Assembly: GCA_045579345.1 (NCBI GenBank)
Contig: JAZNMA010000098.1
Span: 19,943-83,942 of the forward strand
Source of the DNA: Christensenellaceae bacterium
GTDB lineage: Bacteria > Bacillota > Clostridia > Christensenellales > Borkfalkiaceae
Length of the DNA: 64,000 nucleotides
Reading direction: 5' to 3'
The notes under the pieces were generated by a model. It had not been told where the DNA came from, searched no databases, and saw only the letters and a program-made list of their open reading frames with translations. The position numbers and the translations under genes are program-made. Within the stretch, counting starts at the first letter, position 1; the number at the start of each line of letters is the position of its first letter. Positions 1 to 64,000 of this stretch are shown piece by piece.

Positions 1-129
1 TTACTAATACTGAACTGCATTTAAGAATAATTGCATTTGTTATATGGAGTGCTTGCATAGGTGGCGCAAGTTTTACGGGTGGAATTATGATGATTTTTTT
101 TATTAAACAAAAAAGAAGGAATAAATAAA

Positions 130-585
130 ATGAATATTAGATTCAAAGCGAAAACGACTAAAAAGGAAGAAGGACGTGATTTTAATAACGAATGGGTTGA
201 AGGCGATTTATTAGAAAGTCGTGGTAAATACTATATTCACCCAAAAGGAAACTTTTTTCAAGTAAACGGCGAACTTACTAAAAATGTGATAGTACACGAA
301 GTTATACCTGAAACGATAAGAGTTTGCACGGGGTTAAACGATACTACGGAAAGAAAGTGGGGGGAATGTTGCATTATCCGTAATCAAATATTCGTAGGCG
401 ACTTCTTAAAACTTGATAACAAATCTCGTCTTTATAGAGTGTATTTAGACGAGTGCAACCGAATACAAATACAAGATTTTTATGGGTGCGCTATTAAACC
501 AACGCAAGATGCGATAAATTATTTTAAGGCAGTTGTGGTAGGCAATGAGATAGACAACCCCGAACTTATGGAGAAAACGAAATGA
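130..585 (+). CDS. YopX-family phage protein
   Basis: 151-aa ORF. C-terminal VVGNEIDNPEL resembles the conserved GN..(E/D)NPEL end of YopX-family proteins. Confidence 0.6.
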   Translation: MNIRFKAKTTKKEEGRDFNNEWVEGDLLESRGKYYIHPKGNFFQVNGELTKNVIVHEVIPETIRVCTGLNDTTERKWGECCIIRNQIFVGDFLKLDNKSRLYRVYLDECNRIQIQDFYGCAIKPTQDAINYFKAVVVGNEIDNPELMEKTK

Positions 586-755
586 CACCACTTGAAATGG
601 CTAAACAAAGAGAAAAGAAATTAACTTGCAGAAAGTGTCCTAAAATGGAAATTGTAGATAATGTTGCTTATTGTGGCGTTAGTGGAAAAATATTATTGAC
701 GAAATATCTCGACATCGCAATTTGTAATGGCAAACGATTAAAGGAGAACAACTAA
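582..755 (+). CDS. small Cys-rich (zinc-ribbon-like) protein, 57 aa
   Basis: ATG at 582 overlaps the upstream stop (ATGA). CRKCP...YCG pattern. Fills the gap between flanking genes. Below the ORF-track size cut-off. Confidence 0.35.
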   Translation: MTPLEMAKQREKKLTCRKCPKMEIVDNVAYCGVSGKILLTKYLDIAICNGKRLKENN

Positions 756-1258
756 TGAGAAACTATTTTAATACACCCGAACAAAGCCATCATTTAATCA
801 TTATGACGGCTATGGTATCGGTAAACGAATTGATAGAAAGTTCTGCGCCGACTGACGAAGAAAAGAAAATGCTCAAAAAGGCGAAGAAACTGATTAGCGA
901 TTTTTCTGAAAGCGTATTTGAAAGACTTGGTGAAAGTCATAGAAAATCACTAAAAAACAAAGCAAGCCTTAATATTCTACGTCTTGTAGCAAGGAATACA
1001 AGTTTTACAAAAAGTTCGCAAATGGAAGATTTTATCGACCGGGAGTATCTTGTTAAACTACTTGATTTATCGTCCGATATTGACTGTGAAGGTTGTGAAA
1101 GGACTGACTGCAAAAACTGTAATATCTACAAAATGAAAGACTACCTAAACTATAACGGCAAATGCGAAGATAACGATTTGTGTCCGTTTAGAAAGGAAAA
1201 GGTAGATATAGTCGGTATCAACTTTGATTTTGACGATTTGGAGAGTGATAGTAAATGA
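755..1258 (+). CDS. hypothetical phage protein
   Basis: 167-aa ORF in tight operon spacing; C-terminal Cys cluster (CEGCERTDCKNC). Confidence 0.5.
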   Translation: MRNYFNTPEQSHHLIIMTAMVSVNELIESSAPTDEEKKMLKKAKKLISDFSESVFERLGESHRKSLKNKASLNILRLVARNTSFTKSSQMEDFIDREYLVKLLDLSSDIDCEGCERTDCKNCNIYKMKDYLNYNGKCEDNDLCPFRKEKVDIVGINFDFDDLESDSK

Positions 1259-1746
1259 TTATCCAACAACGAGATGCACTTGGAAGAATAAATGTGCTTG
1301 GTTTTGGAACGATACTTGCGCCAAAAGGCGAACCTGTTGCGATTTACACAAAAGTAAACGATACAGCAAAAGGAACTTGCACTATAACAACAAATGTTGC
1401 AAAAAATAAAGACGGCTTAAAGAAAAAATACGCATATCAAAACATACCTTGTGCAGTTTACGGCAAGCAACATAATAAAGAGATTTTTGCTACCCTTGAA
1501 ACGCTTAACCCAAAAGACAAAGTTATTTTTGGCGGGATATATTATGAACACAAAGCGCTGGATAGCAAGACGGGAAAAGAAGTTGATTATTCCGAAGTGC
1601 GTTTAGAATTTCTATTACCGTATTCGCCATTGTTGGCGTTAGTGTTAGGTGATACAAAGGTTCGTAAATTAAAGAACGACCACGACCAAGAAGTTGCCGT
1701 TAAGTGCGCAACTAACAAAGCAAAACGAAAATATAAGTTTAAGTAA
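1255..1746 (+). CDS. hypothetical phage protein
   Basis: 163-aa ORF; start overlaps the upstream stop. Confidence 0.5.
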   Translation: MIIQQRDALGRINVLGFGTILAPKGEPVAIYTKVNDTAKGTCTITTNVAKNKDGLKKKYAYQNIPCAVYGKQHNKEIFATLETLNPKDKVIFGGIYYEHKALDSKTGKEVDYSEVRLEFLLPYSPLLALVLGDTKVRKLKNDHDQEVAVKCATNKAKRKYKFK

Positions 1747-1758
1747 GGAGCAAGGCTT

Positions 1759-1986
1759 ATGGATAGTAAGCGAATAAACTCAATAACTGACGAAGTAGTA
1801 AATGCAGTAATGCAAGAAGAACGCTCGGTAGAAAGTATTGCGAGAGAATCGGGCGTAGGTGCATCTACTATTCGTGGTTGGATAAACAACGGAAAAACGC
1901 CAACGCTTGAAAATGCCCAATGGGTATTAAAGGTTTTGGGGTTTAAATTAACGATTGAAAAGGAAAGGGTTGACGACAATGGTTAA
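1759..1986 (+). CDS. small helix-turn-helix DNA-binding protein
   Basis: 75 aa. SIARESGVGASTIRGWINNG is a typical HTH segment. Confidence 0.5.
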   Translation: MDSKRINSITDEVVNAVMQEERSVESIARESGVGASTIRGWINNGKTPTLENAQWVLKVLGFKLTIEKERVDDNG

Positions 1987-2194
1987 TAGTACATATCAAA
2001 CGACTACAATTCGTTGTAAAGGCAAAAAAGACAATAAGCCATGTGACAACCCTATATGTATTAAAAACGGTAATAAACTGACGATACGCCGTCATAACCG
2101 AGAAATACATATAACGCTTTTCAAAGGACAAAGCATTGACGTAGTGTGTGAAAAATGCGGACACAAAACGATAATAACGGAAGGTGCGAGATGA
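1979..2194 (+). CDS. small Cys-rich protein
   Basis: ORF 1955..2194; internal ATG at 1979 gives a short overlap with the upstream gene. Has CxxxxxxCxxxxC and CEKCGH motifs. Confidence 0.4.
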   Translation: MVNSTYQTTTIRCKGKKDNKPCDNPICIKNGNKLTIRRHNREIHITLFKGQSIDVVCEKCGHKTIITEGAR

Positions 2195-2973
2195 AGAAAA
2201 CAAAGATTGATTGGTGTGATTGCACAATAAACCCCGTCGTGGGTTGTAAAAATGGATGCGAATATTGTTATGCAAGAAAAATAAACGATAGATTCAAGTT
2301 TATACCTTGTTGGGAAGAACCGCAATTTTTTCCTAAAAAGTTAAAACAACTTGACAGCAAAAAGCCTAAGTCAATTTTTATGGATAGTATGAGCGATTGT
2401 GGTTTGTGGAGCATCAACCAAATACATAGAATTGCGCAGTCAATGAAAGAAAATCCACAACACAACTATTTGTTTTTGACTAAAAGACCTGATTTGTTTA
2501 TTGATAAATGCAAGCACATAGTTGAAAATGCAAACAAAGGCAATGTGTGGGTTGGTGTGAGTGCAAACACAAGAAAAGATTTAACAAGGCTTTTGTTTTT
2601 ACCGAGATATGCTCATAGATTTATTTCAATAGAACCGATAATGGACGACTTTGGCGAATTTTATGAAGTGTACGACAAAGGCAAACGCTATGAATGGATA
2701 AACTTTACTTCTGATTTGTTTAGATTGCCTTATGTTCCTGAAGTAATAATTATCGGGGCAGAAACAGGAAATAGAAAAAACAAAGTTATTCCTAAAAAAG
2801 AGTGGATTGATAACATTGTTAAAACGGCAGACCTTTTCAACAAAGAATTTAGAAAAAGCCCAACAATGCAAAAAAACGGTTGGTATGAAATTAAAATCTT
2901 TATGAAAGAAAGTTTGCGAGAAATTATGGGCGAAGACTTTAGGCAAGATAAGTTGCCGTGGAGTATTGAATAA
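2191..2973 (+). CDS. phage Gp37/Gp68 family protein (DUF5131)
   Basis: N-terminus MKKTKIDWCDCTINPVVGCKNGCEYCYA matches the characteristic KIEWTD.TWNP..GC....C..CYA start of this family. ATG at 2191 overlaps the upstream stop. Confidence 0.7.
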   Translation: MKKTKIDWCDCTINPVVGCKNGCEYCYARKINDRFKFIPCWEEPQFFPKKLKQLDSKKPKSIFMDSMSDCGLWSINQIHRIAQSMKENPQHNYLFLTKRPDLFIDKCKHIVENANKGNVWVGVSANTRKDLTRLLFLPRYAHRFISIEPIMDDFGEFYEVYDKGKRYEWINFTSDLFRLPYVPEVIIIGAETGNRKNKVIPKKEWIDNIVKTADLFNKEFRKSPTMQKNGWYEIKIFMKESLREIMGEDFRQDKLPWSIE

Positions 2974-3428
2974 TGCTACCAAGATACTGCGTGAAAGCCG
3001 ATAAATGTTCGTATGGTAAAACTCACAACCCTTGCGACCTGCACGAAAACTGTCCTGCTTTTAGGTGCGATACTACTAAACACTTTGAAGAACTAAAAGA
3101 GAAGAAAAGTAAGTATCATAATGAAAAGGTGCAATATGACGGACGAACTTTCGACAGTAAATGGGAAATGGAACGCTATTGCGAACTTAAACTTTTAGAA
3201 AAGGTAGGGCGAATAAAAGACCTTAAATGCCAAGAAAGGTTTGTCTTGATAAAGAAGTCAACCGAGCATAGAGAAACGGCTTACGTTGCTGATTTTACCT
3301 ACTACGAAAACGGACAACTTGTAGTAGAAGATTGCAAAAGTAAAATTACTAAAACGGCGACTTACAAGATAAAAAAGAAACTTATGTTTGAAAGGTACGG
3401 AATCAAAATTAGGGAGATAGAGAAGTGA
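2973..3428 (+). CDS. DUF1064-family protein (resolvase/endonuclease-like) with Cys-rich N-terminal extension
   Basis: KYHNEKVQYDGRTFDSKWEMERYCELKLLEKVGRIKDL resembles the conserved core of DUF1064 phage proteins. Confidence 0.5.
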   Translation: MLPRYCVKADKCSYGKTHNPCDLHENCPAFRCDTTKHFEELKEKKSKYHNEKVQYDGRTFDSKWEMERYCELKLLEKVGRIKDLKCQERFVLIKKSTEHRETAYVADFTYYENGQLVVEDCKSKITKTATYKIKKKLMFERYGIKIREIEK

Positions 3429-3610
3429 AAGATATTGATTATTACTGTAATTGTGATGCGCCGTGCATACACAAGTCGAAACGTTTAAGAAAAGTCAAAA
3501 CTTGGAAAGACGGCAAATGGACGAAATCAAAAGTGCAAATTTGCTTTAATCCGCATAGAGATTGTACTTGTAAACATCAAGTAAGTTTTGGAAACGTTTT
3601 TCATTATTAG
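3425..3610 (+). CDS. small Cys-rich protein (GTG start)
   Basis: 61-aa ORF with 6 Cys; operon context only. Confidence 0.3.
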   Translation: MKDIDYYCNCDAPCIHKSKRLRKVKTWKDGKWTKSKVQICFNPHRDCTCKHQVSFGNVFHY

Positions 3611-3659
3611 GAGATTGATTATGAAAGATAAAGAAAGATAGGTATATAGGAGAACTAAA

Positions 3660-4169
3660 ATGAAAGATAAAGAAAAGCAGATATGTAAGTATTGTGGGAA
3701 GCCTATTAAGAGCAGTGAAACTAAAACTATTAAAGAAAGAATCGCTGATTATGATGGAAATTATTTTTGCAGTTGTGATAAAGAAAAGCAAATTGAAGAA
3801 ATGTTTAACTATTTGAGAGAATGCTCAAACAATGCTTGGGCGAAAGGTTTTGACTATGCTGAAATAGATAATGAAAAGTTGAGAGCATTTTTAGACTTAT
3901 TCCTCAAAGATAGCGTTGTGCTTTCAAGGGAAGAGAAAGACAAAACTGACAAGTATATAACCGACCTTTGCAGTATGATAGATAACCTTAGAGATGACTC
4001 GAAAAAGGCAAGCAAGGAAACGGCAGAGAAGTTTGCGAAAGACCTATTGGCTGTTTGGGACGATTTAGAAAAGTGGAGTGAAAAATATTATGAGCCACAT
4101 TCGGGAATTACGCCAGCGCACATAAAAGAATACGCAAAACAATTTGGGGTTGAGATAAAGGAGAATTAA
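3660..4169 (+). CDS. hypothetical phage protein
   Basis: 169-aa ORF preceded by GGAG; N-terminal CxxC...CxC. Confidence 0.5.
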   Translation: MKDKEKQICKYCGKPIKSSETKTIKERIADYDGNYFCSCDKEKQIEEMFNYLRECSNNAWAKGFDYAEIDNEKLRAFLDLFLKDSVVLSREEKDKTDKYITDLCSMIDNLRDDSKKASKETAEKFAKDLLAVWDDLEKWSEKYYEPHSGITPAHIKEYAKQFGVEIKEN

Positions 4170-4170
4170 T

Positions 4171-4647
4171 ATGTTAATAGTTTTATTGATAATAAGTATA
4201 AGTTTAATAATTTTAGGTTGCGTTGTGTATTTTCGCTGTCACAGTTGTTATGAATATTTAGCATGTGGATTTATCATAACTGGGGTGCTTTTTGGGATAA
4301 TAACACTCTTTTTTGTAGTTTTTTCCATTACTTATTCAATTAAAATTCCGCAAATGGAAGAAAAAATAACAATTTCTAAAGAAGAAAACACTCGCATAGA
4401 AGAACAAATAAAAATTGTAATAGAAGCATATCAAGACTACGAACAAGGAATTTTTGAAAATATTGGCTTAGATAAAATATCAAGCGAAAAATTGATATTG
4501 CTAACTTCTATTTATCCCGAATTAAAATCCGACACTATGGTTCAAGAATTGATACAAGTTCATATTAACAACACTAACAAAATCAAAGAATTAAGGACTA
4601 CAAAACTTGATTATGAAGTTTGGCGTTGGTGGTTGTGTTTTAGATAA
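4171..4647 (+). CDS. membrane protein (2 predicted TM helices)
   Basis: 158 aa. Hydrophobic N-terminal segments LIVLLIISISLIILGCVV and GFIITGVLFGIITLFFVVF. Confidence 0.5.
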   Translation: MLIVLLIISISLIILGCVVYFRCHSCYEYLACGFIITGVLFGIITLFFVVFSITYSIKIPQMEEKITISKEENTRIEEQIKIVIEAYQDYEQGIFENIGLDKISSEKLILLTSIYPELKSDTMVQELIQVHINNTNKIKELRTTKLDYEVWRWWLCFR

Positions 4648-4657
4648 AGGAGTTTTT

Positions 4658-5311
4658 ATGAAATCAGTTTTAATTAGTATTCAACCAAAATGGGTTGAGA
4701 AGATAGCAAGTGGCGAAAAAACGATTGAAGTTCGCAAGACAAGACCAAAGTTAGAAACACCGTTTAAGTGTTATATCTATGCCACAAAGCCAAAAAAATA
4801 TTATAAGGTTAGCCGTTTTATTGCTACAAGCGACGAAAACTTATATTTGGTAAATGGCAAAATTAAAATGGATAACGGCTTTGCGTATTGGGGCGACGGT
4901 GTAGATTATGAGTATCTAAATAGAAAAGTAATCGGCGAGTTTGTTTGCGACAAGATAACTGATATATCGGTAGTGGTTAGAAATTGCAACGAAGATTATA
5001 ATCAAGTTTACCATAACGACGAGTGCAAAGGTAGTTGTTTGACGTGGAAAGAATTGCAAGAATACGGCAAAGGTAAACCGCTTTATGGCTGGCACATATC
5101 CGACCTTAAAATCTATGAAAAACCGAAAGAGTTAAGCGAGTTTTATACTACCAAATATGATATACCTTGCGAACACAAAAAGCGTGGTTTTAATATGGAT
5201 TTTTGTATGGCTTATGAAAATGGTAGTCATTTTTGTAAAGAATTGATTTGCGATAAAAAACGCTTAACAAGACCACCACAATCGTGGCAATTTATTGAAA
5301 TGGGAGATTAG
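4658..5311 (+). CDS. ASCH-domain protein
   Basis: MKSVLISIQPKWVEKIASGEKTIEVRKT is a typical ASCH/PUA-like N-terminus. AGGAG lies 8 nt upstream of the ATG at 4658. Confidence 0.55.
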   Translation: MKSVLISIQPKWVEKIASGEKTIEVRKTRPKLETPFKCYIYATKPKKYYKVSRFIATSDENLYLVNGKIKMDNGFAYWGDGVDYEYLNRKVIGEFVCDKITDISVVVRNCNEDYNQVYHNDECKGSCLTWKELQEYGKGKPLYGWHISDLKIYEKPKELSEFYTTKYDIPCEHKKRGFNMDFCMAYENGSHFCKELICDKKRLTRPPQSWQFIEMGD

Positions 5312-5314
5312 ATT

Positions 5315-5590
5315 ATGATGAATAAAACTGCTTGCACGAGTTGTTGTGCAGATATTGAATTAGACCTTAACAAAAATTGTAGATTAGTAAATACAATAAT
5401 GGAACAAGACCAAACGTTTACACGTTTAATTTTAGAATTTGAATATTATTGTGCGAAATGTGGGGAAAAATCTATTACTAAATTTGTTGCTTGTTTTCAC
5501 ACCGAAAGAGTAAAAGGCTTTTCTATGCAAGCACTAACAAGAGAAGCAATAAGACCATACTCTTGGTTAAAAAACTTATTAGGAGAATAA
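5315..5590 (+). CDS. small Cys-rich protein
   Basis: 91-aa ORF with CTSCC and CAKCG motifs. Confidence 0.45.
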   Translation: MMNKTACTSCCADIELDLNKNCRLVNTIMEQDQTFTRLILEFEYYCAKCGEKSITKFVACFHTERVKGFSMQALTREAIRPYSWLKNLLGE

Positions 5591-5591
5591 T

Positions 5592-5777
5592 ATGGAAAGC
5601 GAAATTAAAGTAATAGATTATTTAATAGAAAATGGTGGTTGCGATTTGTGTGGAAAATGCGCATACTATATTCAAGCAAAAAAAGACGAAGATTTTACAC
5701 CTTGTAAAGAATTTGAGAAAGACGGAAACATTGCTTGCCGTAATGGTATGATTGAATATTTTAAGAACAATGAGTAA
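5592..5777 (+). CDS. small Cys-rich protein
   Basis: 61-aa ORF with CDLCGKC motif. Confidence 0.4.
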   Translation: MESEIKVIDYLIENGGCDLCGKCAYYIQAKKDEDFTPCKEFEKDGNIACRNGMIEYFKNNE

Positions 5778-6216
5778 GCAGATAAAGTCTAAAAAGAGAG
5801 TAAAGGAATTTGCCGAAGTTTATACAAACGAGCGTGAAGTTAAGGCTATGTGCGATTTAATACCAAAAGAAACTTGGGACAACATTGAAAGTGCTTTTTT
5901 AGAGCCTGCGTGTGGCAATGGAAATTTTCTTGTAGAGATTTACGCACGAAAATTAGAGCGTTGTAAAGACGAAAAAGACGGTCTAAAAGCACTTGCAAGC
6001 ATTGTTGGGATAGATATTCAACAAGATAATGTGGACGAAAGCCGATTAAGGTTAAGGTCAATGTTCCTTGATAAATTCCCAAATGCGAATACTTTTTGCT
6101 TATATATGTTGGCAACGATATTGTGCAATAACATAATTTGTGCCGATAGTTTAGCAAAAATGCAAGAGTGGATAGACCAAAATCAACCAAAACAATTAAG
6201 TTTATTTAAGGAGTAA
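5770..6216 (+). CDS. truncated N6-adenine methyltransferase-like protein (SAM-binding half only)
   Basis: VYTNEREVKAMCDLI (motif X-like) and FLEPACGNGNFL (motif I) are present. The protein ends shortly after IICADSL, with no NPPY/NPPF catalytic motif. Confidence 0.5.
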   Translation: MSKQIKSKKRVKEFAEVYTNEREVKAMCDLIPKETWDNIESAFLEPACGNGNFLVEIYARKLERCKDEKDGLKALASIVGIDIQQDNVDESRLRLRSMFLDKFPNANTFCLYMLATILCNNIICADSLAKMQEWIDQNQPKQLSLFKE

Positions 6217-6218
6217 TT

Positions 6219-6713
6219 ATGAACAGCGAAAAAGTGAAAGAGATTAAAGATAGGTTGCAAGAAAAATTAGATTACGGTCTAAAAACGAACGGTATTGCAA
6301 GTCCACTTGTATCAGTTGAATTGCTAAACACCACTTTAATTATTATAGAAGAGTTGGAAGCATCAAACAAGACAAAATATGATGCAATGGTTACTTTGTT
6401 TAAAGAACAAGAATTTTACAAAAACCAAAACCAACAACTCAAAGACCGCCTTGCCGAGTTGGAAAAGGAAAATGCAAGACTTCTTGATGGTGTTGAAACG
6501 GTGCAAAGCAATAGGTGTAGGTTTAAGTGTGAACTTACGGAAATGCACTTAAAACAGTTTATTAAAAAGTTTGAACTAAATATAGGCAAACACTTACAAA
6601 AGAAGTTTAGTGATTATGAGCAAGATAGTTTTCATTACATTGTTGATAAAGCCGATGTTGATATGTGTTTAGACGAAACCTTAAAGGAGTTCTTATGCGA
6701 CAACAATCAATAG
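6219..6713 (+). CDS. coiled-coil protein
   Basis: 164-aa ORF with heptad-like E/K/L-rich centre. Confidence 0.5.
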   Translation: MNSEKVKEIKDRLQEKLDYGLKTNGIASPLVSVELLNTTLIIIEELEASNKTKYDAMVTLFKEQEFYKNQNQQLKDRLAELEKENARLLDGVETVQSNRCRFKCELTEMHLKQFIKKFELNIGKHLQKKFSDYEQDSFHYIVDKADVDMCLDETLKEFLCDNNQ

Positions 6714-6889
6714 TAAGACGACAACCTATATCGCTTGGTGACGACTGTCTTGTGTTTAAGGTTGGTAAAGAAGAAAGCATTTGCACCGATTGCAATTTAC
6801 CCGTTAAGAAATGTAATGGCGATTGTAAGCGATTCAAAGAAGAAATGAAAAAACTAAAAAAGAAACAAAAGGAAGGCAAAAACTTATGA
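6695..6889 (+). CDS. small Cys-rich protein
   Basis: AAGGAG lies 6 nt upstream of the ATG at 6695. Has CTDCNLPVKKCNGDC. Confidence 0.4.
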   Translation: MRQQSIVRRQPISLGDDCLVFKVGKEESICTDCNLPVKKCNGDCKRFKEEMKKLKKKQKEGKNL

Positions 6890-7296
6890 ATAAAACAATA
6901 ATTACTGGAAACCTAACAAGAGATCCTGAACTTAGTGAAACGGCAAGCGGCGTTGCATTTTCAAACTTTACAGTAGCAGTCAACGGCGAAACAAACGATA
7001 CCGACGGAAATAGACCTACATATTTCTTTTCTTGTACGGCTTGGCGTGGTAGAGCCGAGAATATAGCAAAGTATTGTAAGAAAGGGAGCAAGGTTTTAGT
7101 TGAAGGCGAGATGCAATCGAGAAAATATACTGACAAAGACGGACACGAACGTACTGCTTGGAATTTGGTCGCAAATAAGGTTGAATTTTTGAGTGGTGGT
7201 GCAAGACAAGACGACGAAGAATCGCAAGTTATGGCTGCAAGAAGAGAAAGACCGCAAATGACACCGATTATTGACGATAATCAGTTGCCTTTCTAA
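6886..7296 (+). CDS. ssb: single-stranded DNA-binding protein
   Basis: MNKTIITGNLTRDPEL... OB-fold signature, TAWRGRAENIAKY, and an acidic C-terminal tail ending DDNQLPF. Confidence 0.95.
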   Translation: MNKTIITGNLTRDPELSETASGVAFSNFTVAVNGETNDTDGNRPTYFFSCTAWRGRAENIAKYCKKGSKVLVEGEMQSRKYTDKDGHERTAWNLVANKVEFLSGGARQDDEESQVMAARRERPQMTPIIDDNQLPF

Positions 7297-7751
7297 TGGA
7301 GAAAATATCTATGGATGCGTATGAGAGAATGCAGCAAAAATGTATGGAAGATAGACAAACCTACATTGATACAGACGGCGAATATTGGGCAGTAGGTAAT
7401 ATAGATAATTACACAGGTGCAGTTAAAGGTATTGCAATAGATAAACTTGCTCAACTTGAAAACGATATTGAAAGCAAGAAATTGCAACGACTAAATTGTA
7501 ATGTTGGAGATACTATTTATTACGTCGCCTACTATAAGGTTGAAACTGATAATAGAGAAATTGAGATATTAGAGCCGTGGTTAGTTGATAGTATTGTTAT
7601 CGGCAAAGATTATCAAATATATAGATTAACACACAAAGGAACTGACGACTACAATTCGGCGCACAATATTGAGTTTGGCGAAAAATGGTTTACCGATAAA
7701 GAAAAAGCGCTTGCTAAACTGCAAGAATTAAAGGAACAAAATAATGGTTAA
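7296..7751 (+). CDS. hypothetical phage protein
   Basis: 151-aa ORF; operon context. Confidence 0.5.
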   Translation: MEKISMDAYERMQQKCMEDRQTYIDTDGEYWAVGNIDNYTGAVKGIAIDKLAQLENDIESKKLQRLNCNVGDTIYYVAYYKVETDNREIEILEPWLVDSIVIGKDYQIYRLTHKGTDDYNSAHNIEFGEKWFTDKEKALAKLQELKEQNNG

Positions 7752-8154
7752 GAATTTTACTGTTAATGATAAATGCTCTAATTGCGGACAATGTTGTAGT
7801 AATTTACTTCCTATGAGTGAAAAAGAAGTAAAAAATATAAAAGCATACATAAAAGCGCACGACATTAAAGAACAAAGACATAATGCAATGCAAGGCGTTG
7901 ATATGACTTGTCCTTTTAGAGATGAAAAGAATAAAAAGTGCTTAATATATGCTGTAAGACCACAAATTTGCCGTAGATTTATGTGTAATGCAACAATGGA
8001 AAAGATAAACGCCGATAAAATGTATCTTCACGGAATAAATCGAATTGTTTTTATGCGAAGTGAGTTTTTTAATAACACGGAAGATTACCTATATGTAAAC
8101 GCTTTGGCTCGTGGTGGTTATTTGCACGAAAGAAAGATATTTAGTGGGAGATGA
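7744..8154 (+). CDS. YkgJ-family Cys-cluster (CxxCxxCC) protein
   Basis: CSNCGQCCSN plus downstream CPF...C...C..F.C motifs, typical of the UPF0153/YkgJ zinc/iron-chelating family. Confidence 0.65.
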   Translation: MVKNFTVNDKCSNCGQCCSNLLPMSEKEVKNIKAYIKAHDIKEQRHNAMQGVDMTCPFRDEKNKKCLIYAVRPQICRRFMCNATMEKINADKMYLHGINRIVFMRSEFFNNTEDYLYVNALARGGYLHERKIFSGR

Positions 8155-8160
8155 TTGCAA

Positions 8161-8889
8161 ATGTTAAATAAATACTTAAACAAAATCACTTGTGGCGATA
8201 GTTATAAGTTGATAAAGGAATTGCCTGATAAGAGTGTTTCTTGTATTTATGTTGATATTCCTTACTTGTATGAAGCAGGTGGGGGGGGAAGTTCTCGCAT
8301 AGCACAACAAATTACTAAAATGAAAAAAGAACTGCAAAATTGTGGTATATGGGATGGAATAGATTATTCAATTTTTAATGACTTTGTTAGAGTATTAAAA
8401 AATATTAACTGTTTTATATGGTGTAGTAAAGAGCAAATTTATCCCATAATGAAGTGGTGGAACGAAAATACCGATTGCACTTATCAAATATTGACTTGGA
8501 ATAAAACTAACCCTGTGCCTATGTGCAATGGTAATTGGTTAAGCGATATAGAGTATTGCCTATATTTTAATAGGGGAACTAAACTAAATGACGGAATAGA
8601 ACACAAGTCAAAATGGTTTACAAGTTCGCTAAATGTTAAAGATAAAGCATTATTCAACCACCCAACTATAAAGCCATTAGAACTTGTCAAAAGGCATTTA
8701 TTGCATACAACGCAACCAAACGATATAGTGCTTGACTGTTTTATAGGAAGTGGCACGACTGCCGTTGCTTGTCAAGAAACTACTAGGCAATATATTGGGT
8801 TTGAAATTAGTGAAAAGTGGTGCAAGGTCGCAAACGATAGGTTAAATAAAGTTGATGCAGGCGGACAAACTTGCATGTTTTTAAGATAA
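8161..8889 (+). CDS. DNA methyltransferase, beta class (N6-adenine or N4-cytosine)
   Basis: Motif IV variant VDIPY lies N-terminal and motif I FIGSGTTAVAC lies C-terminal. A TTG at 8155 is an alternative start. Contains a G8 run at 8281-8288. Confidence 0.85.
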   Translation: MLNKYLNKITCGDSYKLIKELPDKSVSCIYVDIPYLYEAGGGGSSRIAQQITKMKKELQNCGIWDGIDYSIFNDFVRVLKNINCFIWCSKEQIYPIMKWWNENTDCTYQILTWNKTNPVPMCNGNWLSDIEYCLYFNRGTKLNDGIEHKSKWFTSSLNVKDKALFNHPTIKPLELVKRHLLHTTQPNDIVLDCFIGSGTTAVACQETTRQYIGFEISEKWCKVANDRLNKVDAGGQTCMFLR

Positions 8890-8908
8890 AAATTTTTTCA
8901 TAAAACCC

Positions 8909-8937
8909 TTGACAAGCACAAAGTGTGGTGCTATAAT
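8909..8937 (+). promoter_or_regulatory. sigma-A type promoter of the late operon
   Basis: TTGACA (8909-8914), 17-nt spacer, TGcTATAAT (8929-8937): consensus -35, extended -10 and -10. Confidence 0.7.
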
Positions 8938-9115
8938 AAAAGAGTAAACTGAATATTTATGATTTTCGACTGCCCTTTTGGGTGAGATTTATTCACAAAA
9001 ATTGAGTTTAGCATAGGGTTAAATTCAAGAGTAAATCAATATTGGTCACTTTTTATTTGCTTATGTCTTATAATTAGGACTGATTATGTCGCATCTCATT
9101 TTTAGGGTTAATAAG

Positions 9116-9154
9116 ACCGAGCAGATTAAAAAGTTTGCTCGGTTTTTTCTTTTT
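9116..9154 (+). terminator. intrinsic terminator inside the late-operon leader
   Basis: ACCGAGCA / TGCTCGGT 8-bp stem, 12-nt loop, followed by TTTTTCTTTTT. Lies 37 nt before the first late gene. Confidence 0.7.
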
Positions 9155-9190
9155 CCGTAAAAGTGTTTTGGGTAGTGAAGGTAAAGGAAT

Positions 9191-10285
9191 ATGGCAAAAA
9201 GCAATAAGAAGATAGATACAACTGAATATTGTTGCAGTATTTGCGGAACGCCACTTACTGAAGAAAATAGCCGTGAAAATGCTTTTACTTGTCTTGATTG
9301 CGAAAGTAAGCGTTTTAAGCAGTTAGAAGAAAAAAACGGAACGCATATCGCATTGTTTTTAATGTGTGGTATGACCGATTTACCACTTGAACCTATGATT
9401 ATTCCCGATAAATTTGTAGAAGAAGAAGGCGATAAGTGGAAAATATACACCGATTTACTGAAAGAAAAAGGTAAACTTGAAAAGCGTGGTAAACTTCGTG
9501 GCTTTATAGACGGTGTAAGCGATTTAAGGGAAATATTTGGCGAAGAACTTTCACAAAAAGACTTTGCAAACTACGTTGCTAACGAACAAGAGTATATCGA
9601 CCAACTTGAAGGTACAGAAGAACAACGTGAAAGGTGGGGAGAACTTCCTTTATGGGAAAAAGTGCCACTAACTTCGGAATATTACGATGAGTTAGATAGA
9701 CGATTAGATGCAAAGTTGGAAAGATATAAAGGCTTTTCAATCGACGACGTTCTTTTAGATACCTTTAAGAAAATTAGTAAACTTGAACTGATAGAAGAAT
9801 TACTACTTTCAAAAGGCGACGTTGAAAACTTTGCTAAAATTCAAAAATCTATTGATGCAATTCAAGCATCGGAACAATTAAGAAAGAAAGACGAAAAACC
9901 CATAGAAGAAATGCGTTTAGATGCAATGGTTATTGCGTTAGAAAATGCAGGACTTATGGAAAATGGCGAACTTTTAACTTATGACGAACTTGTAGTTGCA
10001 TTAAGAGATAACTTTATTAAAACAAAGAAATACAATTATTCGCTTGATGTTTGCGACCAAGTAATTCTTGATATTCAAAATTCAATGAGAAGAAATGCTG
10101 ATTTAATGCAACTTATTGATTTGCCTGAAGAACTTGAAGTTGTTGATGAATACGGAGAGTTTTCTGCTGAAGAAACTGAACAAGAAAAAGAAGCAAAAAA
10201 GTACGCAGGATTAACAAAAGTTCAGTTTGAAAAGAAATCAACACAACGCAAAACCACTAAAAAGGCAGGAAATAAAGATGCCTAA
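9191..10285 (+). CDS. hypothetical protein with N-terminal zinc ribbon; possible small terminase by position only
   Basis: 364 aa; CCSICG...CLDC. Sits immediately upstream of, and overlaps, the large terminase gene. Confidence 0.4.
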   Translation: MAKSNKKIDTTEYCCSICGTPLTEENSRENAFTCLDCESKRFKQLEEKNGTHIALFLMCGMTDLPLEPMIIPDKFVEEEGDKWKIYTDLLKEKGKLEKRGKLRGFIDGVSDLREIFGEELSQKDFANYVANEQEYIDQLEGTEEQRERWGELPLWEKVPLTSEYYDELDRRLDAKLERYKGFSIDDVLLDTFKKISKLELIEELLLSKGDVENFAKIQKSIDAIQASEQLRKKDEKPIEEMRLDAMVIALENAGLMENGELLTYDELVVALRDNFIKTKKYNYSLDVCDQVILDIQNSMRRNADLMQLIDLPEELEVVDEYGEFSAEETEQEKEAKKYAGLTKVQFEKKSTQRKTTKKAGNKDA

Positions 10286-12119
10286 TTATGGTTCAGTTAA
10301 AAGAAAATGGTCCAAAAAGCGTGGGCGTTGGGAAACTGAAAAAAAAGAATCGGCTTTTGATTATGATACTGTATTAAATAATTCAAAAGCGTGGGGATTG
10401 CTTATAAGTTTTTTTAGATTTTACCCCGATTATTTTTTGGACTTGATACGAGATAAAAACGCACCTTATGGACTTGAACTCCCACAAAGACTTATGTTGA
10501 GAGTACAAGCAAGGTATCAAACAACCTATATAACGGGTGCAAGGGGTATTACAAAGACATTTATTGAAATGGCAAGTAAAGCGATTGACGGAACGCTTTA
10601 TCCCGGCGACAAGTCAAGATATTATGCACCAAGTCAAAAGCAAGGTGCAAAACTTGCATCACAAGCGTTTGCTGATTTAGAAAAGTGTTATCCTATATTA
10701 ACTAAATGGTGGAATAAAAATAACGATAGAGCCGATATGTTTAGGATAACAACGCCTTACAATTCAGAGTTTACTATGTATGCGCCCCGTGGCGACAACT
10801 TTCACTCTATTATTGGAGAAGAAATGACACAAGAAGGCGACGAATCGTTTGATTTTGAATCGTTTGAAGCCGAAGTAAAGAAAGGGCATAGATTAACAAG
10901 AAACGTAAACGGCAAAAAAGACCGTACACGCATACAACTAAAGCAAAATTTTATATCCAACGCATCGTCAAGGCAAAATAAGGGTTATACAACCTATCGT
11001 GCAAATGCGCTTAAACTTATGGTTTTTGGCGAAAAGTACGACGGATTTTGTATGGATATATCTTGGGTTTCCGCTTTACTTTGTGGATTAAGAGATATTG
11101 CTTATTACAAAAAAGAAAAATCTACTTCTCCTGCTGAAGTTTGGCAAAGAGAAATGGAAGTTACATATACGGGAACGGGCGATAATCCGATGCTTTCCGA
11201 TGAAATACTTTCAAGAAGTAAAAAATTGAAAGTTATGGAAAATCGGCATTGTGGCGACAATAAAGTAATTTATGTTGTGGCGCACGACGTGTCTTATGAA
11301 GAAGGGCAAAAGAACGCTAAAAGTGCTGACGTTGTTTGGAAATGTACTCGGTTTGACACTCCAACCAAGCGTGACAAATATAAAAAACAAGCAGTTTGGG
11401 TTGACAGTTATCCACCGCCAAAAACAGAAGCGTTACAAGCGCAAAAAATAAAAGACTTGTGGTTTAGGTTTTGTAAAGACGGAGCAGAAGCAACATATAT
11501 AGTTGTCGATGCTCGTACAGTAGGAAAAACAGTCGTGCAAGAACTAATGAAACCTTCTTTTGACGGATTACCTAATCTTTGTTGCTATGAGCATTGTGCT
11601 TATACCGATTTAGAACAACCAAACGCTTTGCCTATTATTTATCCATTAAAAGCGACAAGAGCAGGTGGAACGGACGATGAACCACAAATGATTAGGTACT
11701 TGCAAAGAGAGTGGGAACAAGGTAACGTCGAAATTCTTATAACTAATATACTTGAAGGTGTAGATGCTTATAAAAATTACCACGGTATAAAAGATAATTT
11801 TGCAGACGGTAAAATTGCACAACCTTATAAACAAACTGAAGGTTGGTGTGAAGAAATACAAAACTTACAAGTTAAACCAAGTGGTACGTCAATAAAAGAA
11901 ACTCGTAAAAGTCTTGGAAAACAAAGAGATAGACATTCGGCAAGTAAATATGGTTTGTGGTTTATTAGTCTTTTAGAAGATAAACTTGTTAAAGAAAACT
12001 ATAAAAAGAAATCTTCGTGGGCGCAACAAATAGAGCAATTTAAGAACGGCGGTATGGTATCGTCGCCGATAAGTTCAAATAATACAAGAGCAAATTTGCT
12101 TTCACTTCGTAGGAGATGA
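10278..12119 (+). CDS. terL: terminase large subunit
   Basis: 613 aa. ITGARGITKTF is a Walker-A-like segment. Size and position ahead of the portal fit; the ATG at 10278 overlaps the upstream gene. Confidence 0.65.
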   Translation: MPNYGSVKRKWSKKRGRWETEKKESAFDYDTVLNNSKAWGLLISFFRFYPDYFLDLIRDKNAPYGLELPQRLMLRVQARYQTTYITGARGITKTFIEMASKAIDGTLYPGDKSRYYAPSQKQGAKLASQAFADLEKCYPILTKWWNKNNDRADMFRITTPYNSEFTMYAPRGDNFHSIIGEEMTQEGDESFDFESFEAEVKKGHRLTRNVNGKKDRTRIQLKQNFISNASSRQNKGYTTYRANALKLMVFGEKYDGFCMDISWVSALLCGLRDIAYYKKEKSTSPAEVWQREMEVTYTGTGDNPMLSDEILSRSKKLKVMENRHCGDNKVIYVVAHDVSYEEGQKNAKSADVVWKCTRFDTPTKRDKYKKQAVWVDSYPPPKTEALQAQKIKDLWFRFCKDGAEATYIVVDARTVGKTVVQELMKPSFDGLPNLCCYEHCAYTDLEQPNALPIIYPLKATRAGGTDDEPQMIRYLQREWEQGNVEILITNILEGVDAYKNYHGIKDNFADGKIAQPYKQTEGWCEEIQNLQVKPSGTSIKETRKSLGKQRDRHSASKYGLWFISLLEDKLVKENYKKKSSWAQQIEQFKNGGMVSSPISSNNTRANLLSLRRR

Positions 12120-12122
12120 TTT

Positions 12123-12464
12123 ATGGAAGAAGTGCAAGAATATAAACTTTATGTAGGCAAGTTTCAATTTATATCGGACGAAATAAGGTTTTCTTATGTA
12201 AGTAGTCACGGACGATATATGCTTGTATTTGATAATAAGCAACCCGAAGGAAAGTTTACTGAACTTCCAAGCGATTTATTGAAAGACTTAACGCAAGAAG
12301 AAAAAGATTGGCTTTTGGGTTGCAAATTAAAGATAAATGCAGAGTTTATGAGAAAAAACGAAGAACAGTCGTTTAAAATATTAGATAACTTCGTTAATAA
12401 GTTTGAAAAAGAACTTGAAAAAGAAAAGCGAAAGTTTATGAAAAAACAAAAATCAAAGGAATAA
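12123..12464 (+). CDS. hypothetical phage protein
   Basis: 113-aa ORF between terminase and portal. Confidence 0.45.
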   Translation: MEEVQEYKLYVGKFQFISDEIRFSYVSSHGRYMLVFDNKQPEGKFTELPSDLLKDLTQEEKDWLLGCKLKINAEFMRKNEEQSFKILDNFVNKFEKELEKEKRKFMKKQKSKE

Positions 12465-12474
12465 ATAAAGAATT

Positions 12475-14226
12475 ATGGGAAAGGGAACGGCAAAAAACAA
12501 GAATATCGAAGTAAAACAATCTTCAACTTCTTGGAGCGGTTTAACGACAAAATTCAATAAACTTGCACAAAGTTACGCTGCGTATTTGCCTGTGGATAAC
12601 ATTTTTTCTGCATTTATGAGAACGGGTTATGCAATGGAAAACTTTGCACCTGTACAAAATAATAGAATTAAAGCTATCTCGTCTTTACCCGTTGATTATT
12701 CAAAAGAAGAAATCGGTGCTTTTCTTCGCAATCCGTATAATAGCGAACAACCTTTAAGACAAACGTCTGAAATATTAAGGTGGACCGCATATCCGTACTT
12801 TAAGGTTGCGAAAACCTATCAAGATATACCAACTTATAGGTATTACACTAAACCGCTTTATATCGACAAAGAAACGGCTCAAAGTGATACTTTTAAGCGT
12901 GAAGCAGTATTGCTTGACAAGATAAATAAAGCCATGAAACCAAACGCTTATGCTCATAAAATTACAGGGCAAGCGGTAAATGAAGGTAAAGTTTTTTATC
13001 ATTTAAGAGCCGACATTGACAAAGTGCATAACAAGGTTAATTACGCTTTTATGCAACAACTTCCATCGGATTGGTGTCAAATTATAGGTTTTAACAACAT
13101 ATCGGGATATACGGTGTCATTTAACTTAATGTACTTTATGCAAATGGGAACTGATTATCGTCAATTTGGCGATTTATTTGAGCCGTATATGTATGACTTC
13201 TACGGTATATTCGACGATATAAAGGATAGAGTACCAAGTAAAAAATTTGTTTACGCATCAAAAGGCGGAAAACAATTTTATCCTAACTTATCAAAAGTTA
13301 ATGCCGAAGGTTATGGAACACCAAAAGCATTTATTCAAAACGGCAAATGTATGTATTACGTTTCATTGCCTATTGATAAGGTTTGGACCTTTGAAATTGA
13401 CGATACGACAACAGCAGTAGCGCCGTCATTATCGGGTTTAATGCTTACATATTCGCAACAAAGTGATTACGAAGCGGCGCAGTTGAGTTTGTTGCTTAAT
13501 CCGTTAATTAAAATCTTTACGGGTGAAATTCCTTATCGAGATGAAAGCGGTGCAACGACTGAAGATAGTTACAAACTATCAGTTGGTGGACGAGCAATGT
13601 TTGAAGCGTTTTTCAATCAACTTATGCAGTCTAACAATACAGGTGGAACTGCATTTTATTCAGGTCCGTTTGAAAATATTAAATCGCACGACTTTAGCGA
13701 AAGTGCTAATGCAAACGAAATAAGCGAATCTTTTAACAGGTACGGACTTCAAAAAGCAGGTTTATCAAGTATTATTCCTGCTTCGTCGGATATTAAAGCA
13801 AGTCAAGTTGATGCTTCAATGAAGATAGAAAGTCGTTTTTCAACTGCTACAATATATCCGCAGTTTGAAAGAATGATGAATAGTCTTTACAAACAATTAA
13901 ATCTTAATTACGATTGGGAATTTAAGATGTTTGGCACGATATTCAATGAAAAGGATATTCGTGAAAGCGCACAAAAGGCATTAGATAACGGTGATTTATC
14001 GGCTATCTTTACATTATCGGCATTAGACGAGCAAAGTTGGGTAGATAAACTTTCAATGCTTTATGCGATCAAGGGAACTAAACTTATTGAAGAGTATCAA
14101 GTGTTGGAAACTGCATATACACAAAGTAAGACAAGTCAACAAAAAGAAAGTGGACGACCAAAAACGAGTAAGCCTTCCGATACAAAAGAAAAATCGGTAG
14201 ATGCAGGGGTGACTGAAGGTGAGTAA
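12475..14226 (+). CDS. portal protein (by size and position)
   Basis: 583 aa, directly after the terminase module. No motif recognised by eye. Confidence 0.55.
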   Translation: MGKGTAKNKNIEVKQSSTSWSGLTTKFNKLAQSYAAYLPVDNIFSAFMRTGYAMENFAPVQNNRIKAISSLPVDYSKEEIGAFLRNPYNSEQPLRQTSEILRWTAYPYFKVAKTYQDIPTYRYYTKPLYIDKETAQSDTFKREAVLLDKINKAMKPNAYAHKITGQAVNEGKVFYHLRADIDKVHNKVNYAFMQQLPSDWCQIIGFNNISGYTVSFNLMYFMQMGTDYRQFGDLFEPYMYDFYGIFDDIKDRVPSKKFVYASKGGKQFYPNLSKVNAEGYGTPKAFIQNGKCMYYVSLPIDKVWTFEIDDTTTAVAPSLSGLMLTYSQQSDYEAAQLSLLLNPLIKIFTGEIPYRDESGATTEDSYKLSVGGRAMFEAFFNQLMQSNNTGGTAFYSGPFENIKSHDFSESANANEISESFNRYGLQKAGLSSIIPASSDIKASQVDASMKIESRFSTATIYPQFERMMNSLYKQLNLNYDWEFKMFGTIFNEKDIRESAQKALDNGDLSAIFTLSALDEQSWVDKLSMLYAIKGTKLIEEYQVLETAYTQSKTSQQKESGRPKTSKPSDTKEKSVDAGVTEGE

Positions 14227-14434
14227 TAAACCGATAAATAAATTAAACGCACAAGATTCTGAAATGCTTTTTAAGGTCATATTTGACATTTTAGAGCGTG
14301 GAAATGATGCGGAAATAAAACAGACAAAGAGCGGAATTAAAGTGCTTGAAATAAGCAAAAAAATCCGTGTGGAGATAACAAATAATTAAATATATAAGAT
14401 TTTTCCGAAAGTGGTCGGAAAAGAAAGCCAAATG

Positions 14435-14490
14435 GGGCTATAGGTGGATTTCGATTTAGTCGAATAATCGCTTATAGCCCTTATTTTTTT
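14435..14490 (+). terminator. stem-loop plus T-run after the portal module
   Basis: GGGCTATAG ... CTTATAGCCC with an internal TCGA..TCGA hairpin, followed by TTATTTTTTT. Confidence 0.45.
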
Positions 14491-14508
14491 GTAAAAGGAG
14501 AAAAGAAT

Positions 14509-15051
14509 ATGCCTAAAGTTAAAGATATTTTTAATTTTGACAATCCGATATATGCACCATTAAGAAACCCGTCAAGGGAAGTAATTAAAGCGTATCAAGA
14601 TGCTAACCGTTATTTTGATACAACACAAGAATATGTGTATATTGAGCAAGGAATGAAATACCTATCTAAGATCATTCACGAGCAAGCGCATGAATTTCCT
14701 AAACGCTTTGATAGTTTTAATGATATGCTTCACGAAAGACATCTCATGGGTGAATATCCGTCAACAGAAGAATTAAATTGGAAAGAAGAATTAAAAGAAC
14801 TTGATGACGTTTTTGACATTGTAATTAGAGTTTTCGACAACATACAAGAATCATTAGAGAAATTTCACGAAGTTACGGATAATGCAAATTTTAGACCTAT
14901 GGCATTATACACAGAAGAACTTATGGCGCAAAACAGCAGAGATTATACAAAATTTCTTGAACTTGCGTTTAGGTGGCAAAACGATGGTGGGAGCAAGACT
15001 TCGTTTGATAGTTGGTGCAAAAAGTTATTAGATGAATGGGAAGATGACTAA
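14509..15051 (+). CDS. hypothetical head-module protein
   Basis: 180-aa ORF with GGAG upstream. Confidence 0.5.
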   Translation: MPKVKDIFNFDNPIYAPLRNPSREVIKAYQDANRYFDTTQEYVYIEQGMKYLSKIIHEQAHEFPKRFDSFNDMLHERHLMGEYPSTEELNWKEELKELDDVFDIVIRVFDNIQESLEKFHEVTDNANFRPMALYTEELMAQNSRDYTKFLELAFRWQNDGGSKTSFDSWCKKLLDEWEDD

Positions 15052-16427
15052 TGGGAAAGTTTAAGACGGTAACAAACGGTAAGGTAAATTCATTTGTAGG
15101 TGAATTAAAATTACTTGCCGAAAATAAAGGTTGGTATCAAAAAGTCGAATTATGGCTTTTGAACGATATAACAAACCGCAATAATTGGCGATATGAACGA
15201 CTTGACGAACATAAGCACCTATTTGCAGGAACACCGCTTTTAGTGGCTTATGTTGGCAAGGAAATCGGCGACGGACACAATTTTGATGAAGTCCATAACG
15301 CTGATGGAAGTATAACTGTTTCGTATATGTCAGCAACGGCGGAAAGAATTGTTGGGTACTTCAAGGACGAAAGCGATATTCGTATTGAAGAACGCAACGG
15401 ACAAAAATGGATAGTTGGTATAGGCTACATTTGGAAATGGTATGCACAAGAACTTGTGGCAAAACTCAAGAAACAGGGGCTTGAAGGAATGCCGATAAGT
15501 ATTGAAACGCTCGTAAACGAAAAGTATATGGACGGTTCAACTGAAGTGTTTACAAAATGGCAAGTGTTAGGCTGCACAATTTTAGGGCTTGAAGTTGCGC
15601 CTGCGGTGGCAGATGCAAACATCCGTGCCTTGTCTGCTATTGGAAGTAAAGAAGTTCGAGAGATGACATTACGAGTTGCTTCTGCACAACAAGAACAGGC
15701 AAAAAAGGAAGAAAACAATCCGCAAACAAAAACAAATTCAAAAGGAGTAACACAAACTATGTTGAAAGTAAAAGATTTGGAATCAAAATTTCCTAACTTT
15801 ACAGTTCTTGCAGTAAATGGCAAGAACGTTGCATTGCTTTCTGACAAGGGCATACCCCATATTTCCACCGCAGAAAAGAACGGTGAAGAAGTAGTTGTTG
15901 GGGCAAAGACCGAGATTGCGGTTAATGCGCTTTTTGGCGAAGGTGATAATGCAGTTTCAGTTCCTGTCGATATGATTATCGAAAAATTGAACGCAGAAAA
16001 CGTTTCGCTTAAAGCAGACCTTGAAAAAGAAAAAAGTGAAAAGTCAACTGCACTTAACGCACTTGAAACAATGCAAAAGGCAGAAAAGGCTCGTAGGGTA
16101 AACGAAGTTAAAGAAGCAATTAAAAAGCACCTTTCCGAAATTAAGGATAACACAGGCGCAGATATTGCTGATAACGAATGCGACGACCTTATGACAGACG
16201 AAAAACTTGACGAGTACGCAGAATGTGAAGATAAAGACGGAAAATTCTGTGGTGCTGAAAAGGCTTGTAAAGATGTTGATGCTAAATGTATGAGCAAAAT
16301 CATTGAAGCAGGCAAAGCAAAAGTTAATGCACAAAAAAATCAATTCGCTTGGAACGCACCGAAAAATAATTCGGTAAAATCTGAAGGCGAAAACGGCATT
16401 GACGACCTTGTAAATAAATACGAATAA
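15051..16427 (+). CDS. putative scaffolding / prohead-maturation protein
   Basis: 458 aa. The C-terminal half is E/K/A-rich coiled coil. Lies upstream of the capsid gene. Confidence 0.4.
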   Translation: MGKFKTVTNGKVNSFVGELKLLAENKGWYQKVELWLLNDITNRNNWRYERLDEHKHLFAGTPLLVAYVGKEIGDGHNFDEVHNADGSITVSYMSATAERIVGYFKDESDIRIEERNGQKWIVGIGYIWKWYAQELVAKLKKQGLEGMPISIETLVNEKYMDGSTEVFTKWQVLGCTILGLEVAPAVADANIRALSAIGSKEVREMTLRVASAQQEQAKKEENNPQTKTNSKGVTQTMLKVKDLESKFPNFTVLAVNGKNVALLSDKGIPHISTAEKNGEEVVVGAKTEIAVNALFGEGDNAVSVPVDMIIEKLNAENVSLKADLEKEKSEKSTALNALETMQKAEKARRVNEVKEAIKKHLSEIKDNTGADIADNECDDLMTDEKLDEYAECEDKDGKFCGAEKACKDVDAKCMSKIIEAGKAKVNAQKNQFAWNAPKNNSVKSEGENGIDDLVNKYE

Positions 16428-16449
16428 AAAATAAAAGGAGAACAAAACA

Positions 16450-17124
16450 ATGGCTAAAATAGCAAATACTGCTTTTGAAGTATATGTTTCTAACAGCAAA
16501 AGAAATGATACTCAAAATATAACAGGTAAATTTGGTTCTTTCAGCGGTCAAACCTTTACGGGTGACATTTGCTCGGCAGGTTTCCTTTGTGTAAAGAACT
16601 CAAGAACTCCCAACGAAGGCTATGAAAATCCTTTCAGCCTTGTATCAGGTGATTTTGCCCCCGTTGACGGTCTTAAAAACGGCAATAGTTGGTATATGAC
16701 ACAAGCAACAGGTGGCACAGTAACGGGTGCGCCCGGCGACCATACAGGGATTTACGCTGCAAACACTTACAATGTAAATAGAGCAACGGCAGGTGATTTA
16801 GTAGTTAATATCCCCGGTAAGACTTTAGGTTTGGCAATTCCTGCTGATGAATACGGTGATTTTACCGAACTTATCGTAGGCGAACAATACAACTTTGGTG
16901 CTGGTAACTTCTCAACATTACCAACCAACTTAACAACTACACCTTATGCAACGATTTCAAACGGACTTTGGGTTGCTTCCGCAACTGCACCTACCGACGG
17001 TAGCGTTTACGCAGTAGTTGAAGATATTTCCAAGAGATTTACCGAAGGCGTTTACGATGCAGGTCAAAAGATTACGCTCCGCATTATGAGAAGCGTTGTC
17101 GCAACAGCTAACATGGGGGATTAA
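16450..17124 (+). CDS. head-module protein (possible decoration or capsid accessory)
   Basis: 224 aa, G/T/A-rich, strong RBS (AAAGGAG), directly before the putative major capsid gene. Confidence 0.4.
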   Translation: MAKIANTAFEVYVSNSKRNDTQNITGKFGSFSGQTFTGDICSAGFLCVKNSRTPNEGYENPFSLVSGDFAPVDGLKNGNSWYMTQATGGTVTGAPGDHTGIYAANTYNVNRATAGDLVVNIPGKTLGLAIPADEYGDFTELIVGEQYNFGAGNFSTLPTNLTTTPYATISNGLWVASATAPTDGSVYAVVEDISKRFTEGVYDAGQKITLRIMRSVVATANMGD

Positions 17125-17127
17125 AAA

Positions 17128-18369
17128 ATGAACGTACAAAGATTAAATAGTGTTTCAAGCAATCTCTTTGCATACAAGACAAATTCTGCTAACGTTATTA
17201 AAATTAACGGCGCAGACGGAAAGGCAAGAACTCTTAATAGAGATGAAATTATTTCAGGTTGTCGTTTAGCAACTTTGGAATACTTTGGTAAACTTTCCGA
17301 AGTAGATAAAGAGAATGTAGTTAAATTCAATTCAAAACTCGGCGACAAATACAATTCTTTCCAAAAAGGTATTTGGGAAGATACCGTGCTTTATTGTGCG
17401 GCACTCGCTACAAACGCATTAGGTCTTAAACCTTATACTTCTATGGAAGAAGTTAAGAATGACCGTGCGCTTTACAAAAACGAAACTTTCTGGAAAGCAC
17501 TTGCTTACATTTCGCAAGAAGTAATCACTCCGCTTTTCCCCGAAGTTATCCCTTCTGCAACTGAAAGATTAGTTGATTGGGGCGCAAAGGCAAGACCTGG
17601 TGAAACAAGAATTGTAGAAATTGAAAGCAACGATTTCTTTGTGTTTGATGACGATTCTTGGGGTTCTGTATCAAGCAAACCTTATCAATATCTTTACAAG
17701 GCGCAAATTGCTATCACTCCTAAGCCTTATACTGCTAAATGCAAAATTAAGTGGTATCAAGACATTGTAGGTGGTGAAGCAGGTCGTTATTTTGCTGCAT
17801 TTATGCGTGGTGCATATAGCAAAATGTACGCTATTATGATTTCTAAATTCAAAAACGCTCTTTCTACGGCTAAATACATGCCTGAAGGTTTCCAATTTGA
17901 CTCTTATAGTCCCGACAACTGGAACAAAGCGATTATGATGCTTGAAGCAGTAAACGGCGTAAGTAGAAACCAAATCATGGCGCTTGGTAATCTTTCTGCA
18001 TTAAGTCAAGTTCTTCCCACTACTGGTACACCCGCAGTTGCAGCAGGTATTCAAGGTATGATTGGTGAAGAATGGGTTAGAAACGGTTTCCTTGCTAACG
18101 TAGCAGGTGTGGACCTTATCGAATCTTCACTTGGTGTAGTACCGGGAACACAAAACTATAATCCTAAATTTATCGGTTTAGACGACGAAATTTACCTTAT
18201 GGCAAAAGTTGGTCGTGCGCCGATGGTTGGTGTAATGGCTGACGGTTCACCGATTACCATTACCTTTACGCCTGAAGAAACGGCAGATATGACGATTAAC
18301 ATTTCAGAAACTATCGTATTCGATATTGCGTCTGCGTTCTCGTCAAAGATTGCAAAGATTTCACTTTAA
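17128..18369 (+). CDS. major capsid protein (by size and position)
   Basis: 413 aa, followed by a strong stem-loop. Its codon-rich composition suggests high expression. Confidence 0.55.
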   Translation: MNVQRLNSVSSNLFAYKTNSANVIKINGADGKARTLNRDEIISGCRLATLEYFGKLSEVDKENVVKFNSKLGDKYNSFQKGIWEDTVLYCAALATNALGLKPYTSMEEVKNDRALYKNETFWKALAYISQEVITPLFPEVIPSATERLVDWGAKARPGETRIVEIESNDFFVFDDDSWGSVSSKPYQYLYKAQIAITPKPYTAKCKIKWYQDIVGGEAGRYFAAFMRGAYSKMYAIMISKFKNALSTAKYMPEGFQFDSYSPDNWNKAIMMLEAVNGVSRNQIMALGNLSALSQVLPTTGTPAVAAGIQGMIGEEWVRNGFLANVAGVDLIESSLGVVPGTQNYNPKFIGLDDEIYLMAKVGRAPMVGVMADGSPITITFTPEETADMTINISETIVFDIASAFSSKIAKISL

Positions 18370-18381
18370 TAAACAGTTTGC

Positions 18382-18416
18382 GTTTGCTATGGGGGATAAC
18401 TTCTCTCATAGCAAAC
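18382..18416 (+). terminator. 10-bp stem-loop after the capsid gene (no clear T-run)
   Basis: GTTTGCTATG / CATAGCAAAC perfect stem with a 15-nt loop. Confidence 0.35.
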
Positions 18417-18466
18417 AATAAACTTAATTCATTGTCAAAAATTAGAAGTCGGGAGAATTAAAAAAT

Positions 18467-19198
18467 ATGACAAACGAAAAAGAAAAATCAAAGGTTGTAG
18501 AAACAACTAAAAATGAAGGCAAAGAAACTTCAAGCAATGGTATAAAACCTACCGAAAAACAATATTCTTCAGAAGATATACAAGCCGTATTAAAAACACC
18601 TGAAGCACAAGATTTAATGAAGTCTATGCTTGCAGAAATGCTTAAAAATCAACCACAACCCACAATGACAGTAAATTACCAAAAAGAAGAAATGGTAACT
18701 CTATTGTATATGGGTGCGGTTGCAGATGGCTCAATGGTAACTTTATGGCAAGGCTTTGAAATTCAAGGTCGTGGCGGTACAAGAGATGTGCCAAAGAGAG
18801 AGTTTTTGCAAAATTTGTCGCCAAAAGTTCTTAAACGTCTTAAAGACCGTCGGTTAATCGTTGTTGATGGTTTTGACGATAGCGAAAGAGAGCGTTACGA
18901 TCTTAAATATACCGATGGTGAACTTGCAAGCGTAAATATTTATTATAAACTTCTTTCTTATGACGAAGAAAAGATTTTGTCAATATTTAAGAGTGTTTGC
19001 ACAAGTCATAAAGCAATCATTGCATCGTTGTTTAAAACAGCATATATGCAAGGCGATAACCGTATTAACCAACCATTAATAGAAAAACTTAATAAAATAT
19101 CTCAATCGGTAGAACCGAAAGGAATGTTTAAGGATATTCTAAAAGATATGGCAAAAGCGTTAAGCGATGACGGCGAAACTGAAAGTGAAGAAGAATAA
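18467..19198 (+). CDS. hypothetical structural-module protein
   Basis: 243-aa ORF. Confidence 0.5.
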   Translation: MTNEKEKSKVVETTKNEGKETSSNGIKPTEKQYSSEDIQAVLKTPEAQDLMKSMLAEMLKNQPQPTMTVNYQKEEMVTLLYMGAVADGSMVTLWQGFEIQGRGGTRDVPKREFLQNLSPKVLKRLKDRRLIVVDGFDDSERERYDLKYTDGELASVNIYYKLLSYDEEKILSIFKSVCTSHKAIIASLFKTAYMQGDNRINQPLIEKLNKISQSVEPKGMFKDILKDMAKALSDDGETESEEE

Positions 19199-19223
19199 AT
19201 AAAATTAATAAAGGAGCAGACCA

Positions 19224-19901
19224 ATGGTTGAACCTGATAAAGACCTTGATTTAGAGTTTGAGCAACATCAAGAAGTCAAGGAAAGAGCGGTAGCGCAAGT
19301 ATCTCAACCAACAGAGATGCTTGCTGTAGGAACGAACATTAAAGACGAAGATTTTTCTGCTTTACATAGTGCTTTTGCCGAAAAAATGGACGACGTTAAA
19401 GTCAATGTTTTAGAGCAAGCAAGTGAAGAAGATAAAAAATTTGTTGAAACTGTCAAAGAAAACTTAAAAGATGCTGCGGTAAAACATACAGAAGTTGAGC
19501 AAGAAAAGGCAAGGTTTGCAAAGCAAAAAGTTCAATACGAAGAAGAAAAACTTGACACTCAGCAAAAAAGGAACGAACAACAGCAACAAGAAGACCAATG
19601 GGAAAATAGAAGAAAAAGAAGGCAATATCATTATGACGGTGTAAAACCAATAATGACATTTGTTGGGATAAAAGAACCATTAAATTTGTTTTTGCTTTAT
19701 TTATTAACCAGTATTTTAGTTTGGGCTTTTTTAGTTAGTAAACTATGGTGTGGAACATTCGGCGCACTTTTATCAGGTGCGTGTGACGAAAATCGAGCAA
19801 AAGCAGCAAAAGGTTTTATTTGGACGGTTATAGGAATATTTACATTTTTGGCTGTGGTGGCGTTAATATATTTATTCCTAAAGTGGCAACGGATTATTTA
19901 A
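19224..19901 (+). CDS. coiled-coil protein with C-terminal TM helices
   Basis: 225 aa. Hydrophobic segments LFLLYLLTSILVWAFLV and FIWTVIGIFTFLAVVALIYLF. Confidence 0.5.
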   Translation: MVEPDKDLDLEFEQHQEVKERAVAQVSQPTEMLAVGTNIKDEDFSALHSAFAEKMDDVKVNVLEQASEEDKKFVETVKENLKDAAVKHTEVEQEKARFAKQKVQYEEEKLDTQQKRNEQQQQEDQWENRRKRRQYHYDGVKPIMTFVGIKEPLNLFLLYLLTSILVWAFLVSKLWCGTFGALLSGACDENRAKAAKGFIWTVIGIFTFLAVVALIYLFLKWQRII

Positions 19902-19935
19902 TTGCTAAAATAAAAAATAAAAAGGAGAAACAAAG

Positions 19936-20268
19936 ATGATTTCAGTAGAAAAACTTATTGAGAAACAAGAGTTTTATGAAACAAAAAAAGAAGAAATTAT
20001 CGCAAAGGATTTTTCGGCTGAAATTCAAAGTAAAGTAAATGATTTCAAGGCTCAAAAAGAGCAAGAAATAGAAGATTTCAAGGCTCAAAAAGAGCAAGAA
20101 ATTAAGGACTTTGAATTTTTAACCACAGAAGGTTACGAAAGTGAACGTCGTGAAGATATTAAAACGTGCGATCATTACATTGAATTTGCTAAATCACTTA
20201 TAGAAGAAGCAAAAGAACAAGAAGTAAACTCTGAAAATACTGATGTGGCTAATGAAGGGGGTATTTAA
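19936..20268 (+). CDS. acidic coiled-coil protein with internal 11-aa duplication
   Basis: 110 aa. DFKAQKEQEIE/DFKAQKEQEIK is encoded by a 33-bp tandem repeat at 20041-20106. Confidence 0.5.
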   Translation: MISVEKLIEKQEFYETKKEEIIAKDFSAEIQSKVNDFKAQKEQEIEDFKAQKEQEIKDFEFLTTEGYESERREDIKTCDHYIEFAKSLIEEAKEQEVNSENTDVANEGGI

Positions 20269-20270
20269 CA

Positions 20271-20624
20271 ATGAATGCAACCATTAGAAAAATTAAAGAA
20301 GCCGCACTTGTTGAGTTGAAAAAAGAAAGAGAAAATATAGAAACAAAAAAAGCATCAATAGCATCGAAAAAATTTCTTGAAAAAAAAGAAAATGTGGCTG
20401 AAGAAATTAGAAAACTCGATGAAACTCTTAATTTGGCAATCAAACAAAAACAGGCTAAACTTAACGAAGAATTTGCGGAGATGCGCAAAGAAGTTGCTGA
20501 TAAAAAAGCAAATTATGAAGTTTCTGCAAAGGCTGAAGCCGATGCTGAAGCGGAAGCAGAAGTTGCACATGCATTAAGAGATTTTGATGAGGAAATCAAG
20601 AAACTTGAAAAAGAACTTATGTAA
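20271..20624 (+). CDS. coiled-coil protein
   Basis: 117 aa, K/E/A-rich. Confidence 0.45.
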   Translation: MNATIRKIKEAALVELKKERENIETKKASIASKKFLEKKENVAEEIRKLDETLNLAIKQKQAKLNEEFAEMRKEVADKKANYEVSAKAEADAEAEAEVAHALRDFDEEIKKLEKELM

Positions 20625-20638
20625 TAGGGGGCTAAAAT

Positions 20639-21121
20639 ATGGAAGCATTGATTAAGGATATATTTACATTTCTTCTTCAGCATTATGCTTTGTATTTAGT
20701 TGTAGTTATGAGCATCACAACCACTCTTATTATAACAATCTTAAATTACGGTAAAAAGCCATTTAAGAAGTTGACCGCAAAAATTAAGAATGAAGAAATT
20801 AGAAAACTAATAAATAGATTATTCATTTTTGCTTTTTCATTTGGACTTTCATTCGGTTTTTGGTTTTTACTTAACTGGATTGCGCCTGTATATTTTGCAA
20901 TCGACTATAAAGAGATATTTATTAACGGAGCAATGCCAATTGTTTTATATGCGTTTGGCGAAGGCTGGATTAGTAAAGAAAAAGTAAAATCATTGATTTT
21001 TGGTGTTGTAGAAAAAACTATTGACGGTGAACTTACAAAAGACGAAGCAATAAATACAGTTAAAGAACTAAACAAAGAAATTGATGCTGAAAAAGAACTA
21101 AATAAACTCTTAAAAAAATAA
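20639..21121 (+). CDS. membrane protein
   Basis: 160 aa with 3-4 hydrophobic helices. Confidence 0.5.
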   Translation: MEALIKDIFTFLLQHYALYLVVVMSITTTLIITILNYGKKPFKKLTAKIKNEEIRKLINRLFIFAFSFGLSFGFWFLLNWIAPVYFAIDYKEIFINGAMPIVLYAFGEGWISKEKVKSLIFGVVEKTIDGELTKDEAINTVKELNKEIDAEKELNKLLKK

Positions 21122-21194
21122 TATTTACACAGCAAACACACCGTTGGGCGTGAAATATCGCCCTTTGGTGAGTTTTATAAAAGGAATACATCTT

Positions 21195-21926
21195 ATGACA
21201 CCTATCTTAAAAGTCATAACTGAATATTGCAGTCTTTATGTTGACGATATACGCTTAACTGATTTGGCATCAACAGATATGCCGTTATTTGCTAGGCGTA
21301 TGTATCAATATTTTAAGCCTGCAATTTCTTTATTTTCGCTACCAACTGAAATGCCCGAATATTTATTAGGAACTGAAAGCAATCCTAAACTTGTAGAACC
21401 GCAATTCGACAGTTTGCTTTATACGGTTAGTGGCGACCATACTACTGAACTTGAAATTAGTCTTGGCGATGCTTACAAAGGCTATGAACTTTGTGCTTGC
21501 CGAGTTAGAACTATAGATAATGCAGGTAATGTTGTTTTAACACCGATAGTAGTTAATTACAATGCGGAAAACGGCACGGCAACTTTCTTTGCAAGTGAAA
21601 AAAACCCCATTCTTAACGGAACTGTATTTGACTTTGATTTTTATACTGACGGATATTTTACGGAAAATCTTTCAGACGACATTATGAACATATTAGGTAT
21701 GTGTTTTGAAGTCGTTTGGCTTGTAAGATTTAAGAACGATTGGTTGTCCATTGTTACAAAAGTTGAAGATAAATCTTTTTTTGAACAAAATCGTGCCAAC
21801 AAAATGAATGCCGATAGACAAACCTTACTTGAGGCGAGAGAGCGTTTATCAAGTCAAATGCGCCGTTATGAACAAAACTTATATCAAAAGAAAACAGTGA
21901 GTCCATCAAGGACACCTAAAATATAA
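21195..21926 (+). CDS. hypothetical structural-module protein
   Basis: The ORF opens at 21144 (TTG). The ATG at 21195 with AAAGGAA upstream is preferred. Confidence 0.45.
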   Translation: MTPILKVITEYCSLYVDDIRLTDLASTDMPLFARRMYQYFKPAISLFSLPTEMPEYLLGTESNPKLVEPQFDSLLYTVSGDHTTELEISLGDAYKGYELCACRVRTIDNAGNVVLTPIVVNYNAENGTATFFASEKNPILNGTVFDFDFYTDGYFTENLSDDIMNILGMCFEVVWLVRFKNDWLSIVTKVEDKSFFEQNRANKMNADRQTLLEARERLSSQMRRYEQNLYQKKTVSPSRTPKI

Positions 21927-21966
21927 AATTTAATTAACCATATTTAGAGAAAAGGAGTTACGAACT

Positions 21967-22551
21967 ATGGGAAAATACTTTGAATTAACTGATGAAATAA
22001 TGTCAAAAGCCGTTGCGTTTATGCCGATTGAAGAAAAGGCAGAATTAGCAAAAGAAATTGCCAAAAAATGCGTTGTAAATATTCCTACGGCAGAGCAAAA
22101 TCTTGAAGGTGAAAAGTTTTTGGCATTACCTTACATAAAAGGCGAAGATAGAGAACTTAAATCTTTGTGTCTAATGCAAATTCTACTTAACTATTATTTA
22201 GAATTAGGCGTAGAAGGGAAATTTAACGAAGAGAAATTTAACTATTATGCAGGTGGCTCTATCCTTAATCAAATCGAGCGCTACAAGTCAAATTTTGACC
22301 TTAAAAACAAGGCTTTTGATTTGCTTGCTGACTATAAAGAGTTTAGAAAATTTGTTGACGTTGAAGTAAATAATTTAATTGCAGTTAATAACGATACTTT
22401 GGCGAGATTTGTAGCATCAATTCAAATATTTTCTAATCCTGAAAACATTAAAAAAGGTCTTGAAGAATTACAAAAGGTAAGCGAAGGATATACGCAAGCC
22501 TTAAAAGATAAAAAGATTATTCCTGAAAAAGAAACGGAGAATAAAGCGTAA
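21967..22551 (+). CDS. hypothetical structural-module protein
   Basis: 194-aa ORF with AAGGAG upstream. Confidence 0.5.
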   Translation: MGKYFELTDEIMSKAVAFMPIEEKAELAKEIAKKCVVNIPTAEQNLEGEKFLALPYIKGEDRELKSLCLMQILLNYYLELGVEGKFNEEKFNYYAGGSILNQIERYKSNFDLKNKAFDLLADYKEFRKFVDVEVNNLIAVNNDTLARFVASIQIFSNPENIKKGLEELQKVSEGYTQALKDKKIIPEKETENKA

Positions 22552-23273
22552 TGGATTTTGTAGATAAAAATTCAAAGTGGTATCCATATCAAAAAGTTCA
22601 AAATAATAATTTTAATTTTGAACAATACGCAATGTTTCCACGGCTTATTTGCGATTATTTAATAGATGCACAACAAGGTGATTATCAACCAAAAGATGAT
22701 AATTCATACCCACGTTGTAGGTTATGGAAATATTTATATTACGATACGGCAAAACCATTAAATAAAAAACTGCCTGCAATTAAAGAAAAATTAAGTGTGT
22801 TATTTAACCCGGAAAAAGCGACCGAACCGCCAACCGATAAAGGTTATAGACTTATACCGCAGTCTTACATAATGGAAGCGCAGGAAGCGGCACAAACAAG
22901 AATCTATGTGTATTTAGGACGAGCAATAGCACAACAAGACGACAATACATTTTGCGTGTCGGTGATTTTTGATATTTTAACTAATTACAAGTACGAACTT
23001 AACACTAAAGCCGACGAATATAGTCGGAGTGGTGCAATAGTTGCAGCGTTAGTAGAAGCGTTAAACGGGGTTAATATTACGGGAATTGGCACATTTTCAA
23101 TGTCAAAAAGAGTGCACCCCGACTGTGGTACAAGACCTATTAGAGATAACAACCAAAATGTTGGAACTGAACTAATAATGGGATTAGAAATGGCAACAAC
23201 TGTAAATAAAGATTTTACCGAAAATGCAAATATGAGTTTTTTTTCAAACGATGGAAAAATAAGGATGGCATAA
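22551..23273 (+). CDS. hypothetical structural-module protein
   Basis: 240-aa ORF; start overlaps the upstream stop. Confidence 0.5.
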   Translation: MDFVDKNSKWYPYQKVQNNNFNFEQYAMFPRLICDYLIDAQQGDYQPKDDNSYPRCRLWKYLYYDTAKPLNKKLPAIKEKLSVLFNPEKATEPPTDKGYRLIPQSYIMEAQEAAQTRIYVYLGRAIAQQDDNTFCVSVIFDILTNYKYELNTKADEYSRSGAIVAALVEALNGVNITGIGTFSMSKRVHPDCGTRPIRDNNQNVGTELIMGLEMATTVNKDFTENANMSFFSNDGKIRMA

Positions 23274-23274
23274 A

Positions 23275-23523
23275 ATGACAGAATTGGAAGAACAACAAAT
23301 GACGTTAGACCAAAAAAAGTGGATTGATAGCATAAAGACACAAAAAGACACGTGTGGTAGTTACGACTACTGTTGTGTATGTAATAAAGTAGAAAAAACC
23401 CCGTGTGCAAAAGCACATAATCGCTATAAAAAAATGAATAAAGAGCGAAGGAATAAAGCAAAAGCAAAGTTTAATATTGACGGGAAAGAACTTAATTTTA
23501 GAGCAACAATAGTAGAAAAATAA
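23275..23523 (+). CDS. small basic Cys-containing protein
   Basis: 82-aa ORF. Confidence 0.4.
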   Translation: MTELEEQQMTLDQKKWIDSIKTQKDTCGSYDYCCVCNKVEKTPCAKAHNRYKKMNKERRNKAKAKFNIDGKELNFRATIVEK

Positions 23524-23536
23524 AAGGAAAACTATT

Positions 23537-24856
23537 ATGAACGACAGCCAAAAGTACATAAAAAACTTAATATTTGGTAATGACGGCTCTAAAGTCGTTC
23601 AAAACACGCCTTCACAATATGATACAAGGCAAAAACAGTATTTATCAAAGCGTACTGAAAAGTTTGTAAATGAAAGAGCATATTTGGCTACTGATTATTG
23701 TCAAGCAGACGTGCAAGGATTAACGGAAAATTTTTATGACTTTACTTCGACAAATATTCGGTTAGCAGATATACTTTCGCCGTCGGCAAGTTCTACCAAA
23801 AGGCAAGACGATTATAAAGAAATTTTATTGGTTGACGATAGATTTGACTATCTACCGATAGGTGCTAAGATAAACACAATGGGTAGCACTTGGCTTGTAG
23901 TAAATCCATCTAATTTGTCAAAAGCACTAACAACAAGCGTAGTTGCAAGGTGTAACGCTACTTATAATTCATACGATTATTACGGAAACGCAGTTACAGA
24001 ACCGATAGTTGTTGAAAAATACGCTATGGCAGGCAACGATAATGAACACCCTATAAATATCGTGCTAATGGACGGTTATTTTAATATAACTTGCCAACTT
24101 AATGAAAACACCCAAAAACTTGGGATAAACAAGCGTATTATTCTTGGAACAAAACCGTATCACATTACGGGTTTTACAGATTTTATTCAAGAATTTACGG
24201 GCAATAGAGAAAGCGTACATTTAATAACGTTTACGGCAAGAATAGACGAGCCTACGACTAATGATGATATGGTTAATTGGATAGCGGACGGCAACTCTTA
24301 CAAAGTAAGCGCTGAACTAAACGGATTAACTGATTTAATTGCTGGTACGCAAACAAAATTAACGCCTTCGTTTTTAATAAACGGTATTGAAGTAGAAAGC
24401 ACGAAAAAACATCCACTTACTTGGGAATATTTTTCAAGTGATGGCAGTGTGGCGACAGTTGATGAAAATGGTCTTGTAACTTCGATAAAAGATGGGCGCG
24501 TTAAAATTAAGGCAAAATTAACACAAAATCCTTTAATTACTGCAAGTCTTGAATTAGGTGTTACGGAAACGCTTTCAGAACCCTATATTGTGTTTGACGG
24601 CTTTACAGCAGATTATATTTCTCAATATGATAAAGCAACGTTTACAGCAACATATTTTGAAAATAATTTTGCTACTAATTATCCATTAACTTGGTCCTTT
24701 ACTGGTGCTACAAAAAAAGATTATATAGCAACAATTAGCAATGATGGTAAATCAGTAACAATTGAATGTACAAGTCCAAGTGAAAAACCACTAACAATTA
24801 AGGCAAGTTACAATGGGTATTCGGCTAAAATTAAAATACATCTTGTGGGGTATTAA
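23537..24856 (+). CDS. structural protein with bacterial Ig-like (Big_2-type) domains
   Basis: 439 aa. The C-terminal half contains VATVDENGLVTSIKDGRVKIKA, a Big_2-like signature. Confidence 0.5.
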   Translation: MNDSQKYIKNLIFGNDGSKVVQNTPSQYDTRQKQYLSKRTEKFVNERAYLATDYCQADVQGLTENFYDFTSTNIRLADILSPSASSTKRQDDYKEILLVDDRFDYLPIGAKINTMGSTWLVVNPSNLSKALTTSVVARCNATYNSYDYYGNAVTEPIVVEKYAMAGNDNEHPINIVLMDGYFNITCQLNENTQKLGINKRIILGTKPYHITGFTDFIQEFTGNRESVHLITFTARIDEPTTNDDMVNWIADGNSYKVSAELNGLTDLIAGTQTKLTPSFLINGIEVESTKKHPLTWEYFSSDGSVATVDENGLVTSIKDGRVKIKAKLTQNPLITASLELGVTETLSEPYIVFDGFTADYISQYDKATFTATYFENNFATNYPLTWSFTGATKKDYIATISNDGKSVTIECTSPSEKPLTIKASYNGYSAKIKIHLVGY

Positions 24857-25123
24857 CAATGAAATGGAAATGTCCTTTTGCTAAACATAATAAGACTTAT
24901 CAAGATGCAATTATGTGTGGCAAAGCAATGAAAGAAGGAGTTAATTATAACGATAAAAAAAATTTTTTTGATATATATTGCCCACACCAAAGAAGGTGTA
25001 ATTGTACATAAGGTGTAATAAATACCGAACAAGCAAAAAAATGTTATGAGATAAAGAAAAATCAATAAATAACAATCGGTCAAAAAGTGCCGTTTGTAAA
25101 TAAAAGCAAAGGAATATGAAAAA

Positions 25124-25951
25124 ATGACAGGAACTTTGCAAAACTTAAAAAAGGATAGAAAAGCGCAAATTCGCCGTGGAGAACCTATTACCGAAAGTGG
25201 ATTAACTTTTTATCCAATAACTATGGATTATTATGACGAGTTTATCCAATGTAAAAATGCGTTATTACTACGACAATCATCACTCCCTGTAAGATATTTG
25301 TCGATGGATTATTTAACCGCGTTATTTACTTTAGATTTTGATGCAATAAGATCTAAACAGGAAAGCGCTAATTTATTTTTAAGAGCGATGTCAATATTAC
25401 ACCTTTCGTTGCGGATTGGGTTAAATGTTGAAGAACTTTATAAAAATATTGAAGTGAAATCTAATAAAGATCAAATTTCATTAAAACAAATCGTAGTAAA
25501 ACAAAATGATAAAATCGTGAAGTTTACACCGCTCGATTTTTCTAACAAATTCCGTAAAATTATTGCGGAGCAAAACGGTTTAGAATTACCTGATGAAACT
25601 GAAAATATAGAATTAGTCAGAGATAATGAAACCTTAAAAGAATTAAAGAATAAAGGCAAACAATTAAATTATAACCTTGACGACTTAATAGCATCAGTTG
25701 CTTATCAATCTAAAATATCTGAAAAAGAAATAATGTCTTGGACGATAAGAGAGTTTGAAAATCGTAAAAAAGCAATTGAAAGAGATAAACGTTATATGCT
25801 ATGTAGTCAAGCGGAAATGTCGGGAATGGTATCATTCAAAAATGGCAATCCTGCTCCAAGTTGGCAGTTTGATGTGCTTGATAATTCTTTAGGAACTATG
25901 GAAGGATCTAAACTACAAAAAACGTTAAGCGGTGTAGCAGAACAAAAATAA
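25124..25951 (+). CDS. hypothetical structural-module protein
   Basis: 275-aa ORF. Confidence 0.5.
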   Translation: MTGTLQNLKKDRKAQIRRGEPITESGLTFYPITMDYYDEFIQCKNALLLRQSSLPVRYLSMDYLTALFTLDFDAIRSKQESANLFLRAMSILHLSLRIGLNVEELYKNIEVKSNKDQISLKQIVVKQNDKIVKFTPLDFSNKFRKIIAEQNGLELPDETENIELVRDNETLKELKNKGKQLNYNLDDLIASVAYQSKISEKEIMSWTIREFENRKKAIERDKRYMLCSQAEMSGMVSFKNGNPAPSWQFDVLDNSLGTMEGSKLQKTLSGVAEQK

Positions 25952-25970
25952 AATAAGGAGTAAAAAATCA

Positions 25971-27089
25971 ATGAATGCAATTCAACTTGGCGATGCCAAT
26001 ATTTTCTTGAAAGGTATAGTAGAACAAATCTATTACGATCCAACAACAGGTAATATTATCGGCTATGACAATGTTGCTACTGACGGCGCAATTGAAACAT
26101 CGGTCAACCTTCAAGAGATTACCGGTGGATTTGGAAATCCTGTTGTCGGTGTAATACCTGATTCAACAAGAATGACGGGTACATATACTTCTGCGGCTTT
26201 TTCTTTGCGTACTCGTCAACTTATAAGTGGTGGTAATTTACATTATGGTGGTGTTTCACCGGTATGTGAAACTGTTACCGCAACAAATGGCAAACTTGTC
26301 GTTAGTGGTACGCCGACTAAACATTATGCACAACCAGCAGCAGACACAACGGCTTGGTGTTATGTAAAACCCGTTGGTGCGGCTACCTATTTAGGCACAA
26401 ATTACGGTATCAATATGTCAACAAAAGAAGTTGCATATACCGCAATTACAGGTCAGCAATATGAAGTATTTTACTTTGTGGAAAACAGTTCAGCGCAAGT
26501 TCTTGAACTTCCTGATATGTTTAATCCGTCCGTAGCGACTATTTCACAAAAGTATGGTGTTTATGCAAAGCAAAATGGTGCGGTATCTCACGGTACATTA
26601 CAAGGATATTTATATGTAGTTGTTCCAAGAGCAATTTTAACAGGAAACGCTGGTGTAAGTGCTAACCAAACAACAAACGCTACTTCTGATGGTTCGTGGA
26701 TGGCGTTATCGCCCGACCAAAATATGATGGTTTGTGCCGATTGTACAAATTCTTCTAAAGTTTTTGCATATTACATTTATGTACCTTGTGGCGGAAATAC
26801 AGTTGCCGTAGATTCACTTGTAGTAGTCGGTGGGGGCGTTTCAGTAAAAGAAGGCGAAACAGTGCAAATTCCAGTTAAGTATTTAATGCCTGACGGAAGC
26901 ACGCAACAACCTACTTATGCGGATATGACATATTCAATTCCTACAGGAGAAACAACCATAGCAACTGTAAATGTAAGCGGTCAAGTAACAGGTGTGAGCG
27001 AAGGTAATACCGAAGTAACTATTACATTAGATAGACCTAATAACACACCTCTTAAAACTAACTGTAACGTTGTTGTTACTGCACAATAA
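25971..27089 (+). CDS. putative major tail protein with C-terminal Ig-like domain
   Basis: 372 aa. C-terminal TIATVNVSGQVTGVSEGNTEVTI is Big_2-like. Upstream of the tape measure and followed by a terminator-like hairpin. Confidence 0.45.
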   Translation: MNAIQLGDANIFLKGIVEQIYYDPTTGNIIGYDNVATDGAIETSVNLQEITGGFGNPVVGVIPDSTRMTGTYTSAAFSLRTRQLISGGNLHYGGVSPVCETVTATNGKLVVSGTPTKHYAQPAADTTAWCYVKPVGAATYLGTNYGINMSTKEVAYTAITGQQYEVFYFVENSSAQVLELPDMFNPSVATISQKYGVYAKQNGAVSHGTLQGYLYVVVPRAILTGNAGVSANQTTNATSDGSWMALSPDQNMMVCADCTNSSKVFAYYIYVPCGGNTVAVDSLVVVGGGVSVKEGETVQIPVKYLMPDGSTQQPTYADMTYSIPTGETTIATVNVSGQVTGVSEGNTEVTITLDRPNNTPLKTNCNVVVTAQ

Positions 27090-27105
27090 TTACAAAATAA
27101 AACAA

Positions 27106-27147
27106 CACTCTACGCTCTGAAATATGGGCGTAGGTGTGCTGTTTTTC
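27106..27147 (+). terminator. attenuator/terminator-like hairpin after the putative major tail gene
   Basis: CACTCTACGC ... GCGTAGGTGTG imperfect stem followed by TTTTT. Confidence 0.5.
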
Positions 27148-27162
27148 TTAAAGGTGGCGATT

Positions 27163-27786
27163 ATGAGTGATTTATTAAAAATATCAGTTGGCGTAATCGG
27201 ATTAGATGCAGAAGTCAACGACGAAATCGCCAAGATTGAAAATGATATACCGATAGCATTAAACGCTATTGGTAGTGAAATGATGCTAAACCTTAAAAGG
27301 CATATACAAGAAGATTTTTATAATATGTATTCGCCTGTTGCATATCGAAGAAGATATGACGAAGGTTTACTTAACGAAGAAAATATTGATGCAGAAACTT
27401 TGGGGAAAAGAACTTTGCATTTTACATATAACCCACAAGGGTTGCCGATGGGAAAACTTAAAGATTCACTAAATTGGAGTGAAGATTTAGAAGAATATCT
27501 AAAAAGTCAACATAAAACAGGAGAAACACCGTTTTTCTCAAACGCCCGAAATGGCGATGATTTAATTGTTTGGGGGCAAACGGCTCACGATATAGGCACA
27601 AAACATATTCCTGCACGACCATTTTGGAACAACTTTGTTGAAGAACAAAAAAACGGTGCGATTATGAACACCTTTTCGGCATATATGATAAAACACGAAA
27701 TGGTGTTAGAAGGTGGAGAAAAAGACCTACAATTTGACGGTAACGAAAGCATATTAGAAGCAGGTCCTGAACAAAAACAATTTTGA
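27163..27786 (+). CDS. hypothetical tail-module protein
   Basis: ATG at 27163 with GGTGG upstream. The alternative ATG at 27124 lies inside the hairpin. Confidence 0.45.
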   Translation: MSDLLKISVGVIGLDAEVNDEIAKIENDIPIALNAIGSEMMLNLKRHIQEDFYNMYSPVAYRRRYDEGLLNEENIDAETLGKRTLHFTYNPQGLPMGKLKDSLNWSEDLEEYLKSQHKTGETPFFSNARNGDDLIVWGQTAHDIGTKHIPARPFWNNFVEEQKNGAIMNTFSAYMIKHEMVLEGGEKDLQFDGNESILEAGPEQKQF

Positions 27787-27829
27787 TTATAACGATTTAA
27801 TTCGATAGAAAATATAGGAGCAGTAAACT

Positions 27830-30800
27830 ATGGCAAAAATAATTCTTAACGTAGAATTAGCAAAATCTAACGTCGTAAAGAACTTAAAAGAACTTGAAGC
27901 GGGTATTCAAGGGATAGGCAAGTCTTTAGGCGATGTTAAAGTTAATAAAAATCTTACTGCTCAATTAAATGCTTTAACAAGACAGTATAATGCTCTTGCA
28001 AAAGCAGCAAAAGAAGCCCAAAAAGTTGATAATAAGCAGTCTATTGAAAAACAAAAACTTGCTAAAGCGACAGCACAGGCTTCTACTGCAAAAATTAACG
28101 AGCAAAAAGCAACTATACAACTTCAAACAGCACAAGTTCGTTTGACAAAAGCGCAAGAAAGCGGTGCAAAAGTCGTTAAAAAGGCTACTGAAGAAAATGA
28201 AAAGCATAGACAAAGTATTTTGTCGATGGCACAAGGTTTTTTCCAATGGCAAATGGCGGCAACTTTAGTAATGAAACCCTTGCAAATGGTACGACAAGCG
28301 TGGGCTTCAATCAACGAAACACTTGTAAAGACTGAAGATGCTGTTATATCACTTCAAAGGGTATTAAACGACGACAGTTTATCTGATAGCACTATATCGG
28401 GGAAATTATACGACCTTGCACAAAGATACGGACAAACTTTTGAGAATGTAAACGATATTGCTCAAAACTTTGCTCGTACAGGTATGTCTTGGAACGAAAC
28501 AATCCAAGCAACTGAATCGGCTCTTTTAGCGTTAAACGTAGCCGAATTAGATGCTACACAGGCTTCTGACGGAATGATTGCTATAATGCAACAATTTGGT
28601 TATGAAGCAAGTGAACTTACGGGCATTATTGATATTCTCAATAAGACTGCCGATAAATTTCCCGTTACTACTGATAAACTTTTAACGGCACTACAAAGAA
28701 CAGGTTCGTCGGCAAAAAATGCAAAATTAGATTTAGCCGAAACGGTAGGAATAATTACTGCATTATCCAAAGCGACAGGACGAAGTGGCGAGAATCTTGG
28801 TACGGCAATTAACTCTTTAATTCAATATTCAAGTAAAAGTAGTTCGCTTGATATTTTTGCAAGCCTTGACGAAACAACTAATGCAGTTGTAGAAAAATAC
28901 CGCAAAGGTGGCGCAACTATACTTGAAGTATGGCAAGCAGTTTCTGAAGTTATTAATAATATGGATAGTCGTCAAGAAGACATACTTGCAGGTTTGGTAA
29001 ATAGTGAAGACATACAAAACCTTGAACAAGAACTTCAAGACGAATTAGGCGACATTTTTGAAAATATTAACGACGTTTACGGTACAGCAAATACTTTCCG
29101 TAAAAACTACTTTATTGCATTACTTGGTAATATGCAAACAGTTAATGATGCTATTGAAACGGCAAGTGATGCAAGCGGTTATTCGGCAAAAGAAAATGAA
29201 AAGTATTTAGATACATATACCGCAAAAGTTAATGAACTTAATGCAAAATGGCAAGAACTCGCTAATAATGAACAAGGCTTTTTAGGCTTCAAGAAAGGCT
29301 TGGTAGATATGGGTATTTGGGGGCTTGAAGCACTTGATTGGATGGGTGGTTTAAGAACCGCAAGTATTTCATTGTTTGGTGTAATTTTATCGTTTTTACC
29401 AGCAATTCATTTAAAGTTAAAAGAAATCGGAATAACAATGAACTCAACTATGGGGTGGATTACGCTTGCAACGAGTTTATTGTCCATAGGTGTCGGTGTT
29501 TATCAAAATATTCAACAAGAGCAAGAAGAACAAAGACGACAAACGATTGCAAACTATGAAGCAAATAAAAAAACCGCTAAAAGTTTAGAAGACCTTTACG
29601 ACAAGTATAAAACGCTTTCAAAAGAAGACGAAGAATATAAAACACTACAAGAAGATATTGTCAATATTCTAAAAGAAAAGTATCCCATTCTTAAAACTCT
29701 TAAAGAAGGAACAGAAGAATATACTACAGCAATAGAAAACTTAACCAACGCTGAACTTAAGTATTATAGAGCAGAAAGAGCAAATGCCGCAACAGCAGCC
29801 GAAGAAATCCTTAAAAAAGCAAACATTGGAAATAATACATTTTGGACCGCTAATTTTGGTGGTAGTTATTTGAGTTATTTAGGCGAAGGTGGCGATATTG
29901 TTTCAGAAATATTAAAAAACAATGGCAATATTGGTTATGCAAATACCGATAGAGGTGAATTATTATATGATGCAGAAGACCTAAAAACATATAAAGCAAG
30001 CACGGTTGGTGAAAATCTCACAGTTTATGAATTATTAAATCAAGCAATGGATGCTCTGCAAAAGGCTTATGATGAAGCAATTTTAGCAGGCGATACAGAA
30101 AGAGCTGAAACGATATTAAATTCAAAGGGCTGGAAGAATTTTTATACAGGTATAACCGAATCGAAAGGTGTTGTTGACAAGTATTTTGAAACAAATACTG
30201 CAAAATTTTTAGACGATTATTTATTAGTAAACAAAATAGAAACTGAAGACGATTATAATGCTATGGTAAAAAGCATTATAGAACAATTTGGTGTAAGTAG
30301 TTTTTATGACGATACTATTAAAGGTTTTATCGGTGGTGTAGGCGAATACATTGAAGATATAGGTACTAGCACCGAAGAAACTGTTGATACAACAAAGACT
30401 TGGGAAGAGCAATCTTCAACAGTTTTAGAAAATTATAAAGAAATATTAGACTATGTAAATAAAATCCGTGATGCTGAAAAGGAAGCAAAGGATTTAGAAG
30501 AAAAAAGACTTGCGATAGAAGAAAAAAGAAAAGCCGTTGCCGAACGAGAACTTGAACTCGAAAAAGCAAAAAAAGAGTTAGAAGATGTTAAAAACAATAA
30601 AAACGTTTACGTTTACAACGCTGCAAAAGGTGGATTTGAAAGAGTTGCCAATGAAAAAGCGGTAGCAAAAGCCGAAGAAAATGTAAAAAATGCCGAAGAA
30701 AACATCTTAAAAGCAAATGAAGATGTTGAAAAAGCCAAAGAATCTTATGAGGAAGCCATTTGGGATGACATAGAAAGCGACTTAAAAGAAGGAAACAAAA

Positions 30801-31228
30801 CAGCAAGTGAAATTTTTGAAAAAGTAAAAGGAATTGCCGATGATTTTCCTGATTTAGCCAACTTAATTAGAGAGGCTTTAATTGCACAAGGTTTTAATGT
30901 ACCTGAATTTGATAAAGGCGGTGTGTTAAGTGGTTTGGGTGGTATAAAAGCCACTACAAGCGACGAAATAGTATTAGGTCCTGACATTGCCCGTAAAATA
31001 CTTGAACCAAGTTCTAATGCTCAATTTTCGGCTTTTGTGCAAGATTTAGGAATATTGTTTGGAGCAAGTTCTAAAATGCTTGACTATAAAAAAGATATTT
31101 TAACTAATAATAATTCTTCTAACGATAATCGAAGCTATACGGTCAATGGTGTGCCGATTACACAACAACAAGCAGAGCAATATACTTTTGCTGAACTTAT
31201 AGAGCATATCGCAAATATGCCAAATTAG
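27830..31228 (+). CDS. tail tape measure protein
   Basis: 1132 aa. N-terminal coiled coil, then a TP901-type core resembling ...QRYGQTFENVNDIAQNFARTGMSWNETIQATESALLALNVAELDATQASDGMIAIMQQFG, central TM helices and a long coiled coil. Confidence 0.85.
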   Translation: MAKIILNVELAKSNVVKNLKELEAGIQGIGKSLGDVKVNKNLTAQLNALTRQYNALAKAAKEAQKVDNKQSIEKQKLAKATAQASTAKINEQKATIQLQTAQVRLTKAQESGAKVVKKATEENEKHRQSILSMAQGFFQWQMAATLVMKPLQMVRQAWASINETLVKTEDAVISLQRVLNDDSLSDSTISGKLYDLAQRYGQTFENVNDIAQNFARTGMSWNETIQATESALLALNVAELDATQASDGMIAIMQQFGYEASELTGIIDILNKTADKFPVTTDKLLTALQRTGSSAKNAKLDLAETVGIITALSKATGRSGENLGTAINSLIQYSSKSSSLDIFASLDETTNAVVEKYRKGGATILEVWQAVSEVINNMDSRQEDILAGLVNSEDIQNLEQELQDELGDIFENINDVYGTANTFRKNYFIALLGNMQTVNDAIETASDASGYSAKENEKYLDTYTAKVNELNAKWQELANNEQGFLGFKKGLVDMGIWGLEALDWMGGLRTASISLFGVILSFLPAIHLKLKEIGITMNSTMGWITLATSLLSIGVGVYQNIQQEQEEQRRQTIANYEANKKTAKSLEDLYDKYKTLSKEDEEYKTLQEDIVNILKEKYPILKTLKEGTEEYTTAIENLTNAELKYYRAERANAATAAEEILKKANIGNNTFWTANFGGSYLSYLGEGGDIVSEILKNNGNIGYANTDRGELLYDAEDLKTYKASTVGENLTVYELLNQAMDALQKAYDEAILAGDTERAETILNSKGWKNFYTGITESKGVVDKYFETNTAKFLDDYLLVNKIETEDDYNAMVKSIIEQFGVSSFYDDTIKGFIGGVGEYIEDIGTSTEETVDTTKTWEEQSSTVLENYKEILDYVNKIRDAEKEAKDLEEKRLAIEEKRKAVAERELELEKAKKELEDVKNNKNVYVYNAAKGGFERVANEKAVAKAEENVKNAEENILKANEDVEKAKESYEEAIWDDIESDLKEGNKTASEIFEKVKGIADDFPDLANLIREALIAQGFNVPEFDKGGVLSGLGGIKATTSDEIVLGPDIARKILEPSSNAQFSAFVQDLGILFGASSKMLDYKKDILTNNNSSNDNRSYTVNGVPITQQQAEQYTFAELIEHIANMPN

Positions 31229-31254
31229 AAAAATTTTAAGGAGATAACTTATAT

Positions 31255-34200
31255 ATGGCAATATATCAACCGAGTAATATAATACCTTCAAATTTTGCAG
31301 GCGTAGGGCTTGGCACAATTGATGCTACTGACAAAGTAAGTATTTCTTGGCAAGTAAATGGTAATTCTCCTATGACGGCTTTTCAAATTCAAATTTACAA
31401 CAATGCTACAAATGCATTAGTTAAAAACACGGGTAAAATTAACGACGGGATACCTACTAACGGTTTTTATGGCGTAGACAATAAAGGAAATCCTCAACAA
31501 TTTATTTATGCTCCGACTGATAATAACGAAAATCCTTATACTTGGGATAGTAGCGAATGGGGAACAACTACTAATGGTGGTATTATTAATGGCAACGAAT
31601 ATAAAATGATTATTACTCAATATTGGGGAAATAATGATGCTAATTCTATTACTCAATTTTCAGGTAGTGTATTTTTAACGAGAAGCGTACCAACATTGAC
31701 TTTGCTTTATAAGGGCGATACCTTTGACGGCAATACCGTTATATCAAGTGCTGTTGTAAATTTTAGCGCTAATTATAATCAAGCGCAAAACGATTCGATT
31801 AATGCTATTAGATGGGAATTTGCGGATGATGAAGGAAAGATTTTAGATGATACAGGCTTTATAAATACTGGTGTGTTTTCTTATTCTTACAATGGTTTGT
31901 TTTCAGGTAATGACTACGCAATTCGTTGCACTGTTGAAACACAAAATGGTGTACAAGCAACTACTGGCTGGATTAGTTTCTTGGTGCAATATGATGAAGC
32001 GTCTAACACGGGCGACCTTAAAACACACTGTATTAATGATGGCTCGGTCCTTTTAGAATGGGGAAAATCTTTAGATATACCGGGAGCATTAGTTCCCGAA
32101 GGAACACCAAATATAAAAAACAATGTTCTAACGCTTGAAGAAAATCAATCGGTTGTTTGGGATAAAGTTAATGAAGAAAATATGTCTTTTGCTTCTCCGT
32201 GGAATATGTTATGGGAAGGTAAAATAGGTTCTATTGCTACAAAATCTTATGAAATGCAACCAGTTGCGAGTGTGGCATCACATTCTTTTAGAGTAAATCA
32301 AACGTTTTCGCAAGACAGGCAATTTATAAAATCAGGAGAATCTACGATAGCAACAGATGAATCAATGCTTATTGCTTATGGTAATAATAAATGGGTTGGT
32401 GTTAACAAAAATGCAACTTTTATTAGTGATAATGGATTAGATTGGATAAAAACCTCGACATTTTCCATTTTATATGAATTTTATGATCTTTTGTATGATG
32501 GTAAAAGTTTTATTGCTTACGGAAGACAATGGTCGCCTGAGTTAGGTGTAATTCTTAAAAGCACCAACGGAAATTCTTGGGAAGTTATAGTCGATTCTTC
32601 TGCTGTGTCGATTCAGTCTTTATCATACTTTGATGTTAATTATAATAAAAAAATTTATGTTAGATTAGCAAGTTATGATCCTTATGGTGTTTCTATGGAC
32701 GCAGATTCTTATATTGAAACATCGAGTAATTTAATAGAGTGGAATAGAGAATTAAAAATGTGTGGTAATTCTAGATATGACATAATAGGCAATCGAGCCT
32801 TTGTGTATCTTGGTAATAATTATTTTATACTTATTGATTATACTATTGGTTGTCTAAAATTTAAAATTTCTAATAATGGAGAATATTTAGAAGATAGTTC
32901 TTTTACTTTCCCATCTGTAATTGACAGTTTGGCTTACGATGGTGTATCTACATATTGTGCTACTTCTCTAACTAACAACAAAATTTATTATTCAACCGAT
33001 CTTCAAAATTTTGGTACAATTACTGGATTTGCTAGTGGCTCACTACGACCGATACAATACGATGGTGGATGCTTTTTAGTTGTTGATACAATTTTTGAGC
33101 AAAATGTTAAAAAAAGCAACGTTTATTACTCTGAAGATGGCATTAACTGGAATTTTGGATTTGAATTTAATTATCATGGTGCATCTATAGCATCTAAAAC
33201 AACTCGCACTGCCAATTATTATGAATTTTTAATCCACTCTATTAATGACAACAATACGATTATTGAAAAATTTATAATGCCATACTTTAAATATTCAAGA
33301 AGCATAACTATTGAAGGATGGCGAGATGGTTCTACCAGTGCTGCTGGCAACGGATTAATTAACTATTCATATAGTACACAATCTTATGCAAATCAACCAG
33401 TAACTTTTACTGCGTGGTTTGATAAAAAAACCGTTAATGTTTTATTTGGCTATAATACAAAAAGCACAACGGCTAATGTATCACATACTTTTGATTTTAA
33501 CTTGGGTACTATATCTAAAGTCGGATTATCGTCGTTCACGCCATCAAGTGCAAACATTTCTTTAAGCAATACAGATAATTCAATTACGGTAACCGCAGTG
33601 GTAAATACAACTAGAACGACCACGCCTAAAGTTAATTTTGATTTAGGAATAATATATAACGATTTACTAAATGTAGGGAACAACTTAATAATAGAAACAA
33701 ACGCTTATCAAGTGTATATAAATAAAATTGATGCCGATGTCTTATATGCTTACCAGTTAAATATTTATGATAAAACAAAAAGCGAGTATTTAATATCGAC
33801 GGTAAATGGTTTACAACCGACCATAGGTAATTATGATTTAAATATAGCGTTATTGATAACACCTAAATCAACAATTTTAGTATATAGAAATGATTATAAA
33901 CAACAAGTAAATTATCTTACTTACACGCAAGAAGAAATAACATCAATTAGTTTAATAGGTCCACAAGTAGCAGATATATTGTTTTTAAGTAATGAAAACA
34001 TTGAATACAATGCTAATTTTGAACCAACGTGGAATAATAATACACTGTTTTATGCTAAATTTTATGATTTAAATGCAGGTTTAACAAGTGCAGGTTCAAA
34101 TGCTGCAAATGCAATTTATAGAATGGATAAAAATGGTTTATTTTTGCCCGTTGCTAATGTCGGCTCTAATATAACACAACTCAAAGATTATGGAATAACC

Positions 34201-34968
34201 AGTTATCAAAAATATTATTACGAACTTCTTTATTTAAGCGGAGAAGAAAGTTATTCATTACCAGTAAAAAGCCAAGACGTATGTATAGTATTTGATGCGT
34301 ATTATTTGATTGAGGCAACTGAAGATAAAGATAATCCAAATGTTTTCCACGCCTTAAAAGTGTGGAGATTTGGAAATAATATATCGGCAGGAAGTGTAAG
34401 CAATAATAATAGTCCTAACTGGCTTACTAACTTTACTCCGTATAGACTAAAACAACCAACTTCACAATTGGGCGAGAGTGGAACTTTACAAGCATTATTA
34501 AGCAATTACAATCAATCAGAAGACTTTTACGAAGATACTGTGGAAATGATGCAAAGTTTAAAACAAACAAGTTTAAGTACAAACGTATTCTTTCTAAAAG
34601 ATATGAAAGGGAATCTATATATGGTAAGTATTAGCGCACCGATTGTACAAACTATTGCTACAAATACAAAATTGCAACAAGTTAGCGTGTCAATTCCGTG
34701 GGAAGAAATTGGTGATGCAAGCAACATTTCATTGATTCAATTACCTACCGATGAAGGATGGATGCAAGACGAAGTTTTTGATGCAGCACTTAATGTTGAT
34801 TTATCAACTGGTAAATTAAAAGCAAATTATCCTTATAACTATAACGGAACTACTTTTGCATTAGAAACAAATAAGTTAATTGCAAATACTCCAAGCGGAA
34901 TTAATGGCGCTAACTTAAAACTTGAAAATGGAAAGGTAATAGCAGAAACAAGTACGGAGAATAGTTAA
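31255..34968 (+). CDS. large tail/baseplate protein with central Asp-box (BNR-like) beta-propeller region
   Basis: 1237 aa, immediately after the tape measure. Repeats SDNGLDW, STNGNSW, SSNLIEW, STDLQNF and SEDGINW fall between about 32.33 and 33.25 kb. Confidence 0.55.
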   Translation: MAIYQPSNIIPSNFAGVGLGTIDATDKVSISWQVNGNSPMTAFQIQIYNNATNALVKNTGKINDGIPTNGFYGVDNKGNPQQFIYAPTDNNENPYTWDSSEWGTTTNGGIINGNEYKMIITQYWGNNDANSITQFSGSVFLTRSVPTLTLLYKGDTFDGNTVISSAVVNFSANYNQAQNDSINAIRWEFADDEGKILDDTGFINTGVFSYSYNGLFSGNDYAIRCTVETQNGVQATTGWISFLVQYDEASNTGDLKTHCINDGSVLLEWGKSLDIPGALVPEGTPNIKNNVLTLEENQSVVWDKVNEENMSFASPWNMLWEGKIGSIATKSYEMQPVASVASHSFRVNQTFSQDRQFIKSGESTIATDESMLIAYGNNKWVGVNKNATFISDNGLDWIKTSTFSILYEFYDLLYDGKSFIAYGRQWSPELGVILKSTNGNSWEVIVDSSAVSIQSLSYFDVNYNKKIYVRLASYDPYGVSMDADSYIETSSNLIEWNRELKMCGNSRYDIIGNRAFVYLGNNYFILIDYTIGCLKFKISNNGEYLEDSSFTFPSVIDSLAYDGVSTYCATSLTNNKIYYSTDLQNFGTITGFASGSLRPIQYDGGCFLVVDTIFEQNVKKSNVYYSEDGINWNFGFEFNYHGASIASKTTRTANYYEFLIHSINDNNTIIEKFIMPYFKYSRSITIEGWRDGSTSAAGNGLINYSYSTQSYANQPVTFTAWFDKKTVNVLFGYNTKSTTANVSHTFDFNLGTISKVGLSSFTPSSANISLSNTDNSITVTAVVNTTRTTTPKVNFDLGIIYNDLLNVGNNLIIETNAYQVYINKIDADVLYAYQLNIYDKTKSEYLISTVNGLQPTIGNYDLNIALLITPKSTILVYRNDYKQQVNYLTYTQEEITSISLIGPQVADILFLSNENIEYNANFEPTWNNNTLFYAKFYDLNAGLTSAGSNAANAIYRMDKNGLFLPVANVGSNITQLKDYGITSYQKYYYELLYLSGEESYSLPVKSQDVCIVFDAYYLIEATEDKDNPNVFHALKVWRFGNNISAGSVSNNNSPNWLTNFTPYRLKQPTSQLGESGTLQALLSNYNQSEDFYEDTVEMMQSLKQTSLSTNVFFLKDMKGNLYMVSISAPIVQTIATNTKLQQVSVSIPWEEIGDASNISLIQLPTDEGWMQDEVFDAALNVDLSTGKLKANYPYNYNGTTFALETNKLIANTPSGINGANLKLENGKVIAETSTENS

Positions 34969-34970
34969 TT

Positions 34971-36248
34971 ATGGTAAATAAATATCAGCAGTATTTGGAA
35001 CAATTAACAAAACCTTTTAGAAAACTTGCCAAGATTGAATTTTTGCAACCTGACAATTCGGTAGCGTTTTCATTAGACAATAATTATAAGCGTGGTTATA
35101 GAACAAAATTTGACACAAGAGCATTTATCCAAAATGGTTTGCTTACAGTATCGTTAAAAAATGGGCAACGTCGAAATGCTAATATAAATTTATCAAATTT
35201 AGATGGGGCGTTTGATTATGCCGTAAATAAAATTTGGTTCGGTCAAAAAATTAGACTACTTATGGGGTTAAAATTGCCCGATGGAACTGATTTTTATTTA
35301 CCACAAGGTGTATTTTACATAAACAACCCAACAAGTATTTTTAAGCCAAACCAAAAAGAAGTTACATACAATTTAGTTGATAAATGGTCTTATTTAGACG
35401 GCACACTTTTTGGAAATTTAAGTGCTGGATACCAAGTAAATCGCAACACTGCATCAGGCTCACTGTGGACGGCTATGCGTGATATTTTATTACTTTCAAA
35501 AAAAGATTTATCAACGCAAACCAATGACATTTCGTTACAATTAGATAATGTTAAGCCAATTTTTACAACTTATTATGATAGAGTAGGTTCAACTTTACCA
35601 TCAAATGTACCTTATGATGTTATTGTTAATGGTGAAAGTTCAAATATAGGCAAGTTATTATTAGAACTTAATAATATTATTGTTGGATGGATAGGGTATG
35701 ACCAAACGGGGGCATTAAGAGTAGATTCATCTCAAAATGATATTGAAGACAGTAGCAAGCCTATACTTTGGAATTTTACACCACAAAATAGCCAACTATT
35801 AGGAATTTCCGAAACAATCAAAAATAGTGAAGTTTATAATGAAGTTTTAATTGTTGGACAATCTATTGAAGGAAGCGAAGTGTATGGTAGAGTACAAAAT
35901 ATTGATCCTAAAAGTGACACTAATATAAATTTAATTGGCAGACGGACCTATAGAGAAAGTCAACCTAATTTTACGACAACACAACAATGCTTAGATTTGG
36001 CTGGGTTTAGACTAAAAAGAAAAACTGTATTACAAAAATCAATAACGATTGAAAGTAGTCAAATATTTCATTTAGCAGAAAATAATCTTGTAACGGTAAA
36101 ACGTACAGACAAAGAAGGTTCGCCTATTGAAAGACACTTAATTCAATCTTACAGTTTGCCCATTGGAGAAACGGGAGCTATGTCTATAAGTTGTGTTAGT
36201 GTTAATGATTTACCAAATTTAGTTACAAATCAATCAACTACTGTTTAA
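34971..36248 (+). CDS. tail/baseplate protein
   Basis: 425-aa ORF in the tail module. Confidence 0.45.
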   Translation: MVNKYQQYLEQLTKPFRKLAKIEFLQPDNSVAFSLDNNYKRGYRTKFDTRAFIQNGLLTVSLKNGQRRNANINLSNLDGAFDYAVNKIWFGQKIRLLMGLKLPDGTDFYLPQGVFYINNPTSIFKPNQKEVTYNLVDKWSYLDGTLFGNLSAGYQVNRNTASGSLWTAMRDILLLSKKDLSTQTNDISLQLDNVKPIFTTYYDRVGSTLPSNVPYDVIVNGESSNIGKLLLELNNIIVGWIGYDQTGALRVDSSQNDIEDSSKPILWNFTPQNSQLLGISETIKNSEVYNEVLIVGQSIEGSEVYGRVQNIDPKSDTNINLIGRRTYRESQPNFTTTQQCLDLAGFRLKRKTVLQKSITIESSQIFHLAENNLVTVKRTDKEGSPIERHLIQSYSLPIGETGAMSISCVSVNDLPNLVTNQSTTV

Positions 36249-36259
36249 GGAGAAACTGT

Positions 36260-36550
36260 ATGAAAAATCCTGATAGTGAATTATTAAAAATAAAACAGTC
36301 GCTTACAAAAATTATAAAAGAGGTTATAGAAGAAGAAACAAAACCGTGCTTTAGAATATATAAAGCAAAAGTAACTTCAGCACCTAATGGCTCAAAAATA
36401 GGAGTAAAATTGATAGGGCAAGAAACTACAATGAACTTACCCTATTCAACTAATGTTAGAAATGCGACGGTGGGAAATATTGTTTGGGTAGCAACAATTT
36501 ATAACAGTTTTTCTAACGCTTTAGTTTGGGAAACTGTTGATTTCAAATAA
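36260..36550 (+). CDS. small tail-module protein
   Basis: 96-aa ORF with GGAG upstream. Confidence 0.45.
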   Translation: MKNPDSELLKIKQSLTKIIKEVIEEETKPCFRIYKAKVTSAPNGSKIGVKLIGQETTMNLPYSTNVRNATVGNIVWVATIYNSFSNALVWETVDFK

Positions 36551-36578
36551 CTATATTCTAGATAAAGGAGAATAAAAA

Positions 36579-38069
36579 ATGGGCAAAACACAAATCTTGG
36601 GAACAGTCGCAATAGTTCCAAAAGGTGATTGGCAAGAAAACACTTCGTATGAATTGTTAAATCTTATTAGATATGAAGGGGCTTCTTATTTAGCAATTCG
36701 CAACGTTCCTGAAAACACCTTGCCAACAGATGTGAATTATTGGCAATTGGTTGCAACAGATGGGGCAGCAAACATCAATTTTGAAAACGGCACAGGCGAT
36801 TACTCAATCGTTCAAAAAACCGCAGAGGGAGAAGAAAACGAGGCAACGGCAGAAGGAACTTACGCGGGTGGTAAGAAAAGTAAGACAACCGCAAAAAGAG
36901 GTTTTACTCACGGTAATACTGTCCTAAACAACGGGAACAGTGCGGCATCGTTCGGACAACAATACACAAATGACGGTAATGTAGCATTAACACAAATGGC
37001 AGATGGATATAATGGTGGTGCCGGTGCGGTAGTCGTTGGACAAAATATTTATAACAAGAAAAATCAAACTGCAAATGTTCCCAGTTCAGAAGGTGGCTCA
37101 GCTTCCGCTTTGGTTGGTGCGTATCTTTATAACCGTGGCTCACACGCTCAAACAATGGGATACTTGTTAAAAAATCGAAAGGCATTAAAAACAGTATTAG
37201 GCATAGCAAACAAAGATAAAGAAAATACCATTTTTGAAATTGGCGGAGGAAAAGAAATCACCACAGTAGCAAGCGATAATAGTTCTTTTACTTATAACGG
37301 ATATACTTACACAGTCAACTATGACGAAAACAATAAGATAGTGTCAATAACTTTTCCTACAAATGCTCCAAGTTATCCTAAGACAATAGATTATCGAGAT
37401 GAACAAGGTCATACTGACTTTAGAGTCGAAACTGAAGGTGGAGTTGAAATATGTCTTGCTCTTGTAAATGGCGTTCTTAAAGTATATGAGCCTTATAACA
37501 TCTTCGAAATTGACGAAAACGGCGGAATTAGAAACTTTGGTGGTGTATATTTCCGCACTTGCAGAAATGAAGTAGGTAAAAGAAAATCGTTCTTGTACTT
37601 TGATGAAGAATCCGCAACTTGGTCTGTTGGTGACGGTAAGGCACAAGTCTATATGAAAGACGATAAAGTAGAGGTTGCTGGCACTTTATCAGCAACAAAC
37701 GCTCCGCAGAAACCGAATGACGTTGTAAGACTTCAAGATTTACCTGCAGGTGGCGGTAAGACTTATTATAGACATAGTGTTGTTTTAACAAATATAAATA
37801 TCAATAACAAAGCAATTACGGCATATATACCACAGTTTACATCGTCAAGTTCATCTTCTATATCATCATTTGATGAGTTGATTGCAAATACAGGACGGAT
37901 TACACTACTAACATTTCAAGCATCTAGTTTTGTTGATGGTTTTGGTTCGTCTAACTTAGATTTATTTACATTTTCGGGAAGAGCATACAGTTCTGAAGAT
38001 GATGATTGGTTTGATTTTCGTGGGCATATAATGGACGCAGTAATTACCGACACAGTAACCGAATTATAA
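36579..38069 (+). CDS. tail fibre / receptor-binding protein
   Basis: The N-terminus KGDWQENTSYELLNLIRYEGASYLAIRNVPENTLPTDVNYWQLVA is the W..Y....V.Y.G..Y......P....W carbohydrate-binding-like module common at the start of phage tail fibres. Confidence 0.55.
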   Translation: MGKTQILGTVAIVPKGDWQENTSYELLNLIRYEGASYLAIRNVPENTLPTDVNYWQLVATDGAANINFENGTGDYSIVQKTAEGEENEATAEGTYAGGKKSKTTAKRGFTHGNTVLNNGNSAASFGQQYTNDGNVALTQMADGYNGGAGAVVVGQNIYNKKNQTANVPSSEGGSASALVGAYLYNRGSHAQTMGYLLKNRKALKTVLGIANKDKENTIFEIGGGKEITTVASDNSSFTYNGYTYTVNYDENNKIVSITFPTNAPSYPKTIDYRDEQGHTDFRVETEGGVEICLALVNGVLKVYEPYNIFEIDENGGIRNFGGVYFRTCRNEVGKRKSFLYFDEESATWSVGDGKAQVYMKDDKVEVAGTLSATNAPQKPNDVVRLQDLPAGGGKTYYRHSVVLTNININNKAITAYIPQFTSSSSSSISSFDELIANTGRITLLTFQASSFVDGFGSSNLDLFTFSGRAYSSEDDDWFDFRGHIMDAVITDTVTEL

Positions 38070-38090
38070 AAAATAAAGGAGATATAAATT

Positions 38091-38423
38091 ATGGGATTAA
38101 CGAACAAAAATTACAAAATAAACGGGTATGAATATCCGACAGTTTACGCAGTTTTCAATGGCGAAATTAAGAAACTTGGCAACGATTTAGAAGTATCTTT
38201 CAACGTTCACGGAACGAGAGAACTAGCACTTACTGAAAAGCCGTTAGAAGTTAAGAAAGTTAGACTAAAAGATTGGGATAGAAAGACCGACCTTGTCGCT
38301 TATGCTTACCAAAAAGGCAAAGAAAAGATGTCTTATAAAACATTTGATGACGAGGGTAAACCAATTATTAAAGAAATGGATAATGTCTTTACTGGTTGGG
38401 AAAACGATATAGTAACAGAATAA
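38091..38423 (+). CDS. hypothetical protein (last rightward late gene)
   Basis: 110-aa ORF with GGAG upstream. Confidence 0.45.
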   Translation: MGLTNKNYKINGYEYPTVYAVFNGEIKKLGNDLEVSFNVHGTRELALTEKPLEVKKVRLKDWDRKTDLVAYAYQKGKEKMSYKTFDDEGKPIIKEMDNVFTGWENDIVTE

Positions 38424-38426
38424 ATA

Positions 38427-38460
38427 GAAAAGCCTATGGAAAATCAATCCATAGGCTTTT
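38427..38460. terminator. bidirectional intrinsic terminator between convergent operons
   Basis: AAAAGCCTATGGA / TCCATAGGCTTTT, a 13-bp perfect stem with A-run and T-run flanks. Confidence 0.85.
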
Positions 38461-38464
38461 AACT

Positions 38465-39121
38465 TTAATGTTCTCGTTTGTCTTTTTCGGCTTTTATTTC
38501 AGCCTTTTCTTTATCGGCTTGTTGTTTCTTTTCGTACCAATCTTCAACCATACGATTTTTAAGATACCATAATTGTTTGCGTAGTTGGTCGTACTTTGCT
38601 TGTTCGACCTTGCATTTATCCCATTGTTCGTCAAGTTGTCTTTGTAGTTCTTCTTCGTTAATCTTATTGCCTAAAACAGTCTTTCCGATAAGGTAATAAT
38701 CGTCCAACTTGTCGCCATATATCCAAGCGGAAGTATTGTTTTCAAACAAAACAACGGGAATATTGTCATAAAAACTTTCAACCTTACCAACCAAGCCGTC
38801 TTTACGGATAACCTTATCTCCAAGTTTAATTTCTATATCTCCGTTTAAGACTTTTGCAAGTTGATTAAAACCTTTTTCTGCTTCAGCAAAAGTTATTCCG
38901 CAAATAGGAAGAGTAGGAATATATTTATCAAATTCTTTTATTGCGTTCTCCCAAGATTTTCCTTCGTCAAGTAAAGATAATATCACAACCACCACTGTTT
39001 CAAAAGTATAATCTTTACTTTTTGCTAAATCAAGGACGGTTTCTACAATCGTGTCAATGTCAATATCTGTTCTATTGTGTATTTCAATTATCTTGCTTTC
39101 GTAGTTTTGAAACATATTCAT
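38465..39121 (-). CDS. hypothetical protein
   Basis: 218-aa ORF with a C-terminal K/E coiled coil. Confidence 0.5.
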   Translation of the reverse strand: MNMFQNYESKIIEIHNRTDIDIDTIVETVLDLAKSKDYTFETVVVVILSLLDEGKSWENAIKEFDKYIPTLPICGITFAEAEKGFNQLAKVLNGDIEIKLGDKVIRKDGLVGKVESFYDNIPVVLFENNTSAWIYGDKLDDYYLIGKTVLGNKINEEELQRQLDEQWDKCKVEQAKYDQLRKQLWYLKNRMVEDWYEKKQQADKEKAEIKAEKDKREH

Positions 39122-39122
39122 T

Positions 39123-39446
39123 TTACTTTTTCTCCCTTGCGTACACTCTTTGAATATGTGGTACGCCCATATCTAATTGCTTGTTATATTTGTTGATTTG
39201 TAGCCAAATAAATTCATATTCGGGGTATTGTTCGACCAATTCAACGTAGTTCACTTGAAAAGAATATTTATAATCGTTTGTCCAATCAAGACGAATTAAG
39301 TTCTTGCTTTGTGCAATCGGTACAAGGCTAACCTTTTTTAACGTGGGGTGTTTAGCCATATCGAAAAAGCCTTCATTAACAAGTTCTTTATCAATCGCTT
39401 GTGCGTTCTTTAATTCTAAAATTTGTTGTAATTTTTCTTTATTCAT
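39123..39446 (-). CDS. hypothetical protein
   Basis: ATG at 39446 preceded by AAGGAG. The longer ORF to 39485 would overlap the recombinase gene. Confidence 0.45.
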   Translation of the reverse strand: MNKEKLQQILELKNAQAIDKELVNEGFFDMAKHPTLKKVSLVPIAQSKNLIRLDWTNDYKYSFQVNYVELVEQYPEYEFIWLQINKYNKQLDMGVPHIQRVYAREKK

Positions 39447-39462
39447 TTTGATTTCTTTCTCC

Positions 39463-40401
39463 TTATAATGCTCCGTCAAAAGCAAGGTTAATGCTGTTTG
39501 CTGATTTTGACTTGTTTAGTATGCTAACATAAATTTTTTCAGTTGTTGAGATGCTGGCGTGTCCAAGTGCGTTTTGTATATCACGCATTTCAATTCCCAA
39601 GTTATCCCAAAGCGATGCCGATGCGTGTCTTAATGCGTGTACACCTACTTCGTGTCCGCAACAAAGACGAGTGTATCTGTTTACAAGCCCTAAAAGTCCT
39701 GCACTTGAAAACGCTTTCCAAACCTTTCCGTTGGTGCTGTGTCCGTTCTCGTCAGCATCCGTTCCAAACAAATAATCGCAAGGGCTTAAATTTGATGGTC
39801 TAACGCCACTTTCAAGATATTCCTTGACAAGTTGTCGAGCAAGGGAAGGAAAAGCCACCAAACGCCTTTTATCGCCTTTTCCGTGCTTAATTTCAATGCA
39901 GTTGTTCTCAAAGTCTAACGCCGATAAGGGAAGTGTACGTAATTCGCTATTTCTCAAACCGACTTGTACTAATAATATCACAATCGCACGATTTCGTAAA
40001 GCAGTTTTACGGTCAATTCTCGGTGGAAGTTCCGTCAATAGCGTTTTTATTTCATCAAGCGACAATAAATCATACTCAATCTGTTCGGCTCTCGGTATCT
40101 CTTCTCGTTGAATAGGGTTGTGTTCAATCAACTTCATACGGATAGCCCACTCAAAAAAGGTGTGTAATACTGTTAGATAATAGCCTATGGTGTTTGATTT
40201 GATTTCAGTCTTGTACAACTCTGTACGGAAGTTTACAACCGTTATAGGCTGAATTTCGCCGTCTTGTTCAAGACTGTTTAAATAATCGCCAAACTTTTTA
40301 AGTATCATACTGTAAGATAAAATCGTTTTGTCGCTCTTTTTGGTTGACGGTAGGGTATTGATATACTGTTCAGCGTACTTTTGATATTCAATTCTGTTCA
40401 T
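39463..40401 (-). CDS. tyrosine recombinase (XerC/XerD-like phage integrase family)
   Basis: N-terminal SAM-like domain. Catalytic residues appear in LRNSELRTL (Arg), HALRHASAS (His-x-x-Arg) and LGHASISTTEKIY (His...Tyr). Confidence 0.9.
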   Translation of the reverse strand: MNRIEYQKYAEQYINTLPSTKKSDKTILSYSMILKKFGDYLNSLEQDGEIQPITVVNFRTELYKTEIKSNTIGYYLTVLHTFFEWAIRMKLIEHNPIQREEIPRAEQIEYDLLSLDEIKTLLTELPPRIDRKTALRNRAIVILLVQVGLRNSELRTLPLSALDFENNCIEIKHGKGDKRRLVAFPSLARQLVKEYLESGVRPSNLSPCDYLFGTDADENGHSTNGKVWKAFSSAGLLGLVNRYTRLCCGHEVGVHALRHASASLWDNLGIEMRDIQNALGHASISTTEKIYVSILNKSKSANSINLAFDGAL

Positions 40402-40911
40402 TTAATTCTCCTTGTCTAATCCGTAGTGATAGTTCAATCTTTCTATCATTTCTTGCTTTAAGTCTTTTATTTCCCACTTGTTTAACTGCACGCCTTTCTC
40501 TTCGTCAGTCGTCATCTGTTCAATAAGCATTTCGGCTAATTCTTTCGCAGTAGTATCGTCGTTAATGAGTTCTGAAAAGTCGTCAAAGGTATAGGCGATT
40601 CTTCCGTTAATAAACACGTTCCACTCGTAATAGCCTGCGCTGAATTTCATTTTTCGTTTAGGGTGTATGCTTCCGGGGATTTCCATATCGGCTTGGGGAT
40701 TGATGTATCGGTCGGTTTCAATTCCAAAATATTTGCAGTAGTCGGCTATATGTATTTTTCCTTTTATTCCTAATCTGTCGCCTGTCGCTTGCTTGATTTT
40801 TTTCATAAGCAAACTTGCATTTCCTTCTGCTGATATTTCAAAAATCTCTTGTAGTTCTCTTGTGCTTATACTTTCTTTGCTAAATATTTCTTCTCTTCTT
40901 TTATAATCCAT
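40402..40911 (-). CDS. hypothetical protein adjacent to the recombinase (possible DNA-binding accessory factor)
   Basis: 169 aa. The stop abuts the recombinase start. The N-terminal STRELQEIFEIS segment is HTH-like; function not established. Confidence 0.4.
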   Translation of the reverse strand: MDYKRREEIFSKESISTRELQEIFEISAEGNASLLMKKIKQATGDRLGIKGKIHIADYCKYFGIETDRYINPQADMEIPGSIHPKRKMKFSAGYYEWNVFINGRIAYTFDDFSELINDDTTAKELAEMLIEQMTTDEEKGVQLNKWEIKDLKQEMIERLNYHYGLDKEN

Positions 40912-40914
40912 AAC

Positions 40915-42645
40915 TTATTCTCCTGTAATTTGTAGTAATTCTTTTTGTTCAACAAGGTAGGCGCTTTGATTTTCATATATCTTGTTGTAGTTTTGTTCGT
41001 TTCCTGAAAACTCTTTGACGATTGCTTGTTCTTCGTTATTCATTTCGTGGTATGCTTTCTTGCCGTAAGACGGGGGAAGCCAACCTTTACGTTGAGAAGC
41101 AAACAAATTAAACTTGTCAAGCAAATCTTGATTTCTAAACTTAATATGGCAAGTGCCTTTTTTATAGAAAGTCAAGTTAAAGTGTTCGGTGTTTATATTT
41201 TTAGCGTTTCCATTATCAAAGTTTCTTTTTATTGTTCTTTCTAATAGTTCCATATCTTCTAAACCGCTCACGCCTTTTGCAAGATAGTTAAGCGTTTTGC
41301 TCATATCGGTAAGTTTATAAATAACTTCTCGGTCTTGTAATTCGTAAGTATAGCCATCAACTGTACAATAACCGCCAAATCCTGAACCGTGAAATTTATA
41401 ATTTTTTTCTTTGTGCCACGCTCCATAAAACGGAATTATAATTTTACTGTTCAACTTATGACCTTTATTCGTTTTCCAACCGTTATAGTAATGGATATTG
41501 TCGCAACCGTCGTATTGTGCGTATTTTGTAAACTCGGCAAACAAAGCAATAATTTCTTCTTCAATACCTTTTAAGGTCGCTCGTCTGTTTTCTTCCATAA
41601 GCATTAAAATATTATGTTCGTTAAGGTCGTAGTTCTTCATTTCGTCAAGACGAGAATTAAATTCGCTCTTTAATTTACTTGTAAGCCTTGCAGAAAACTT
41701 TGGATTGTCAAACAATGCTTTCCAATAGTAATATCTGCTTGTTTGTACAAAGTGGTTAAAATCGCAAACTTCTCCAAACAATGAAAGGGCAAAAGGTGCT
41801 TTTTCGTATTTGTTAGTAATAATATCACTAAATCTTGCGTTATATTCGGAAGTAAAAGCCGTATATTCTTTGAAAAAAGCAATTCCAGAATCTATCTGTT
41901 CGTTGTATTGTTTAACGTAAGCAGTTATCCAATCTAAGCCAAGATTTATAAGTTCGTGCTGTTCAGCAGTCTGTTCAGTTTCTATATGTATTTCTTTTGC
42001 CTTGTCAAGTTCTTCAAATACCTTTGAATTAAAGACAGAAGTAGGGGCTAACACGTCAACCCAAACAACGGCGATTTCTACGCCCGATATTCTTTCGCTA
42101 TCATAAGAGCAGAAAGCCTTTTCATAAAATTTAATTACGGCGTTATACTTATCTAACTTTGCTTTTAATTCCTTGCGTTTCAAACTGTATGGATTTCTAA
42201 TCGTTTCAGCGTTCAATATGCAAAGCACTCTACCGCCTAATTTTTCTTGCATTTTAATTGCTTTAAGTAGGTGTTCTTCGCCGTTCTCAAACGGTGGATT
42301 CATATAGATAAGGTCGTACTTCGTGTAGGTATTAAAAGTTAAAAAGTCGTTATAAACAACGGGGTAGTGCTTGTCTTTTAATATTGCTTGTAAGTTGCTG
42401 TCGATTTCGATACACTCGACTTTACAACGTGGGGTAAATCTCCAACTACTGCCCCAATATTCCCTTAAATACTCGGCAATGTCGCCTTTCCCGGCAGACG
42501 GTTCTAAAACTTTAATGTCATATTTGTGTTCGTCGCGGAAGCACTCAAATTGTTTACTAAAATCCATATCAATCTGTTCTAATAAAGATTTAGGGGTGGG
42601 GTAAAACTGCTTGTCTTGTTCAGTATAGTTAATAACTTTATTCAT
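40915..42645 (-). CDS. N6-adenine DNA methyltransferase (gamma class) with large C-terminal domain
   Basis: QFYPTP, VLEPSAGKGDI (motif I) and DLIYMNPPF (motif IV). The roughly 350-aa C-terminal extension resembles the DUF4942-type orphan methylases of phages and plasmids. A TTG at 42660 is an alternative start. Confidence 0.85.
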   Translation of the reverse strand: MNKVINYTEQDKQFYPTPKSLLEQIDMDFSKQFECFRDEHKYDIKVLEPSAGKGDIAEYLREYWGSSWRFTPRCKVECIEIDSNLQAILKDKHYPVVYNDFLTFNTYTKYDLIYMNPPFENGEEHLLKAIKMQEKLGGRVLCILNAETIRNPYSLKRKELKAKLDKYNAVIKFYEKAFCSYDSERISGVEIAVVWVDVLAPTSVFNSKVFEELDKAKEIHIETEQTAEQHELINLGLDWITAYVKQYNEQIDSGIAFFKEYTAFTSEYNARFSDIITNKYEKAPFALSLFGEVCDFNHFVQTSRYYYWKALFDNPKFSARLTSKLKSEFNSRLDEMKNYDLNEHNILMLMEENRRATLKGIEEEIIALFAEFTKYAQYDGCDNIHYYNGWKTNKGHKLNSKIIIPFYGAWHKEKNYKFHGSGFGGYCTVDGYTYELQDREVIYKLTDMSKTLNYLAKGVSGLEDMELLERTIKRNFDNGNAKNINTEHFNLTFYKKGTCHIKFRNQDLLDKFNLFASQRKGWLPPSYGKKAYHEMNNEEQAIVKEFSGNEQNYNKIYENQSAYLVEQKELLQITGE

Positions 42646-42723
42646 AAAATATTTCTCCAAATAGTGCTTGCCTTTCGGTCAAGTCTTATCTAATCTTTTT
42701 TAATTCGTTTATGTCTGCTAGAA

Positions 42724-42915
42724 TTATTGTTTTGTATAACATAATTCAATATCGTTGACGGGGTAGTATGGCTCGGCTTTATCTTCGGTTAATCTGCCAC
42801 TTTTCAGGTTGCTACAATACATTATTTCGTCGCCTATTTTAGCGTAGATATTGCCGTGTTCATCTCTAAAATAATCATAGCCGTTAAAGGTTTCTATAAA
42901 ATATGCTTTCTTCAT
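42724..42915 (-). CDS. hypothetical small protein
   Basis: 63-aa ORF. Confidence 0.45.
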   Translation of the reverse strand: MKKAYFIETFNGYDYFRDEHGNIYAKIGDEIMYCSNLKSGRLTEDKAEPYYPVNDIELCYTKQ

Positions 42916-42924
42916 TGTTGCTCC

Positions 42925-43146
42925 TTAATAACCACCACGCAAGTTTTTAGTTTCAGGCTTTGAAAGTTCTACTGTATTGCAGTAGTTTTCAAGTTCTTGT
43001 TCGGTTTCTCCACGATTTAATCTGCCGTATAAATCGTACCAAATCGCACTCATTTCATTATTCGTTAATTCTCTTTCGGGCTGTTCTTTACTAAATCGTT
43101 TTATAATGATAGAATATAATCTATCTGCAATATTTCGTTTTAACAT
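42925..43146 (-). CDS. hypothetical small protein
   Basis: ATG at 43146. The longer ORF to 43278 overlaps the upstream gene. Confidence 0.4.
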   Translation of the reverse strand: MLKRNIADRLYSIIIKRFSKEQPERELTNNEMSAIWYDLYGRLNRGETEQELENYCNTVELSKPETKNLRGGY

Positions 43147-43150
43147 TTCT

Positions 43151-43378
43151 TTATTTTCCTTTTTCTTTATTTTCCTTTTTCTTTTTAACGACAAAATCTT
43201 TTGTGTTTCTACAAAATTCTTCTGCTTGTTCAAGGGTTGTAAATTCTTCATAACAAATATCGTTATGCCATACTGCATATTTACAATATTGATTATAGTA
43301 AATTACAAGGTTATTTATTTGTTTAAATCTTTTACCATACATTTTTAATCTTGCAAAGGGTAAAACTCTTCTTATCAT
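43151..43378 (-). CDS. hypothetical small protein
   Basis: 75-aa ORF. Confidence 0.4.
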   Translation of the reverse strand: MIRRVLPFARLKMYGKRFKQINNLVIYYNQYCKYAVWHNDICYEEFTTLEQAEEFCRNTKDFVVKKKKENKEKGK

Positions 43379-43575
43379 TTCTTAATCTCCGTTATATTTT
43401 TTAGTGTCTGTTCATAACGCCATAGGGCGTGTGGTCTAATAGGTCGTAGCATAGGGGAAGTTGAGAATACAAGCACGATACATTGACCGATTTTTGGATA
43501 GTTCTGTTCGTGGTAATATCCTATAAGTTCCCCGTTTGCTATTCTCTGTTTTATTCGGTTATGGTATGGGTACAT
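43375..43575 (-). CDS. hypothetical small protein
   Basis: 66-aa ORF; stop overlaps the next start. Confidence 0.45.
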   Translation of the reverse strand: MYPYHNRIKQRIANGELIGYYHEQNYPKIGQCIVLVFSTSPMLRPIRPHALWRYEQTLKNITEIKK

Positions 43576-44250
43576 TTACGATTCCATTACGCAAGCGATA
43601 ATATCTTGCAGTTCCTGTTCAGTCGGCGCTTTATCGCTTACAAAGGTTTCACAAGCGTACAAATCTTCGTAGTGTTCACAGCATTGATACGAATAACCGT
43701 CAACGTCGGATTTCAAAACGGGCTTTTTACAACGATTACAACGCCTATTTGTTAGTCTGTTCTTGACGTAAAGCACGGCGTTATTATAAGTGTTAAGCCA
43801 ATAACCGTAGTCCTTAAAGACTGAATCAAGGGGTATTTCTTTTATGCGTTCATAATCGTAATATTCAATAGTGTGTTCAACGCCGTCAACCTTTTTTCTT
43901 AACCCCTTATAATATTTTTTGTCAATGCTGTTAAAATACATTACTGCATTAAACAAACTTTCAAACTCAATAGTTGTAGCGTTAAACATTTCGTCAGAGT
44001 AATACACAATAAATTTTCCGTCTTCGTTCTCGTCAACTTTGGCAAATTCTACCGTCCAAAAGTCAGCAATGTAGGGCAATATCTGTTCTTGGGGCATTTC
44101 CTTTAAGCGTTCAACAACGTCGTCGTGTTCGTCCATTTCCGCCCAACTAATCGCTTGTTGTCGCCATTGTTCAATCGTATAATCACGATACATACCAAAT
44201 TCGTCGCCTTGTAAATCCTTTACAACTCTATATCTTTTAATCTGTTCCAT
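43576..44250 (-). CDS. hypothetical protein with C-terminal Cys cluster
   Basis: 224 aa; CNRCKK...CCEHYEDLYAC. AAGGAG upstream. Confidence 0.5.
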   Translation of the reverse strand: MEQIKRYRVVKDLQGDEFGMYRDYTIEQWRQQAISWAEMDEHDDVVERLKEMPQEQILPYIADFWTVEFAKVDENEDGKFIVYYSDEMFNATTIEFESLFNAVMYFNSIDKKYYKGLRKKVDGVEHTIEYYDYERIKEIPLDSVFKDYGYWLNTYNNAVLYVKNRLTNRRCNRCKKPVLKSDVDGYSYQCCEHYEDLYACETFVSDKAPTEQELQDIIACVMES

Positions 44251-44264
44251 TTTATTTTTTCTCC

Positions 44265-44366
44265 TTATGCTATTTTGCTGATGACCGCTTCCAAGTGTTC
44301 TATAAGCGGTAAATTGTCCGTGTCGTATGCTTGTAATAACTGCTGTTCTAATTCCTGTTTACTCAT
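44265..44366 (-). CDS. very small ORF (33 aa)
   Basis: AGGGAG lies 7 nt upstream of the ATG at 44366. Fills the gap in the operon. Confidence 0.35.
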   Translation of the reverse strand: MSKQELEQQLLQAYDTDNLPLIEHLEAVISKIA

Positions 44367-44379
44367 TGATTTTTCTCCC

Positions 44380-45081
44380 TTAACTTATTTTTACAAGGCT
44401 TGCGCCAAACGATAAACCTAAAACGTAGGCTTTATGATAATTCATTGCAAACGCTTTTTTTAGCCTTTCAATAGTTTTAATCTGTTCAAGGCTATATCCA
44501 TAACGATAGCGATATTCACTAACGGGGCGGATAATTCTACCCTGAAAATCCAAACAATACAAACCCTTTTCTTCTTTCTCTTTGTAGTATTCCATAAATA
44601 AATCATAGAATAGGTTGCTTATATGTTCTTTTTCTTGTTGTGCGTGTTCTAAATCTGATTTTTTATGATAGCGGTAATAATTCAGTTCAAGGTCGGGGAA
44701 AGGCTCAAATTCTCCGCTTGCTATCTGTTCAGAAGATAGGGCGTACTGTTCGCCTTTATATAACCAATGCTCTTTGCCGTTCTGCTTATCGTAATAAACG
44801 GGTAAGTCGGGGTGGCAAATAGAATAAAAACTTTCTAATCCTAAAACCTTTTTAGCCTTATTAAAAGCATAATTAAACTTGTAAAGGCTTCTGTTCGGTT
44901 GGATATTTCCGCCGTCAACGTCGCATAATAGGGCAATCATTTTAGCCTTAAAACTCGGCGCTTCCAGGTAATATTCGCCCTTATACCAAAGTTTCGGATA
45001 AACATTATTACTTGCGCATTGTAAAATAATACTGTTGTTCTGTTCGTCAATCTTGATTGACTTTACGATTTCATAACTCAT
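44380..45081 (-). CDS. hypothetical protein
   Basis: 233-aa ORF. Confidence 0.5.
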   Translation of the reverse strand: MSYEIVKSIKIDEQNNSIILQCASNNVYPKLWYKGEYYLEAPSFKAKMIALLCDVDGGNIQPNRSLYKFNYAFNKAKKVLGLESFYSICHPDLPVYYDKQNGKEHWLYKGEQYALSSEQIASGEFEPFPDLELNYYRYHKKSDLEHAQQEKEHISNLFYDLFMEYYKEKEEKGLYCLDFQGRIIRPVSEYRYRYGYSLEQIKTIERLKKAFAMNYHKAYVLGLSFGASLVKIS

Positions 45082-45245
45082 AAGTTCACCGCCTTTTCTT
45101 TCCTTAAATATTCTTTTGCCTGTTCGGGCGTTGCCATTATCAATAGGTAATAACTGCGCTGTCTATTGCTTAACGGCTGTTCTAAGGCTAATTTTGCCCT
45201 GATTTCGTGTTCAATTCCTATTCTTTCAAGTTCTTTTATACTCAT
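45078..45245 (-). CDS. hypothetical small protein (55 aa)
   Basis: ATG at 45245 with GGAG 9 nt upstream. The annotated longer ORF runs through a GC-rich structured spacer. Confidence 0.45.
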   Translation of the reverse strand: MSIKELERIGIEHEIRAKLALEQPLSNRQRSYYLLIMATPEQAKEYLRKEKAVNL

Positions 45246-45340
45246 TTTATTTTCTCCAAGCCTACCGCCCAAACGGTGCGGACTTACGGCTGTTTTTATT
45301 GTCGGGGGATATACCGCCCCCGGCGGTGTTCTTTCTGTTC

Positions 45341-46183
45341 TTAATCGACTAAATAAGTCCAAACATTTAACTTGCTCGTGCCGTATCTTTTCAAGTATGC
45401 GTTCAAGCGCATTTCAAAATTTTTTCTTTCGATTTCGTACGCTTCAATCAATTTTTGTACGTCGTCGGGGGATAACTTAATCAATTTTGATTTTGTTTCG
45501 CTGTTCAAGTTCTCATAGTCCCACCAGCCAAAATATTGTAAACTTTTAACTTTGCTATCTTCGGGGCTTCTGTAATATTTAACGCCTAAATACATGTTGT
45601 CGGGTTCTGCTTTCAGTTTTTCATATTCCCAAGAAAAATTTTTCAAGTTTTCGCTTATAAAATACTCTTGTTGCGTTTTTGCATAATGCGCCATATTGTC
45701 GGCTCTTTTTTCGTCTTCGTCGTCGCTGATTCCGTTCTGACCGTACCCAAAACAAAAACGGGTTTCAATACTTTTTTTATCAATCGCAATTAGGCTACCG
45801 TCTGCAAGTTCGACAACTCGTGATATTTCTTTGTCGAAATATTCAAGCATTTTTAAATCGCCTTTCCACGCTTCACGCCCTAAAATTTCAATATATAATT
45901 TTTTTAATCTGTTCTGCTCTTCTTTGTCGGCTTGTTCTTTTGCTTTCTGTTCGTCCGTCTTTGCCTTGATTTCTGCCTTTACGTCGTCCGCCTGTTCTTC
46001 GCTTCCGTTCAAGATTTCCGCCAACTCTTCGGGCGTTTTATATCCGTACCAAACGCCCTTTATTTTGTGCCAGCGGTAGCCGTTCGCTTTTAGTTTTTCC
46101 CTTACTGCTTCCGACGGCTTACCGTCAAATAAAATTTCCGTGCTTTTAAACTGTTCGTTGATGTTTACTTGATAATTTAACAT
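45341..46183 (-). CDS. hypothetical protein
   Basis: 280 aa. The N-terminal FDGKPSEAVREKLKANGYRWHKIKGVWYG module resembles, from memory only, a short module seen in plasmid/phage polyvalent proteins. Confidence 0.5.
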   Translation of the reverse strand: MLNYQVNINEQFKSTEILFDGKPSEAVREKLKANGYRWHKIKGVWYGYKTPEELAEILNGSEEQADDVKAEIKAKTDEQKAKEQADKEEQNRLKKLYIEILGREAWKGDLKMLEYFDKEISRVVELADGSLIAIDKKSIETRFCFGYGQNGISDDEDEKRADNMAHYAKTQQEYFISENLKNFSWEYEKLKAEPDNMYLGVKYYRSPEDSKVKSLQYFGWWDYENLNSETKSKLIKLSPDDVQKLIEAYEIERKNFEMRLNAYLKRYGTSKLNVWTYLVD

Positions 46184-46189
46184 AATTTT

Positions 46190-46561
46190 TTACGCTCCTA
46201 TATATCCGATAATTTTAACGCTATGGGGAATAGCAAAAAAGATTGATTTTAATTTTTGATTATATCTTGCCGGGTATTGCTTCCCGTCGTTACAGATTGC
46301 CAAAAGTTCGCAATCTTCGGGGTTTTGTTCTTTAATCTGTTCATAAGTCATTATCTTTTGACCGTCGGGGGCGGTGCAGTCAATCAATACGCTGACCGCT
46401 TCGCTCCAATTATTAAAATAATAAACATTAAAATTTTCTGCTAACTGTTCAAATATTACAACTTTATTTGCTCTAACGTCTTTACCTTGTGGTTTAAATC
46501 CTGCTTGTTTTAGTTTTTCGTGTGCTTCGTTCTCTCTTCTTATCTGTTCACGGTTAATCAT
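46190..46561 (-). CDS. hypothetical protein
   Basis: 123-aa ORF. Confidence 0.5.
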   Translation of the reverse strand: MINREQIRRENEAHEKLKQAGFKPQGKDVRANKVVIFEQLAENFNVYYFNNWSEAVSVLIDCTAPDGQKIMTYEQIKEQNPEDCELLAICNDGKQYPARYNQKLKSIFFAIPHSVKIIGYIGA

Positions 46562-46578
46562 TTTTTAACTCTCCTTTA

Positions 46579-47049
46579 TTAGTTCCACCCGTCGATTTTT
46601 TCAAATTCGGGTAAATTGAATAGCCTTTGCGCTAATGCATTTTTAATCTGTTCTAAAACCTGATAAATAGGGGTAAAGTGTTCCGCTATATCTTCGGCGC
46701 ATTGATAAATAAAACAGCATAAACGCTTATAAGTTTCCAGCGTGTAAATATTTTCAATTAAAACGTTGTCGGGTTTTTCTCTGTTCGGCTGTTCTTCTCT
46801 CTTATAGCGAACGCCCACCGCTTCGGCGTTGATGTCTTCTAAAATCCAAAAAATAACCTGTTCGGCGTTGTAATCTTTTACGCTGTCAACGTTCAAATAT
46901 TTTTCGGCGTACTGTTCAATAGTTTTTTTGATTTTGTCGGAATAATTGCCCCAAAATAACCGCCTAATTTTTCCGGGATGATAGGTTTCGGCGTATATTA
47001 ACGCTGTTATTTGGCTTTTGGTTTTCTTGCTACATATAAAACTTGACAT
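46579..47049 (-). CDS. hypothetical protein
   Basis: 156-aa ORF. Confidence 0.5.
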   Translation of the reverse strand: MSSFICSKKTKSQITALIYAETYHPGKIRRLFWGNYSDKIKKTIEQYAEKYLNVDSVKDYNAEQVIFWILEDINAEAVGVRYKREEQPNREKPDNVLIENIYTLETYKRLCCFIYQCAEDIAEHFTPIYQVLEQIKNALAQRLFNLPEFEKIDGWN

Positions 47050-47157
47050 ATTTTTAAATCTCCCTGCGTGCGTGTTCTGTTCACGGCTTACCGCTTAATT
47101 TTTTAATTTTTAGCCCGATGTTGTCAAACCGTCGGGCTGTCGGCTGTTCGTTCTGTT

Positions 47158-47364
47158 CTAATTGTTTATGAATAATATTTCGCCCGTGTCGTTGTCGTAA
47201 ATATCAACAACGGCGGAATCCGTTTTTAAATCGTCTAACATATAAGCGGAATAACTACCCGATGAGCCGTTTTTAAATCTTGCCGTTATCGTTGCGCCCG
47301 TTGTCCGTTCCGTTACTGATTTTATAAATAAATCTAAAACGTTATTTTTTATCATATCCGCCAC
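47158..47364 (-). CDS. hypothetical small protein
   Basis: 68-aa ORF. Confidence 0.45.
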   Translation of the reverse strand: MADMIKNNVLDLFIKSVTERTTGATITARFKNGSSGSYSAYMLDDLKTDSAVVDIYDNDTGEILFINN

Positions 47365-47367
47365 CCC

Positions 47368-47727
47368 TTAACAATAAACACAATCACCAGACGACCAACA
47401 AAAAACGCTTATTTGCTTGCGTGCCTTGCCAACTCTTAACGCCTTTTTTAAACTCTTGATGCGTTCGCTTATGTCGATATAAACAAGCCCAGAATCTACC
47501 CACACGCCACAATATAAGCCGTTTTCGTGGCTGATTCTGTTCAATACCTTTTCAACCGCTTTTTTAACTTCGTTTAACTTTTCAGCGTTTAGGGTGTAGC
47601 AATCTTTTTTGCTTACCTGATAGCCCTTTTTAAAGTTTACGCTTGCGCCGTTCTTGTCTAACGTTGCGCCACCGTTCGCGATGATACTTAAAATATCAAT
47701 TTGTTTTTTGCCGTTCGTTCTGTTCAT
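47368..47727 (-). CDS. hypothetical protein
   Basis: 119-aa ORF with GGAG upstream. Confidence 0.5.
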   Translation of the reverse strand: MNRTNGKKQIDILSIIANGGATLDKNGASVNFKKGYQVSKKDCYTLNAEKLNEVKKAVEKVLNRISHENGLYCGVWVDSGLVYIDISERIKSLKKALRVGKARKQISVFCWSSGDCVYC

Positions 47728-47918
47728 AGTTTTTTAATCTCCTATAAAAATTTTTTATTTTTTCGTTTTTCCGCTTGACTTTTTCCCGTTATTCAATTAA
47801 AATAATAAAAGAATAACGCAACAAGGACGGCGCGGAGTTTTCCGCCCTTGCTTTGGTTTTGCGTGTTTGTGTTTTGTTAATCGGTTTTAGTTTCTCAGGC
47901 TCAACCGATTAACTTTTT

Positions 47919-48059
47919 TTATTTGCTTATATATTCAAGCAATTTGACCACTTGCGAATCGGTAAACTGTTCTACAGTCTTTAAGTAGTCAATCAACTTG
48001 TTAAGCGTTGTATCGCTCATCAAGGTTGTTTCCTCCGTATTTTCTAATTCGTCCGCCAT
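47919..48059 (-). CDS. small acidic ORF (46 aa), first gene of the leftward block
   Basis: AAAGGAGG lies 8 nt upstream of the ATG at 48059; about 35 nt downstream of the leftward promoter. Confidence 0.45.
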   Translation of the reverse strand: MADELENTEETTLMSDTTLNKLIDYLKTVEQFTDSQVVKLLEYISK

Positions 48060-48096
48060 TTTTAAAGCCTCCTTTGTTGCTCTTTTTCATACTCTT

Positions 48097-48125
48097 ATTA
48101 TACCAAAAAAAACAAAAAAACACAA
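48097..48125 (-). promoter_or_regulatory. leftward promoter for the 38.5-48.1 kb block
   Basis: On the minus strand: TTGTGT, 17 nt, TGgTATAAT (extended -10). Confidence 0.5.
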
Positions 48126-48198
48126 GCAAATAACACTATTATTTTAAAAATTAATGCTTAAAATCGCAAGTATTTTACTAATGATTTTATACTTTTAA

Positions 48199-48231
48199 CC
48201 GTTGATAAATTGCAACGGCTTTTTTATATTC
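48199..48231 (+). terminator. plus-strand intrinsic terminator-like hairpin with no obvious upstream gene
   Basis: CCGTTG ataaattg CAACGG followed by CTTTTTTAT. Confidence 0.4.
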
Positions 48232-48971
48232 TGGCGGATAAAATAAGACCATCACGACAAGCAATAAAAGGCGACGACCTGGCGACCACGAAAAGCACAA
48301 CGACCGCCACAGATACCGAAAACGCCCCGACAGAGTACACGCCCAAAAAAACACTACCACAACGCAACAAGCACCCCGAACACGTCCGCCCTTTTCTTTT
48401 CCTTTTTTCTTTTATATATTTTCTTTTTTGCTTTTCTTTTAAAATTTTATTTTAGTACATTATTTTTAATTTAGTAATTTAAAAAAGTTTATAACTTTTA
48501 TTTTAGTTAGTTACTTTTAATTAAATATATAAAATTATTTTTATTTTAGTTATAAAGCACTTTTTAGCGTCGCAGTGTTCAAAAGCCTATAAGAGCCTAA
48601 AAACGCCATTAAAATCAGATAAGACAGCCGCACCTGGTAAAGGGTTAAAGCGTGTTTATTTTGGTTTAACTGTTTTAATAATTGTTAGTTATTGCAACAG
48701 TTAGAGCGTGGCGGGGTATTTTTTAACGCAAAAGGTAAGGAACGAAAGCCAGCGCGGGTATAGCAGTTCTTCACATACTCTCGTTCATAAAACAATCATA
48801 ACAATTAACTTTGTCTAATATTGTCTAATATTTTGTCCAAGTAATATAGATTTAATGTTTAATGGATAAAAAGTAATAAATGATAGGAAAGATTGTAAGT
48901 ATAGTGATAATATTTGTTAGCAAAGATGTCAATTTGATAGATTGTAGTGATAATTATGGTTTACGCTTTGG

Positions 48972-49000
48972 TTGACAATGTAGTTGACTTGTGATATACT
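48972..49000 (+). promoter_or_regulatory. rightward promoter P1
   Basis: TTGACA (48972-48977), 17-nt spacer, TGaTATACT (48992-49000). Confidence 0.55.
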
Positions 49001-49006
49001 TGAGTT

Positions 49007-49083
49007 ATAGAGTAAAAAGATAGATGGGTGTTTTTTTAAGGGAATGGCGTACTGCGTTGTTCCTTATTTTTTTGGTTGACGAT
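49007..49083 (+). ncRNA. candidate small RNA of about 75 nt (P1 to terminator)
   Basis: Promoter P1 is followed within about 40 nt by the hairpin AGGGAA ... TTCCTT and ATTTTTTT (49039-49083). No ORF or RBS in between. Confidence 0.35.
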
Positions 49084-49315
49084 AAAGGAGAAGAGAACAA
49101 AAGGTGACGACGACTTGGGGGATAGTTGATAGATATATAAGATTTACTTGACTTATAGTTGACTGTAGGTAGCATTTTGTATTATATGCAAGGTGCTTTT
49201 TCTATTTTAGGGGGTGGGGTAGTTTTTTAACCAAAAATTTTTTCGCTACGCGAAATAGATATTAGAGTATTATTTTGCGGGGGGCAAATCGGCGATATAG
49301 CGTTGACAAAAAATA

Positions 49316-49343
49316 TTGTAATTAAAACTTTACGTGGTATAAT
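49316..49343 (+). promoter_or_regulatory. promoter of the tRNA/tmRNA operon
   Basis: TTGTAA, 16 nt, TGgTATAAT (extended -10 at 49335-49343). Confidence 0.55.
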
Positions 49344-49494
49344 GTTAATATAAAAATCAAATTATAGGTTTTTTGCATATTAACCTACTCCAGTTTGATT
49401 TCGCAAAACCGTAAATTGTGATAACGGACCATACACAATTAGTTTGTCGGCTAAAGACAATATGGGCGATCTCGTTGTGTGCATCGCCTAATAT

Positions 49495-49579
49495 GACCGA
49501 TTAGTTTAGTGGTAGAACGCTTGTGTAGACATAAGGTGCTAGCAAGATTACAGGAGTTCGATTCTCCTATTGGTCGCCA
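49495..49579 (+). tRNA. tRNA-like gene with aberrant anticodon region (isotype undetermined)
   Basis: Acceptor GACCGAT/ATTGGTC, D arm GTTT-AGTGGTA-GAAC, T arm AGGAG-TTCGATT-CTCCT, and G-CCA end. There are 32 nt instead of about 22 between the D and T arms. Confidence 0.5.
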
Positions 49580-49586
49580 TATATCT

Positions 49587-49943
49587 GGGCTAGTAAAGGT
49601 TTCGATTAGTCAAAGATGGTTACAATTCCACAGGAGTGCTTACCGACCTAACGGTAGGAATTAAATTAAATGCAAAATTATTTGCAAGACCATCCGTTAA
49701 AGTTGCTGCGTAAATAGTAGTAATAGGATTCCAAAATAGGGAGTTTCTCGACAACCCTTGCGGATTAAAAAGAGAATAAGGTCAGACTATCTGTGGTGAC
49801 CTGACAATAACAACACGGAGAAAAGCGCTGACTGCTTTAAGGTCAGTGGTGGAGGATGAATCTAATTCGTTCCTAAAATTGTGGTATAGCGGTTGTAAAA
49901 GTATTTGATTAAGACAAGAGTTCAATTCTCTTCTGGTCCACCA
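49587..49943 (+). ncRNA. ssrA: tmRNA (transfer-messenger RNA)
   Basis: 357 nt. The 5' GGGCTAG pairs with the 3' CTGGTCC-A-CCA, including a G3:U70 wobble (the alanine identity element). GGTTTCGAT is a D-loop analogue (compare GGAUUCGAC). The 3' end is GAC-AAGAG-TTCAATT-CTCTT. An internal tag frame GCA..TAA at 49672-49713 encodes AKLFARPSVKVAA. Confidence 0.8.
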
Positions 49944-50165
49944 TACGACTTGATATGTCGGAAGGTTGTTAGTTTTCCTAAGCCGATTAAAATAAAACTA
50001 ACCGCTTTATGTGTTTCAAATCCTATACAGTGGTGAGTATAGGTTGTGAAAGAAATACGTCCCTGATGGCATAATCTCTTTGACTTACGGGGTTAGGGGT
50101 TTTATCAACCAAAGAATAAGAGAAGGGCGTTTTGCCCGGCAACACGGAAGGAACGCCGTGTGGTT

Positions 50166-50241
50166 GCAGAAATAGCACAATAGGTAGTGCAGTTGATTTG
50201 TAATCAACAGGTTGTCAGTTCGATTCTGTCTTTCTGCTCCA
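50166..50241 (+). tRNA. tRNA-Thr (anticodon TGT)
   Basis: 76-nt cloverleaf: GCAGAAA/TTTCTGC acceptor, anticodon arm GTTGA-TTTGTAA-TCAAC, TTCGATT T-loop, encoded CCA. Confidence 0.85.
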
Positions 50242-50387
50242 AAACCGTTTGTTTGTCTTTTCATTTTTTTGGGTAGAGAAAAGACTATTCCACGTCTGAA
50301 TGACGGTGGCGACGAATATTCTTCTTGCCGAGAATATTTCGTTGTGGATTTCCGCCGGGTAGGGGCAAGGGAACGCTCGGCATTTTT

Positions 50388-50463
50388 AGGGGAGTAGCCA
50401 AGTGGTTAAGGCAACGGACTTTGATTCCGTCATTCGTAGGTTCAAATCCTTCTTCCCCTGCCA
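50388..50463 (+). tRNA. tRNA-Gln (anticodon TTG)
   Basis: 76 nt: AGGGGAG/TTCCCCT acceptor, anticodon arm ACGGA-CTTTGAT-TCCGT, TTCAAAT T-loop, encoded CCA. Confidence 0.8.
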
Positions 50464-50468
50464 AATAT

Positions 50469-50544
50469 AGCAGATTAGAGAAGCGGCTATCTCGCTTGGC
50501 TCATAACCAAGAAATCGCAGGTTCGAGTCCTGCATCTGCAACCA
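50469..50544 (+). tRNA. tRNA with CAT anticodon (Met; fMet or Ile-lysidine not excluded)
   Basis: 76 nt: anticodon arm CTTGG-CTCATAA-CCAAG, T arm GCAGG-TTCGAGT-CCTGC, A1:A72 mismatch at the top of the acceptor stem, encoded CCA. Confidence 0.8.
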
Positions 50545-50569
50545 AAAATAATTTAATGGGGGATTTACC

Positions 50570-50893
50570 ATGAATGGTTTTTTAACCGCTATTACATCTT
50601 TTGCTCGTTGGTGTACGGATAAAATACTTATTCCTGTGTTTGGAAAAGAGTATTGGGGGCAATACTATGGGATTTTTTTGTTTGTTCTTTTTGTTCTTTT
50701 AGTTGCCGCCATCGTTGTTTTGAGTATAATATTGAAAAAAACAATTATTAGGTATAAATCTAAAGTTTCATTTTTAAGAAAAGAATTAAACGATGCGTCT
50801 AATGAATGTCAAAAAAAGAATGATATGATTATTGAATTAAAGAAAAAACTTTTAGTCAAAGAAGCAAAAAGTGAAAAAAGAAAAAAGAGATAA
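50570..50893 (+). CDS. small membrane protein with C-terminal coiled coil
   Basis: 107 aa. One strong TM helix (GIFLFVLFVLLVAAIVVLSIIL), GGGGA upstream. Confidence 0.5.
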   Translation: MNGFLTAITSFARWCTDKILIPVFGKEYWGQYYGIFLFVLFVLLVAAIVVLSIILKKTIIRYKSKVSFLRKELNDASNECQKKNDMIIELKKKLLVKEAKSEKRKKR

Positions 50894-50898
50894 ATTAA

Positions 50899-51168
50899 GT
50901 GAAAGCAAGCAAAAGTTTTTTAAGAAAATATTCTAAACGAATTAACATAAATTGCTGTAGGCATAAAGGCAGTCCTATAATCAAATATCAAATAGGGTAC
51001 ATAGGATTAAGATGCTGTAAAGTAGCAATTTGCCTTGATTGTGAACAAAGGCAAGTAATTTGTCGTGGTTTTGCAAAATGGTTATTAGTACATTTTGTAC
51101 AAACAAAAACAAGGCGAATTAACATTCTTTGCGTTGTGACAAATCAAGAGATGTTTCTATATAGGTGA
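50899..51168 (+). CDS. doubtful ORF (GTG start, Cys/Arg-rich); may instead be the regulatory region of the XRE gene
   Basis: No convincing RBS. The region contains palindromes (TTGCCTTG..CAAAGGCAA, TTTGTACAAA). Confidence 0.2.
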   Translation: MKASKSFLRKYSKRININCCRHKGSPIIKYQIGYIGLRCCKVAICLDCEQRQVICRGFAKWLLVHFVQTKTRRINILCVVTNQEMFLYR

Positions 51169-51171
51169 AAA

Positions 51172-51537
51172 ATGCAAGAAAATAGTATAAATAAAAATCA
51201 AAATTCTGAAACAACGTGTTTTAATGAGATTTTTTCAAAACGTCTTCGTCGTTTAAGATTAGATAAAGACCTTAAATGTGTTGAAGTTGCACTAGGAACA
51301 AGTTTGAGCCATACGGCAATACTTGGATATGAAGATGGTAGTCAATTACCTAAAATGGATTCACTAATAAAATTAGCGGATTTTTTCGATGTGTCTATTG
51401 ATTATTTAACTGGTAGGACCGATTTAAGGCGACTGCCTAAAGAAATAGATATTTTAATGCTTGAAAGCAAATTGTTAGAACTTGGTTCTTACGCTGAACA
51501 GTTTAAGCAAGACCTTTCAAGACGAGAAGAAATATAA
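51172..51537 (+). CDS. XRE-family helix-turn-helix transcriptional regulator
   Basis: FSKRLRRLRLDKDLKCVEVALGTSLSHTAILGYEDGSQLPKMDSLIKLADFFDVSIDYLTGR is a typical HTH_3 domain. Confidence 0.85.
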   Translation: MQENSINKNQNSETTCFNEIFSKRLRRLRLDKDLKCVEVALGTSLSHTAILGYEDGSQLPKMDSLIKLADFFDVSIDYLTGRTDLRRLPKEIDILMLESKLLELGSYAEQFKQDLSRREEI

Positions 51538-51662
51538 TTAATTGTGTCCAAAACTTTCTCCTATATAATAAAGTTTTTTAAACAAAAACGGCTTTCAAAA
51601 TGAAGGTCGTTTTTGTTTGACTTTTAAAGTAAAAAGTCTTAAAATTTAATTGTAAGAATTTT

Positions 51663-51704
51663 TAGTAACAATTTTTAGTAACAAAATACACAAATTAGTA
51701 ACAA
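51663..51704 (+). repeat. three direct repeats of TAGTAACAA (51663, 51676, 51696)
   Basis: Read directly. Located between the XRE gene and tRNA-Trp. Candidate recombinase arm-type or operator sites. Confidence 0.6.
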
Positions 51705-51778
51705 AACCCACTAAACAAAATAAAGAAAAACGCCATTTTTCAACTAAAAATAGCCAAAAAACAGCGTTTTTTTGATGT

Positions 51779-51854
51779 TGGCAGGGGAGACGCGACTCGA
51801 ACACGCAACCGGCGGTTTTGGAGACCGCTGCTCTACCAATTGAGCCACTCCCCT
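51779..51854 (-). tRNA. tRNA-Trp (anticodon CCA)
   Basis: The reverse complement gives AGGGGAG..CTCCCCT acceptor, GCGGT-CTCCAAA-ACCGC anticodon arm, GTTCGAGTC T-loop and encoded CCA. Confidence 0.9.
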
Positions 51855-51912
51855 AAAAACGTATAGATTATACAATAAATTTTAACTTTAGTCAATCAAA
51901 AAGAGGTGAAAA

Positions 51913-52722
51913 ATGAAAAAGAAATTTAAATTAGGTGTAATTGGTGCAGGGTTTATGGCAACAGCTATAATTAAAGGGGCTATTGCAGGAAAAGTTATAA
52001 ACGCCTCAGAAATTATTGTTAGTGACGTAAATCAAATATCGCTAGATAAAATATCTAAAATAGGCGTTGAGGTCACCATGAATAACGTTGAACTTGTTGA
52101 CCAAGCCGAATATGTTTTATTTGCAGTAAAACCACAAAATTTAAATGAATTATTAATTGATATAAAAAGTTGTTTATCTAATTTAAAATTTATTTCGATA
52201 ATGGCTGGTGTTAAAAAAGAAAAATTTAAGAAAGTATTTCCAAACTCTAAGATAGCGAGATGCATGCCTAATACGCCTTGCAGTATTGGTGCTGGAGCTG
52301 TGGGATTAGACGCTTCTGACTTTACCGATAAAAACGACGTAGATTTTATTAACGCTTTATTATCTTCGTTTGGTACAGTTGTAGAGGTTGAAGAGGATAA
52401 ACTCGGTGCGGTTACAGGAGTTAGTGGCAGTTCTCCAGCATATTTTTATTTATTTCTTAAAGGTGTTATTGATGCTGGGGTAAGCCAAGGGCTTTCTTAC
52501 GAACAAGCAAGACTGCTCGCAACTAGTACAATGATTGGTGCCGGGAAAATGGTTGAAAAAAATCCTGAAAAATCACTAGATGAATTAATAAATGCTGTTT
52601 GTAGTAAAGGCGGAACAACAATTGAAGCAATTAAAGTTTATCAAAATAACGATATTAATAAAATAACAAAAGAGGCTCTTGACGCATGTGTAAAAAGGTC
52701 GCAGGAGTTGGAAAATTTATGA
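51913..52722 (+). CDS. proC: pyrroline-5-carboxylate reductase
   Basis: LGVIGAGFMATAIIKG Rossmann start, CMPNTPCSIGAGA, SGSSPAYFYLF motifs. Confidence 0.9.
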   Translation: MKKKFKLGVIGAGFMATAIIKGAIAGKVINASEIIVSDVNQISLDKISKIGVEVTMNNVELVDQAEYVLFAVKPQNLNELLIDIKSCLSNLKFISIMAGVKKEKFKKVFPNSKIARCMPNTPCSIGAGAVGLDASDFTDKNDVDFINALLSSFGTVVEVEEDKLGAVTGVSGSSPAYFYLFLKGVIDAGVSQGLSYEQARLLATSTMIGAGKMVEKNPEKSLDELINAVCSKGGTTIEAIKVYQNNDINKITKEALDACVKRSQELENL

Positions 52723-53171
52723 TTAAAAATGTTGATTTATATACAGACGGTGCTTGTAGTGGAAATCCTGGTATAGGTGGATATTGCGCCATATTGTTAT
52801 ATAACGGAGTTGAAAAAATTGTCAGTGGCTATGAAGTAGATACTACTAATAACAGAATGGAGTTGTTAGCTGTCATAAAAGGTCTGCAATGCTTAAAAGA
52901 AAAATGTAAAGTTAACGTTTATAGTGATTCACAATACGTTACTGATGCATTTAATCAAGGCTGGCTGGATTCGTGGGTTTTGAATGGCTGGAGAACTGCT
53001 GGGAAAAAAGAGGTTAAAAATATAGACCTTTGGAAAACCTTGATTGAACTGATAAAAATACACATTGTTACTTTTATTAAAGTAAAAGGGCATGCTGATA
53101 ATGAATATAATAATAGATGTGATAAAATTGCAGTAAACGAGTACAAAAATTATCAGAACGACAATAATTAA
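52719..53171 (+). CDS. rnhA: ribonuclease HI
   Basis: LYTDGACSGNPGIGGY, TNNRMEL, YSDSQYV, VKGHADNEYNNRCDKIA. ATGA overlap with proC. Confidence 0.9.
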   Translation: MIKNVDLYTDGACSGNPGIGGYCAILLYNGVEKIVSGYEVDTTNNRMELLAVIKGLQCLKEKCKVNVYSDSQYVTDAFNQGWLDSWVLNGWRTAGKKEVKNIDLWKTLIELIKIHIVTFIKVKGHADNEYNNRCDKIAVNEYKNYQNDNN

Positions 53172-53207
53172 AGGATAACTTTTGCCCATTGCAAATATAA
53201 TAGTATT

Positions 53208-54119
53208 ATGGGCTTTTCTAAATTTAATTTATTAAAATACATATTTGTTACGTTAGCAGTTGGCTTGTTAGGACTAGCAATAATCATTTTTGCAGGCTTA
53301 TACTTGCAAACGTTTAACAGTGGTTTTGGGGCAAATCACGAAGATTTGATTTTATCGTTAATAATTAGTATTATTTCGGTCTTAAGTGTAATTATAATAG
53401 TTTTTATCAAAAATTCTGAAACGTTGATATTTAAACTCACCTTTTTAATTATAATTTCCTTTTTTATATTTTTTTTAATCTTATATTTATTAAAAATAAG
53501 CGGTATTATTGATAGTGTTAATTCGCTATCAGATTTTAAAGAATACGTCCGTAGTTTTAATAATTATGCTATAATAATATTCACTGTCATACAATTTTTA
53601 CAAGTTGTGATTTTGCCAATACCATCTGTTTTTACTATTGGAGCAGGTGTTATACTTTTTGGGCCTTTAAAAACAGCCATATTTAGTTGTTTTGGGATTA
53701 TATCCGGTTCAATAGTTGCTTTTATGATGGGTAAATATTTAGGATATAAGCTGGTCAAATGGTTAGTAGGAGAAAAACTTGTTAATAAGATACTCAAACT
53801 AATAAGTGGGAAAGATAAATTATTGCTAACTTTTATGTTATTATTCCCATTTTTTCCAGACGATGCACTTTGTTTCGTTGCGGGTATTACAACAATTAGC
53901 CCTTATTATTTTATTATTACCATTATCATTACACGTTTTGTAACTATTTTCATTTCAACTTATTCTATTAATAATAGCATAATCCCTTATAACACTTGGT
54001 GGGGTATTTTACTTTGGTGCATTATACTCGTTGCAAGCATAAGTATAACTTTTATAATTTATAAAAACGGTAATAAAATAGAAAAATATTTTAAGAATAA
54101 AAAATCAGTTAAAATCTAG
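53208..54119 (+). CDS. TVP38/TMEM64 (DedA/SNARE-associated-like) family membrane protein
   Basis: Polytopic, 303 aa. VILPIPSVFTIGAGVILFGP...GSIVAFMMGKYLG is the characteristic core. Confidence 0.65.
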   Translation: MGFSKFNLLKYIFVTLAVGLLGLAIIIFAGLYLQTFNSGFGANHEDLILSLIISIISVLSVIIIVFIKNSETLIFKLTFLIIISFFIFFLILYLLKISGIIDSVNSLSDFKEYVRSFNNYAIIIFTVIQFLQVVILPIPSVFTIGAGVILFGPLKTAIFSCFGIISGSIVAFMMGKYLGYKLVKWLVGEKLVNKILKLISGKDKLLLTFMLLFPFFPDDALCFVAGITTISPYYFIITIIITRFVTIFISTYSINNSIIPYNTWWGILLWCIILVASISITFIIYKNGNKIEKYFKNKKSVKI

Positions 54120-54151
54120 CGATAAGTATTGTGATTTTGTGAGGCATAATC

Positions 54152-54910
54152 ATGAATATTGTTTTAAGTAATGATGATGGAATTAATAGCAATGGGTTAA
54201 TTTGTTTAGCGAAGAGGTTGTCAATTAAAAACAACTTGCTAATTATTGCTCCTGATAGCAATCGTTCCGCTTCAGCTCATTCAATGACGGTAGAAAAACC
54301 GATAAATATTAGAAAATTAAATTTGATTAAAGGGGTGGATTCTTACGCTATTTCAGGCACTCCTGTTGATTGTGTAAAAATGTCTAAACTTTTATTCCCA
54401 GATTTCAAAGCCGATATTGTTATAGCTGGAATTAATAAAGGACATAATTTGGGGTCAGATATTTTATATTCTGGAACATTAGCCATTGCTTGTGAAGCTG
54501 CATTTTTTAATAATATTTCTTTTGCCTTTTCTTCATTTAATCTAGGGGAAAGCGATTTTGAACTTTTTTCTATTTACGCAGAAAAATTAATCGATATGCT
54601 TTATCCTATTTCAAAACAAGGTGATATTTGGAATATTAATTTCCCAAATACAACCAATTTAAAAGGAATTAAATTTACACAGTTAGGAAAACAAATTTAC
54701 TCCGATAGATATGAACTGATTGAGAACGATACCTATAAGCTAGTGGGGGAATTGCTCTCACACGACCAGAATTCTTGCGATTGCGACGTTGAGTGGATAA
54801 AAAAAGGATATATAACAGTGACGCCAATAGTTTTTAACAAGACGGATTTTAACAGATTAAGAGACCTTAATAAAGATTTAACTTTGAATAAAATTAAAAT
54901 TCATATTTAA
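54152..54910 (+). CDS. surE: 5'/3'-nucleotidase SurE
   Basis: MNIVLSNDDGINSNG N-terminus, SGTPVDCV, GINKGHNLGSDILYSGT. Confidence 0.9.
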   Translation: MNIVLSNDDGINSNGLICLAKRLSIKNNLLIIAPDSNRSASAHSMTVEKPINIRKLNLIKGVDSYAISGTPVDCVKMSKLLFPDFKADIVIAGINKGHNLGSDILYSGTLAIACEAAFFNNISFAFSSFNLGESDFELFSIYAEKLIDMLYPISKQGDIWNINFPNTTNLKGIKFTQLGKQIYSDRYELIENDTYKLVGELLSHDQNSCDCDVEWIKKGYITVTPIVFNKTDFNRLRDLNKDLTLNKIKIHI

Positions 54911-55010
54911 ATAAATTAAATTTTAATTAAATGTTAATTGCATTATCACGATAAAAGTGGTATTATATATAAAGCTTTTAAAGGAAAAATCTTCGGAGAT
55001 TAGGATATAA

Positions 55011-56225
55011 ATGAACAAGGTTGTCGTTATAGGCGGGGGAGCATCGGGATTATTTGCATCTTACGCGTCTGCCTTAAATGGTAATGATACCGTTTTGATA
55101 GAAAAGAACGAAAAACTAGGTAAAAAAATTTATATAACTGGCAAAGGTCGATGTAATTTAACAGCCTCTGTCCCTATTAATGAATTTTATCAAAATGTAG
55201 TTTCTAATCCTAAATTTTTATTTAGTGCATTAAATAAATTTAGCAATGAGGATGTGATAGCTTTCTTCCAAGCTTATGGCTGTAAATTAAAAACAGAAAG
55301 AGGAAATAGAGTTTTTCCAGAAAGTGATAAAGCTAGCGACATTACTAAAACAATTGAAAAAGTTATTGTAAATTTAGGCGTAGACCTAAGATTAAACACT
55401 TGCGTGCAAGAAATTAATGTTAAAAGCAATTGTGTAACTGGCGTAATTACTGATAAGGGTGAAATTAGTTGTGATTCGGTAATTGTTTGCACGGGTGGAA
55501 TCTCTTATCCCAATACCGGCAGTACTGGAGACGGATATAGATTTGCAAAAAAACTTGGACACGAAATTATTGATTTGCGACCTGCATTAGTTGGAATTGA
55601 ACTTAATGGCTCAGACTACTTAGATATGCAAGGTCTATCTCTTAAAAATGTAAAACTTACAGCAAAAGTAGACAATAAAGTAGTCTTTTCAGATTTTGGT
55701 GAAATGCTTTTTACACATTTTGGTGTTTCAGGCCCAATTGTTTTATCGTGCTCGTCAAAGATTAATAGATTAACTAACGTTAATTTTGAAATTGATCTAA
55801 AGCCAGCACTTGATTTTAACACATTGGATAAACGCCTTGTTAGGGAGTTTAGTGAAAATAGCGCAAAAGCAGTTTCTTCAGCAATGCGCAATATATTGCC
55901 AAAATCACTTATTGATTGTGTGTTAAGACAAGCTAAAGTAAATAAAAACGTCAATTGTTGCGAGTTAAAAGCTGAAAGTCGCCAAGATTTAGTAAAAGTT
56001 CTTAAATCATTACATTTCAGCGTTAAAAAATTAAGGCCTATAGAGGAAGCCATTATTACTTCAGGCGGTGTAAACGTTAAAGAAATTAATCCCAAAACAA
56101 TGGAGAGCAAATTTGTAAAAGGATTGTTTTTTGCGGGCGAAGTACTTGACGTTGACGCCTATACCGGCGGTTACAACTTACAGATTGCCTTTTCAACTGG
56201 ATACACTGCTGGCTCAAATGTTTAA
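55011..56225 (+). CDS. NAD(P)/FAD-dependent oxidoreductase, HI0933/YhiN (BaiN-like) family
   Basis: VVVIGGGASGLFAS dinucleotide fold, GKKIYITGKGRCNLT, C-terminal GGYNLQIAFSTG. Confidence 0.8.
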   Translation: MNKVVVIGGGASGLFASYASALNGNDTVLIEKNEKLGKKIYITGKGRCNLTASVPINEFYQNVVSNPKFLFSALNKFSNEDVIAFFQAYGCKLKTERGNRVFPESDKASDITKTIEKVIVNLGVDLRLNTCVQEINVKSNCVTGVITDKGEISCDSVIVCTGGISYPNTGSTGDGYRFAKKLGHEIIDLRPALVGIELNGSDYLDMQGLSLKNVKLTAKVDNKVVFSDFGEMLFTHFGVSGPIVLSCSSKINRLTNVNFEIDLKPALDFNTLDKRLVREFSENSAKAVSSAMRNILPKSLIDCVLRQAKVNKNVNCCELKAESRQDLVKVLKSLHFSVKKLRPIEEAIITSGGVNVKEINPKTMESKFVKGLFFAGEVLDVDAYTGGYNLQIAFSTGYTAGSNV

Positions 56226-56260
56226 ATTATATCAAATCATATTCATACGGGGGTATAACT

Positions 56261-56929
56261 ATGGATAAAATCATACGAATAGCTTTAGACGGTCCGTCAG
56301 GAAGTGGTAAGAGTACTATCGCAAAACGCTTATCATCTAAATTGAATATTCTCTATCTTGATACTGGGGCAATGTATAGAGCTACCGCACTTAAAGCAAT
56401 AAGTCTCGGTATAGACACGCTCGATGAGAGTAAAGTGTCAGAATTTATTGACGATATTAATCTTGAAATAAAGTACGTTGATGGTTGTCAACACACTATC
56501 TTAGATGGCGAAGACGTATCTGAAAAGATTCGTGAACCACACGTGTCTATGGCGGCATCTAATATTTCAAGTTTGAAATGTGTGCGATTAAAAATGGTTG
56601 AAATGCAAAGAAAAATTGCCGATAAAATGTCATGTGTTCTAGATGGTAGAGACATTGGTTCTTTTGTTCTTCCAAATGCTGATTTTAAATTTTATATTAC
56701 AGCGACCACAGACGTTCGCGCAGATAGGCGTTTTAAGGAATTGACGCTTAAAGGTCATAAAGTTGATTATGACAAGTTAAAAGAAGAAATCGAACAGCGA
56801 GATTATAACGATAAGACAAGGGATTTTGCACCGCTCACTAAAGCACCTGATGCAATCGAAATTGATACTTCTTTTATGAACGTTGACCAAGTAATAAGTA
56901 AAGTTCTCTCTGTTATGGGTATCAAATAG
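56261..56929 (+). CDS. cmk: cytidylate kinase
   Basis: IALDGPSGSGKSTIAKRL P-loop, LDTGAMYR, DGRDIG. Confidence 0.9.
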   Translation: MDKIIRIALDGPSGSGKSTIAKRLSSKLNILYLDTGAMYRATALKAISLGIDTLDESKVSEFIDDINLEIKYVDGCQHTILDGEDVSEKIREPHVSMAASNISSLKCVRLKMVEMQRKIADKMSCVLDGRDIGSFVLPNADFKFYITATTDVRADRRFKELTLKGHKVDYDKLKEEIEQRDYNDKTRDFAPLTKAPDAIEIDTSFMNVDQVISKVLSVMGIK

Positions 56930-56932
56930 ATT

Positions 56933-57535
56933 ATGAATTTTGTAAAAAAAATACCCATCAAAGTGTTAAATTTTTTATTTCCGTCAAAAATATATGGTGC
57001 AGAAAATATTCCTAGTGGTGGTGCGGTTATAGTATGTAATCATTTTACTGCTTTTGACTTTTTGTTTGCCATGAAAGCGTGTCGCGAAGATATTTATATT
57101 CTTGGAAAAAAAGAACTGTTTAAGAATAGGATTTTAGCTAAAGCTTTTAAATCTTATAACGTTATTCCCGTCGATAGAAGCAATGTCGACGTGAACACTT
57201 TACTTTCCGTATTAAGACTTTTAAAACAAGGTAAAAAACTTCTTATTTTTCCAGAAGGGACGAGGAATAAAACAGGCTCTAATAAATTACAACCAATTAA
57301 AGGCGGAGCATCAATTTTTGCTGTAAAAGCAAAATGTAAAATAGTACCTATGATGTCATTAAATAAGTTAAAACTTTTTAGAAAGACTAAAGTCATGATT
57401 GGTAACCCTTTTGAAGTTAATGAATTTTACAATAAAAAGCTTGATGAAAATAGCATAGAAGAAATCAATCGCATAATAACTTTAAAGATGAATGAACAGC
57501 AAATAGCCTTAAAAAATTTACTAAATAAGGACTAA
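56933..57535 (+). CDS. plsC: 1-acyl-sn-glycerol-3-phosphate acyltransferase
   Basis: CNHFTAFD (NHxxxxD) and IFPEGTRN motifs. Confidence 0.8.
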   Translation: MNFVKKIPIKVLNFLFPSKIYGAENIPSGGAVIVCNHFTAFDFLFAMKACREDIYILGKKELFKNRILAKAFKSYNVIPVDRSNVDVNTLLSVLRLLKQGKKLLIFPEGTRNKTGSNKLQPIKGGASIFAVKAKCKIVPMMSLNKLKLFRKTKVMIGNPFEVNEFYNKKLDENSIEEINRIITLKMNEQQIALKNLLNKD

Positions 57536-57541
57536 TATATT

Positions 57542-59704
57542 ATGGAAGTCTTAATCAGTAAACATAGTGGTTTTTGTTTCGGAGTTAAAAGAGCCGTAAA
57601 TACTGCATATGCATTAAATGGCAATAATAATTATGTTTTGGGCGAAATTATTCATAACGAATCGGTCATAAATAAAATAAAGCAAAAGGGCATTGTAACG
57701 TTAAAAACACTTGACGAAATCCAATTTCCCGGAGTCGGAAATCTTTTAATTAGAACACATGGCGAGCCTAAATCAACTTTAGATAAAGCGAGGGCGATGG
57801 GACTAAACGTAATTGATTGTACTTGCCCATTTGTAAAAGATATTCAGCAGATAGTAAAAACGCATTACAGCAAGGGGTATACTATTGTTATTATTGGAAA
57901 AAAAGAGCACCCTGAGGTTGTAGGGATAAGAGGGTGGTGCGACGATAAAGCTATAGTTACAGAAAGCCCTAGCGATTTATCAGCTATTAATGCTGAAAAA
58001 ATATGTATAGTAGTCCAAACGACTTATTCCGAGGAAAAATTTGATAAAATTATTAAAAATTTTAATCGTAGCGAGGCAAAAACAGTTGATATTTTCAAAA
58101 CAATTTGCTATACTACAAAAAAGCGACAAAAAGAAGCGGAAATTTTATCTCGCGAATGCGATGCCGTTATCGTATTGGGTGGGGCAAACAGCAATAATAC
58201 GCAAAAACTTTTTGATATTTGCAAAGAAAATTGTAAGAACGTATTTCGCTTAATAAATCCCGCTGATTTTAATTATGAAAAAATAAAAAGTTTTAATAAA
58301 ATAGGGATTGTCACAGGGGCATCGACGCCCATTGAACAGTTTCAGGAGGTTGTCTCGCATATGGAGAAAGTTACAGAAGAAATCATCACTACAAAAACCG
58401 TTGAAAGTGTGGTTGAGCAAGAAGAAGTAAAAGAACAAGTTGTTGAAAGCGCACCTGTTCAAGAAGAAATTACCATTAAGTCTGAAATGGAAAAAGCTTT
58501 TGATAACATCAGACCAGGTAAAGATCTTAAAATTGGACAGATTGTTTCTGCGGTTATTACGTCAGCAAAAGACGACGGTTTAACGTTATCAATTAAAGAC
58601 GCTAAAAGAGATGATTTATCTCTCCCGAAGAGTGAAATTTTGGGTGAATACAGTAAAGAAGCATATCAAGAAAAAGTTGGACAGAAAATTCGTGTTATGG
58701 TTATTGCTAAAGCACCTATTGTATTCTCTGAGAAAGCAATGGAAAGCATAATGAAAGAAGAGGCTGAAATTGAAGAGATTAAGAACGGCAAAATTTTCGA
58801 AGCTGTTATAAAATCAACTAATAAAGGCGGTTTAAATGGTGAATTTGGTAGATATAGTGTATTTATTCCAGCTTCACAAATCAAAATCGGTTTTGTAAAG
58901 GATTTAGAAAAATACGTTGGCAAAACTTTAAGATTAAAAGCTGAAAAAGTTGAGTCAAGAGGTGCGCGTCGTCAAATCGTTGCTTCTCAAAAAGTTATTT
59001 TAGAGGCTGAAAAGGCTGAACGAGATGCAATTAAAGCGCAAAAAGATGCAGAGTTCTTTGCAAGCATTCAAGAAGGCGACGTAGTATTGGGTACACCTGT
59101 TAGATTTGCAGCTTTTGGTGCGTTTATTGATGTAAATGGATTTGACTGTTTAGCACATATTTCTGATTTGTCTTGGACTGGTTGTCGTGATTGCGCAGAA
59201 GTTCTTGAATTAGGAAAACAAACTGAATTTAAAATCTTAAAGATTGATGAAGAAAATAAGAGAGTTTCAGTAGGTTACAAACAATTACAGCCAAAACCTT
59301 GGGAAACAATCGCTGATAAATATAATATCGGAGATGTTGTTAAAGGTAAAGTTGTTAGACTTGTTAATTTTGGTGCTTTTGTTGAAGTTGAAAAAGGTGT
59401 TGACGGATTAGTTCACGTTTCACAAATTTCAAATCAGTGGTTGGAAAATCCAGTTTCTGCATTAGAGGTTGGTCAAGAAATTGAAGCTAAAATACTTGAC
59501 ATTAACGTTGAAAAAGAAAAAATGACTCTTTCTATTAAGGCTTTGTTACCGGAAATTGAAAAGCCAGAGCAGGAAGAAAAAGCTCCTAAGGGCAAAAAAC
59601 GTAAAGTCGCTAAAGAGGAAGAAGAAATTACAGAACTTCGCGAATGGAAAGACGACGATAACGGTGGAGCATCTATAGCTGAAATGCTTAAAAATAATGA
59701 TTAA
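57542..59704 (+). CDS. ispH: bifunctional 4-hydroxy-3-methylbut-2-enyl diphosphate reductase / ribosomal protein S1-domain protein
   Basis: N-terminal IspH (GFCFGVKRAV, TCPFV, GGANSNNT) fused to four S1 repeats (e.g. GDVVKGKVVRLVNFGAFVEVEKGVDGLVHVSQIS). Confidence 0.9.
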   Translation: MEVLISKHSGFCFGVKRAVNTAYALNGNNNYVLGEIIHNESVINKIKQKGIVTLKTLDEIQFPGVGNLLIRTHGEPKSTLDKARAMGLNVIDCTCPFVKDIQQIVKTHYSKGYTIVIIGKKEHPEVVGIRGWCDDKAIVTESPSDLSAINAEKICIVVQTTYSEEKFDKIIKNFNRSEAKTVDIFKTICYTTKKRQKEAEILSRECDAVIVLGGANSNNTQKLFDICKENCKNVFRLINPADFNYEKIKSFNKIGIVTGASTPIEQFQEVVSHMEKVTEEIITTKTVESVVEQEEVKEQVVESAPVQEEITIKSEMEKAFDNIRPGKDLKIGQIVSAVITSAKDDGLTLSIKDAKRDDLSLPKSEILGEYSKEAYQEKVGQKIRVMVIAKAPIVFSEKAMESIMKEEAEIEEIKNGKIFEAVIKSTNKGGLNGEFGRYSVFIPASQIKIGFVKDLEKYVGKTLRLKAEKVESRGARRQIVASQKVILEAEKAERDAIKAQKDAEFFASIQEGDVVLGTPVRFAAFGAFIDVNGFDCLAHISDLSWTGCRDCAEVLELGKQTEFKILKIDEENKRVSVGYKQLQPKPWETIADKYNIGDVVKGKVVRLVNFGAFVEVEKGVDGLVHVSQISNQWLENPVSALEVGQEIEAKILDINVEKEKMTLSIKALLPEIEKPEQEEKAPKGKKRKVAKEEEEITELREWKDDDNGGASIAEMLKNND

Positions 59705-59721
59705 TTTAATTATTTAGTTTT

Positions 59722-59758
59722 AAGGCAGACTCAAATAAAGAGTCTGCCTTATTTTTTT
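59722..59758 (+). terminator. intrinsic terminator after ispH-S1
   Basis: AAGGCAGACTC / GAGTCTGCCTT 11-bp stem followed by ATTTTTTT. Confidence 0.85.
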
Positions 59759-59800
59759 ATTTTAGTTCTACTATGAACGTATTATTAATAAAATATATTA

Positions 59801-60670
59801 ATGAATTTAACTTTTTTGCCTACGGAAATTTATTCAGCAATAATAAAGACAGACTTAGAAAAGCTTTATGAAATTAGATTACGCGTAGGTTTTCCAATTT
59901 CTATAATCATTAATAATATAAAATATTTTTTAGCAAAATACGGATTAAGCACAAGCGTTTCAGATGCGATAATATGTGTGGACGAGCATATTGATTTTAT
60001 TATTAAGACAGTATGTGAGCATTCTGTTTATGCATATAACGATAAAATCTGCAACGGTTACATAACTACTAAAGATGGAATTAGAATAGGCCTTGCAGGT
60101 GAATGTGTCTTTGATAAAGATAAAATTGTTACTATAAAAAACTTTTCATCTATTAATATTAGAGTCCCGCACGAAATTTTAGGGTGTGCTAACGAGATTT
60201 TTGATAAAATCACTTGCGGTAATAATATTTATAATTCGCTTATAATTTCGCCACCATTCTGCGGAAAAACAACCATTTTAAAAGATATTGCAAGGATACT
60301 AAATGAACGCTATGAATATTCAATTTTGCTTATAGACGAAAGGGGTGAGTTTGCAAAAATTAAAGGCAGAAATATTGACGTTATAAGTTATTCAGATAAA
60401 GAATATGCTTTTAATTTTGGTGTAAGAGCAATGTCTCCATCAATTGTTATAACTGATGAATTAGCCACGTTAAACGATTGGAATTGTGTAAAATCAGTAG
60501 CTAACAGCGGTGTAAAAATAATTGCCAGTATTCATGCGGGGTCAATGCAAGACGTTTTAGAAAAAAGACATTTTATAAAAAACATTTTTAATCGTTTCGT
60601 AGTGTTAAAATCTGTTTGTGGGTTCGGTTTAATTGAAAACGTATATGATAAGGAATATAACTCTATATGA
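59801..60670 (+). CDS. spoIIIAA: stage III sporulation protein AA (ATPase)
   Basis: PPFCGKTTILKD Walker A, VITDE Walker B. First gene of an eight-gene operon with canonical spoIIIA sizes. Confidence 0.85.
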   Translation: MNLTFLPTEIYSAIIKTDLEKLYEIRLRVGFPISIIINNIKYFLAKYGLSTSVSDAIICVDEHIDFIIKTVCEHSVYAYNDKICNGYITTKDGIRIGLAGECVFDKDKIVTIKNFSSINIRVPHEILGCANEIFDKITCGNNIYNSLIISPPFCGKTTILKDIARILNERYEYSILLIDERGEFAKIKGRNIDVISYSDKEYAFNFGVRAMSPSIVITDELATLNDWNCVKSVANSGVKIIASIHAGSMQDVLEKRHFIKNIFNRFVVLKSVCGFGLIENVYDKEYNSI

Positions 60671-61128
60671 AGATTTTTTTTGGTTTTTTATTACTTGTAG
60701 CTTGTGTTTTAATTAGTTATATTTTGTCAGATAAATACCGAAAAAGAAAGTTATTTTATCTTAAATTTGAATTTTTTAACAAAAAATTAATGAACGAGTT
60801 AACTTTTTCTAAAAAATCTATTATAGAGCTTATTGCTGAACTTGATTGCGAAAACGATTTTAATAATTACTTATTTAATTACGTTAAAAACAACATTACA
60901 GTTGGGAAAATTAATTATATAAGTTCTGACGAACGAGATTTTTTTATTAATTATTTAGATTCAATAGGTACTGGTGATGCAAAGTCACAATTGAACTTTT
61001 TAACTAACGCTAATATTGAAATTAAAAAGAACTTAAACGAATCAGTGGAAAATGAAAAGAAATATAAAACATTATACCTTAAAATTGGGTTTTTAATCGG
61101 TCTAATACTATTAATTGTTGCTATGTAG
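60667..61128 (+). CDS. spoIIIAB: stage III sporulation protein AB
   Basis: 153 aa with N- and C-terminal TM helices; operon position. Confidence 0.7.
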   Translation: MKIFFGFLLLVACVLISYILSDKYRKRKLFYLKFEFFNKKLMNELTFSKKSIIELIAELDCENDFNNYLFNYVKNNITVGKINYISSDERDFFINYLDSIGTGDAKSQLNFLTNANIEIKKNLNESVENEKKYKTLYLKIGFLIGLILLIVAM

Positions 61129-61135
61129 GTGAAAT

Positions 61136-61333
61136 ATGCAAATTGATATAATCTTTAAAATTGCTGCAATAGGTATAATAATTACAGTTATTACTCAAGT
61201 TTTGAAAAAAAGCGATAGAGATGATATAGCAACATTAGTTTCTCTTGCGGGATTAGTAATAGTTTTGACATTAGTAATCAATATGATTAGCGAGTTGTTT
61301 GAAACAATTAAAAATATATTCTATTTATATTAA
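61136..61333 (+). CDS. spoIIIAC: stage III sporulation protein AC
   Basis: 65-aa two-TM protein; operon position. Confidence 0.75.
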   Translation: MQIDIIFKIAAIGIIITVITQVLKKSDRDDIATLVSLAGLVIVLTLVINMISELFETIKNIFYLY

Positions 61334-61714
61334 ATGGTCGAAATCGTTATTGTTTCATTAATATCAAGCATTATTATATTATACTTAAAAAACATTAACA
61401 GTGAATTGTATGTTTTTGCGCTAATTGGCGCAGGTGTAGTAATTTTAGGTTTAGCATTAGAATATTTAAGTCAAACATTCGTTTTAATAAATAAAATTAT
61501 CGAGCTGAGTGGCATAAATAAAGAATTCTATTCTATAATTTTTAAAATTACTGCAATAGGATACTTGGTCGAATTTGGTGCGCAAACAATTAGAGATATG
61601 GGACTTAACAGTATAGCGGACAAGTTGATTTTTGTTGGTAAAATCGTTATTTTTTGCGTTTCGACACCAATACTTTATGCAGTTTTAAATCTTTTGGTTG
61701 GGTTGTTACAATGA
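61334..61714 (+). CDS. spoIIIAD: stage III sporulation protein AD
   Basis: 126-aa polytopic membrane protein; operon position. Confidence 0.75.
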   Translation: MVEIVIVSLISSIIILYLKNINSELYVFALIGAGVVILGLALEYLSQTFVLINKIIELSGINKEFYSIIFKITAIGYLVEFGAQTIRDMGLNSIADKLIFVGKIVIFCVSTPILYAVLNLLVGLLQ

Positions 61715-62877
61715 AATTAAAGCATAAATATTTCTGTTTAATAATTACATTTATTGTAACTTTCGGTTTTATTTTTTTTAATTCTGTAAATATAACAAAA
61801 GCCGAATCATTATCTGAAAGCATTGAAAATCAATTAGATAAAATTGACTTAACTGAATTTGAAAACTTTTTTAATTCTGTCGTTAAAACAAATGGGGAAG
61901 ATTTTACATTTACTCTTAAAAATTTATTAAAAGGAGAATATAACGTAAATTATATAAACGTTACCAAGTATGTATTAAGCATAATATTAAACAAAGCCCT
62001 TTCTTTAACACCCGTACTAATAAGCATTCTTGCGCTTTCAGTTTTATGTGGCGTATTTCAGCAATTAAAAAGCTCTTTTTTAACGGAAGGGGTTGCGGAA
62101 ATTTCCTTTTTTGTTTGTATTATGGGAATAATTTTAATATTATCTTCTAGAATAATTGCAACATATGAAGATACTCAAAACACTATTGAAAATATAGTGA
62201 AATTAACTGAAATTATGTCACCCATAATACTTACTTTAATGGTTGCGGTTGGCGGTAATATCTCTGCGTCTGTATATTCGCCAACCGTTACATTTCTATC
62301 AGGTGGCGTGATAAATATTATCTTAAACATAGTTTTACCCCTTATAGGCATAATGACTATTTTTAATATAGCTTCAAATTTTTCTTCGCATATTAAGTTA
62401 AATAAATTTTCCGATTTCTCTGTTAGTGTAATTAAATGGATTTTTGGAATAATTATGACCATATATGGATTATTTTTGTCTGTACAAGGATTAACTAGTG
62501 CAACCTTTGACGGTATTAGCATAAAAGCTGCAAAATACGCCTTGTCAAATTCAATTCCTATTGTGGGCGGATTTATTAAAGACGGTTTTGATTTAGTAAT
62601 AGCAGGAAGCGTTTTAATTAAAAATTCAGTAGGTATTTTAGTTGTCTTTACACTTTTTTATTTAATACTTAATCCGGTAATTTATATGGCTGTTTTTTCT
62701 CTTTTGCTTAAGCTTATTGCTGGCTTAACAGAAATTATCTCTGACGCTAGAATTTCAAATTTTTGTTTATGTATGTCCAAAACATTATCATTCCTAATTG
62801 CTTCAATTTTAGTGGTAGGGGTAATGCTTTTTGTAACCGTATTACTGATGATTTTTTCAGCTAACGCTTTTATATAA
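61711..62877 (+). CDS. spoIIIAE: stage III sporulation protein AE
   Basis: 388-aa polytopic membrane protein. ATG at 61711 in ATGA overlap with spoIIIAD. Confidence 0.8.
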   Translation: MKLKHKYFCLIITFIVTFGFIFFNSVNITKAESLSESIENQLDKIDLTEFENFFNSVVKTNGEDFTFTLKNLLKGEYNVNYINVTKYVLSIILNKALSLTPVLISILALSVLCGVFQQLKSSFLTEGVAEISFFVCIMGIILILSSRIIATYEDTQNTIENIVKLTEIMSPIILTLMVAVGGNISASVYSPTVTFLSGGVINIILNIVLPLIGIMTIFNIASNFSSHIKLNKFSDFSVSVIKWIFGIIMTIYGLFLSVQGLTSATFDGISIKAAKYALSNSIPIVGGFIKDGFDLVIAGSVLIKNSVGILVVFTLFYLILNPVIYMAVFSLLLKLIAGLTEIISDARISNFCLCMSKTLSFLIASILVVGVMLFVTVLLMIFSANAFI

Positions 62878-62878
62878 T

Positions 62879-63361
62879 ATGAAAAACTGGGCACTTTCTA
62901 TTGTAGTTGTTGTTTTTTCAATTACAATTATTTCGATGCTTTTTCCAAACGGAAAAACAGGTAAATTTATAAAAAGTATTTTCGGTTTAATTTTAATTAT
63001 TGTTGTATTAAATCCGTTAACAAATCTAGATTTAGATAATTTATCAGTAGACGAATTTTTAGCAACTAAAGATACAATTTTACAAAACGATTATCTTACT
63101 TTTATAGATGAGAATGAAATTGAAAGCCATAAAAAAAATTGTTTAAAAACGCTTGAAAATATGGGGATAAAAAATGCGCAGATAGATATTGATTGGGAAA
63201 ATGATAAAAACTTTAATTTAAAAATAACAAAGGTAAGCATTAATTTAAGAAATGCAGTTATCAAATCGGACAAAGAGCATATAGTTATTATAGAGAACGT
63301 CAAAAACCTTATATTAGATTATTTTAATATTGATTTTGACAAGTTGGTAATTTATGAATGA
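62879..63361 (+). CDS. spoIIIAF: stage III sporulation protein AF
   Basis: 160 aa, two N-terminal TM helices; operon position. Confidence 0.65.
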   Translation: MKNWALSIVVVVFSITIISMLFPNGKTGKFIKSIFGLILIIVVLNPLTNLDLDNLSVDEFLATKDTILQNDYLTFIDENEIESHKKNCLKTLENMGIKNAQIDIDWENDKNFNLKITKVSINLRNAVIKSDKEHIVIIENVKNLILDYFNIDFDKLVIYE

Positions 63362-63872
63362 CACATTAAAACACTCAAAAACTGTTGTTTTATTTGAAAA
63401 GATAAAAAATAGTAAAAAAATTCAATACATAATAGTTGCGGTACTCTCTATTCTTGTAATAATAATTTTTTGTTTTAATTTTTCAACTAGCGATAATAGT
63501 TTACAAAGCTCTGAAACTGATTTAGTAACAAATTACGTATCTGAGCTTGAAAAAAAGTTATCTGAAAATTTATCAAAAGTAAAGGGCGCTGGGAAAGTTT
63601 CCGTCGTAATTAGCGTGCAATCCGGTATGGAGACAGTTTTAGCCATGAACACAACAAAAAAAGTAACGGAGGAAGGTACGTTTATTGAAGAAACTCCACT
63701 TATAATAAATGGAAAAACGATTGTATTAAAAGAACTCTACCCAGAAATTGTCGGGGTACTAATCGTAGCAGAAGGCGCAGAAAACATCACTGTGCTTAGA
63801 AAAATACAGCAAGCTACAACATCTTTACTAGATATTGATTTAAATCAAATAGAAATTTTGACAATGAAATAA
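63354..63872 (+). CDS. spoIIIAG: stage III sporulation protein AG
   Basis: 172 aa. Single TM helix plus a ring-building-motif-like C-terminus (VSVVISVQSG...VGVLIVAEGA). Confidence 0.7.
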   Translation: MNDTLKHSKTVVLFEKIKNSKKIQYIIVAVLSILVIIIFCFNFSTSDNSLQSSETDLVTNYVSELEKKLSENLSKVKGAGKVSVVISVQSGMETVLAMNTTKKVTEEGTFIEETPLIINGKTIVLKELYPEIVGVLIVAEGAENITVLRKIQQATTSLLDIDLNQIEILTMK

Positions 63873-63883
63873 GGAGAAAACAT

Positions 63884-64000
63884 ATGTCTAAAAAAAGAAA
63901 AATCGTAATCTTATCTTGCATGATTGCTTTACTTGCAGTCACAGCCGTCTTCAATTTTATGTTGACAACGGGAACATTTAGCGACGGAGACTCAACCGTT
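63884..64000 (+). CDS. spoIIIAH: stage III sporulation protein AH (5' partial, runs off window)
   Basis: GGAG upstream; MSKKRKIVILSCMIALLAVTAVF signal-anchor; operon position. Confidence 0.5.
   Translation, partial: MSKKRKIVILSCMIALLAVTAVFNFMLTTGTFSDGDSTV

Follow-up and report, generated by a model that had tools for sequence, protein, structure and literature searches.

What does a phage gain from a hexamer repeated dozens of times, in one orientation, along a single operon? We addressed this question for a prophage in the window, by which we mean the whole 64,000-nt stretch of DNA analysed. A sequence-only reading had listed 45 CTGTTC positions (GAACAG on the sense strand) between 39067 and 47972, and exact counting recovered 45 of 45. 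The excess was real, but the motif is broader than GAACAG: the block also holds 11 copies of GAACGG, where its frequency elsewhere in the window would predict about 1.5. The true motif is GAACRG, i.e., GAAC(A/G)G, with 56 copies across the 9.7-kb leftward operon, all on its sense (-) strand. On the opposite strand, a CpG transition separates the two forms, as can be read directly from the sequence. GAACAG ranked first among the hexamers of the block (44 copies; AAAAAA, 36), and the longer strings GAACAGATT and GAACAGATTAAA occurred seven and five times in the array, as previously claimed.

The coding-sequence copies of GAACAG (39) were compared with two null models. Synonymous-codon shuffles (n = 2000), which preserved protein sequence and codon usage gene by gene, gave 18.5 ± 2.8 copies with a maximum of 28; codon-order shuffles gave 4.9 ± 2.1. 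Glu-Gln was the most common dipeptide in the block, and 29 of its 42 occurrences were encoded by GAACAG; outside the block, in the same window, it was encoded by GAACAA or GAGCAA. Copies were distributed over three frames (29–30 GAA-CAG, 9–10 xxG-AAC-AGx and two xGA-ACA-Gxx, close to the earlier tally of 31, nine and one) and intergenic DNA, with three motif copies in a 108-nt gap at 47050–47157. Because it spans three frames and intergenic DNA and exceeds synonymous shuffles, the GAACRG array is well supported as a selected nucleic-acid-level signal. The sequence-only reading had likewise preferred such a signal to a protein motif, and the antisense copies and conserved density described below bear it out.

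Codon usage set the block apart from the remaining phage genes: C-ending codons were more frequent, and so was CAG. The CAG excess arose from the motif itself, because of the 42 CAG codons about 29 belonged to in-frame GAA-CAG copies. The claimed absence of opposite-orientation GAACAG was confirmed (count of zero) but is not significant alone, being equally seen in 69–79% of shuffles. In contrast, the reversed core, GTTC, showed a true depletion on the block's sense strand (2 vs. 10.9 ± 2.8). Predicted RNA unpairedness averaged 0.60 for motif copies and 0.52 for composition-matched hexamers (P = 0.004), a weak accessibility signal that other A-rich hexamers gave as well.

The array is flanked on one side by a putative promoter (near 48100) and on the other by a hairpin marking the operon end, where rightward tail and lysis genes meet the operon (Table 1). 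Motif density was 9–10 per kb over the first 4 kb past the promoter and about 3 per kb thereafter. Throughout the prophage, the motif occurred on sense strands only (rightward region 14:0, block 56:0), and its polarity converges at 38.4 kb, with 14:0 on the + strand to the left and 0:56 to the right. Late genes in the rightward 38 kb contained 13 GAACRG copies vs. 15.0 ± 3.5 expected, indicating neither avoidance nor enrichment. The seven GAACAG copies reported for 1–38.4 kb were found, among 11 outside the array, but the one CTGTTC outside the array, at 58455 in host DNA, had been missed.

Table 1. Features of the window bearing on the GAACRG array.
Feature	Position	Strand	Details
Large terminase (putative)	10227–12119		Just upstream of portal gene; assigned by position and size only; no family match
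Portal gene	12475–14226		About 28 kb from the nearer block end
Bidirectional terminator hairpin	38428–38460	-	13-bp arms, 7-nt loop, flanking A run and T run
Last two operon ORFs	38465–39485	-	120 aa and 218 aa; motif-poor, one copy (39067)
GAACRG array	39067–47972	-	45 GAACAG and 11 GAACGG; opposite orientation, 0
GAACGG copies	39743, 39759, 42281, 44777, 45732, 46005, 46080, 47305, 47648, 47672, 47711	-	Starts of CCGTTC on the + strand
Xer-type tyrosine recombinase	39463–40401	-	312 aa; Phage_int_SAM_1 (PF02899) and Phage_integrase (PF00589)
N6-adenine methyltransferase	40915–42660	-	DUF4942 domain; six GAACRG copies
280-aa protein	45341–46183	-	N-terminal domain of about 50 aa (FDGKPS..GYRW..WYGY)
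119-aa protein	47368–47727	-	Unknown fold; small family (98 clusters), no Pfam match
First operon ORF	47919–48059	-	46 aa; good ribosome-binding site AAAGGAGG; contains first motif copy (47967)
Early-left promoter (putative)	48095–48169	-	TTGCGA-17-TAAAAT at 48169–48141; extended -10 TGgTATAAT near 48100; consensus matches only
Non-coding junction	48101–49494		From operon promoter to host tRNA/tmRNA genes; no motif copy in either orientation
Remnant of ribbon-helix-helix (RHH) regulator gene	About 48210–48400	+	GT-rich; divergent from operon
Iteron-like repeats	48437–48556		AT-rich

From about 49.5 kb onward, the window is host chromosome of a spore-forming Clostridia; the block is therefore the right-hand prophage end, and the genes beyond about 49.5 kb belong to the host, not to the phage. 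All host genes in the window lie on the + strand, and the array is thus inverted relative to the host replichore in the lysogen. The catalytic domain of the recombinase, in which the sequence-only reading had found no copy, contains two GAACGG copies. The recombinase is probably an accessory enzyme rather than the main integrase of the phage, because in one relative (L025) a canonical lysogeny module, with an integrase of 381 aa, exists separately. The tetranucleotides AGCT, CATG, CTAG, GATC and GGCC were strongly avoided in block and late genes alike, a clear sign that the phage evolves under restriction pressure.

Every relative found to keep this operon showed enrichment of the motif on the operon's sense strand. 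There were at least seven array-bearing lineages (the window with L002/L003; L004/L005; L006/L009/L010; L016/L017; L022/L023; L025–L027; L028), with 46–90% protein identity, GC content of 32–43% and mosaic or largely different gene content. Motif copies occupied different positions in orthologous genes, and at 90% nucleotide identity six of 22 copies were lost and six gained. Since gene content is mosaic, positions shift and losses are matched by gains, selection acts on motif density rather than on individual positions; the homologous blocks kept density across lineages while sites turned over. The flanks also varied (A in the window, C in L016, a preceding T in L028) around the six conserved base pairs.

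Several operon components recurred with the array. In L004, L010/L020 and L028, the array operon opened with the gene for the 119-aa protein; in L025/L026, a 46-aa ORF came first, as in the window; and the putative promoter element TGGTATAAT recurred upstream of the L016 array. The FDGKPS..GYRW..WYGY domain was present in six of the six array blocks compared, with varying C-terminal fusions (LPD25 or LPD29 in relatives). The recombinase was distal in every array block where that part was covered (5–8 GAACRG per lineage), and the methyltransferase gene was found in most, not all, array-bearing blocks.

Array onset fell inside the first ORF past the promoter in six lineages. Immediately upstream, a pooled 5.1 kb of non-coding DNA contained two sense copies and one antisense copy, where array density would predict about 30. 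Density was 6–12 per kb in the first 3–5 kb past the promoter and then decayed in six of six lineages. In L004, polarity flipped at a divergent promoter, and in the divergent genes the motif again followed the sense strand (6 vs. 1.8 expected, P = 0.002). In L016, four copies lay beyond both a hairpin and the stop codon of the recombinase gene, within a real convergent gene and antisense to it (0.44 expected, P = 0.0002).

Starting from the observed enrichment, frame independence, conservation with turnover and promoter onset, we tentatively favor (probability of about 0.4) the reading that GAACRG is a transcription-linked sense-strand tag of an immediate-early operon, read either on nascent RNA or on the non-template strand. 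This operon starts at the putative promoter beside the prophage end and carries small, fast-changing accessory genes of anti-defence type, together with the methyltransferase and the accessory recombinase. Leftward RNA polymerase would expose the hexamer every 100–160 nt in nascent RNA, and equally on the non-template strand. The reader would be a conserved sequence-specific factor, belonging either to the core machinery of the host or to the phage, with its gene in the latter case outside the block, and transcripts of the operon would be handled differently from the remaining phage transcripts. In the sub-mechanism we favor, the sites may serve an RNA-binding protein or endoribonuclease that controls how long early transcripts last or how they are translated; alternatively, a NusG-type elongation factor may be engaged repeatedly on the non-template strand.

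We infer that transcription, rather than replication or a DNA end, underlies the polarity; a replication origin, a DNA end or any other source of polarity diverging from the junction is confounded with the direction of transcription. An RNA-level reading must assume read-through in L016, because the four antisense copies lie past the hairpin, whereas DNA-level polarity explains them directly. A late-active RNase would be expected to select for motif avoidance, and late genes show none, which argues against the RNase variant. Known antitermination systems normally need one binding site, so 56 copies would be unexplained under an antitermination-like variant.

A Chi-like array is the foremost alternative, albeit an unlikely one: the host AddAB helicase–nuclease would read GAACRG or CYGTTC one-way, and the array would halt degradation of phage DNA and load RecA. 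GAACGG is similar to Firmicute Chi sequences, that of S. aureus being GAAGCGG. The B. subtilis Chi is AGCGG (PMC3321194). The array closely resembles Chi in the phages LLS, MD8 and P1, where Chi is the commonest octamer, near-single in orientation (20:3, 32:0) and clustered at one genome end (PMC12315714). The precedent is set by lambdoid phages without recombination genes of their own, whose Chi sites cluster terminally. Within the block, no gene for a recombinase of that kind, for an exonuclease or for a Gam-like protein was recognised. The density gradient from the junction, the site turnover, the sharing of one motif by phages of different hosts and the indifference of the L016 copies to gene orientation would also suit such a signal. 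However, this proposal of the sequence-only reading was weakened by the 13.4 kb of host DNA, which showed no excess of GAACRG (5:1 by strand; coding, 4 vs. 2.7 in the shuffle null) or CYGTTC (1 vs. 2.0 expected). TGGTGC, which includes the classic TGGTG core and was 10:0 on the host leading strand in this sample, is a better candidate for a host polar motif. Furthermore, the rightward 38 kb of the phage was unenriched, the non-coding DNA beside the presumed entry point lacked copies, and a packaging end at the block would be unexpected given the distance to the portal and putative terminase. Finally, Chi normally exerts no selection against its reversed core, yet GTTC was depleted.

That depletion is predicted for a polar translocase signal, and a guide similar to KOPS or SRS, steering FtsK or SpoIIIE to a resolution site beside the gene of the Xer-type recombinase with which it would work, is a second, still less probable alternative. 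On either arm the motif points toward the convergence point at about 38.4 kb, much as KOPS do toward dif, the probably accessory recombinase is distal in array blocks, and the L016 copies suit reading at the DNA level. Firmicute guide motifs are similarly short and purine-rich (L. lactis KOPS; PMC3384302). Against this, density peaked far from the convergence point and was lowest beside it, the opposite of KOPS around dif, and the left arm was not above chance. No conserved dif-like site was found; the convergent hairpins differ in sequence between lineages and resemble ordinary terminators. In the lysogen, the inverted array would oppose host translocation, and the host DNA sample had no excess. 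A primase-orienting signal, proposed earlier, fits poorly too, as its sites would exist in the block only.

We give slimmer odds to a stoperator-like array, in which a DNA-binding protein of phage or host, on the duplex site, would block RNA polymerase in an orientation-dependent manner and silence the operon, recombinase included, in the lysogen. Cluster A mycobacteriophage repressors provide the precedent, stopping elongation at about 25–35 asymmetric sites in one orientation to transcription (PMC9283540, PMC6550527). The array is limited to, and co-oriented with, one transcription unit, and L004 and L020 carry a small regulator gene of RHH type that diverges from the operon. Stoperators, however, are 13–14 bp long, strongly conserved and mostly intergenic, whereas the array has six conserved base pairs, varying flanks and mostly coding copies. 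The promoter region, the expected place of an operator, contains no copy; the window has an intact array despite its truncated RHH gene; and a 6-bp site would presumably recur thousands of times in the host genome.

A modification or restriction target, serving as a methylation switch or decoy for the DUF4942 methyltransferase or a host BREX, type III or type IIL system, seems very improbable. Such systems typically recognise asymmetric 5–7-bp sites, for which a hexamer with R degeneracy is typical, and both the restriction pressure and the methyltransferase gene in most array blocks accord with it. The methyltransferase, suggested earlier, is disfavoured as the reader because L025/L026 lack its gene and have 39 copies in 6.3 kb. 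Methyltransferases 67% identical to that of the window occurred in unenriched contexts (L001, L015), orthologues in conjugative-element-like contexts had no array, and array and non-array contexts were interleaved in the methyltransferase tree. Phages normally deplete restriction targets, whereas the array is enriched 10-fold, and evasion of type III systems by strand bias does not apply since block and late-gene sites are mutually inverted.

Least probable of all and largely refuted is the absence of function, i.e., a by-product of block origin, codon usage, amino-acid composition or transcription-linked, strand-specific mutational bias: the distinct codon usage and the CpG transition between the two forms fit it, but codon-usage-preserving shuffles averaged half the observed count and matched it in 0 of 2000, the CAG excess is itself due to the motif, the hexamer was kept over the GC range and in unrelated genes with losses offset by gains, and methyltransferase orthologues outside the operon lacked it.

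To our knowledge, and in our searches, no RNA-binding protein or RNase has GAACRG specificity. The RNA form of the transcription-linked tag can be likened to T4 RegB, which acts at GGAG; a RegB-like target array, already raised from the sequence, is compatible with all the data, and cleavage at GAACRG is its predicted part.

We delimited the prophage by its gene content. The part at 49495-64000 is host chromosome and not phage: it carries tmRNA (Rfam 59.8 bits), an odd 85-nt tRNA and tRNA-Thr/Gln/Met/Trp, followed by proC, surE, a HI0933-like flavoprotein gene, cmk, an acyltransferase gene, an IspH-S1 fusion and spoIIIAA-AE. This gene content indicates a spore-forming host from the Clostridia, and the prophage boundary lies between about 48.2 and 49.5 kb. 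The prophage is of the siphovirus type (portal, tape-measure, and tail genes), and its right-hand 9.7 kb constitute the block, the leftward operon that holds the motif array. Block genes are small, and few belong to recognizable families; those that do encode an N6-adenine methyltransferase with a DUF4942 domain and an Xer-type tyrosine recombinase of 312 aa. When block proteins were compared with Pfam, PHROGs, NCBIfam and PDB sequences, a function was assigned to these two alone. By megablast the block had no match among GenBank phages, and a close relative of the methyltransferase was not found in IMG/VR. The window covers 49 kb of the prophage without its left end, and no recombination genes were recognized in this part.

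The late genes (+ strand, 1-38 kb) avoid AGCT (6 vs. 94 expected), CATG (9 vs. 57), CTAG (7 vs. 52), GATC (12 vs. 52), and GGCC (0 vs. 21), and the block contains zero or one copy of each. This shared avoidance indicates that block and late genes are under the same restriction pressure and argues for the block being part of the phage. GATC is avoided in host genes too (2 vs. 16), and the 4-mer avoidance as a whole points to a host lineage with several type II restriction systems. We rejected the idea that the block is an element in its own right, as it is not flanked by att-like repeats; the sole candidate is a 13-bp match (GTCGCCATATATC; about 0.05 expected by chance) between 38711-38723, within the last block ORF, and the 3' end of a tRNA at 49573, which is badly placed for an att site and was judged to be a chance match. 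The tRNA itself, which adjoins the tmRNA, has an abnormal anticodon region and was assigned no anticodon by ARAGORN. In the control region of the phage in the window, a divergent RHH-type regulator gene, complete in two related loci (L004 and L020), survives as a remnant of its C-terminal half. An extra promoter and the 46-aa ORF replace the 5' half of the regulator, so the control region is rearranged and possibly defective.

Features of the window and of the related loci (L002 to L028) used for comparison
Feature	Sequence	Position	Strand	Remarks
Bidirectional terminator	window	38428-38460		end of block operon
Xer-type recombinase gene	window	39463-40401	-	312 aa
DUF4942 methyltransferase gene	window	40915-42660	-	N6-adenine
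Gene with ~50-aa N-terminal domain	window	45341-46183	-
First ORF of block operon	window			46 aa; strong ribosome-binding site; downstream of promoter-like site
Promoter-like site of block operon	window	48100-48169		putative
RHH-type regulator remnant	window	48210-48400	+	C-terminal half
Iteron-like repeats	window	48437-48556		AT-rich; TTTTATTTTAGT, 4 copies; adjoining RHH remnant
Abnormal tRNA	window	49495-49579
tmRNA and tRNA genes	window	49.5-50.5 kb
proC to spoIIIAA-AE	window	51.9-64 kb
TTGGTGC/TGGTGC sites	window	51941, 52286, 52535, 54014, 59115, 59370, 61575	+	sites noted
Intact RHH-type regulator gene	L004	4689-4964
Convergent terminator hairpin	L002	9490-9525		loop AACAACG
Convergent terminator hairpin	L003	5577-5612		loop CGTTGTT
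Convergent terminator hairpin	L025	15941-15976		loop CATTGTT
Lysogeny module	L025	1-6841		4-9 kb upstream of array operon
122-bp tandem repeat	L028	1-290		~2.3 copies
Array	L002			55 GAACRG; 9.5 kb
Array	L003			31 GAACRG; 5.6 kb
Array	L004			58 GAACRG; GAACGG outnumbers GAACAG
Array	L006/L009/L010			50-63 GAACRG; GC 43%
Array	L016/L017			36-40 GAACRG
Array	L022/L023			7-8 GAACRG; recombinase gene alone
Array	L025-L027			39 GAACRG; 6.3 kb
Array	L028			22-24 GAACRG, 0 reversed; GC 32%, mostly TGAACAG

All 45 CTGTTC sites listed by the sequence-only reading on the + strand between 39067 and 47972 were present by exact count, and GAACAG was, as claimed, absent from the same strand of this interval. 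The remaining part of the 64-kb window contains one CTGTTC (58455) and 11 GAACAG. On the coding strand of the block, GAACAG is the most frequent hexamer (44 copies; AAAAAA, 36), and the core GAACA occurs 73 times and TGTTC never. TGTTC depletion was rejected as a host-wide feature, TGTTC being no outlier among 5-mers. The enrichment withstood a synonymous-codon shuffle within each gene, which preserves protein sequence and codon usage: 39 coding copies of GAACAG were observed vs. 18.5 ± 2.8, the highest of 2000 trials reaching 28. When codon order was shuffled instead, the same coding sequence gave 4.9 ± 2.1. Glu-Gln is the most frequent dipeptide in the block and is spelled GAACAG in 29 of 42 cases, vs. 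GAACAA or GAGCAA elsewhere in the window, and about 29 of the 42 CAG codons of the block sit in in-frame GAA-CAG copies. Codon choice and protein composition are therefore both shaped by the motif.

Two elements of the original description were amended. GAACAG is enriched but too narrow a definition: GAACGG is enriched as well (11 in the block vs. eight across the other 52 kb), and the actual motif is GAACRG, with 56 copies in total. In four of the lineages that carry the array, GAAC continues as AG or GG in 44-60% of cases, vs. 8% elsewhere; the flanks vary, with a following A preferred in the window, a following C in L016, and a preceding T in L028. The single orientation also held, with zero reversed hexamers, but this is uninformative alone, as 69-79% of shuffles likewise give none. 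The reversed core GTTC is five-fold depleted on the block sense strand (2 vs. 10.9 ± 2.8), and across the prophage the motif is sense-only (70:0). Regular spacing or helical phasing was rejected, since spacings are near exponential (coefficient of variation 1.04), as was pairing with an RNA guide whose U would explain the R, since the wobble variants GGACAG, GAGCAG, and GAATAG show no enrichment. Separately, the sense strand of 1-38069 is depleted of ACAGA (18 vs. 53 expected), CAGA (68 vs. 143), and TCTG (30 vs. 49), which may reflect codon context or avoidance of an asymmetric restriction site; in contrast to the CAGA depletion in these rightward phage genes, GAACAGA occurs 27 times in the block.

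Relatives of the block were retrieved via the methyltransferase, the recombinase, and a 119-aa first-gene family. The conservation in homologous blocks that a functional signal would entail was found: GAACRG is enriched on the sense strand at every locus retaining the operon. Protein identity among the array lineages ranges from 46% to 90%, and the only proteins present in all of the first six blocks compared are the recombinase, the methyltransferase, and one with a common N-terminal domain. The methyltransferase is missing from the L025-L027 lineage. Within orthologous recombinase and methyltransferase genes, the copies lie at mostly different codons. L002 is 90% identical to the window in nucleotides; of 22 copies compared, 16 are kept and six lost, and six others are gained. 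Such turnover at a kept density is the hallmark of selection on density, as for Chi or uptake sequences. A lineage with another motif, from which co-variation could be read, was not found: all seven use GAACRG and differ in flanks only.

The shared N-terminal domain (about 50 aa, FDGKPS..R..LKA.GYRW.K.KG.WYGY) occurs in the window and in L002, L004, L006, L010, and L016, joined to differing C-terminal parts (LPD25, LPD29, and others). It has no Pfam model and matches the C-terminal end of a PHROG annotated as primase. At three further loci (L001, L015, and L018) a methyltransferase homologue sits in a conjugative-element-like context without GAACRG enrichment, next to genes for ArdA, DpnD-PcfM, PcfJ, PcfK, YodL, SSB, and DNA ligase. 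These gene strings resemble the leading regions of Gram-positive conjugative elements, and the methyltransferase homologues are close, which suggests that an anti-restriction-type methyltransferase gene moves between conjugative elements and the phage operon. The canonical lysogeny module of L025 includes HTH regulators, an integrase of 381 aa (Phage_int_SAM_3), a cro-like HTH gene, and a replication organizer (Phage_rep_org_N). Because this module with its integrase is separate, the 312-aa Xer-type recombinase is probably accessory.

The array has a sharp onset. In six lineages the first GAACRG copy falls within the first ORF after the promoter, and the pooled 5.1 kb of non-coding DNA directly upstream of the arrays contains two sense copies and one antisense copy. 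Both sense copies belong to the tandem repeat of L028, which lies just upstream of the operon promoter at the end of a 100-kb contig and carries one GAACGG per full copy. Density is 6-12 per kb across the first 3-5 kb and lower beyond. In L004, polarity reverses at a divergent promoter, and in the divergent genes, that for the RHH-type regulator among them, the motif is again on the sense strand of the genes themselves (six copies vs. 1.8 expected, P = 0.002). In L016, four copies lie beyond the recombinase stop codon and a hairpin, antisense in a real convergent 291-aa gene (4 vs. 0.44 expected, P = 0.0002), which argues that polarity belongs to the region, or to read-through transcription, and does not follow the sense of each gene. 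No conserved recombination site was found at the convergence point (38.4 kb in the window), where the hairpins vary by lineage and are terminator-like. The terminator loop of L002 is the reverse complement of that of L003 and L025 on identical stems, a flip of the loop between close relatives.

The array is a real, strongly selected feature. Its onset at the promoter, the flip at a divergent promoter, frame independence, intergenic copies, the 70:0 sense bias and the depletion of the complementary core are most simply accounted for by a signal tied to transcription of the operon, whose reader would act on the nascent RNA or the non-template strand. We put the probability of such a transcription-linked signal at roughly 40%, and our confidence in any particular reader is much lower. 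The predicted RNA accessibility of the copies is slightly higher (0.60 vs. 0.52, P = 0.004), with no defined hairpin context. As the motif is invariant over hosts of differing GC content, a conserved reader is indicated, which may belong to the core machinery of the host or be a conserved phage protein whose gene lies elsewhere than in the block. The form that we favor is a class-specific RNA tag, whose binding or cleavage would decide what becomes of the immediate-early transcript, in the manner of T4 RegB. It is preferred over repeated recruitment of an elongation factor because a copy-number-dependent function would suit decay, coating or titration more than a load-once antiterminator. Like the targets of sequence-specific RNases, the motif lies on the sense strand of one mRNA class independently of frame; no RNase family was recognized in the block. 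Stated in full, the proposal is of a previously undescribed, operon-wide, density-selected tag of the immediate-early, anti-defence-type operon in a temperate phage family of Clostridia, read co-transcriptionally by a conserved factor without known sequence specificity, and in this full form we regard it as tentative and somewhat doubtful. Candidate readers would be a new endoribonuclease, a protein that coats the RNA against termination or decay, or a factor resembling NusG, and genes entering the operon would be forced to gain the tag.

A Chi-like function, in which the motif would be a crossover hotspot instigator recognized by RecBCD or AddAB, has the closest published parallel (phages LLS, MD8, and P1; PMC12315714) and would explain the antisense copies of L016 directly; all the same we consider it unlikely. 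The 13.4 kb of host DNA does show a GAACRG skew of 5:1, but in this small sample, which makes for a weak comparison, it does not exceed the shuffle null: host coding sequence, with all genes on the + strand, has four GAACRG vs. 2.7 and one CYGTTC vs. 2.0. The 34 kb of rightward phage coding sequence is likewise unenriched (13 vs. 15.0), and GAACRG is probably not the host Chi. The leading strand of the host part (50560-64000, +) has TGGTGC at 10:0 and TTGGTGC at 7:0, vs. about one to two expected. TGGTGC stands at 15:3 in the rightward phage genes and the block has one copy, antisense. It holds the classical Chi core TGGTG and is a candidate Chi- or KOPS-like motif of the host, of borderline significance once multiple testing over 13.4 kb is considered.

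A guide of the KOPS type, paired with the Xer-type recombinase, would agree with the convergence of polarity at 38.4 kb and with the avoidance of the reversed core. Motif density, however, is lowest at the convergence point, opposite to the expected rise, and the hairpins there are not conserved, which makes a guide of this kind quite unlikely. Stoperator-like roadblocks are a poor candidate: the single orientation relative to transcription (56:0 in the block, 14:0 in the rightward region) is that of stoperators, but only 6 bp are conserved instead of 13-14 bp, the flanks are lineage-specific, the location is coding, and the promoter regions of six lineages contain zero copies that could serve as operators. 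That GAACRG is a modification or restriction target is highly improbable. The methyltransferase, to which the sequence-only reading had offered the motif as a recognition site, is missing from L025 and L026 with their array and present in L001 and L015, which have none, and array and non-array contexts are interleaved in the methyltransferase tree. Evasion of type III restriction by strand bias was rejected, as the + strand carries GAACRG at 1-38 kb and CYGTTC in the block, the two being mutually inverted. A non-functional by-product is barely credible, and the leftover probability belongs to mechanisms that we have not thought of. An integron-like cassette array was also rejected: it would have attC-type imperfect palindromes where cassettes meet and a divergent intI gene, whereas the 6-mer is mostly inside genes and the recombinase gene is co-oriented with the others and distal in the operon.

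A full-text literature search for the GAACAG motif together with the methyltransferase returned unrelated papers only and no description of the array. If functional, the array would be among the strongest cases of short-oligomer selection inside protein-coding genes, the motif making Glu-Gln the top dipeptide in 17 unrelated proteins and being re-created in genes that enter the operon. It would imply a sequence-specific reader in gut Clostridia or their phages, be it an RNase, an elongation factor, AddAB or a translocase, and GAACRG density would offer a sequence signature for the immediate-early/anti-defence operons of an otherwise unannotatable phage family. The array is experimentally tractable.

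Several known systems share parts of this pattern. T4 RegB targets GGAG in early mRNAs, clustered in Shine-Dalgarno and intergenic regions, and MazF-type pentads are unusually abundant in particular mRNAs (S. aureus sraP). As in these systems, a short sequence is enriched in one mRNA class and is frame-independent and sense-oriented, as RNA-read targets are; unlike RegB targets, the array runs throughout coding sequence, the block has no recognized RNase gene, and the late genes do not avoid the motif. NusG reads the pausing hexamer TTNTTT on the non-template strand genome-wide in B. subtilis. This hexamer and ops/RfaH resemble the array in being short motifs read in the direction of transcription only, but the sequence differs, an operon has just one ops site, and TTNTTT occurs across the whole genome, whereas the array covers one operon; the sequence examined showed no NusG paralogue. 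T7 has all its EcoP15I sites on one strand, with the site not enriched and the bias genome-wide. The array likewise has an asymmetric, restriction-type site with all copies on one strand, but it is about 15-fold enriched and the block is inverted relative to the other phage DNA.

In phages LLS, MD8, and P1, Chi is the top octamer, in one orientation and clustered toward one end (PMC12315714). The array is similar in being a top k-mer of near-single orientation, regionally clustered, mostly coding and kept by gain and loss (PMC12315714), but it reaches about 6 per kb vs. about 0.5-1 per kb in those phages. It also differs in being limited to one operon, which the position of the portal and putative terminase genes would place in the interior of the packaged genome, in avoiding the reversed core, in beginning exactly at the promoter, and in having no motif excess in 13.4 kb of host DNA. 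KOPS/SRS with Xer/dif are polar oligomers, rich in purines, that change orientation at defined points, and here too an Xer-type gene lies near the convergence (PMC3384302); in contrast, the array is densest away from the convergence, no conserved dif-like site was found there, and one arm alone is enriched. The stoperators of cluster A mycobacteriophages (L5 gp71-type) are 13-14 bp long and lie mainly between genes, about 30 to a 50-kb genome, and also serve as the operator of the early promoter (PMC9283540, PMC6550527). They share with the array many asymmetric sites in one orientation relative to transcription along phage operons, including the leftward early arm (PMC9283540, PMC6550527), whereas the array has a 6-bp site with 56 copies in 9.7 kb, mainly coding and none at the promoter. 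The array thus belongs to the general class of over-represented polar oligomers, and is set apart from each known member in being so dense (about 6 per kb), limited to one operon and re-created in changing genes.

Follow-up and report, generated by a model that had tools for sequence, protein, structure and literature searches.

The 64,000-nt stretch of DNA analyzed here (the window) carries, at positions 49587–49943 of the + strand, a 357-nt gene that we interpret, with a probability of roughly three in four, as an intact and probably functional one-piece tmRNA belonging to a temperate tailed phage of ~60 kb (a genome size judged from related contigs), which is integrated at tRNA-Trp in an uncultured, Christensenellaceae-type member of the Clostridia. 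Phage-encoded tmRNAs are a known class. What is particular to this one is the combination of a Christensenellaceae-type host, a small temperate phage, a basic tag, the lack of any similar sequence in the collections searched, and an exact presence/absence polymorphism.

A complete tmRNA gene with a basic tag

Is the element a genuine tmRNA? Both detectors that the original prediction had asked for, ARAGORN and an Rfam covariance model, agree that it is. ARAGORN called a tmRNA with an encoded CCA at exactly 49587–49943 on the + strand, with the tag AKLFARPSVKVAA* and the coding part at gene positions 86–127. The bacterial tmRNA model RF00023 matched the same interval over its whole length (model positions 1–374), and scored 59.8 bits where the gathering cut-off is 47 (E = 7e-21 for the whole window). 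This score is modest, with low posterior probabilities across pseudoknots 2–4 (PK2–PK4), and it indicates that the sequence of the gene is divergent. A two-piece (permuted) tmRNA was rejected: RF04321 reached 39.7 bits at 49522–49713, below its threshold of 47, and this match is a composite of the upstream tRNA-like gene's 3' half and the 5' half of the tmRNA, whereas the one-piece model accounts for the whole gene.

The elements of the tRNA-like domain can each be read directly in the sequence, as had been described. The 5' half of the domain (49587–49605, + strand) consists of the acceptor strand GGGCUAG, which supplies the G3 of the G3:U pair, and the D-loop analogue UAAAGGUUUCGA, the analogue itself reading GGUUUCGA; the 3' half (49916–49943, + strand), delimited by sequence, RF00023, and complementarity, consists of the T arm AAGAG-UUCAAUU-CUCUU, the acceptor strand CUGGUCC, the discriminator A, and CCA. 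The two acceptor strands, the second at 49933–49939, pair at seven of seven positions, and the third pair is G3:U70. The full set of features that define a tRNA-Ala-like domain (7-bp acceptor, G3:U70, discriminator A, CCA, T arm, and D-loop analogue) is therefore present.

Complementarity also recovers the remainder of the fold, all on the + strand. Helix 2 is made up of three segments (H2a–c), each fully complementary. Pseudoknot 1 (PK1; 49632–49658) is a CUUACCG/CGGUAGG hairpin whose CCU loop pairs with an upstream AGG, and helix 5 (H5; GUUGCUGC/GUAGUAAU, 49702–49724) is paired at eight of eight positions and presents the UAA stop codon in its loop. Pseudoknots 2–4 span 49738–49872, with stems AGGG/CCCU and UUCUC/GAGAA in PK2, GGUCA/UGACC and CUGUG/CACGG in PK3, and CGCUGACU/GGUCAGUG and GGAUGAAU/AUUCGUUC in PK4. 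Every canonical helix (H1, H2a–c, PK1, H5, PK2–PK4, and the T arm) can be drawn with full complementarity, and none is broken. At the level of predicted structure, a standard one-piece tmRNA architecture is confirmed for 49587–49943.

The internal frame foreseen at 49672–49713 (+ strand), with its GCA start and GCU GCG UAA end, was recovered both by ARAGORN and by reading the sequence. Within the context UAAAU-GCA, the GCA resume codon at 49672 opens 13 sense codons that encode AKLFARPSVKVAA, followed by the UAA in the loop of the 8-bp helix 5. The U(-5) and A(-4) that precede GCA are the equivalents of U85 and A86 of E. coli tmRNA, the latter being the main frame-setting nucleotide there (PMC2481249). 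The tag is as noncanonical as had been proposed: it has a net charge of +3, no acidic residue, and no Asp, Glu, or Asn, and it ends in ...KVAA-COOH, a hydrophobic-Ala-Ala terminus of the degradation-signal type. Common tags, ANDENYALAA for example, are instead neutral or acidic, and tags ending in ...VAA are known from Caulobacter. Judged solely by the terminal VAA, the tag would be recognized by a host protease. The tag of Helicobacter pylori resembles it in having a basic residue close to the terminal Ala-Ala (...KAA, compared with ...KVAA here), and because of this precedent a basic residue near the tag end is compatible with a working tmRNA (PMC2862035); otherwise the H. pylori tag is polar or neutral and its gene chromosomal, whereas the present gene is phage-borne. 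A tag of such unusual composition that nonetheless keeps the terminal Ala-Ala could reveal which tag features matter in Firmicutes-type hosts.

How has the gene changed since it diverged from its closest relative? A second copy of the tmRNA lies on another contig, L001, in the same phage context and with flanks 96.7% identical to those of the window. It scores 60.6 bits with RF00023 and is 97.8% identical to the window copy, from which it differs by eight substitutions, of which seven lie in PK2–PK4 and the other, A to G at position 64, in the PK1 loop. The tRNA-like domain, helix 2, the tag frame, and helix 5 are all free of changes, and the two copies agree base for base in the domain's 5' half and in the frame. 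The bias is significant (1/208 nt outside PK2–PK4 versus 7/149 nt inside; Fisher P = 0.01). Four of the substitutions fall in predicted stems, and all four are transitions that preserve the pair (C-G to U-G, U-G to C-G, C-G to U-G, and G-U to G-C). As comparative data for PK1–PK4, these 4/4 retained pairings come from only two near-identical sequences and include no double compensatory change. The pattern of substitution is the one expected of a working tmRNA, and for two such similar sequences it is no more than suggestive.

A prophage with a variable small-RNA region

The window spans a prophage–host junction: positions 1 to ~51.8 kb are phage, and chromosomal genes begin at 51913. PHROGs matches place portal, tape measure, and tail genes at 12–36 kb. 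The phage part also encodes DUF5131 and DUF1064 proteins, an SSB, and DNA methylases, together with a YopX-like protein whose weak match lies below the Pfam cut-off, and a block of phage genes on the minus strand contains a 312-aa tyrosine recombinase and a large methyltransferase. From 47.7 to 50.5 kb the window is a gene-poor RNA region, which gives way to small ORFs and an XRE-type HTH regulator (51172–51537, + strand), the last phage gene before attR and our handle for finding related phages.

On its right side the prophage borders directly on the 3' end of its integration target, a host tRNA-Trp(CCA) gene on the minus strand (51779–51854; ARAGORN and Rfam). The common core of attR, TGGCAGGGGAGACGCGA (51779–51795), is the 3' end of this tRNA. 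We place attR there because of a junction in contig L002, from a public sequencing run, and because the 17-nt core is shared with the host tRNA-Trp. L002 is 96% identical to positions 50388–51795 of the window, up to the core, past which it diverges into the C terminus of a tyrosine integrase on the other strand; its junction reads as the attP of a phage in excised or free form. The window contains the 17-mer a single time; it is also present in the tRNA-Trp gene of 11 related host loci and in the attP regions of 21 related phage contigs, where it lies downstream of the HTH gene. The left attachment site, attL, and the true integrase are beyond the left end of the window. An integrase-like gene at 39463–40401 was considered as the integration enzyme and rejected: in sibling phages this gene is internal, and a different integrase, of 381 aa, adjoins attP.

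Measured from attR, the tmRNA is 1.85 kb into the prophage, and DNA conserved among related phage contigs flanks it on both sides, with a 119-aa gene (47368–47727) to its left and an array of tRNA genes and the HTH gene to its right. With host genes starting only at about 51.9 kb by Pfam, and with the L002 junction and the 17-nt core fixing the boundary, the view that the gene is phage-borne holds. Its separation from smpB holds as well: no match to SmpB (PF01668) was found among 50 window ORFs scanned with Pfam, all neighbors of the tmRNA included, with the large head and tail ORFs covered by PHROGs only and the small head-tail ORFs covered in part.

The co-linear tRNA genes that had been reported are real, and they flank the tmRNA. 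Directly upstream, separated by 7 nt, is a tRNA-like gene (49495–49579, + strand) supported by ARAGORN, the Rfam tRNA model, its folds, and homologs in three sibling phages. Its acceptor, D, and T arms are normal and its CCA is encoded, and a long hairpin replaces the normal anticodon arm; ARAGORN labels it "tRNA-???" with a 2-base anticodon, and the Rfam tRNA match (49.9 bits) has 17 nt where 7 are expected. Downstream is an array conserved in related phages (50166–50544, + strand; ARAGORN and Rfam), consisting of tRNA-Thr(UGU), tRNA-Gln(UUG), and tRNA-Met(CAU), at 50166, 50388, and 50469, respectively. All of these genes are co-oriented with the tmRNA, and a scan of the + strand found no terminator-like site between the tRNA-like gene, the tmRNA, and the downstream tRNAs. 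The further claim that the tmRNA lies downstream of a phage promoter comes down to a consensus match, TTGTAA-16-TATAAT extended by TG, which precedes both the tRNA-like gene and the tmRNA (49316–49343, + strand); promoter-like sites in this region are no commoner than in shuffled sequence (20 versus 14.4 ± 5).

How is the tmRNA distributed among relatives of this phage? Homologs of the HTH protein led to 25 further contigs, all of one phage family that has its layout in common, along with the attP core and, upstream of the HTH gene, a tRNA-Thr(UGU)/Gln(UUG)/Met(CAU) array. The gene order HTH, attP, 381-aa integrase, repressor/cro, and replication is seen in related contigs of 55–62 kb, the size that whole contigs reach. 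Sibling phages also carry Abi genes as cargo next to attP. None of the 16 related contigs that span the position of the tmRNA contains one (ARAGORN on all 16, Rfam on seven of them), and the gene is thus present in 2 of about 18 related phage contigs covering the site, namely the window's phage and L001.

Alignments with the three closest siblings, L073, L070, and L072, define the variable unit. It is a 364-nt segment (49580–49943, + strand) comprising a 7-nt spacer, TATATCT, and the tmRNA, bounded by the microhomology CCATA; it is found in the window and in L001 and is absent from the sibling phages. The siblings have an exact empty site: their tRNA-like gene ends in ...GGTCGCCA (GCCACCA in L072) and is followed directly by TACGACTTGATATGTCGGAAGG... 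(with a single-base difference in L072). The window has the same tRNA-like gene, but here TATATCT and the tmRNA ending in ...GGTCCACCA come before TACGACTTGATATGTCGGAAGG..., such that the tmRNA segment sits right after the CCA of the tRNA-like gene. On parsimony, the segment would be a gain in the lineage of the window's phage; deletion through the microhomology in the other phages may instead account for its distribution. An insert placed exactly at the CCA end of a tRNA-like gene is a concrete example of RNA-gene shuffling in phage tRNA arrays.

This patchy distribution bears on whether the gene works at all. It could be a decaying, nonfunctional copy, a hitch-hiking relic of past recombination that, transcribed or silent, has no role in trans-translation, and its presence in only 2 of about 18 contigs would fit such an origin, as would the modest model score, the atypical composition of the tag, and a neighboring tRNA-like gene that has itself lost its normal anticodon loop. 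We consider this unlikely. The known determinants of tmRNA function are all intact (G3:U70, ACCA, the T loop, A(-4), and an in-frame stop placed in the loop of H5), every helix is whole, and the substitutions relative to L001 spare the tRNA-like domain and the tag and keep pairing.

A proposed role in ribosome rescue

If the phage tmRNA is functional, it would be co-transcribed with the neighboring tRNA-like gene and perhaps with the downstream tRNAs too. RNase P would cut its 5' end, and trimming of the 3' end would expose the encoded CCA. Host AlaRS would charge it with alanine via G3:U70, and host SmpB (and EF-Tu) would bind it, host SmpB being the proposed partner because none was found in the window; function would thereby depend on the host SmpB accepting a phage tRNA-like domain. 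The charged tmRNA would enter stalled ribosomes, where translation would resume at GCA (49672), add (A)AKLFARPSVKVAA, and end at the UAA in the loop of helix 5, and the ...VAA-COOH end would send the product to ClpXP-type proteolysis.

The benefit to the phage would be added, or host-independent, ribosome-rescue capacity while it runs the cell. Such a benefit agrees with what is known of some temperate phages, which depend on trans-translation: lambda-immP22 plates 10^4- to 10^5-fold worse without it, and needs ribosome release rather than tagging (PMC2481249; PMC2862035). Any such benefit would not be essential, because most sibling phages do without the gene. Roles proposed for phage tmRNAs are the upkeep of the hijacked translation machinery or the tagging of host proteins (PMC9004378). 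The phages of the window and L001 on the one hand and of L073 on the other are near-identical siblings that differ by exactly the tmRNA cassette, and the fitness effect of the gene is therefore cleanly measurable. A tmRNA in a phage leaves the current understanding of trans-translation unchanged.

Might the tmRNA serve a more specialized purpose than rescue? It could belong with the phage tRNAs to a counter-defense module that relieves the ribosome stalling brought about by host nucleases that cut tRNA or mRNA, or its basic tag could give rescued proteins a fate other than the one conferred by the host tag. The tmRNA does share one small-RNA region with phage tRNAs and an aberrant tRNA-like RNA, its tag is unlike common tags, and sibling phages have Abi genes beside attP; it has moreover been proposed that where anticodon nucleases of the host target tRNAs, phage tRNAs replace or evade these (PMC10264068). 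These points are purely circumstantial, however, and the tag keeps a VAA end of the degradation type, the host part of the window yielded no identified defense system, and the tmRNA is missing from sibling phages that have the same tRNAs. We regard a specialized tool of this kind as quite improbable. With equally little confidence, one may picture the 364-nt cassette as a recently acquired mobile accessory of a small-RNA region that acts as a counter-defense or takeover kit, in which the tmRNA would free ribosomes that had stalled through host immunity that cleaves tRNA or mRNA, or through mRNA decay induced by the phage, and the basic tag would confer a fate unlike that of the host's tag. Were that so, the natural sibling pairs with and without the tmRNA would make a direct test possible.

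Known tmRNAs and the host locus

How does this gene compare with tmRNAs already described? The expectation that phage tmRNAs are rare is right, although they are already documented: tmRNA genes, 133 of them distinct, were reported in 402 of 18,146 phage genomes (2.3%) (PMC9004378), and huge phages encode tmRNAs as well, sometimes with SmpB (PMC7162821). With these the present case shares a complete gene in a phage genome, usually near phage tRNAs, and a presumed part in the upkeep of translation during infection (PMC9004378; PMC7162821). The published examples come from a lytic marine myophage, whose tmRNA is two-piece and under a riboswitch, and from huge phages that may also encode SmpB (PMC9004378; PMC7162821). 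In contrast, the present tmRNA is one-piece and belongs to a temperate phage of ~60 kb whose host is a gut or rumen anaerobe, no smpB was found in the ORFs scanned, blastn gave no match in 50,697 phage records, and its presence varies among near-identical siblings. Compared with bacterial ssrA (E. coli and B. subtilis; RF00023), it has the same full architecture and the same hydrophobic-Ala-Ala tag end, but it is divergent, carried by a prophage instead of adjoining smpB, and specifies the basic tag AKLFARPSVKVAA without Asp, Glu, or Asn.

Fragments of ssrA are common at prophage ends, ssrA being a frequent attB of phages and islands (PMC9004378; PMC10865867). The present gene resembles them in being a tmRNA-related sequence associated with a tyrosine-integrase prophage. 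Such fragments are short 3' duplications at attL or attR, whereas this gene is full length and lies 1.85 kb from an attR whose core is the 3' end of tRNA-Trp; we therefore rejected an ssrA 3' fragment at the attachment site as an explanation.

Searches of larger collections returned no similar tmRNA. An exact 20-mer and two further 18- to 21-mers of the tRNA-like domain had no hits in IMG/VR, and a gapped pattern of both ends of that domain had no matches in 185,579 species genomes. In the blastn comparison with phage records, 1.2-kb and 24-kb queries matched tRNAs only. A pattern of the 3' end of the tRNA-like domain gave nine hits in JGI metagenomes, all of them tRNA-Ala(UGC) in phage-like tRNA arrays and none a tmRNA. 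In IMG/VR, scans at the protein level that used the portal protein and proC as queries yielded no relatives, and no record had exactly the sequence of the 312-aa recombinase, of proC, or of the 119-aa protein.

Is the tmRNA a resident of the host chromosome instead? To the right of the tRNA-Trp gene, the order tRNA-Trp (minus strand), proC, RNase H, DedA, and SurE is kept in eight related Christensenellaceae/Clostridia genomes. To its left, the genes differ among these genomes, a single weak hit is the only match to the window's phage genes, and neither a tmRNA nor a tRNA array is present in any of the eight. Because these eight genomes lack a tmRNA there, it is not a conserved chromosomal gene of the tRNA-Trp locus; conservation at the locus in prophage-free relatives, which the original prediction had named as grounds for abandoning it, is not what the genomes with tRNA-Trp–proC show. 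That 49587–49943 is the host's own ssrA, with a prophage merely adjoining it or integrated into it, is highly improbable, for although tyrosine integrases often use ssrA as attB (PMC10865867; PMC9004378) and no canonical host ssrA was located, the attachment core comes from the 3' end of tRNA-Trp and not of the tmRNA, conserved phage DNA flanks the gene on both sides, L001 has the same gene in a phage context, no smpB is adjacent, and the site is empty in related hosts. We thus retain the reading of a phage-borne tmRNA.

The chromosomal genes that begin at 51913 comprise, by Pfam, proC, RNase H, DedA/VTT, SurE, an HI0933 flavoprotein, cmk, an acyltransferase, and an ispH-S1 fusion, with spoIIIAA, AB, AC/AD-family, AE, and AF also in the window. 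The ispH-S1 protein is 64–81% identical to proteins of gut and rumen metagenome-assembled genomes labeled Christensenellaceae, Clostridia, or Clostridiales, which places the host among the Christensenellaceae-type Clostridia of gut and rumen, an abundant and poorly studied lineage.

A probably non-decoding tRNA relative and variant phage tRNAs

What kind of gene directly precedes the phage-borne tmRNA? The tmRNA lies exactly 3' of a tRNA-like gene (window 49495-49579, + strand), which has homologues in three sibling phage contigs (L073:1143-1224, L070:822-906, and L072:951-1035). In members of this family, the acceptor, D, and T arms are normal, CCA is encoded in the gene, and the anticodon arm is replaced by a longer hairpin whose sequence varies among phages while its self-complementarity is kept. 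The hairpin reads CUUGUG-UAGA-CAUAAG in the window gene, CUUUA.GGAA-GAAUA-UUCCUAAAG in L073, and CCU.CUAUGG-8 nt-UCCGUA.GGG in L072. ARAGORN reported members of the family as "tRNA-???" with a 2-base anticodon or as Ser(GGA), or made no call. The product of the tRNA-like gene is probably non-decoding. We also found a match to the permuted tmRNA model at window 49522-49713 (+ strand) that fell below threshold (39.7 bits vs. 47).

The pattern formed by the T arm and acceptor at the 3' end of the tmRNA also matches tRNA-Ala(UGC) genes in nine metagenome contigs from JGI (L040-L048), where these genes belong to phage-like arrays in which as many as 16 tRNAs are packed densely into 2.4 kb. A second unusual tRNA occupies the tRNA-Met position in nine contigs from sibling phages (L049:9619-9694, L050:9622-9694, and its counterparts in L051-L057). 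Its anticodon loop has 8 nt (CUUCAUUC, with the "anticodon" UCAU) instead of CUCAUAA, and it was found repeatedly in independent assemblies. It resembles a tRNA of the quadruplet or frameshift type, or else a variant of the anticodon loop.

Conserved non-coding stretches around the RNA genes

Upstream of the RNA genes, ~1.8 kb of the prophage (window 47728-49494) contains no convincing ORF, and an Rfam search of this interval returned zero matches. Several terminator-like hairpins occur here, and parts of the interval are conserved: two blocks (48096-48187 and 48645-48792) are kept at 70-80% in distant sibling phages, and 48637-49165 shows ~82% conservation in closer ones. Uncharacterised non-coding RNAs of the phage, or regulatory sites, may lie in this interval. 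Further downstream, the spacer immediately 5' of tRNA-Thr (50060-50165) is strongly conserved between the window phage and L073 and partially so in L070; it contains CTTACGGGGTTAGGGG and the hairpin CACGGAAGGAACGCCGTG, and the spacer may be a structured leader or processing element.

Integration site, cargo slot, and other phage functions

In three related host genomes, the 17-nt att core occurs a second time, ~123 nt from the tRNA-Trp 3' end (L005:3164-3180, L017:1183-1199, and L019:4133-4149). These extra copies resemble scars or short leftovers from previous integrations at a tRNA-Trp hot spot. In two sibling phages, the slot between the XRE-type HTH gene and the integrase holds an abiF RNA motif on the - strand, scoring above the Rfam gathering score: directly upstream of an Abi_2 gene in L064 (5405-5441) and beside an unannotated 142-aa gene in L049 (10783-10819). 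The corresponding slot of the window phage is empty of cargo.

A second tyrosine recombinase of 312 aa (window 39463-40401, - strand; PHROG integrase, E = 2e-43) lies inside the phage, distant from attR, and is conserved at an equivalent internal location in every sibling phage. Given this position, and because the siblings have an additional, separate 381-aa integrase adjoining attP, we rejected it as the integration enzyme; its role may be dimer resolution or that of an invertase. The prophage also encodes two DNA methyltransferases, a 244-aa N6_N4_Mtase (8155-8889, + strand) and a protein of 581 aa that matches methyltransferase PHROGs (40915-42660, - strand), and a weak methyltransferase-like ORF is found at 5752-6216. 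The methyltransferases probably serve anti-restriction functions.
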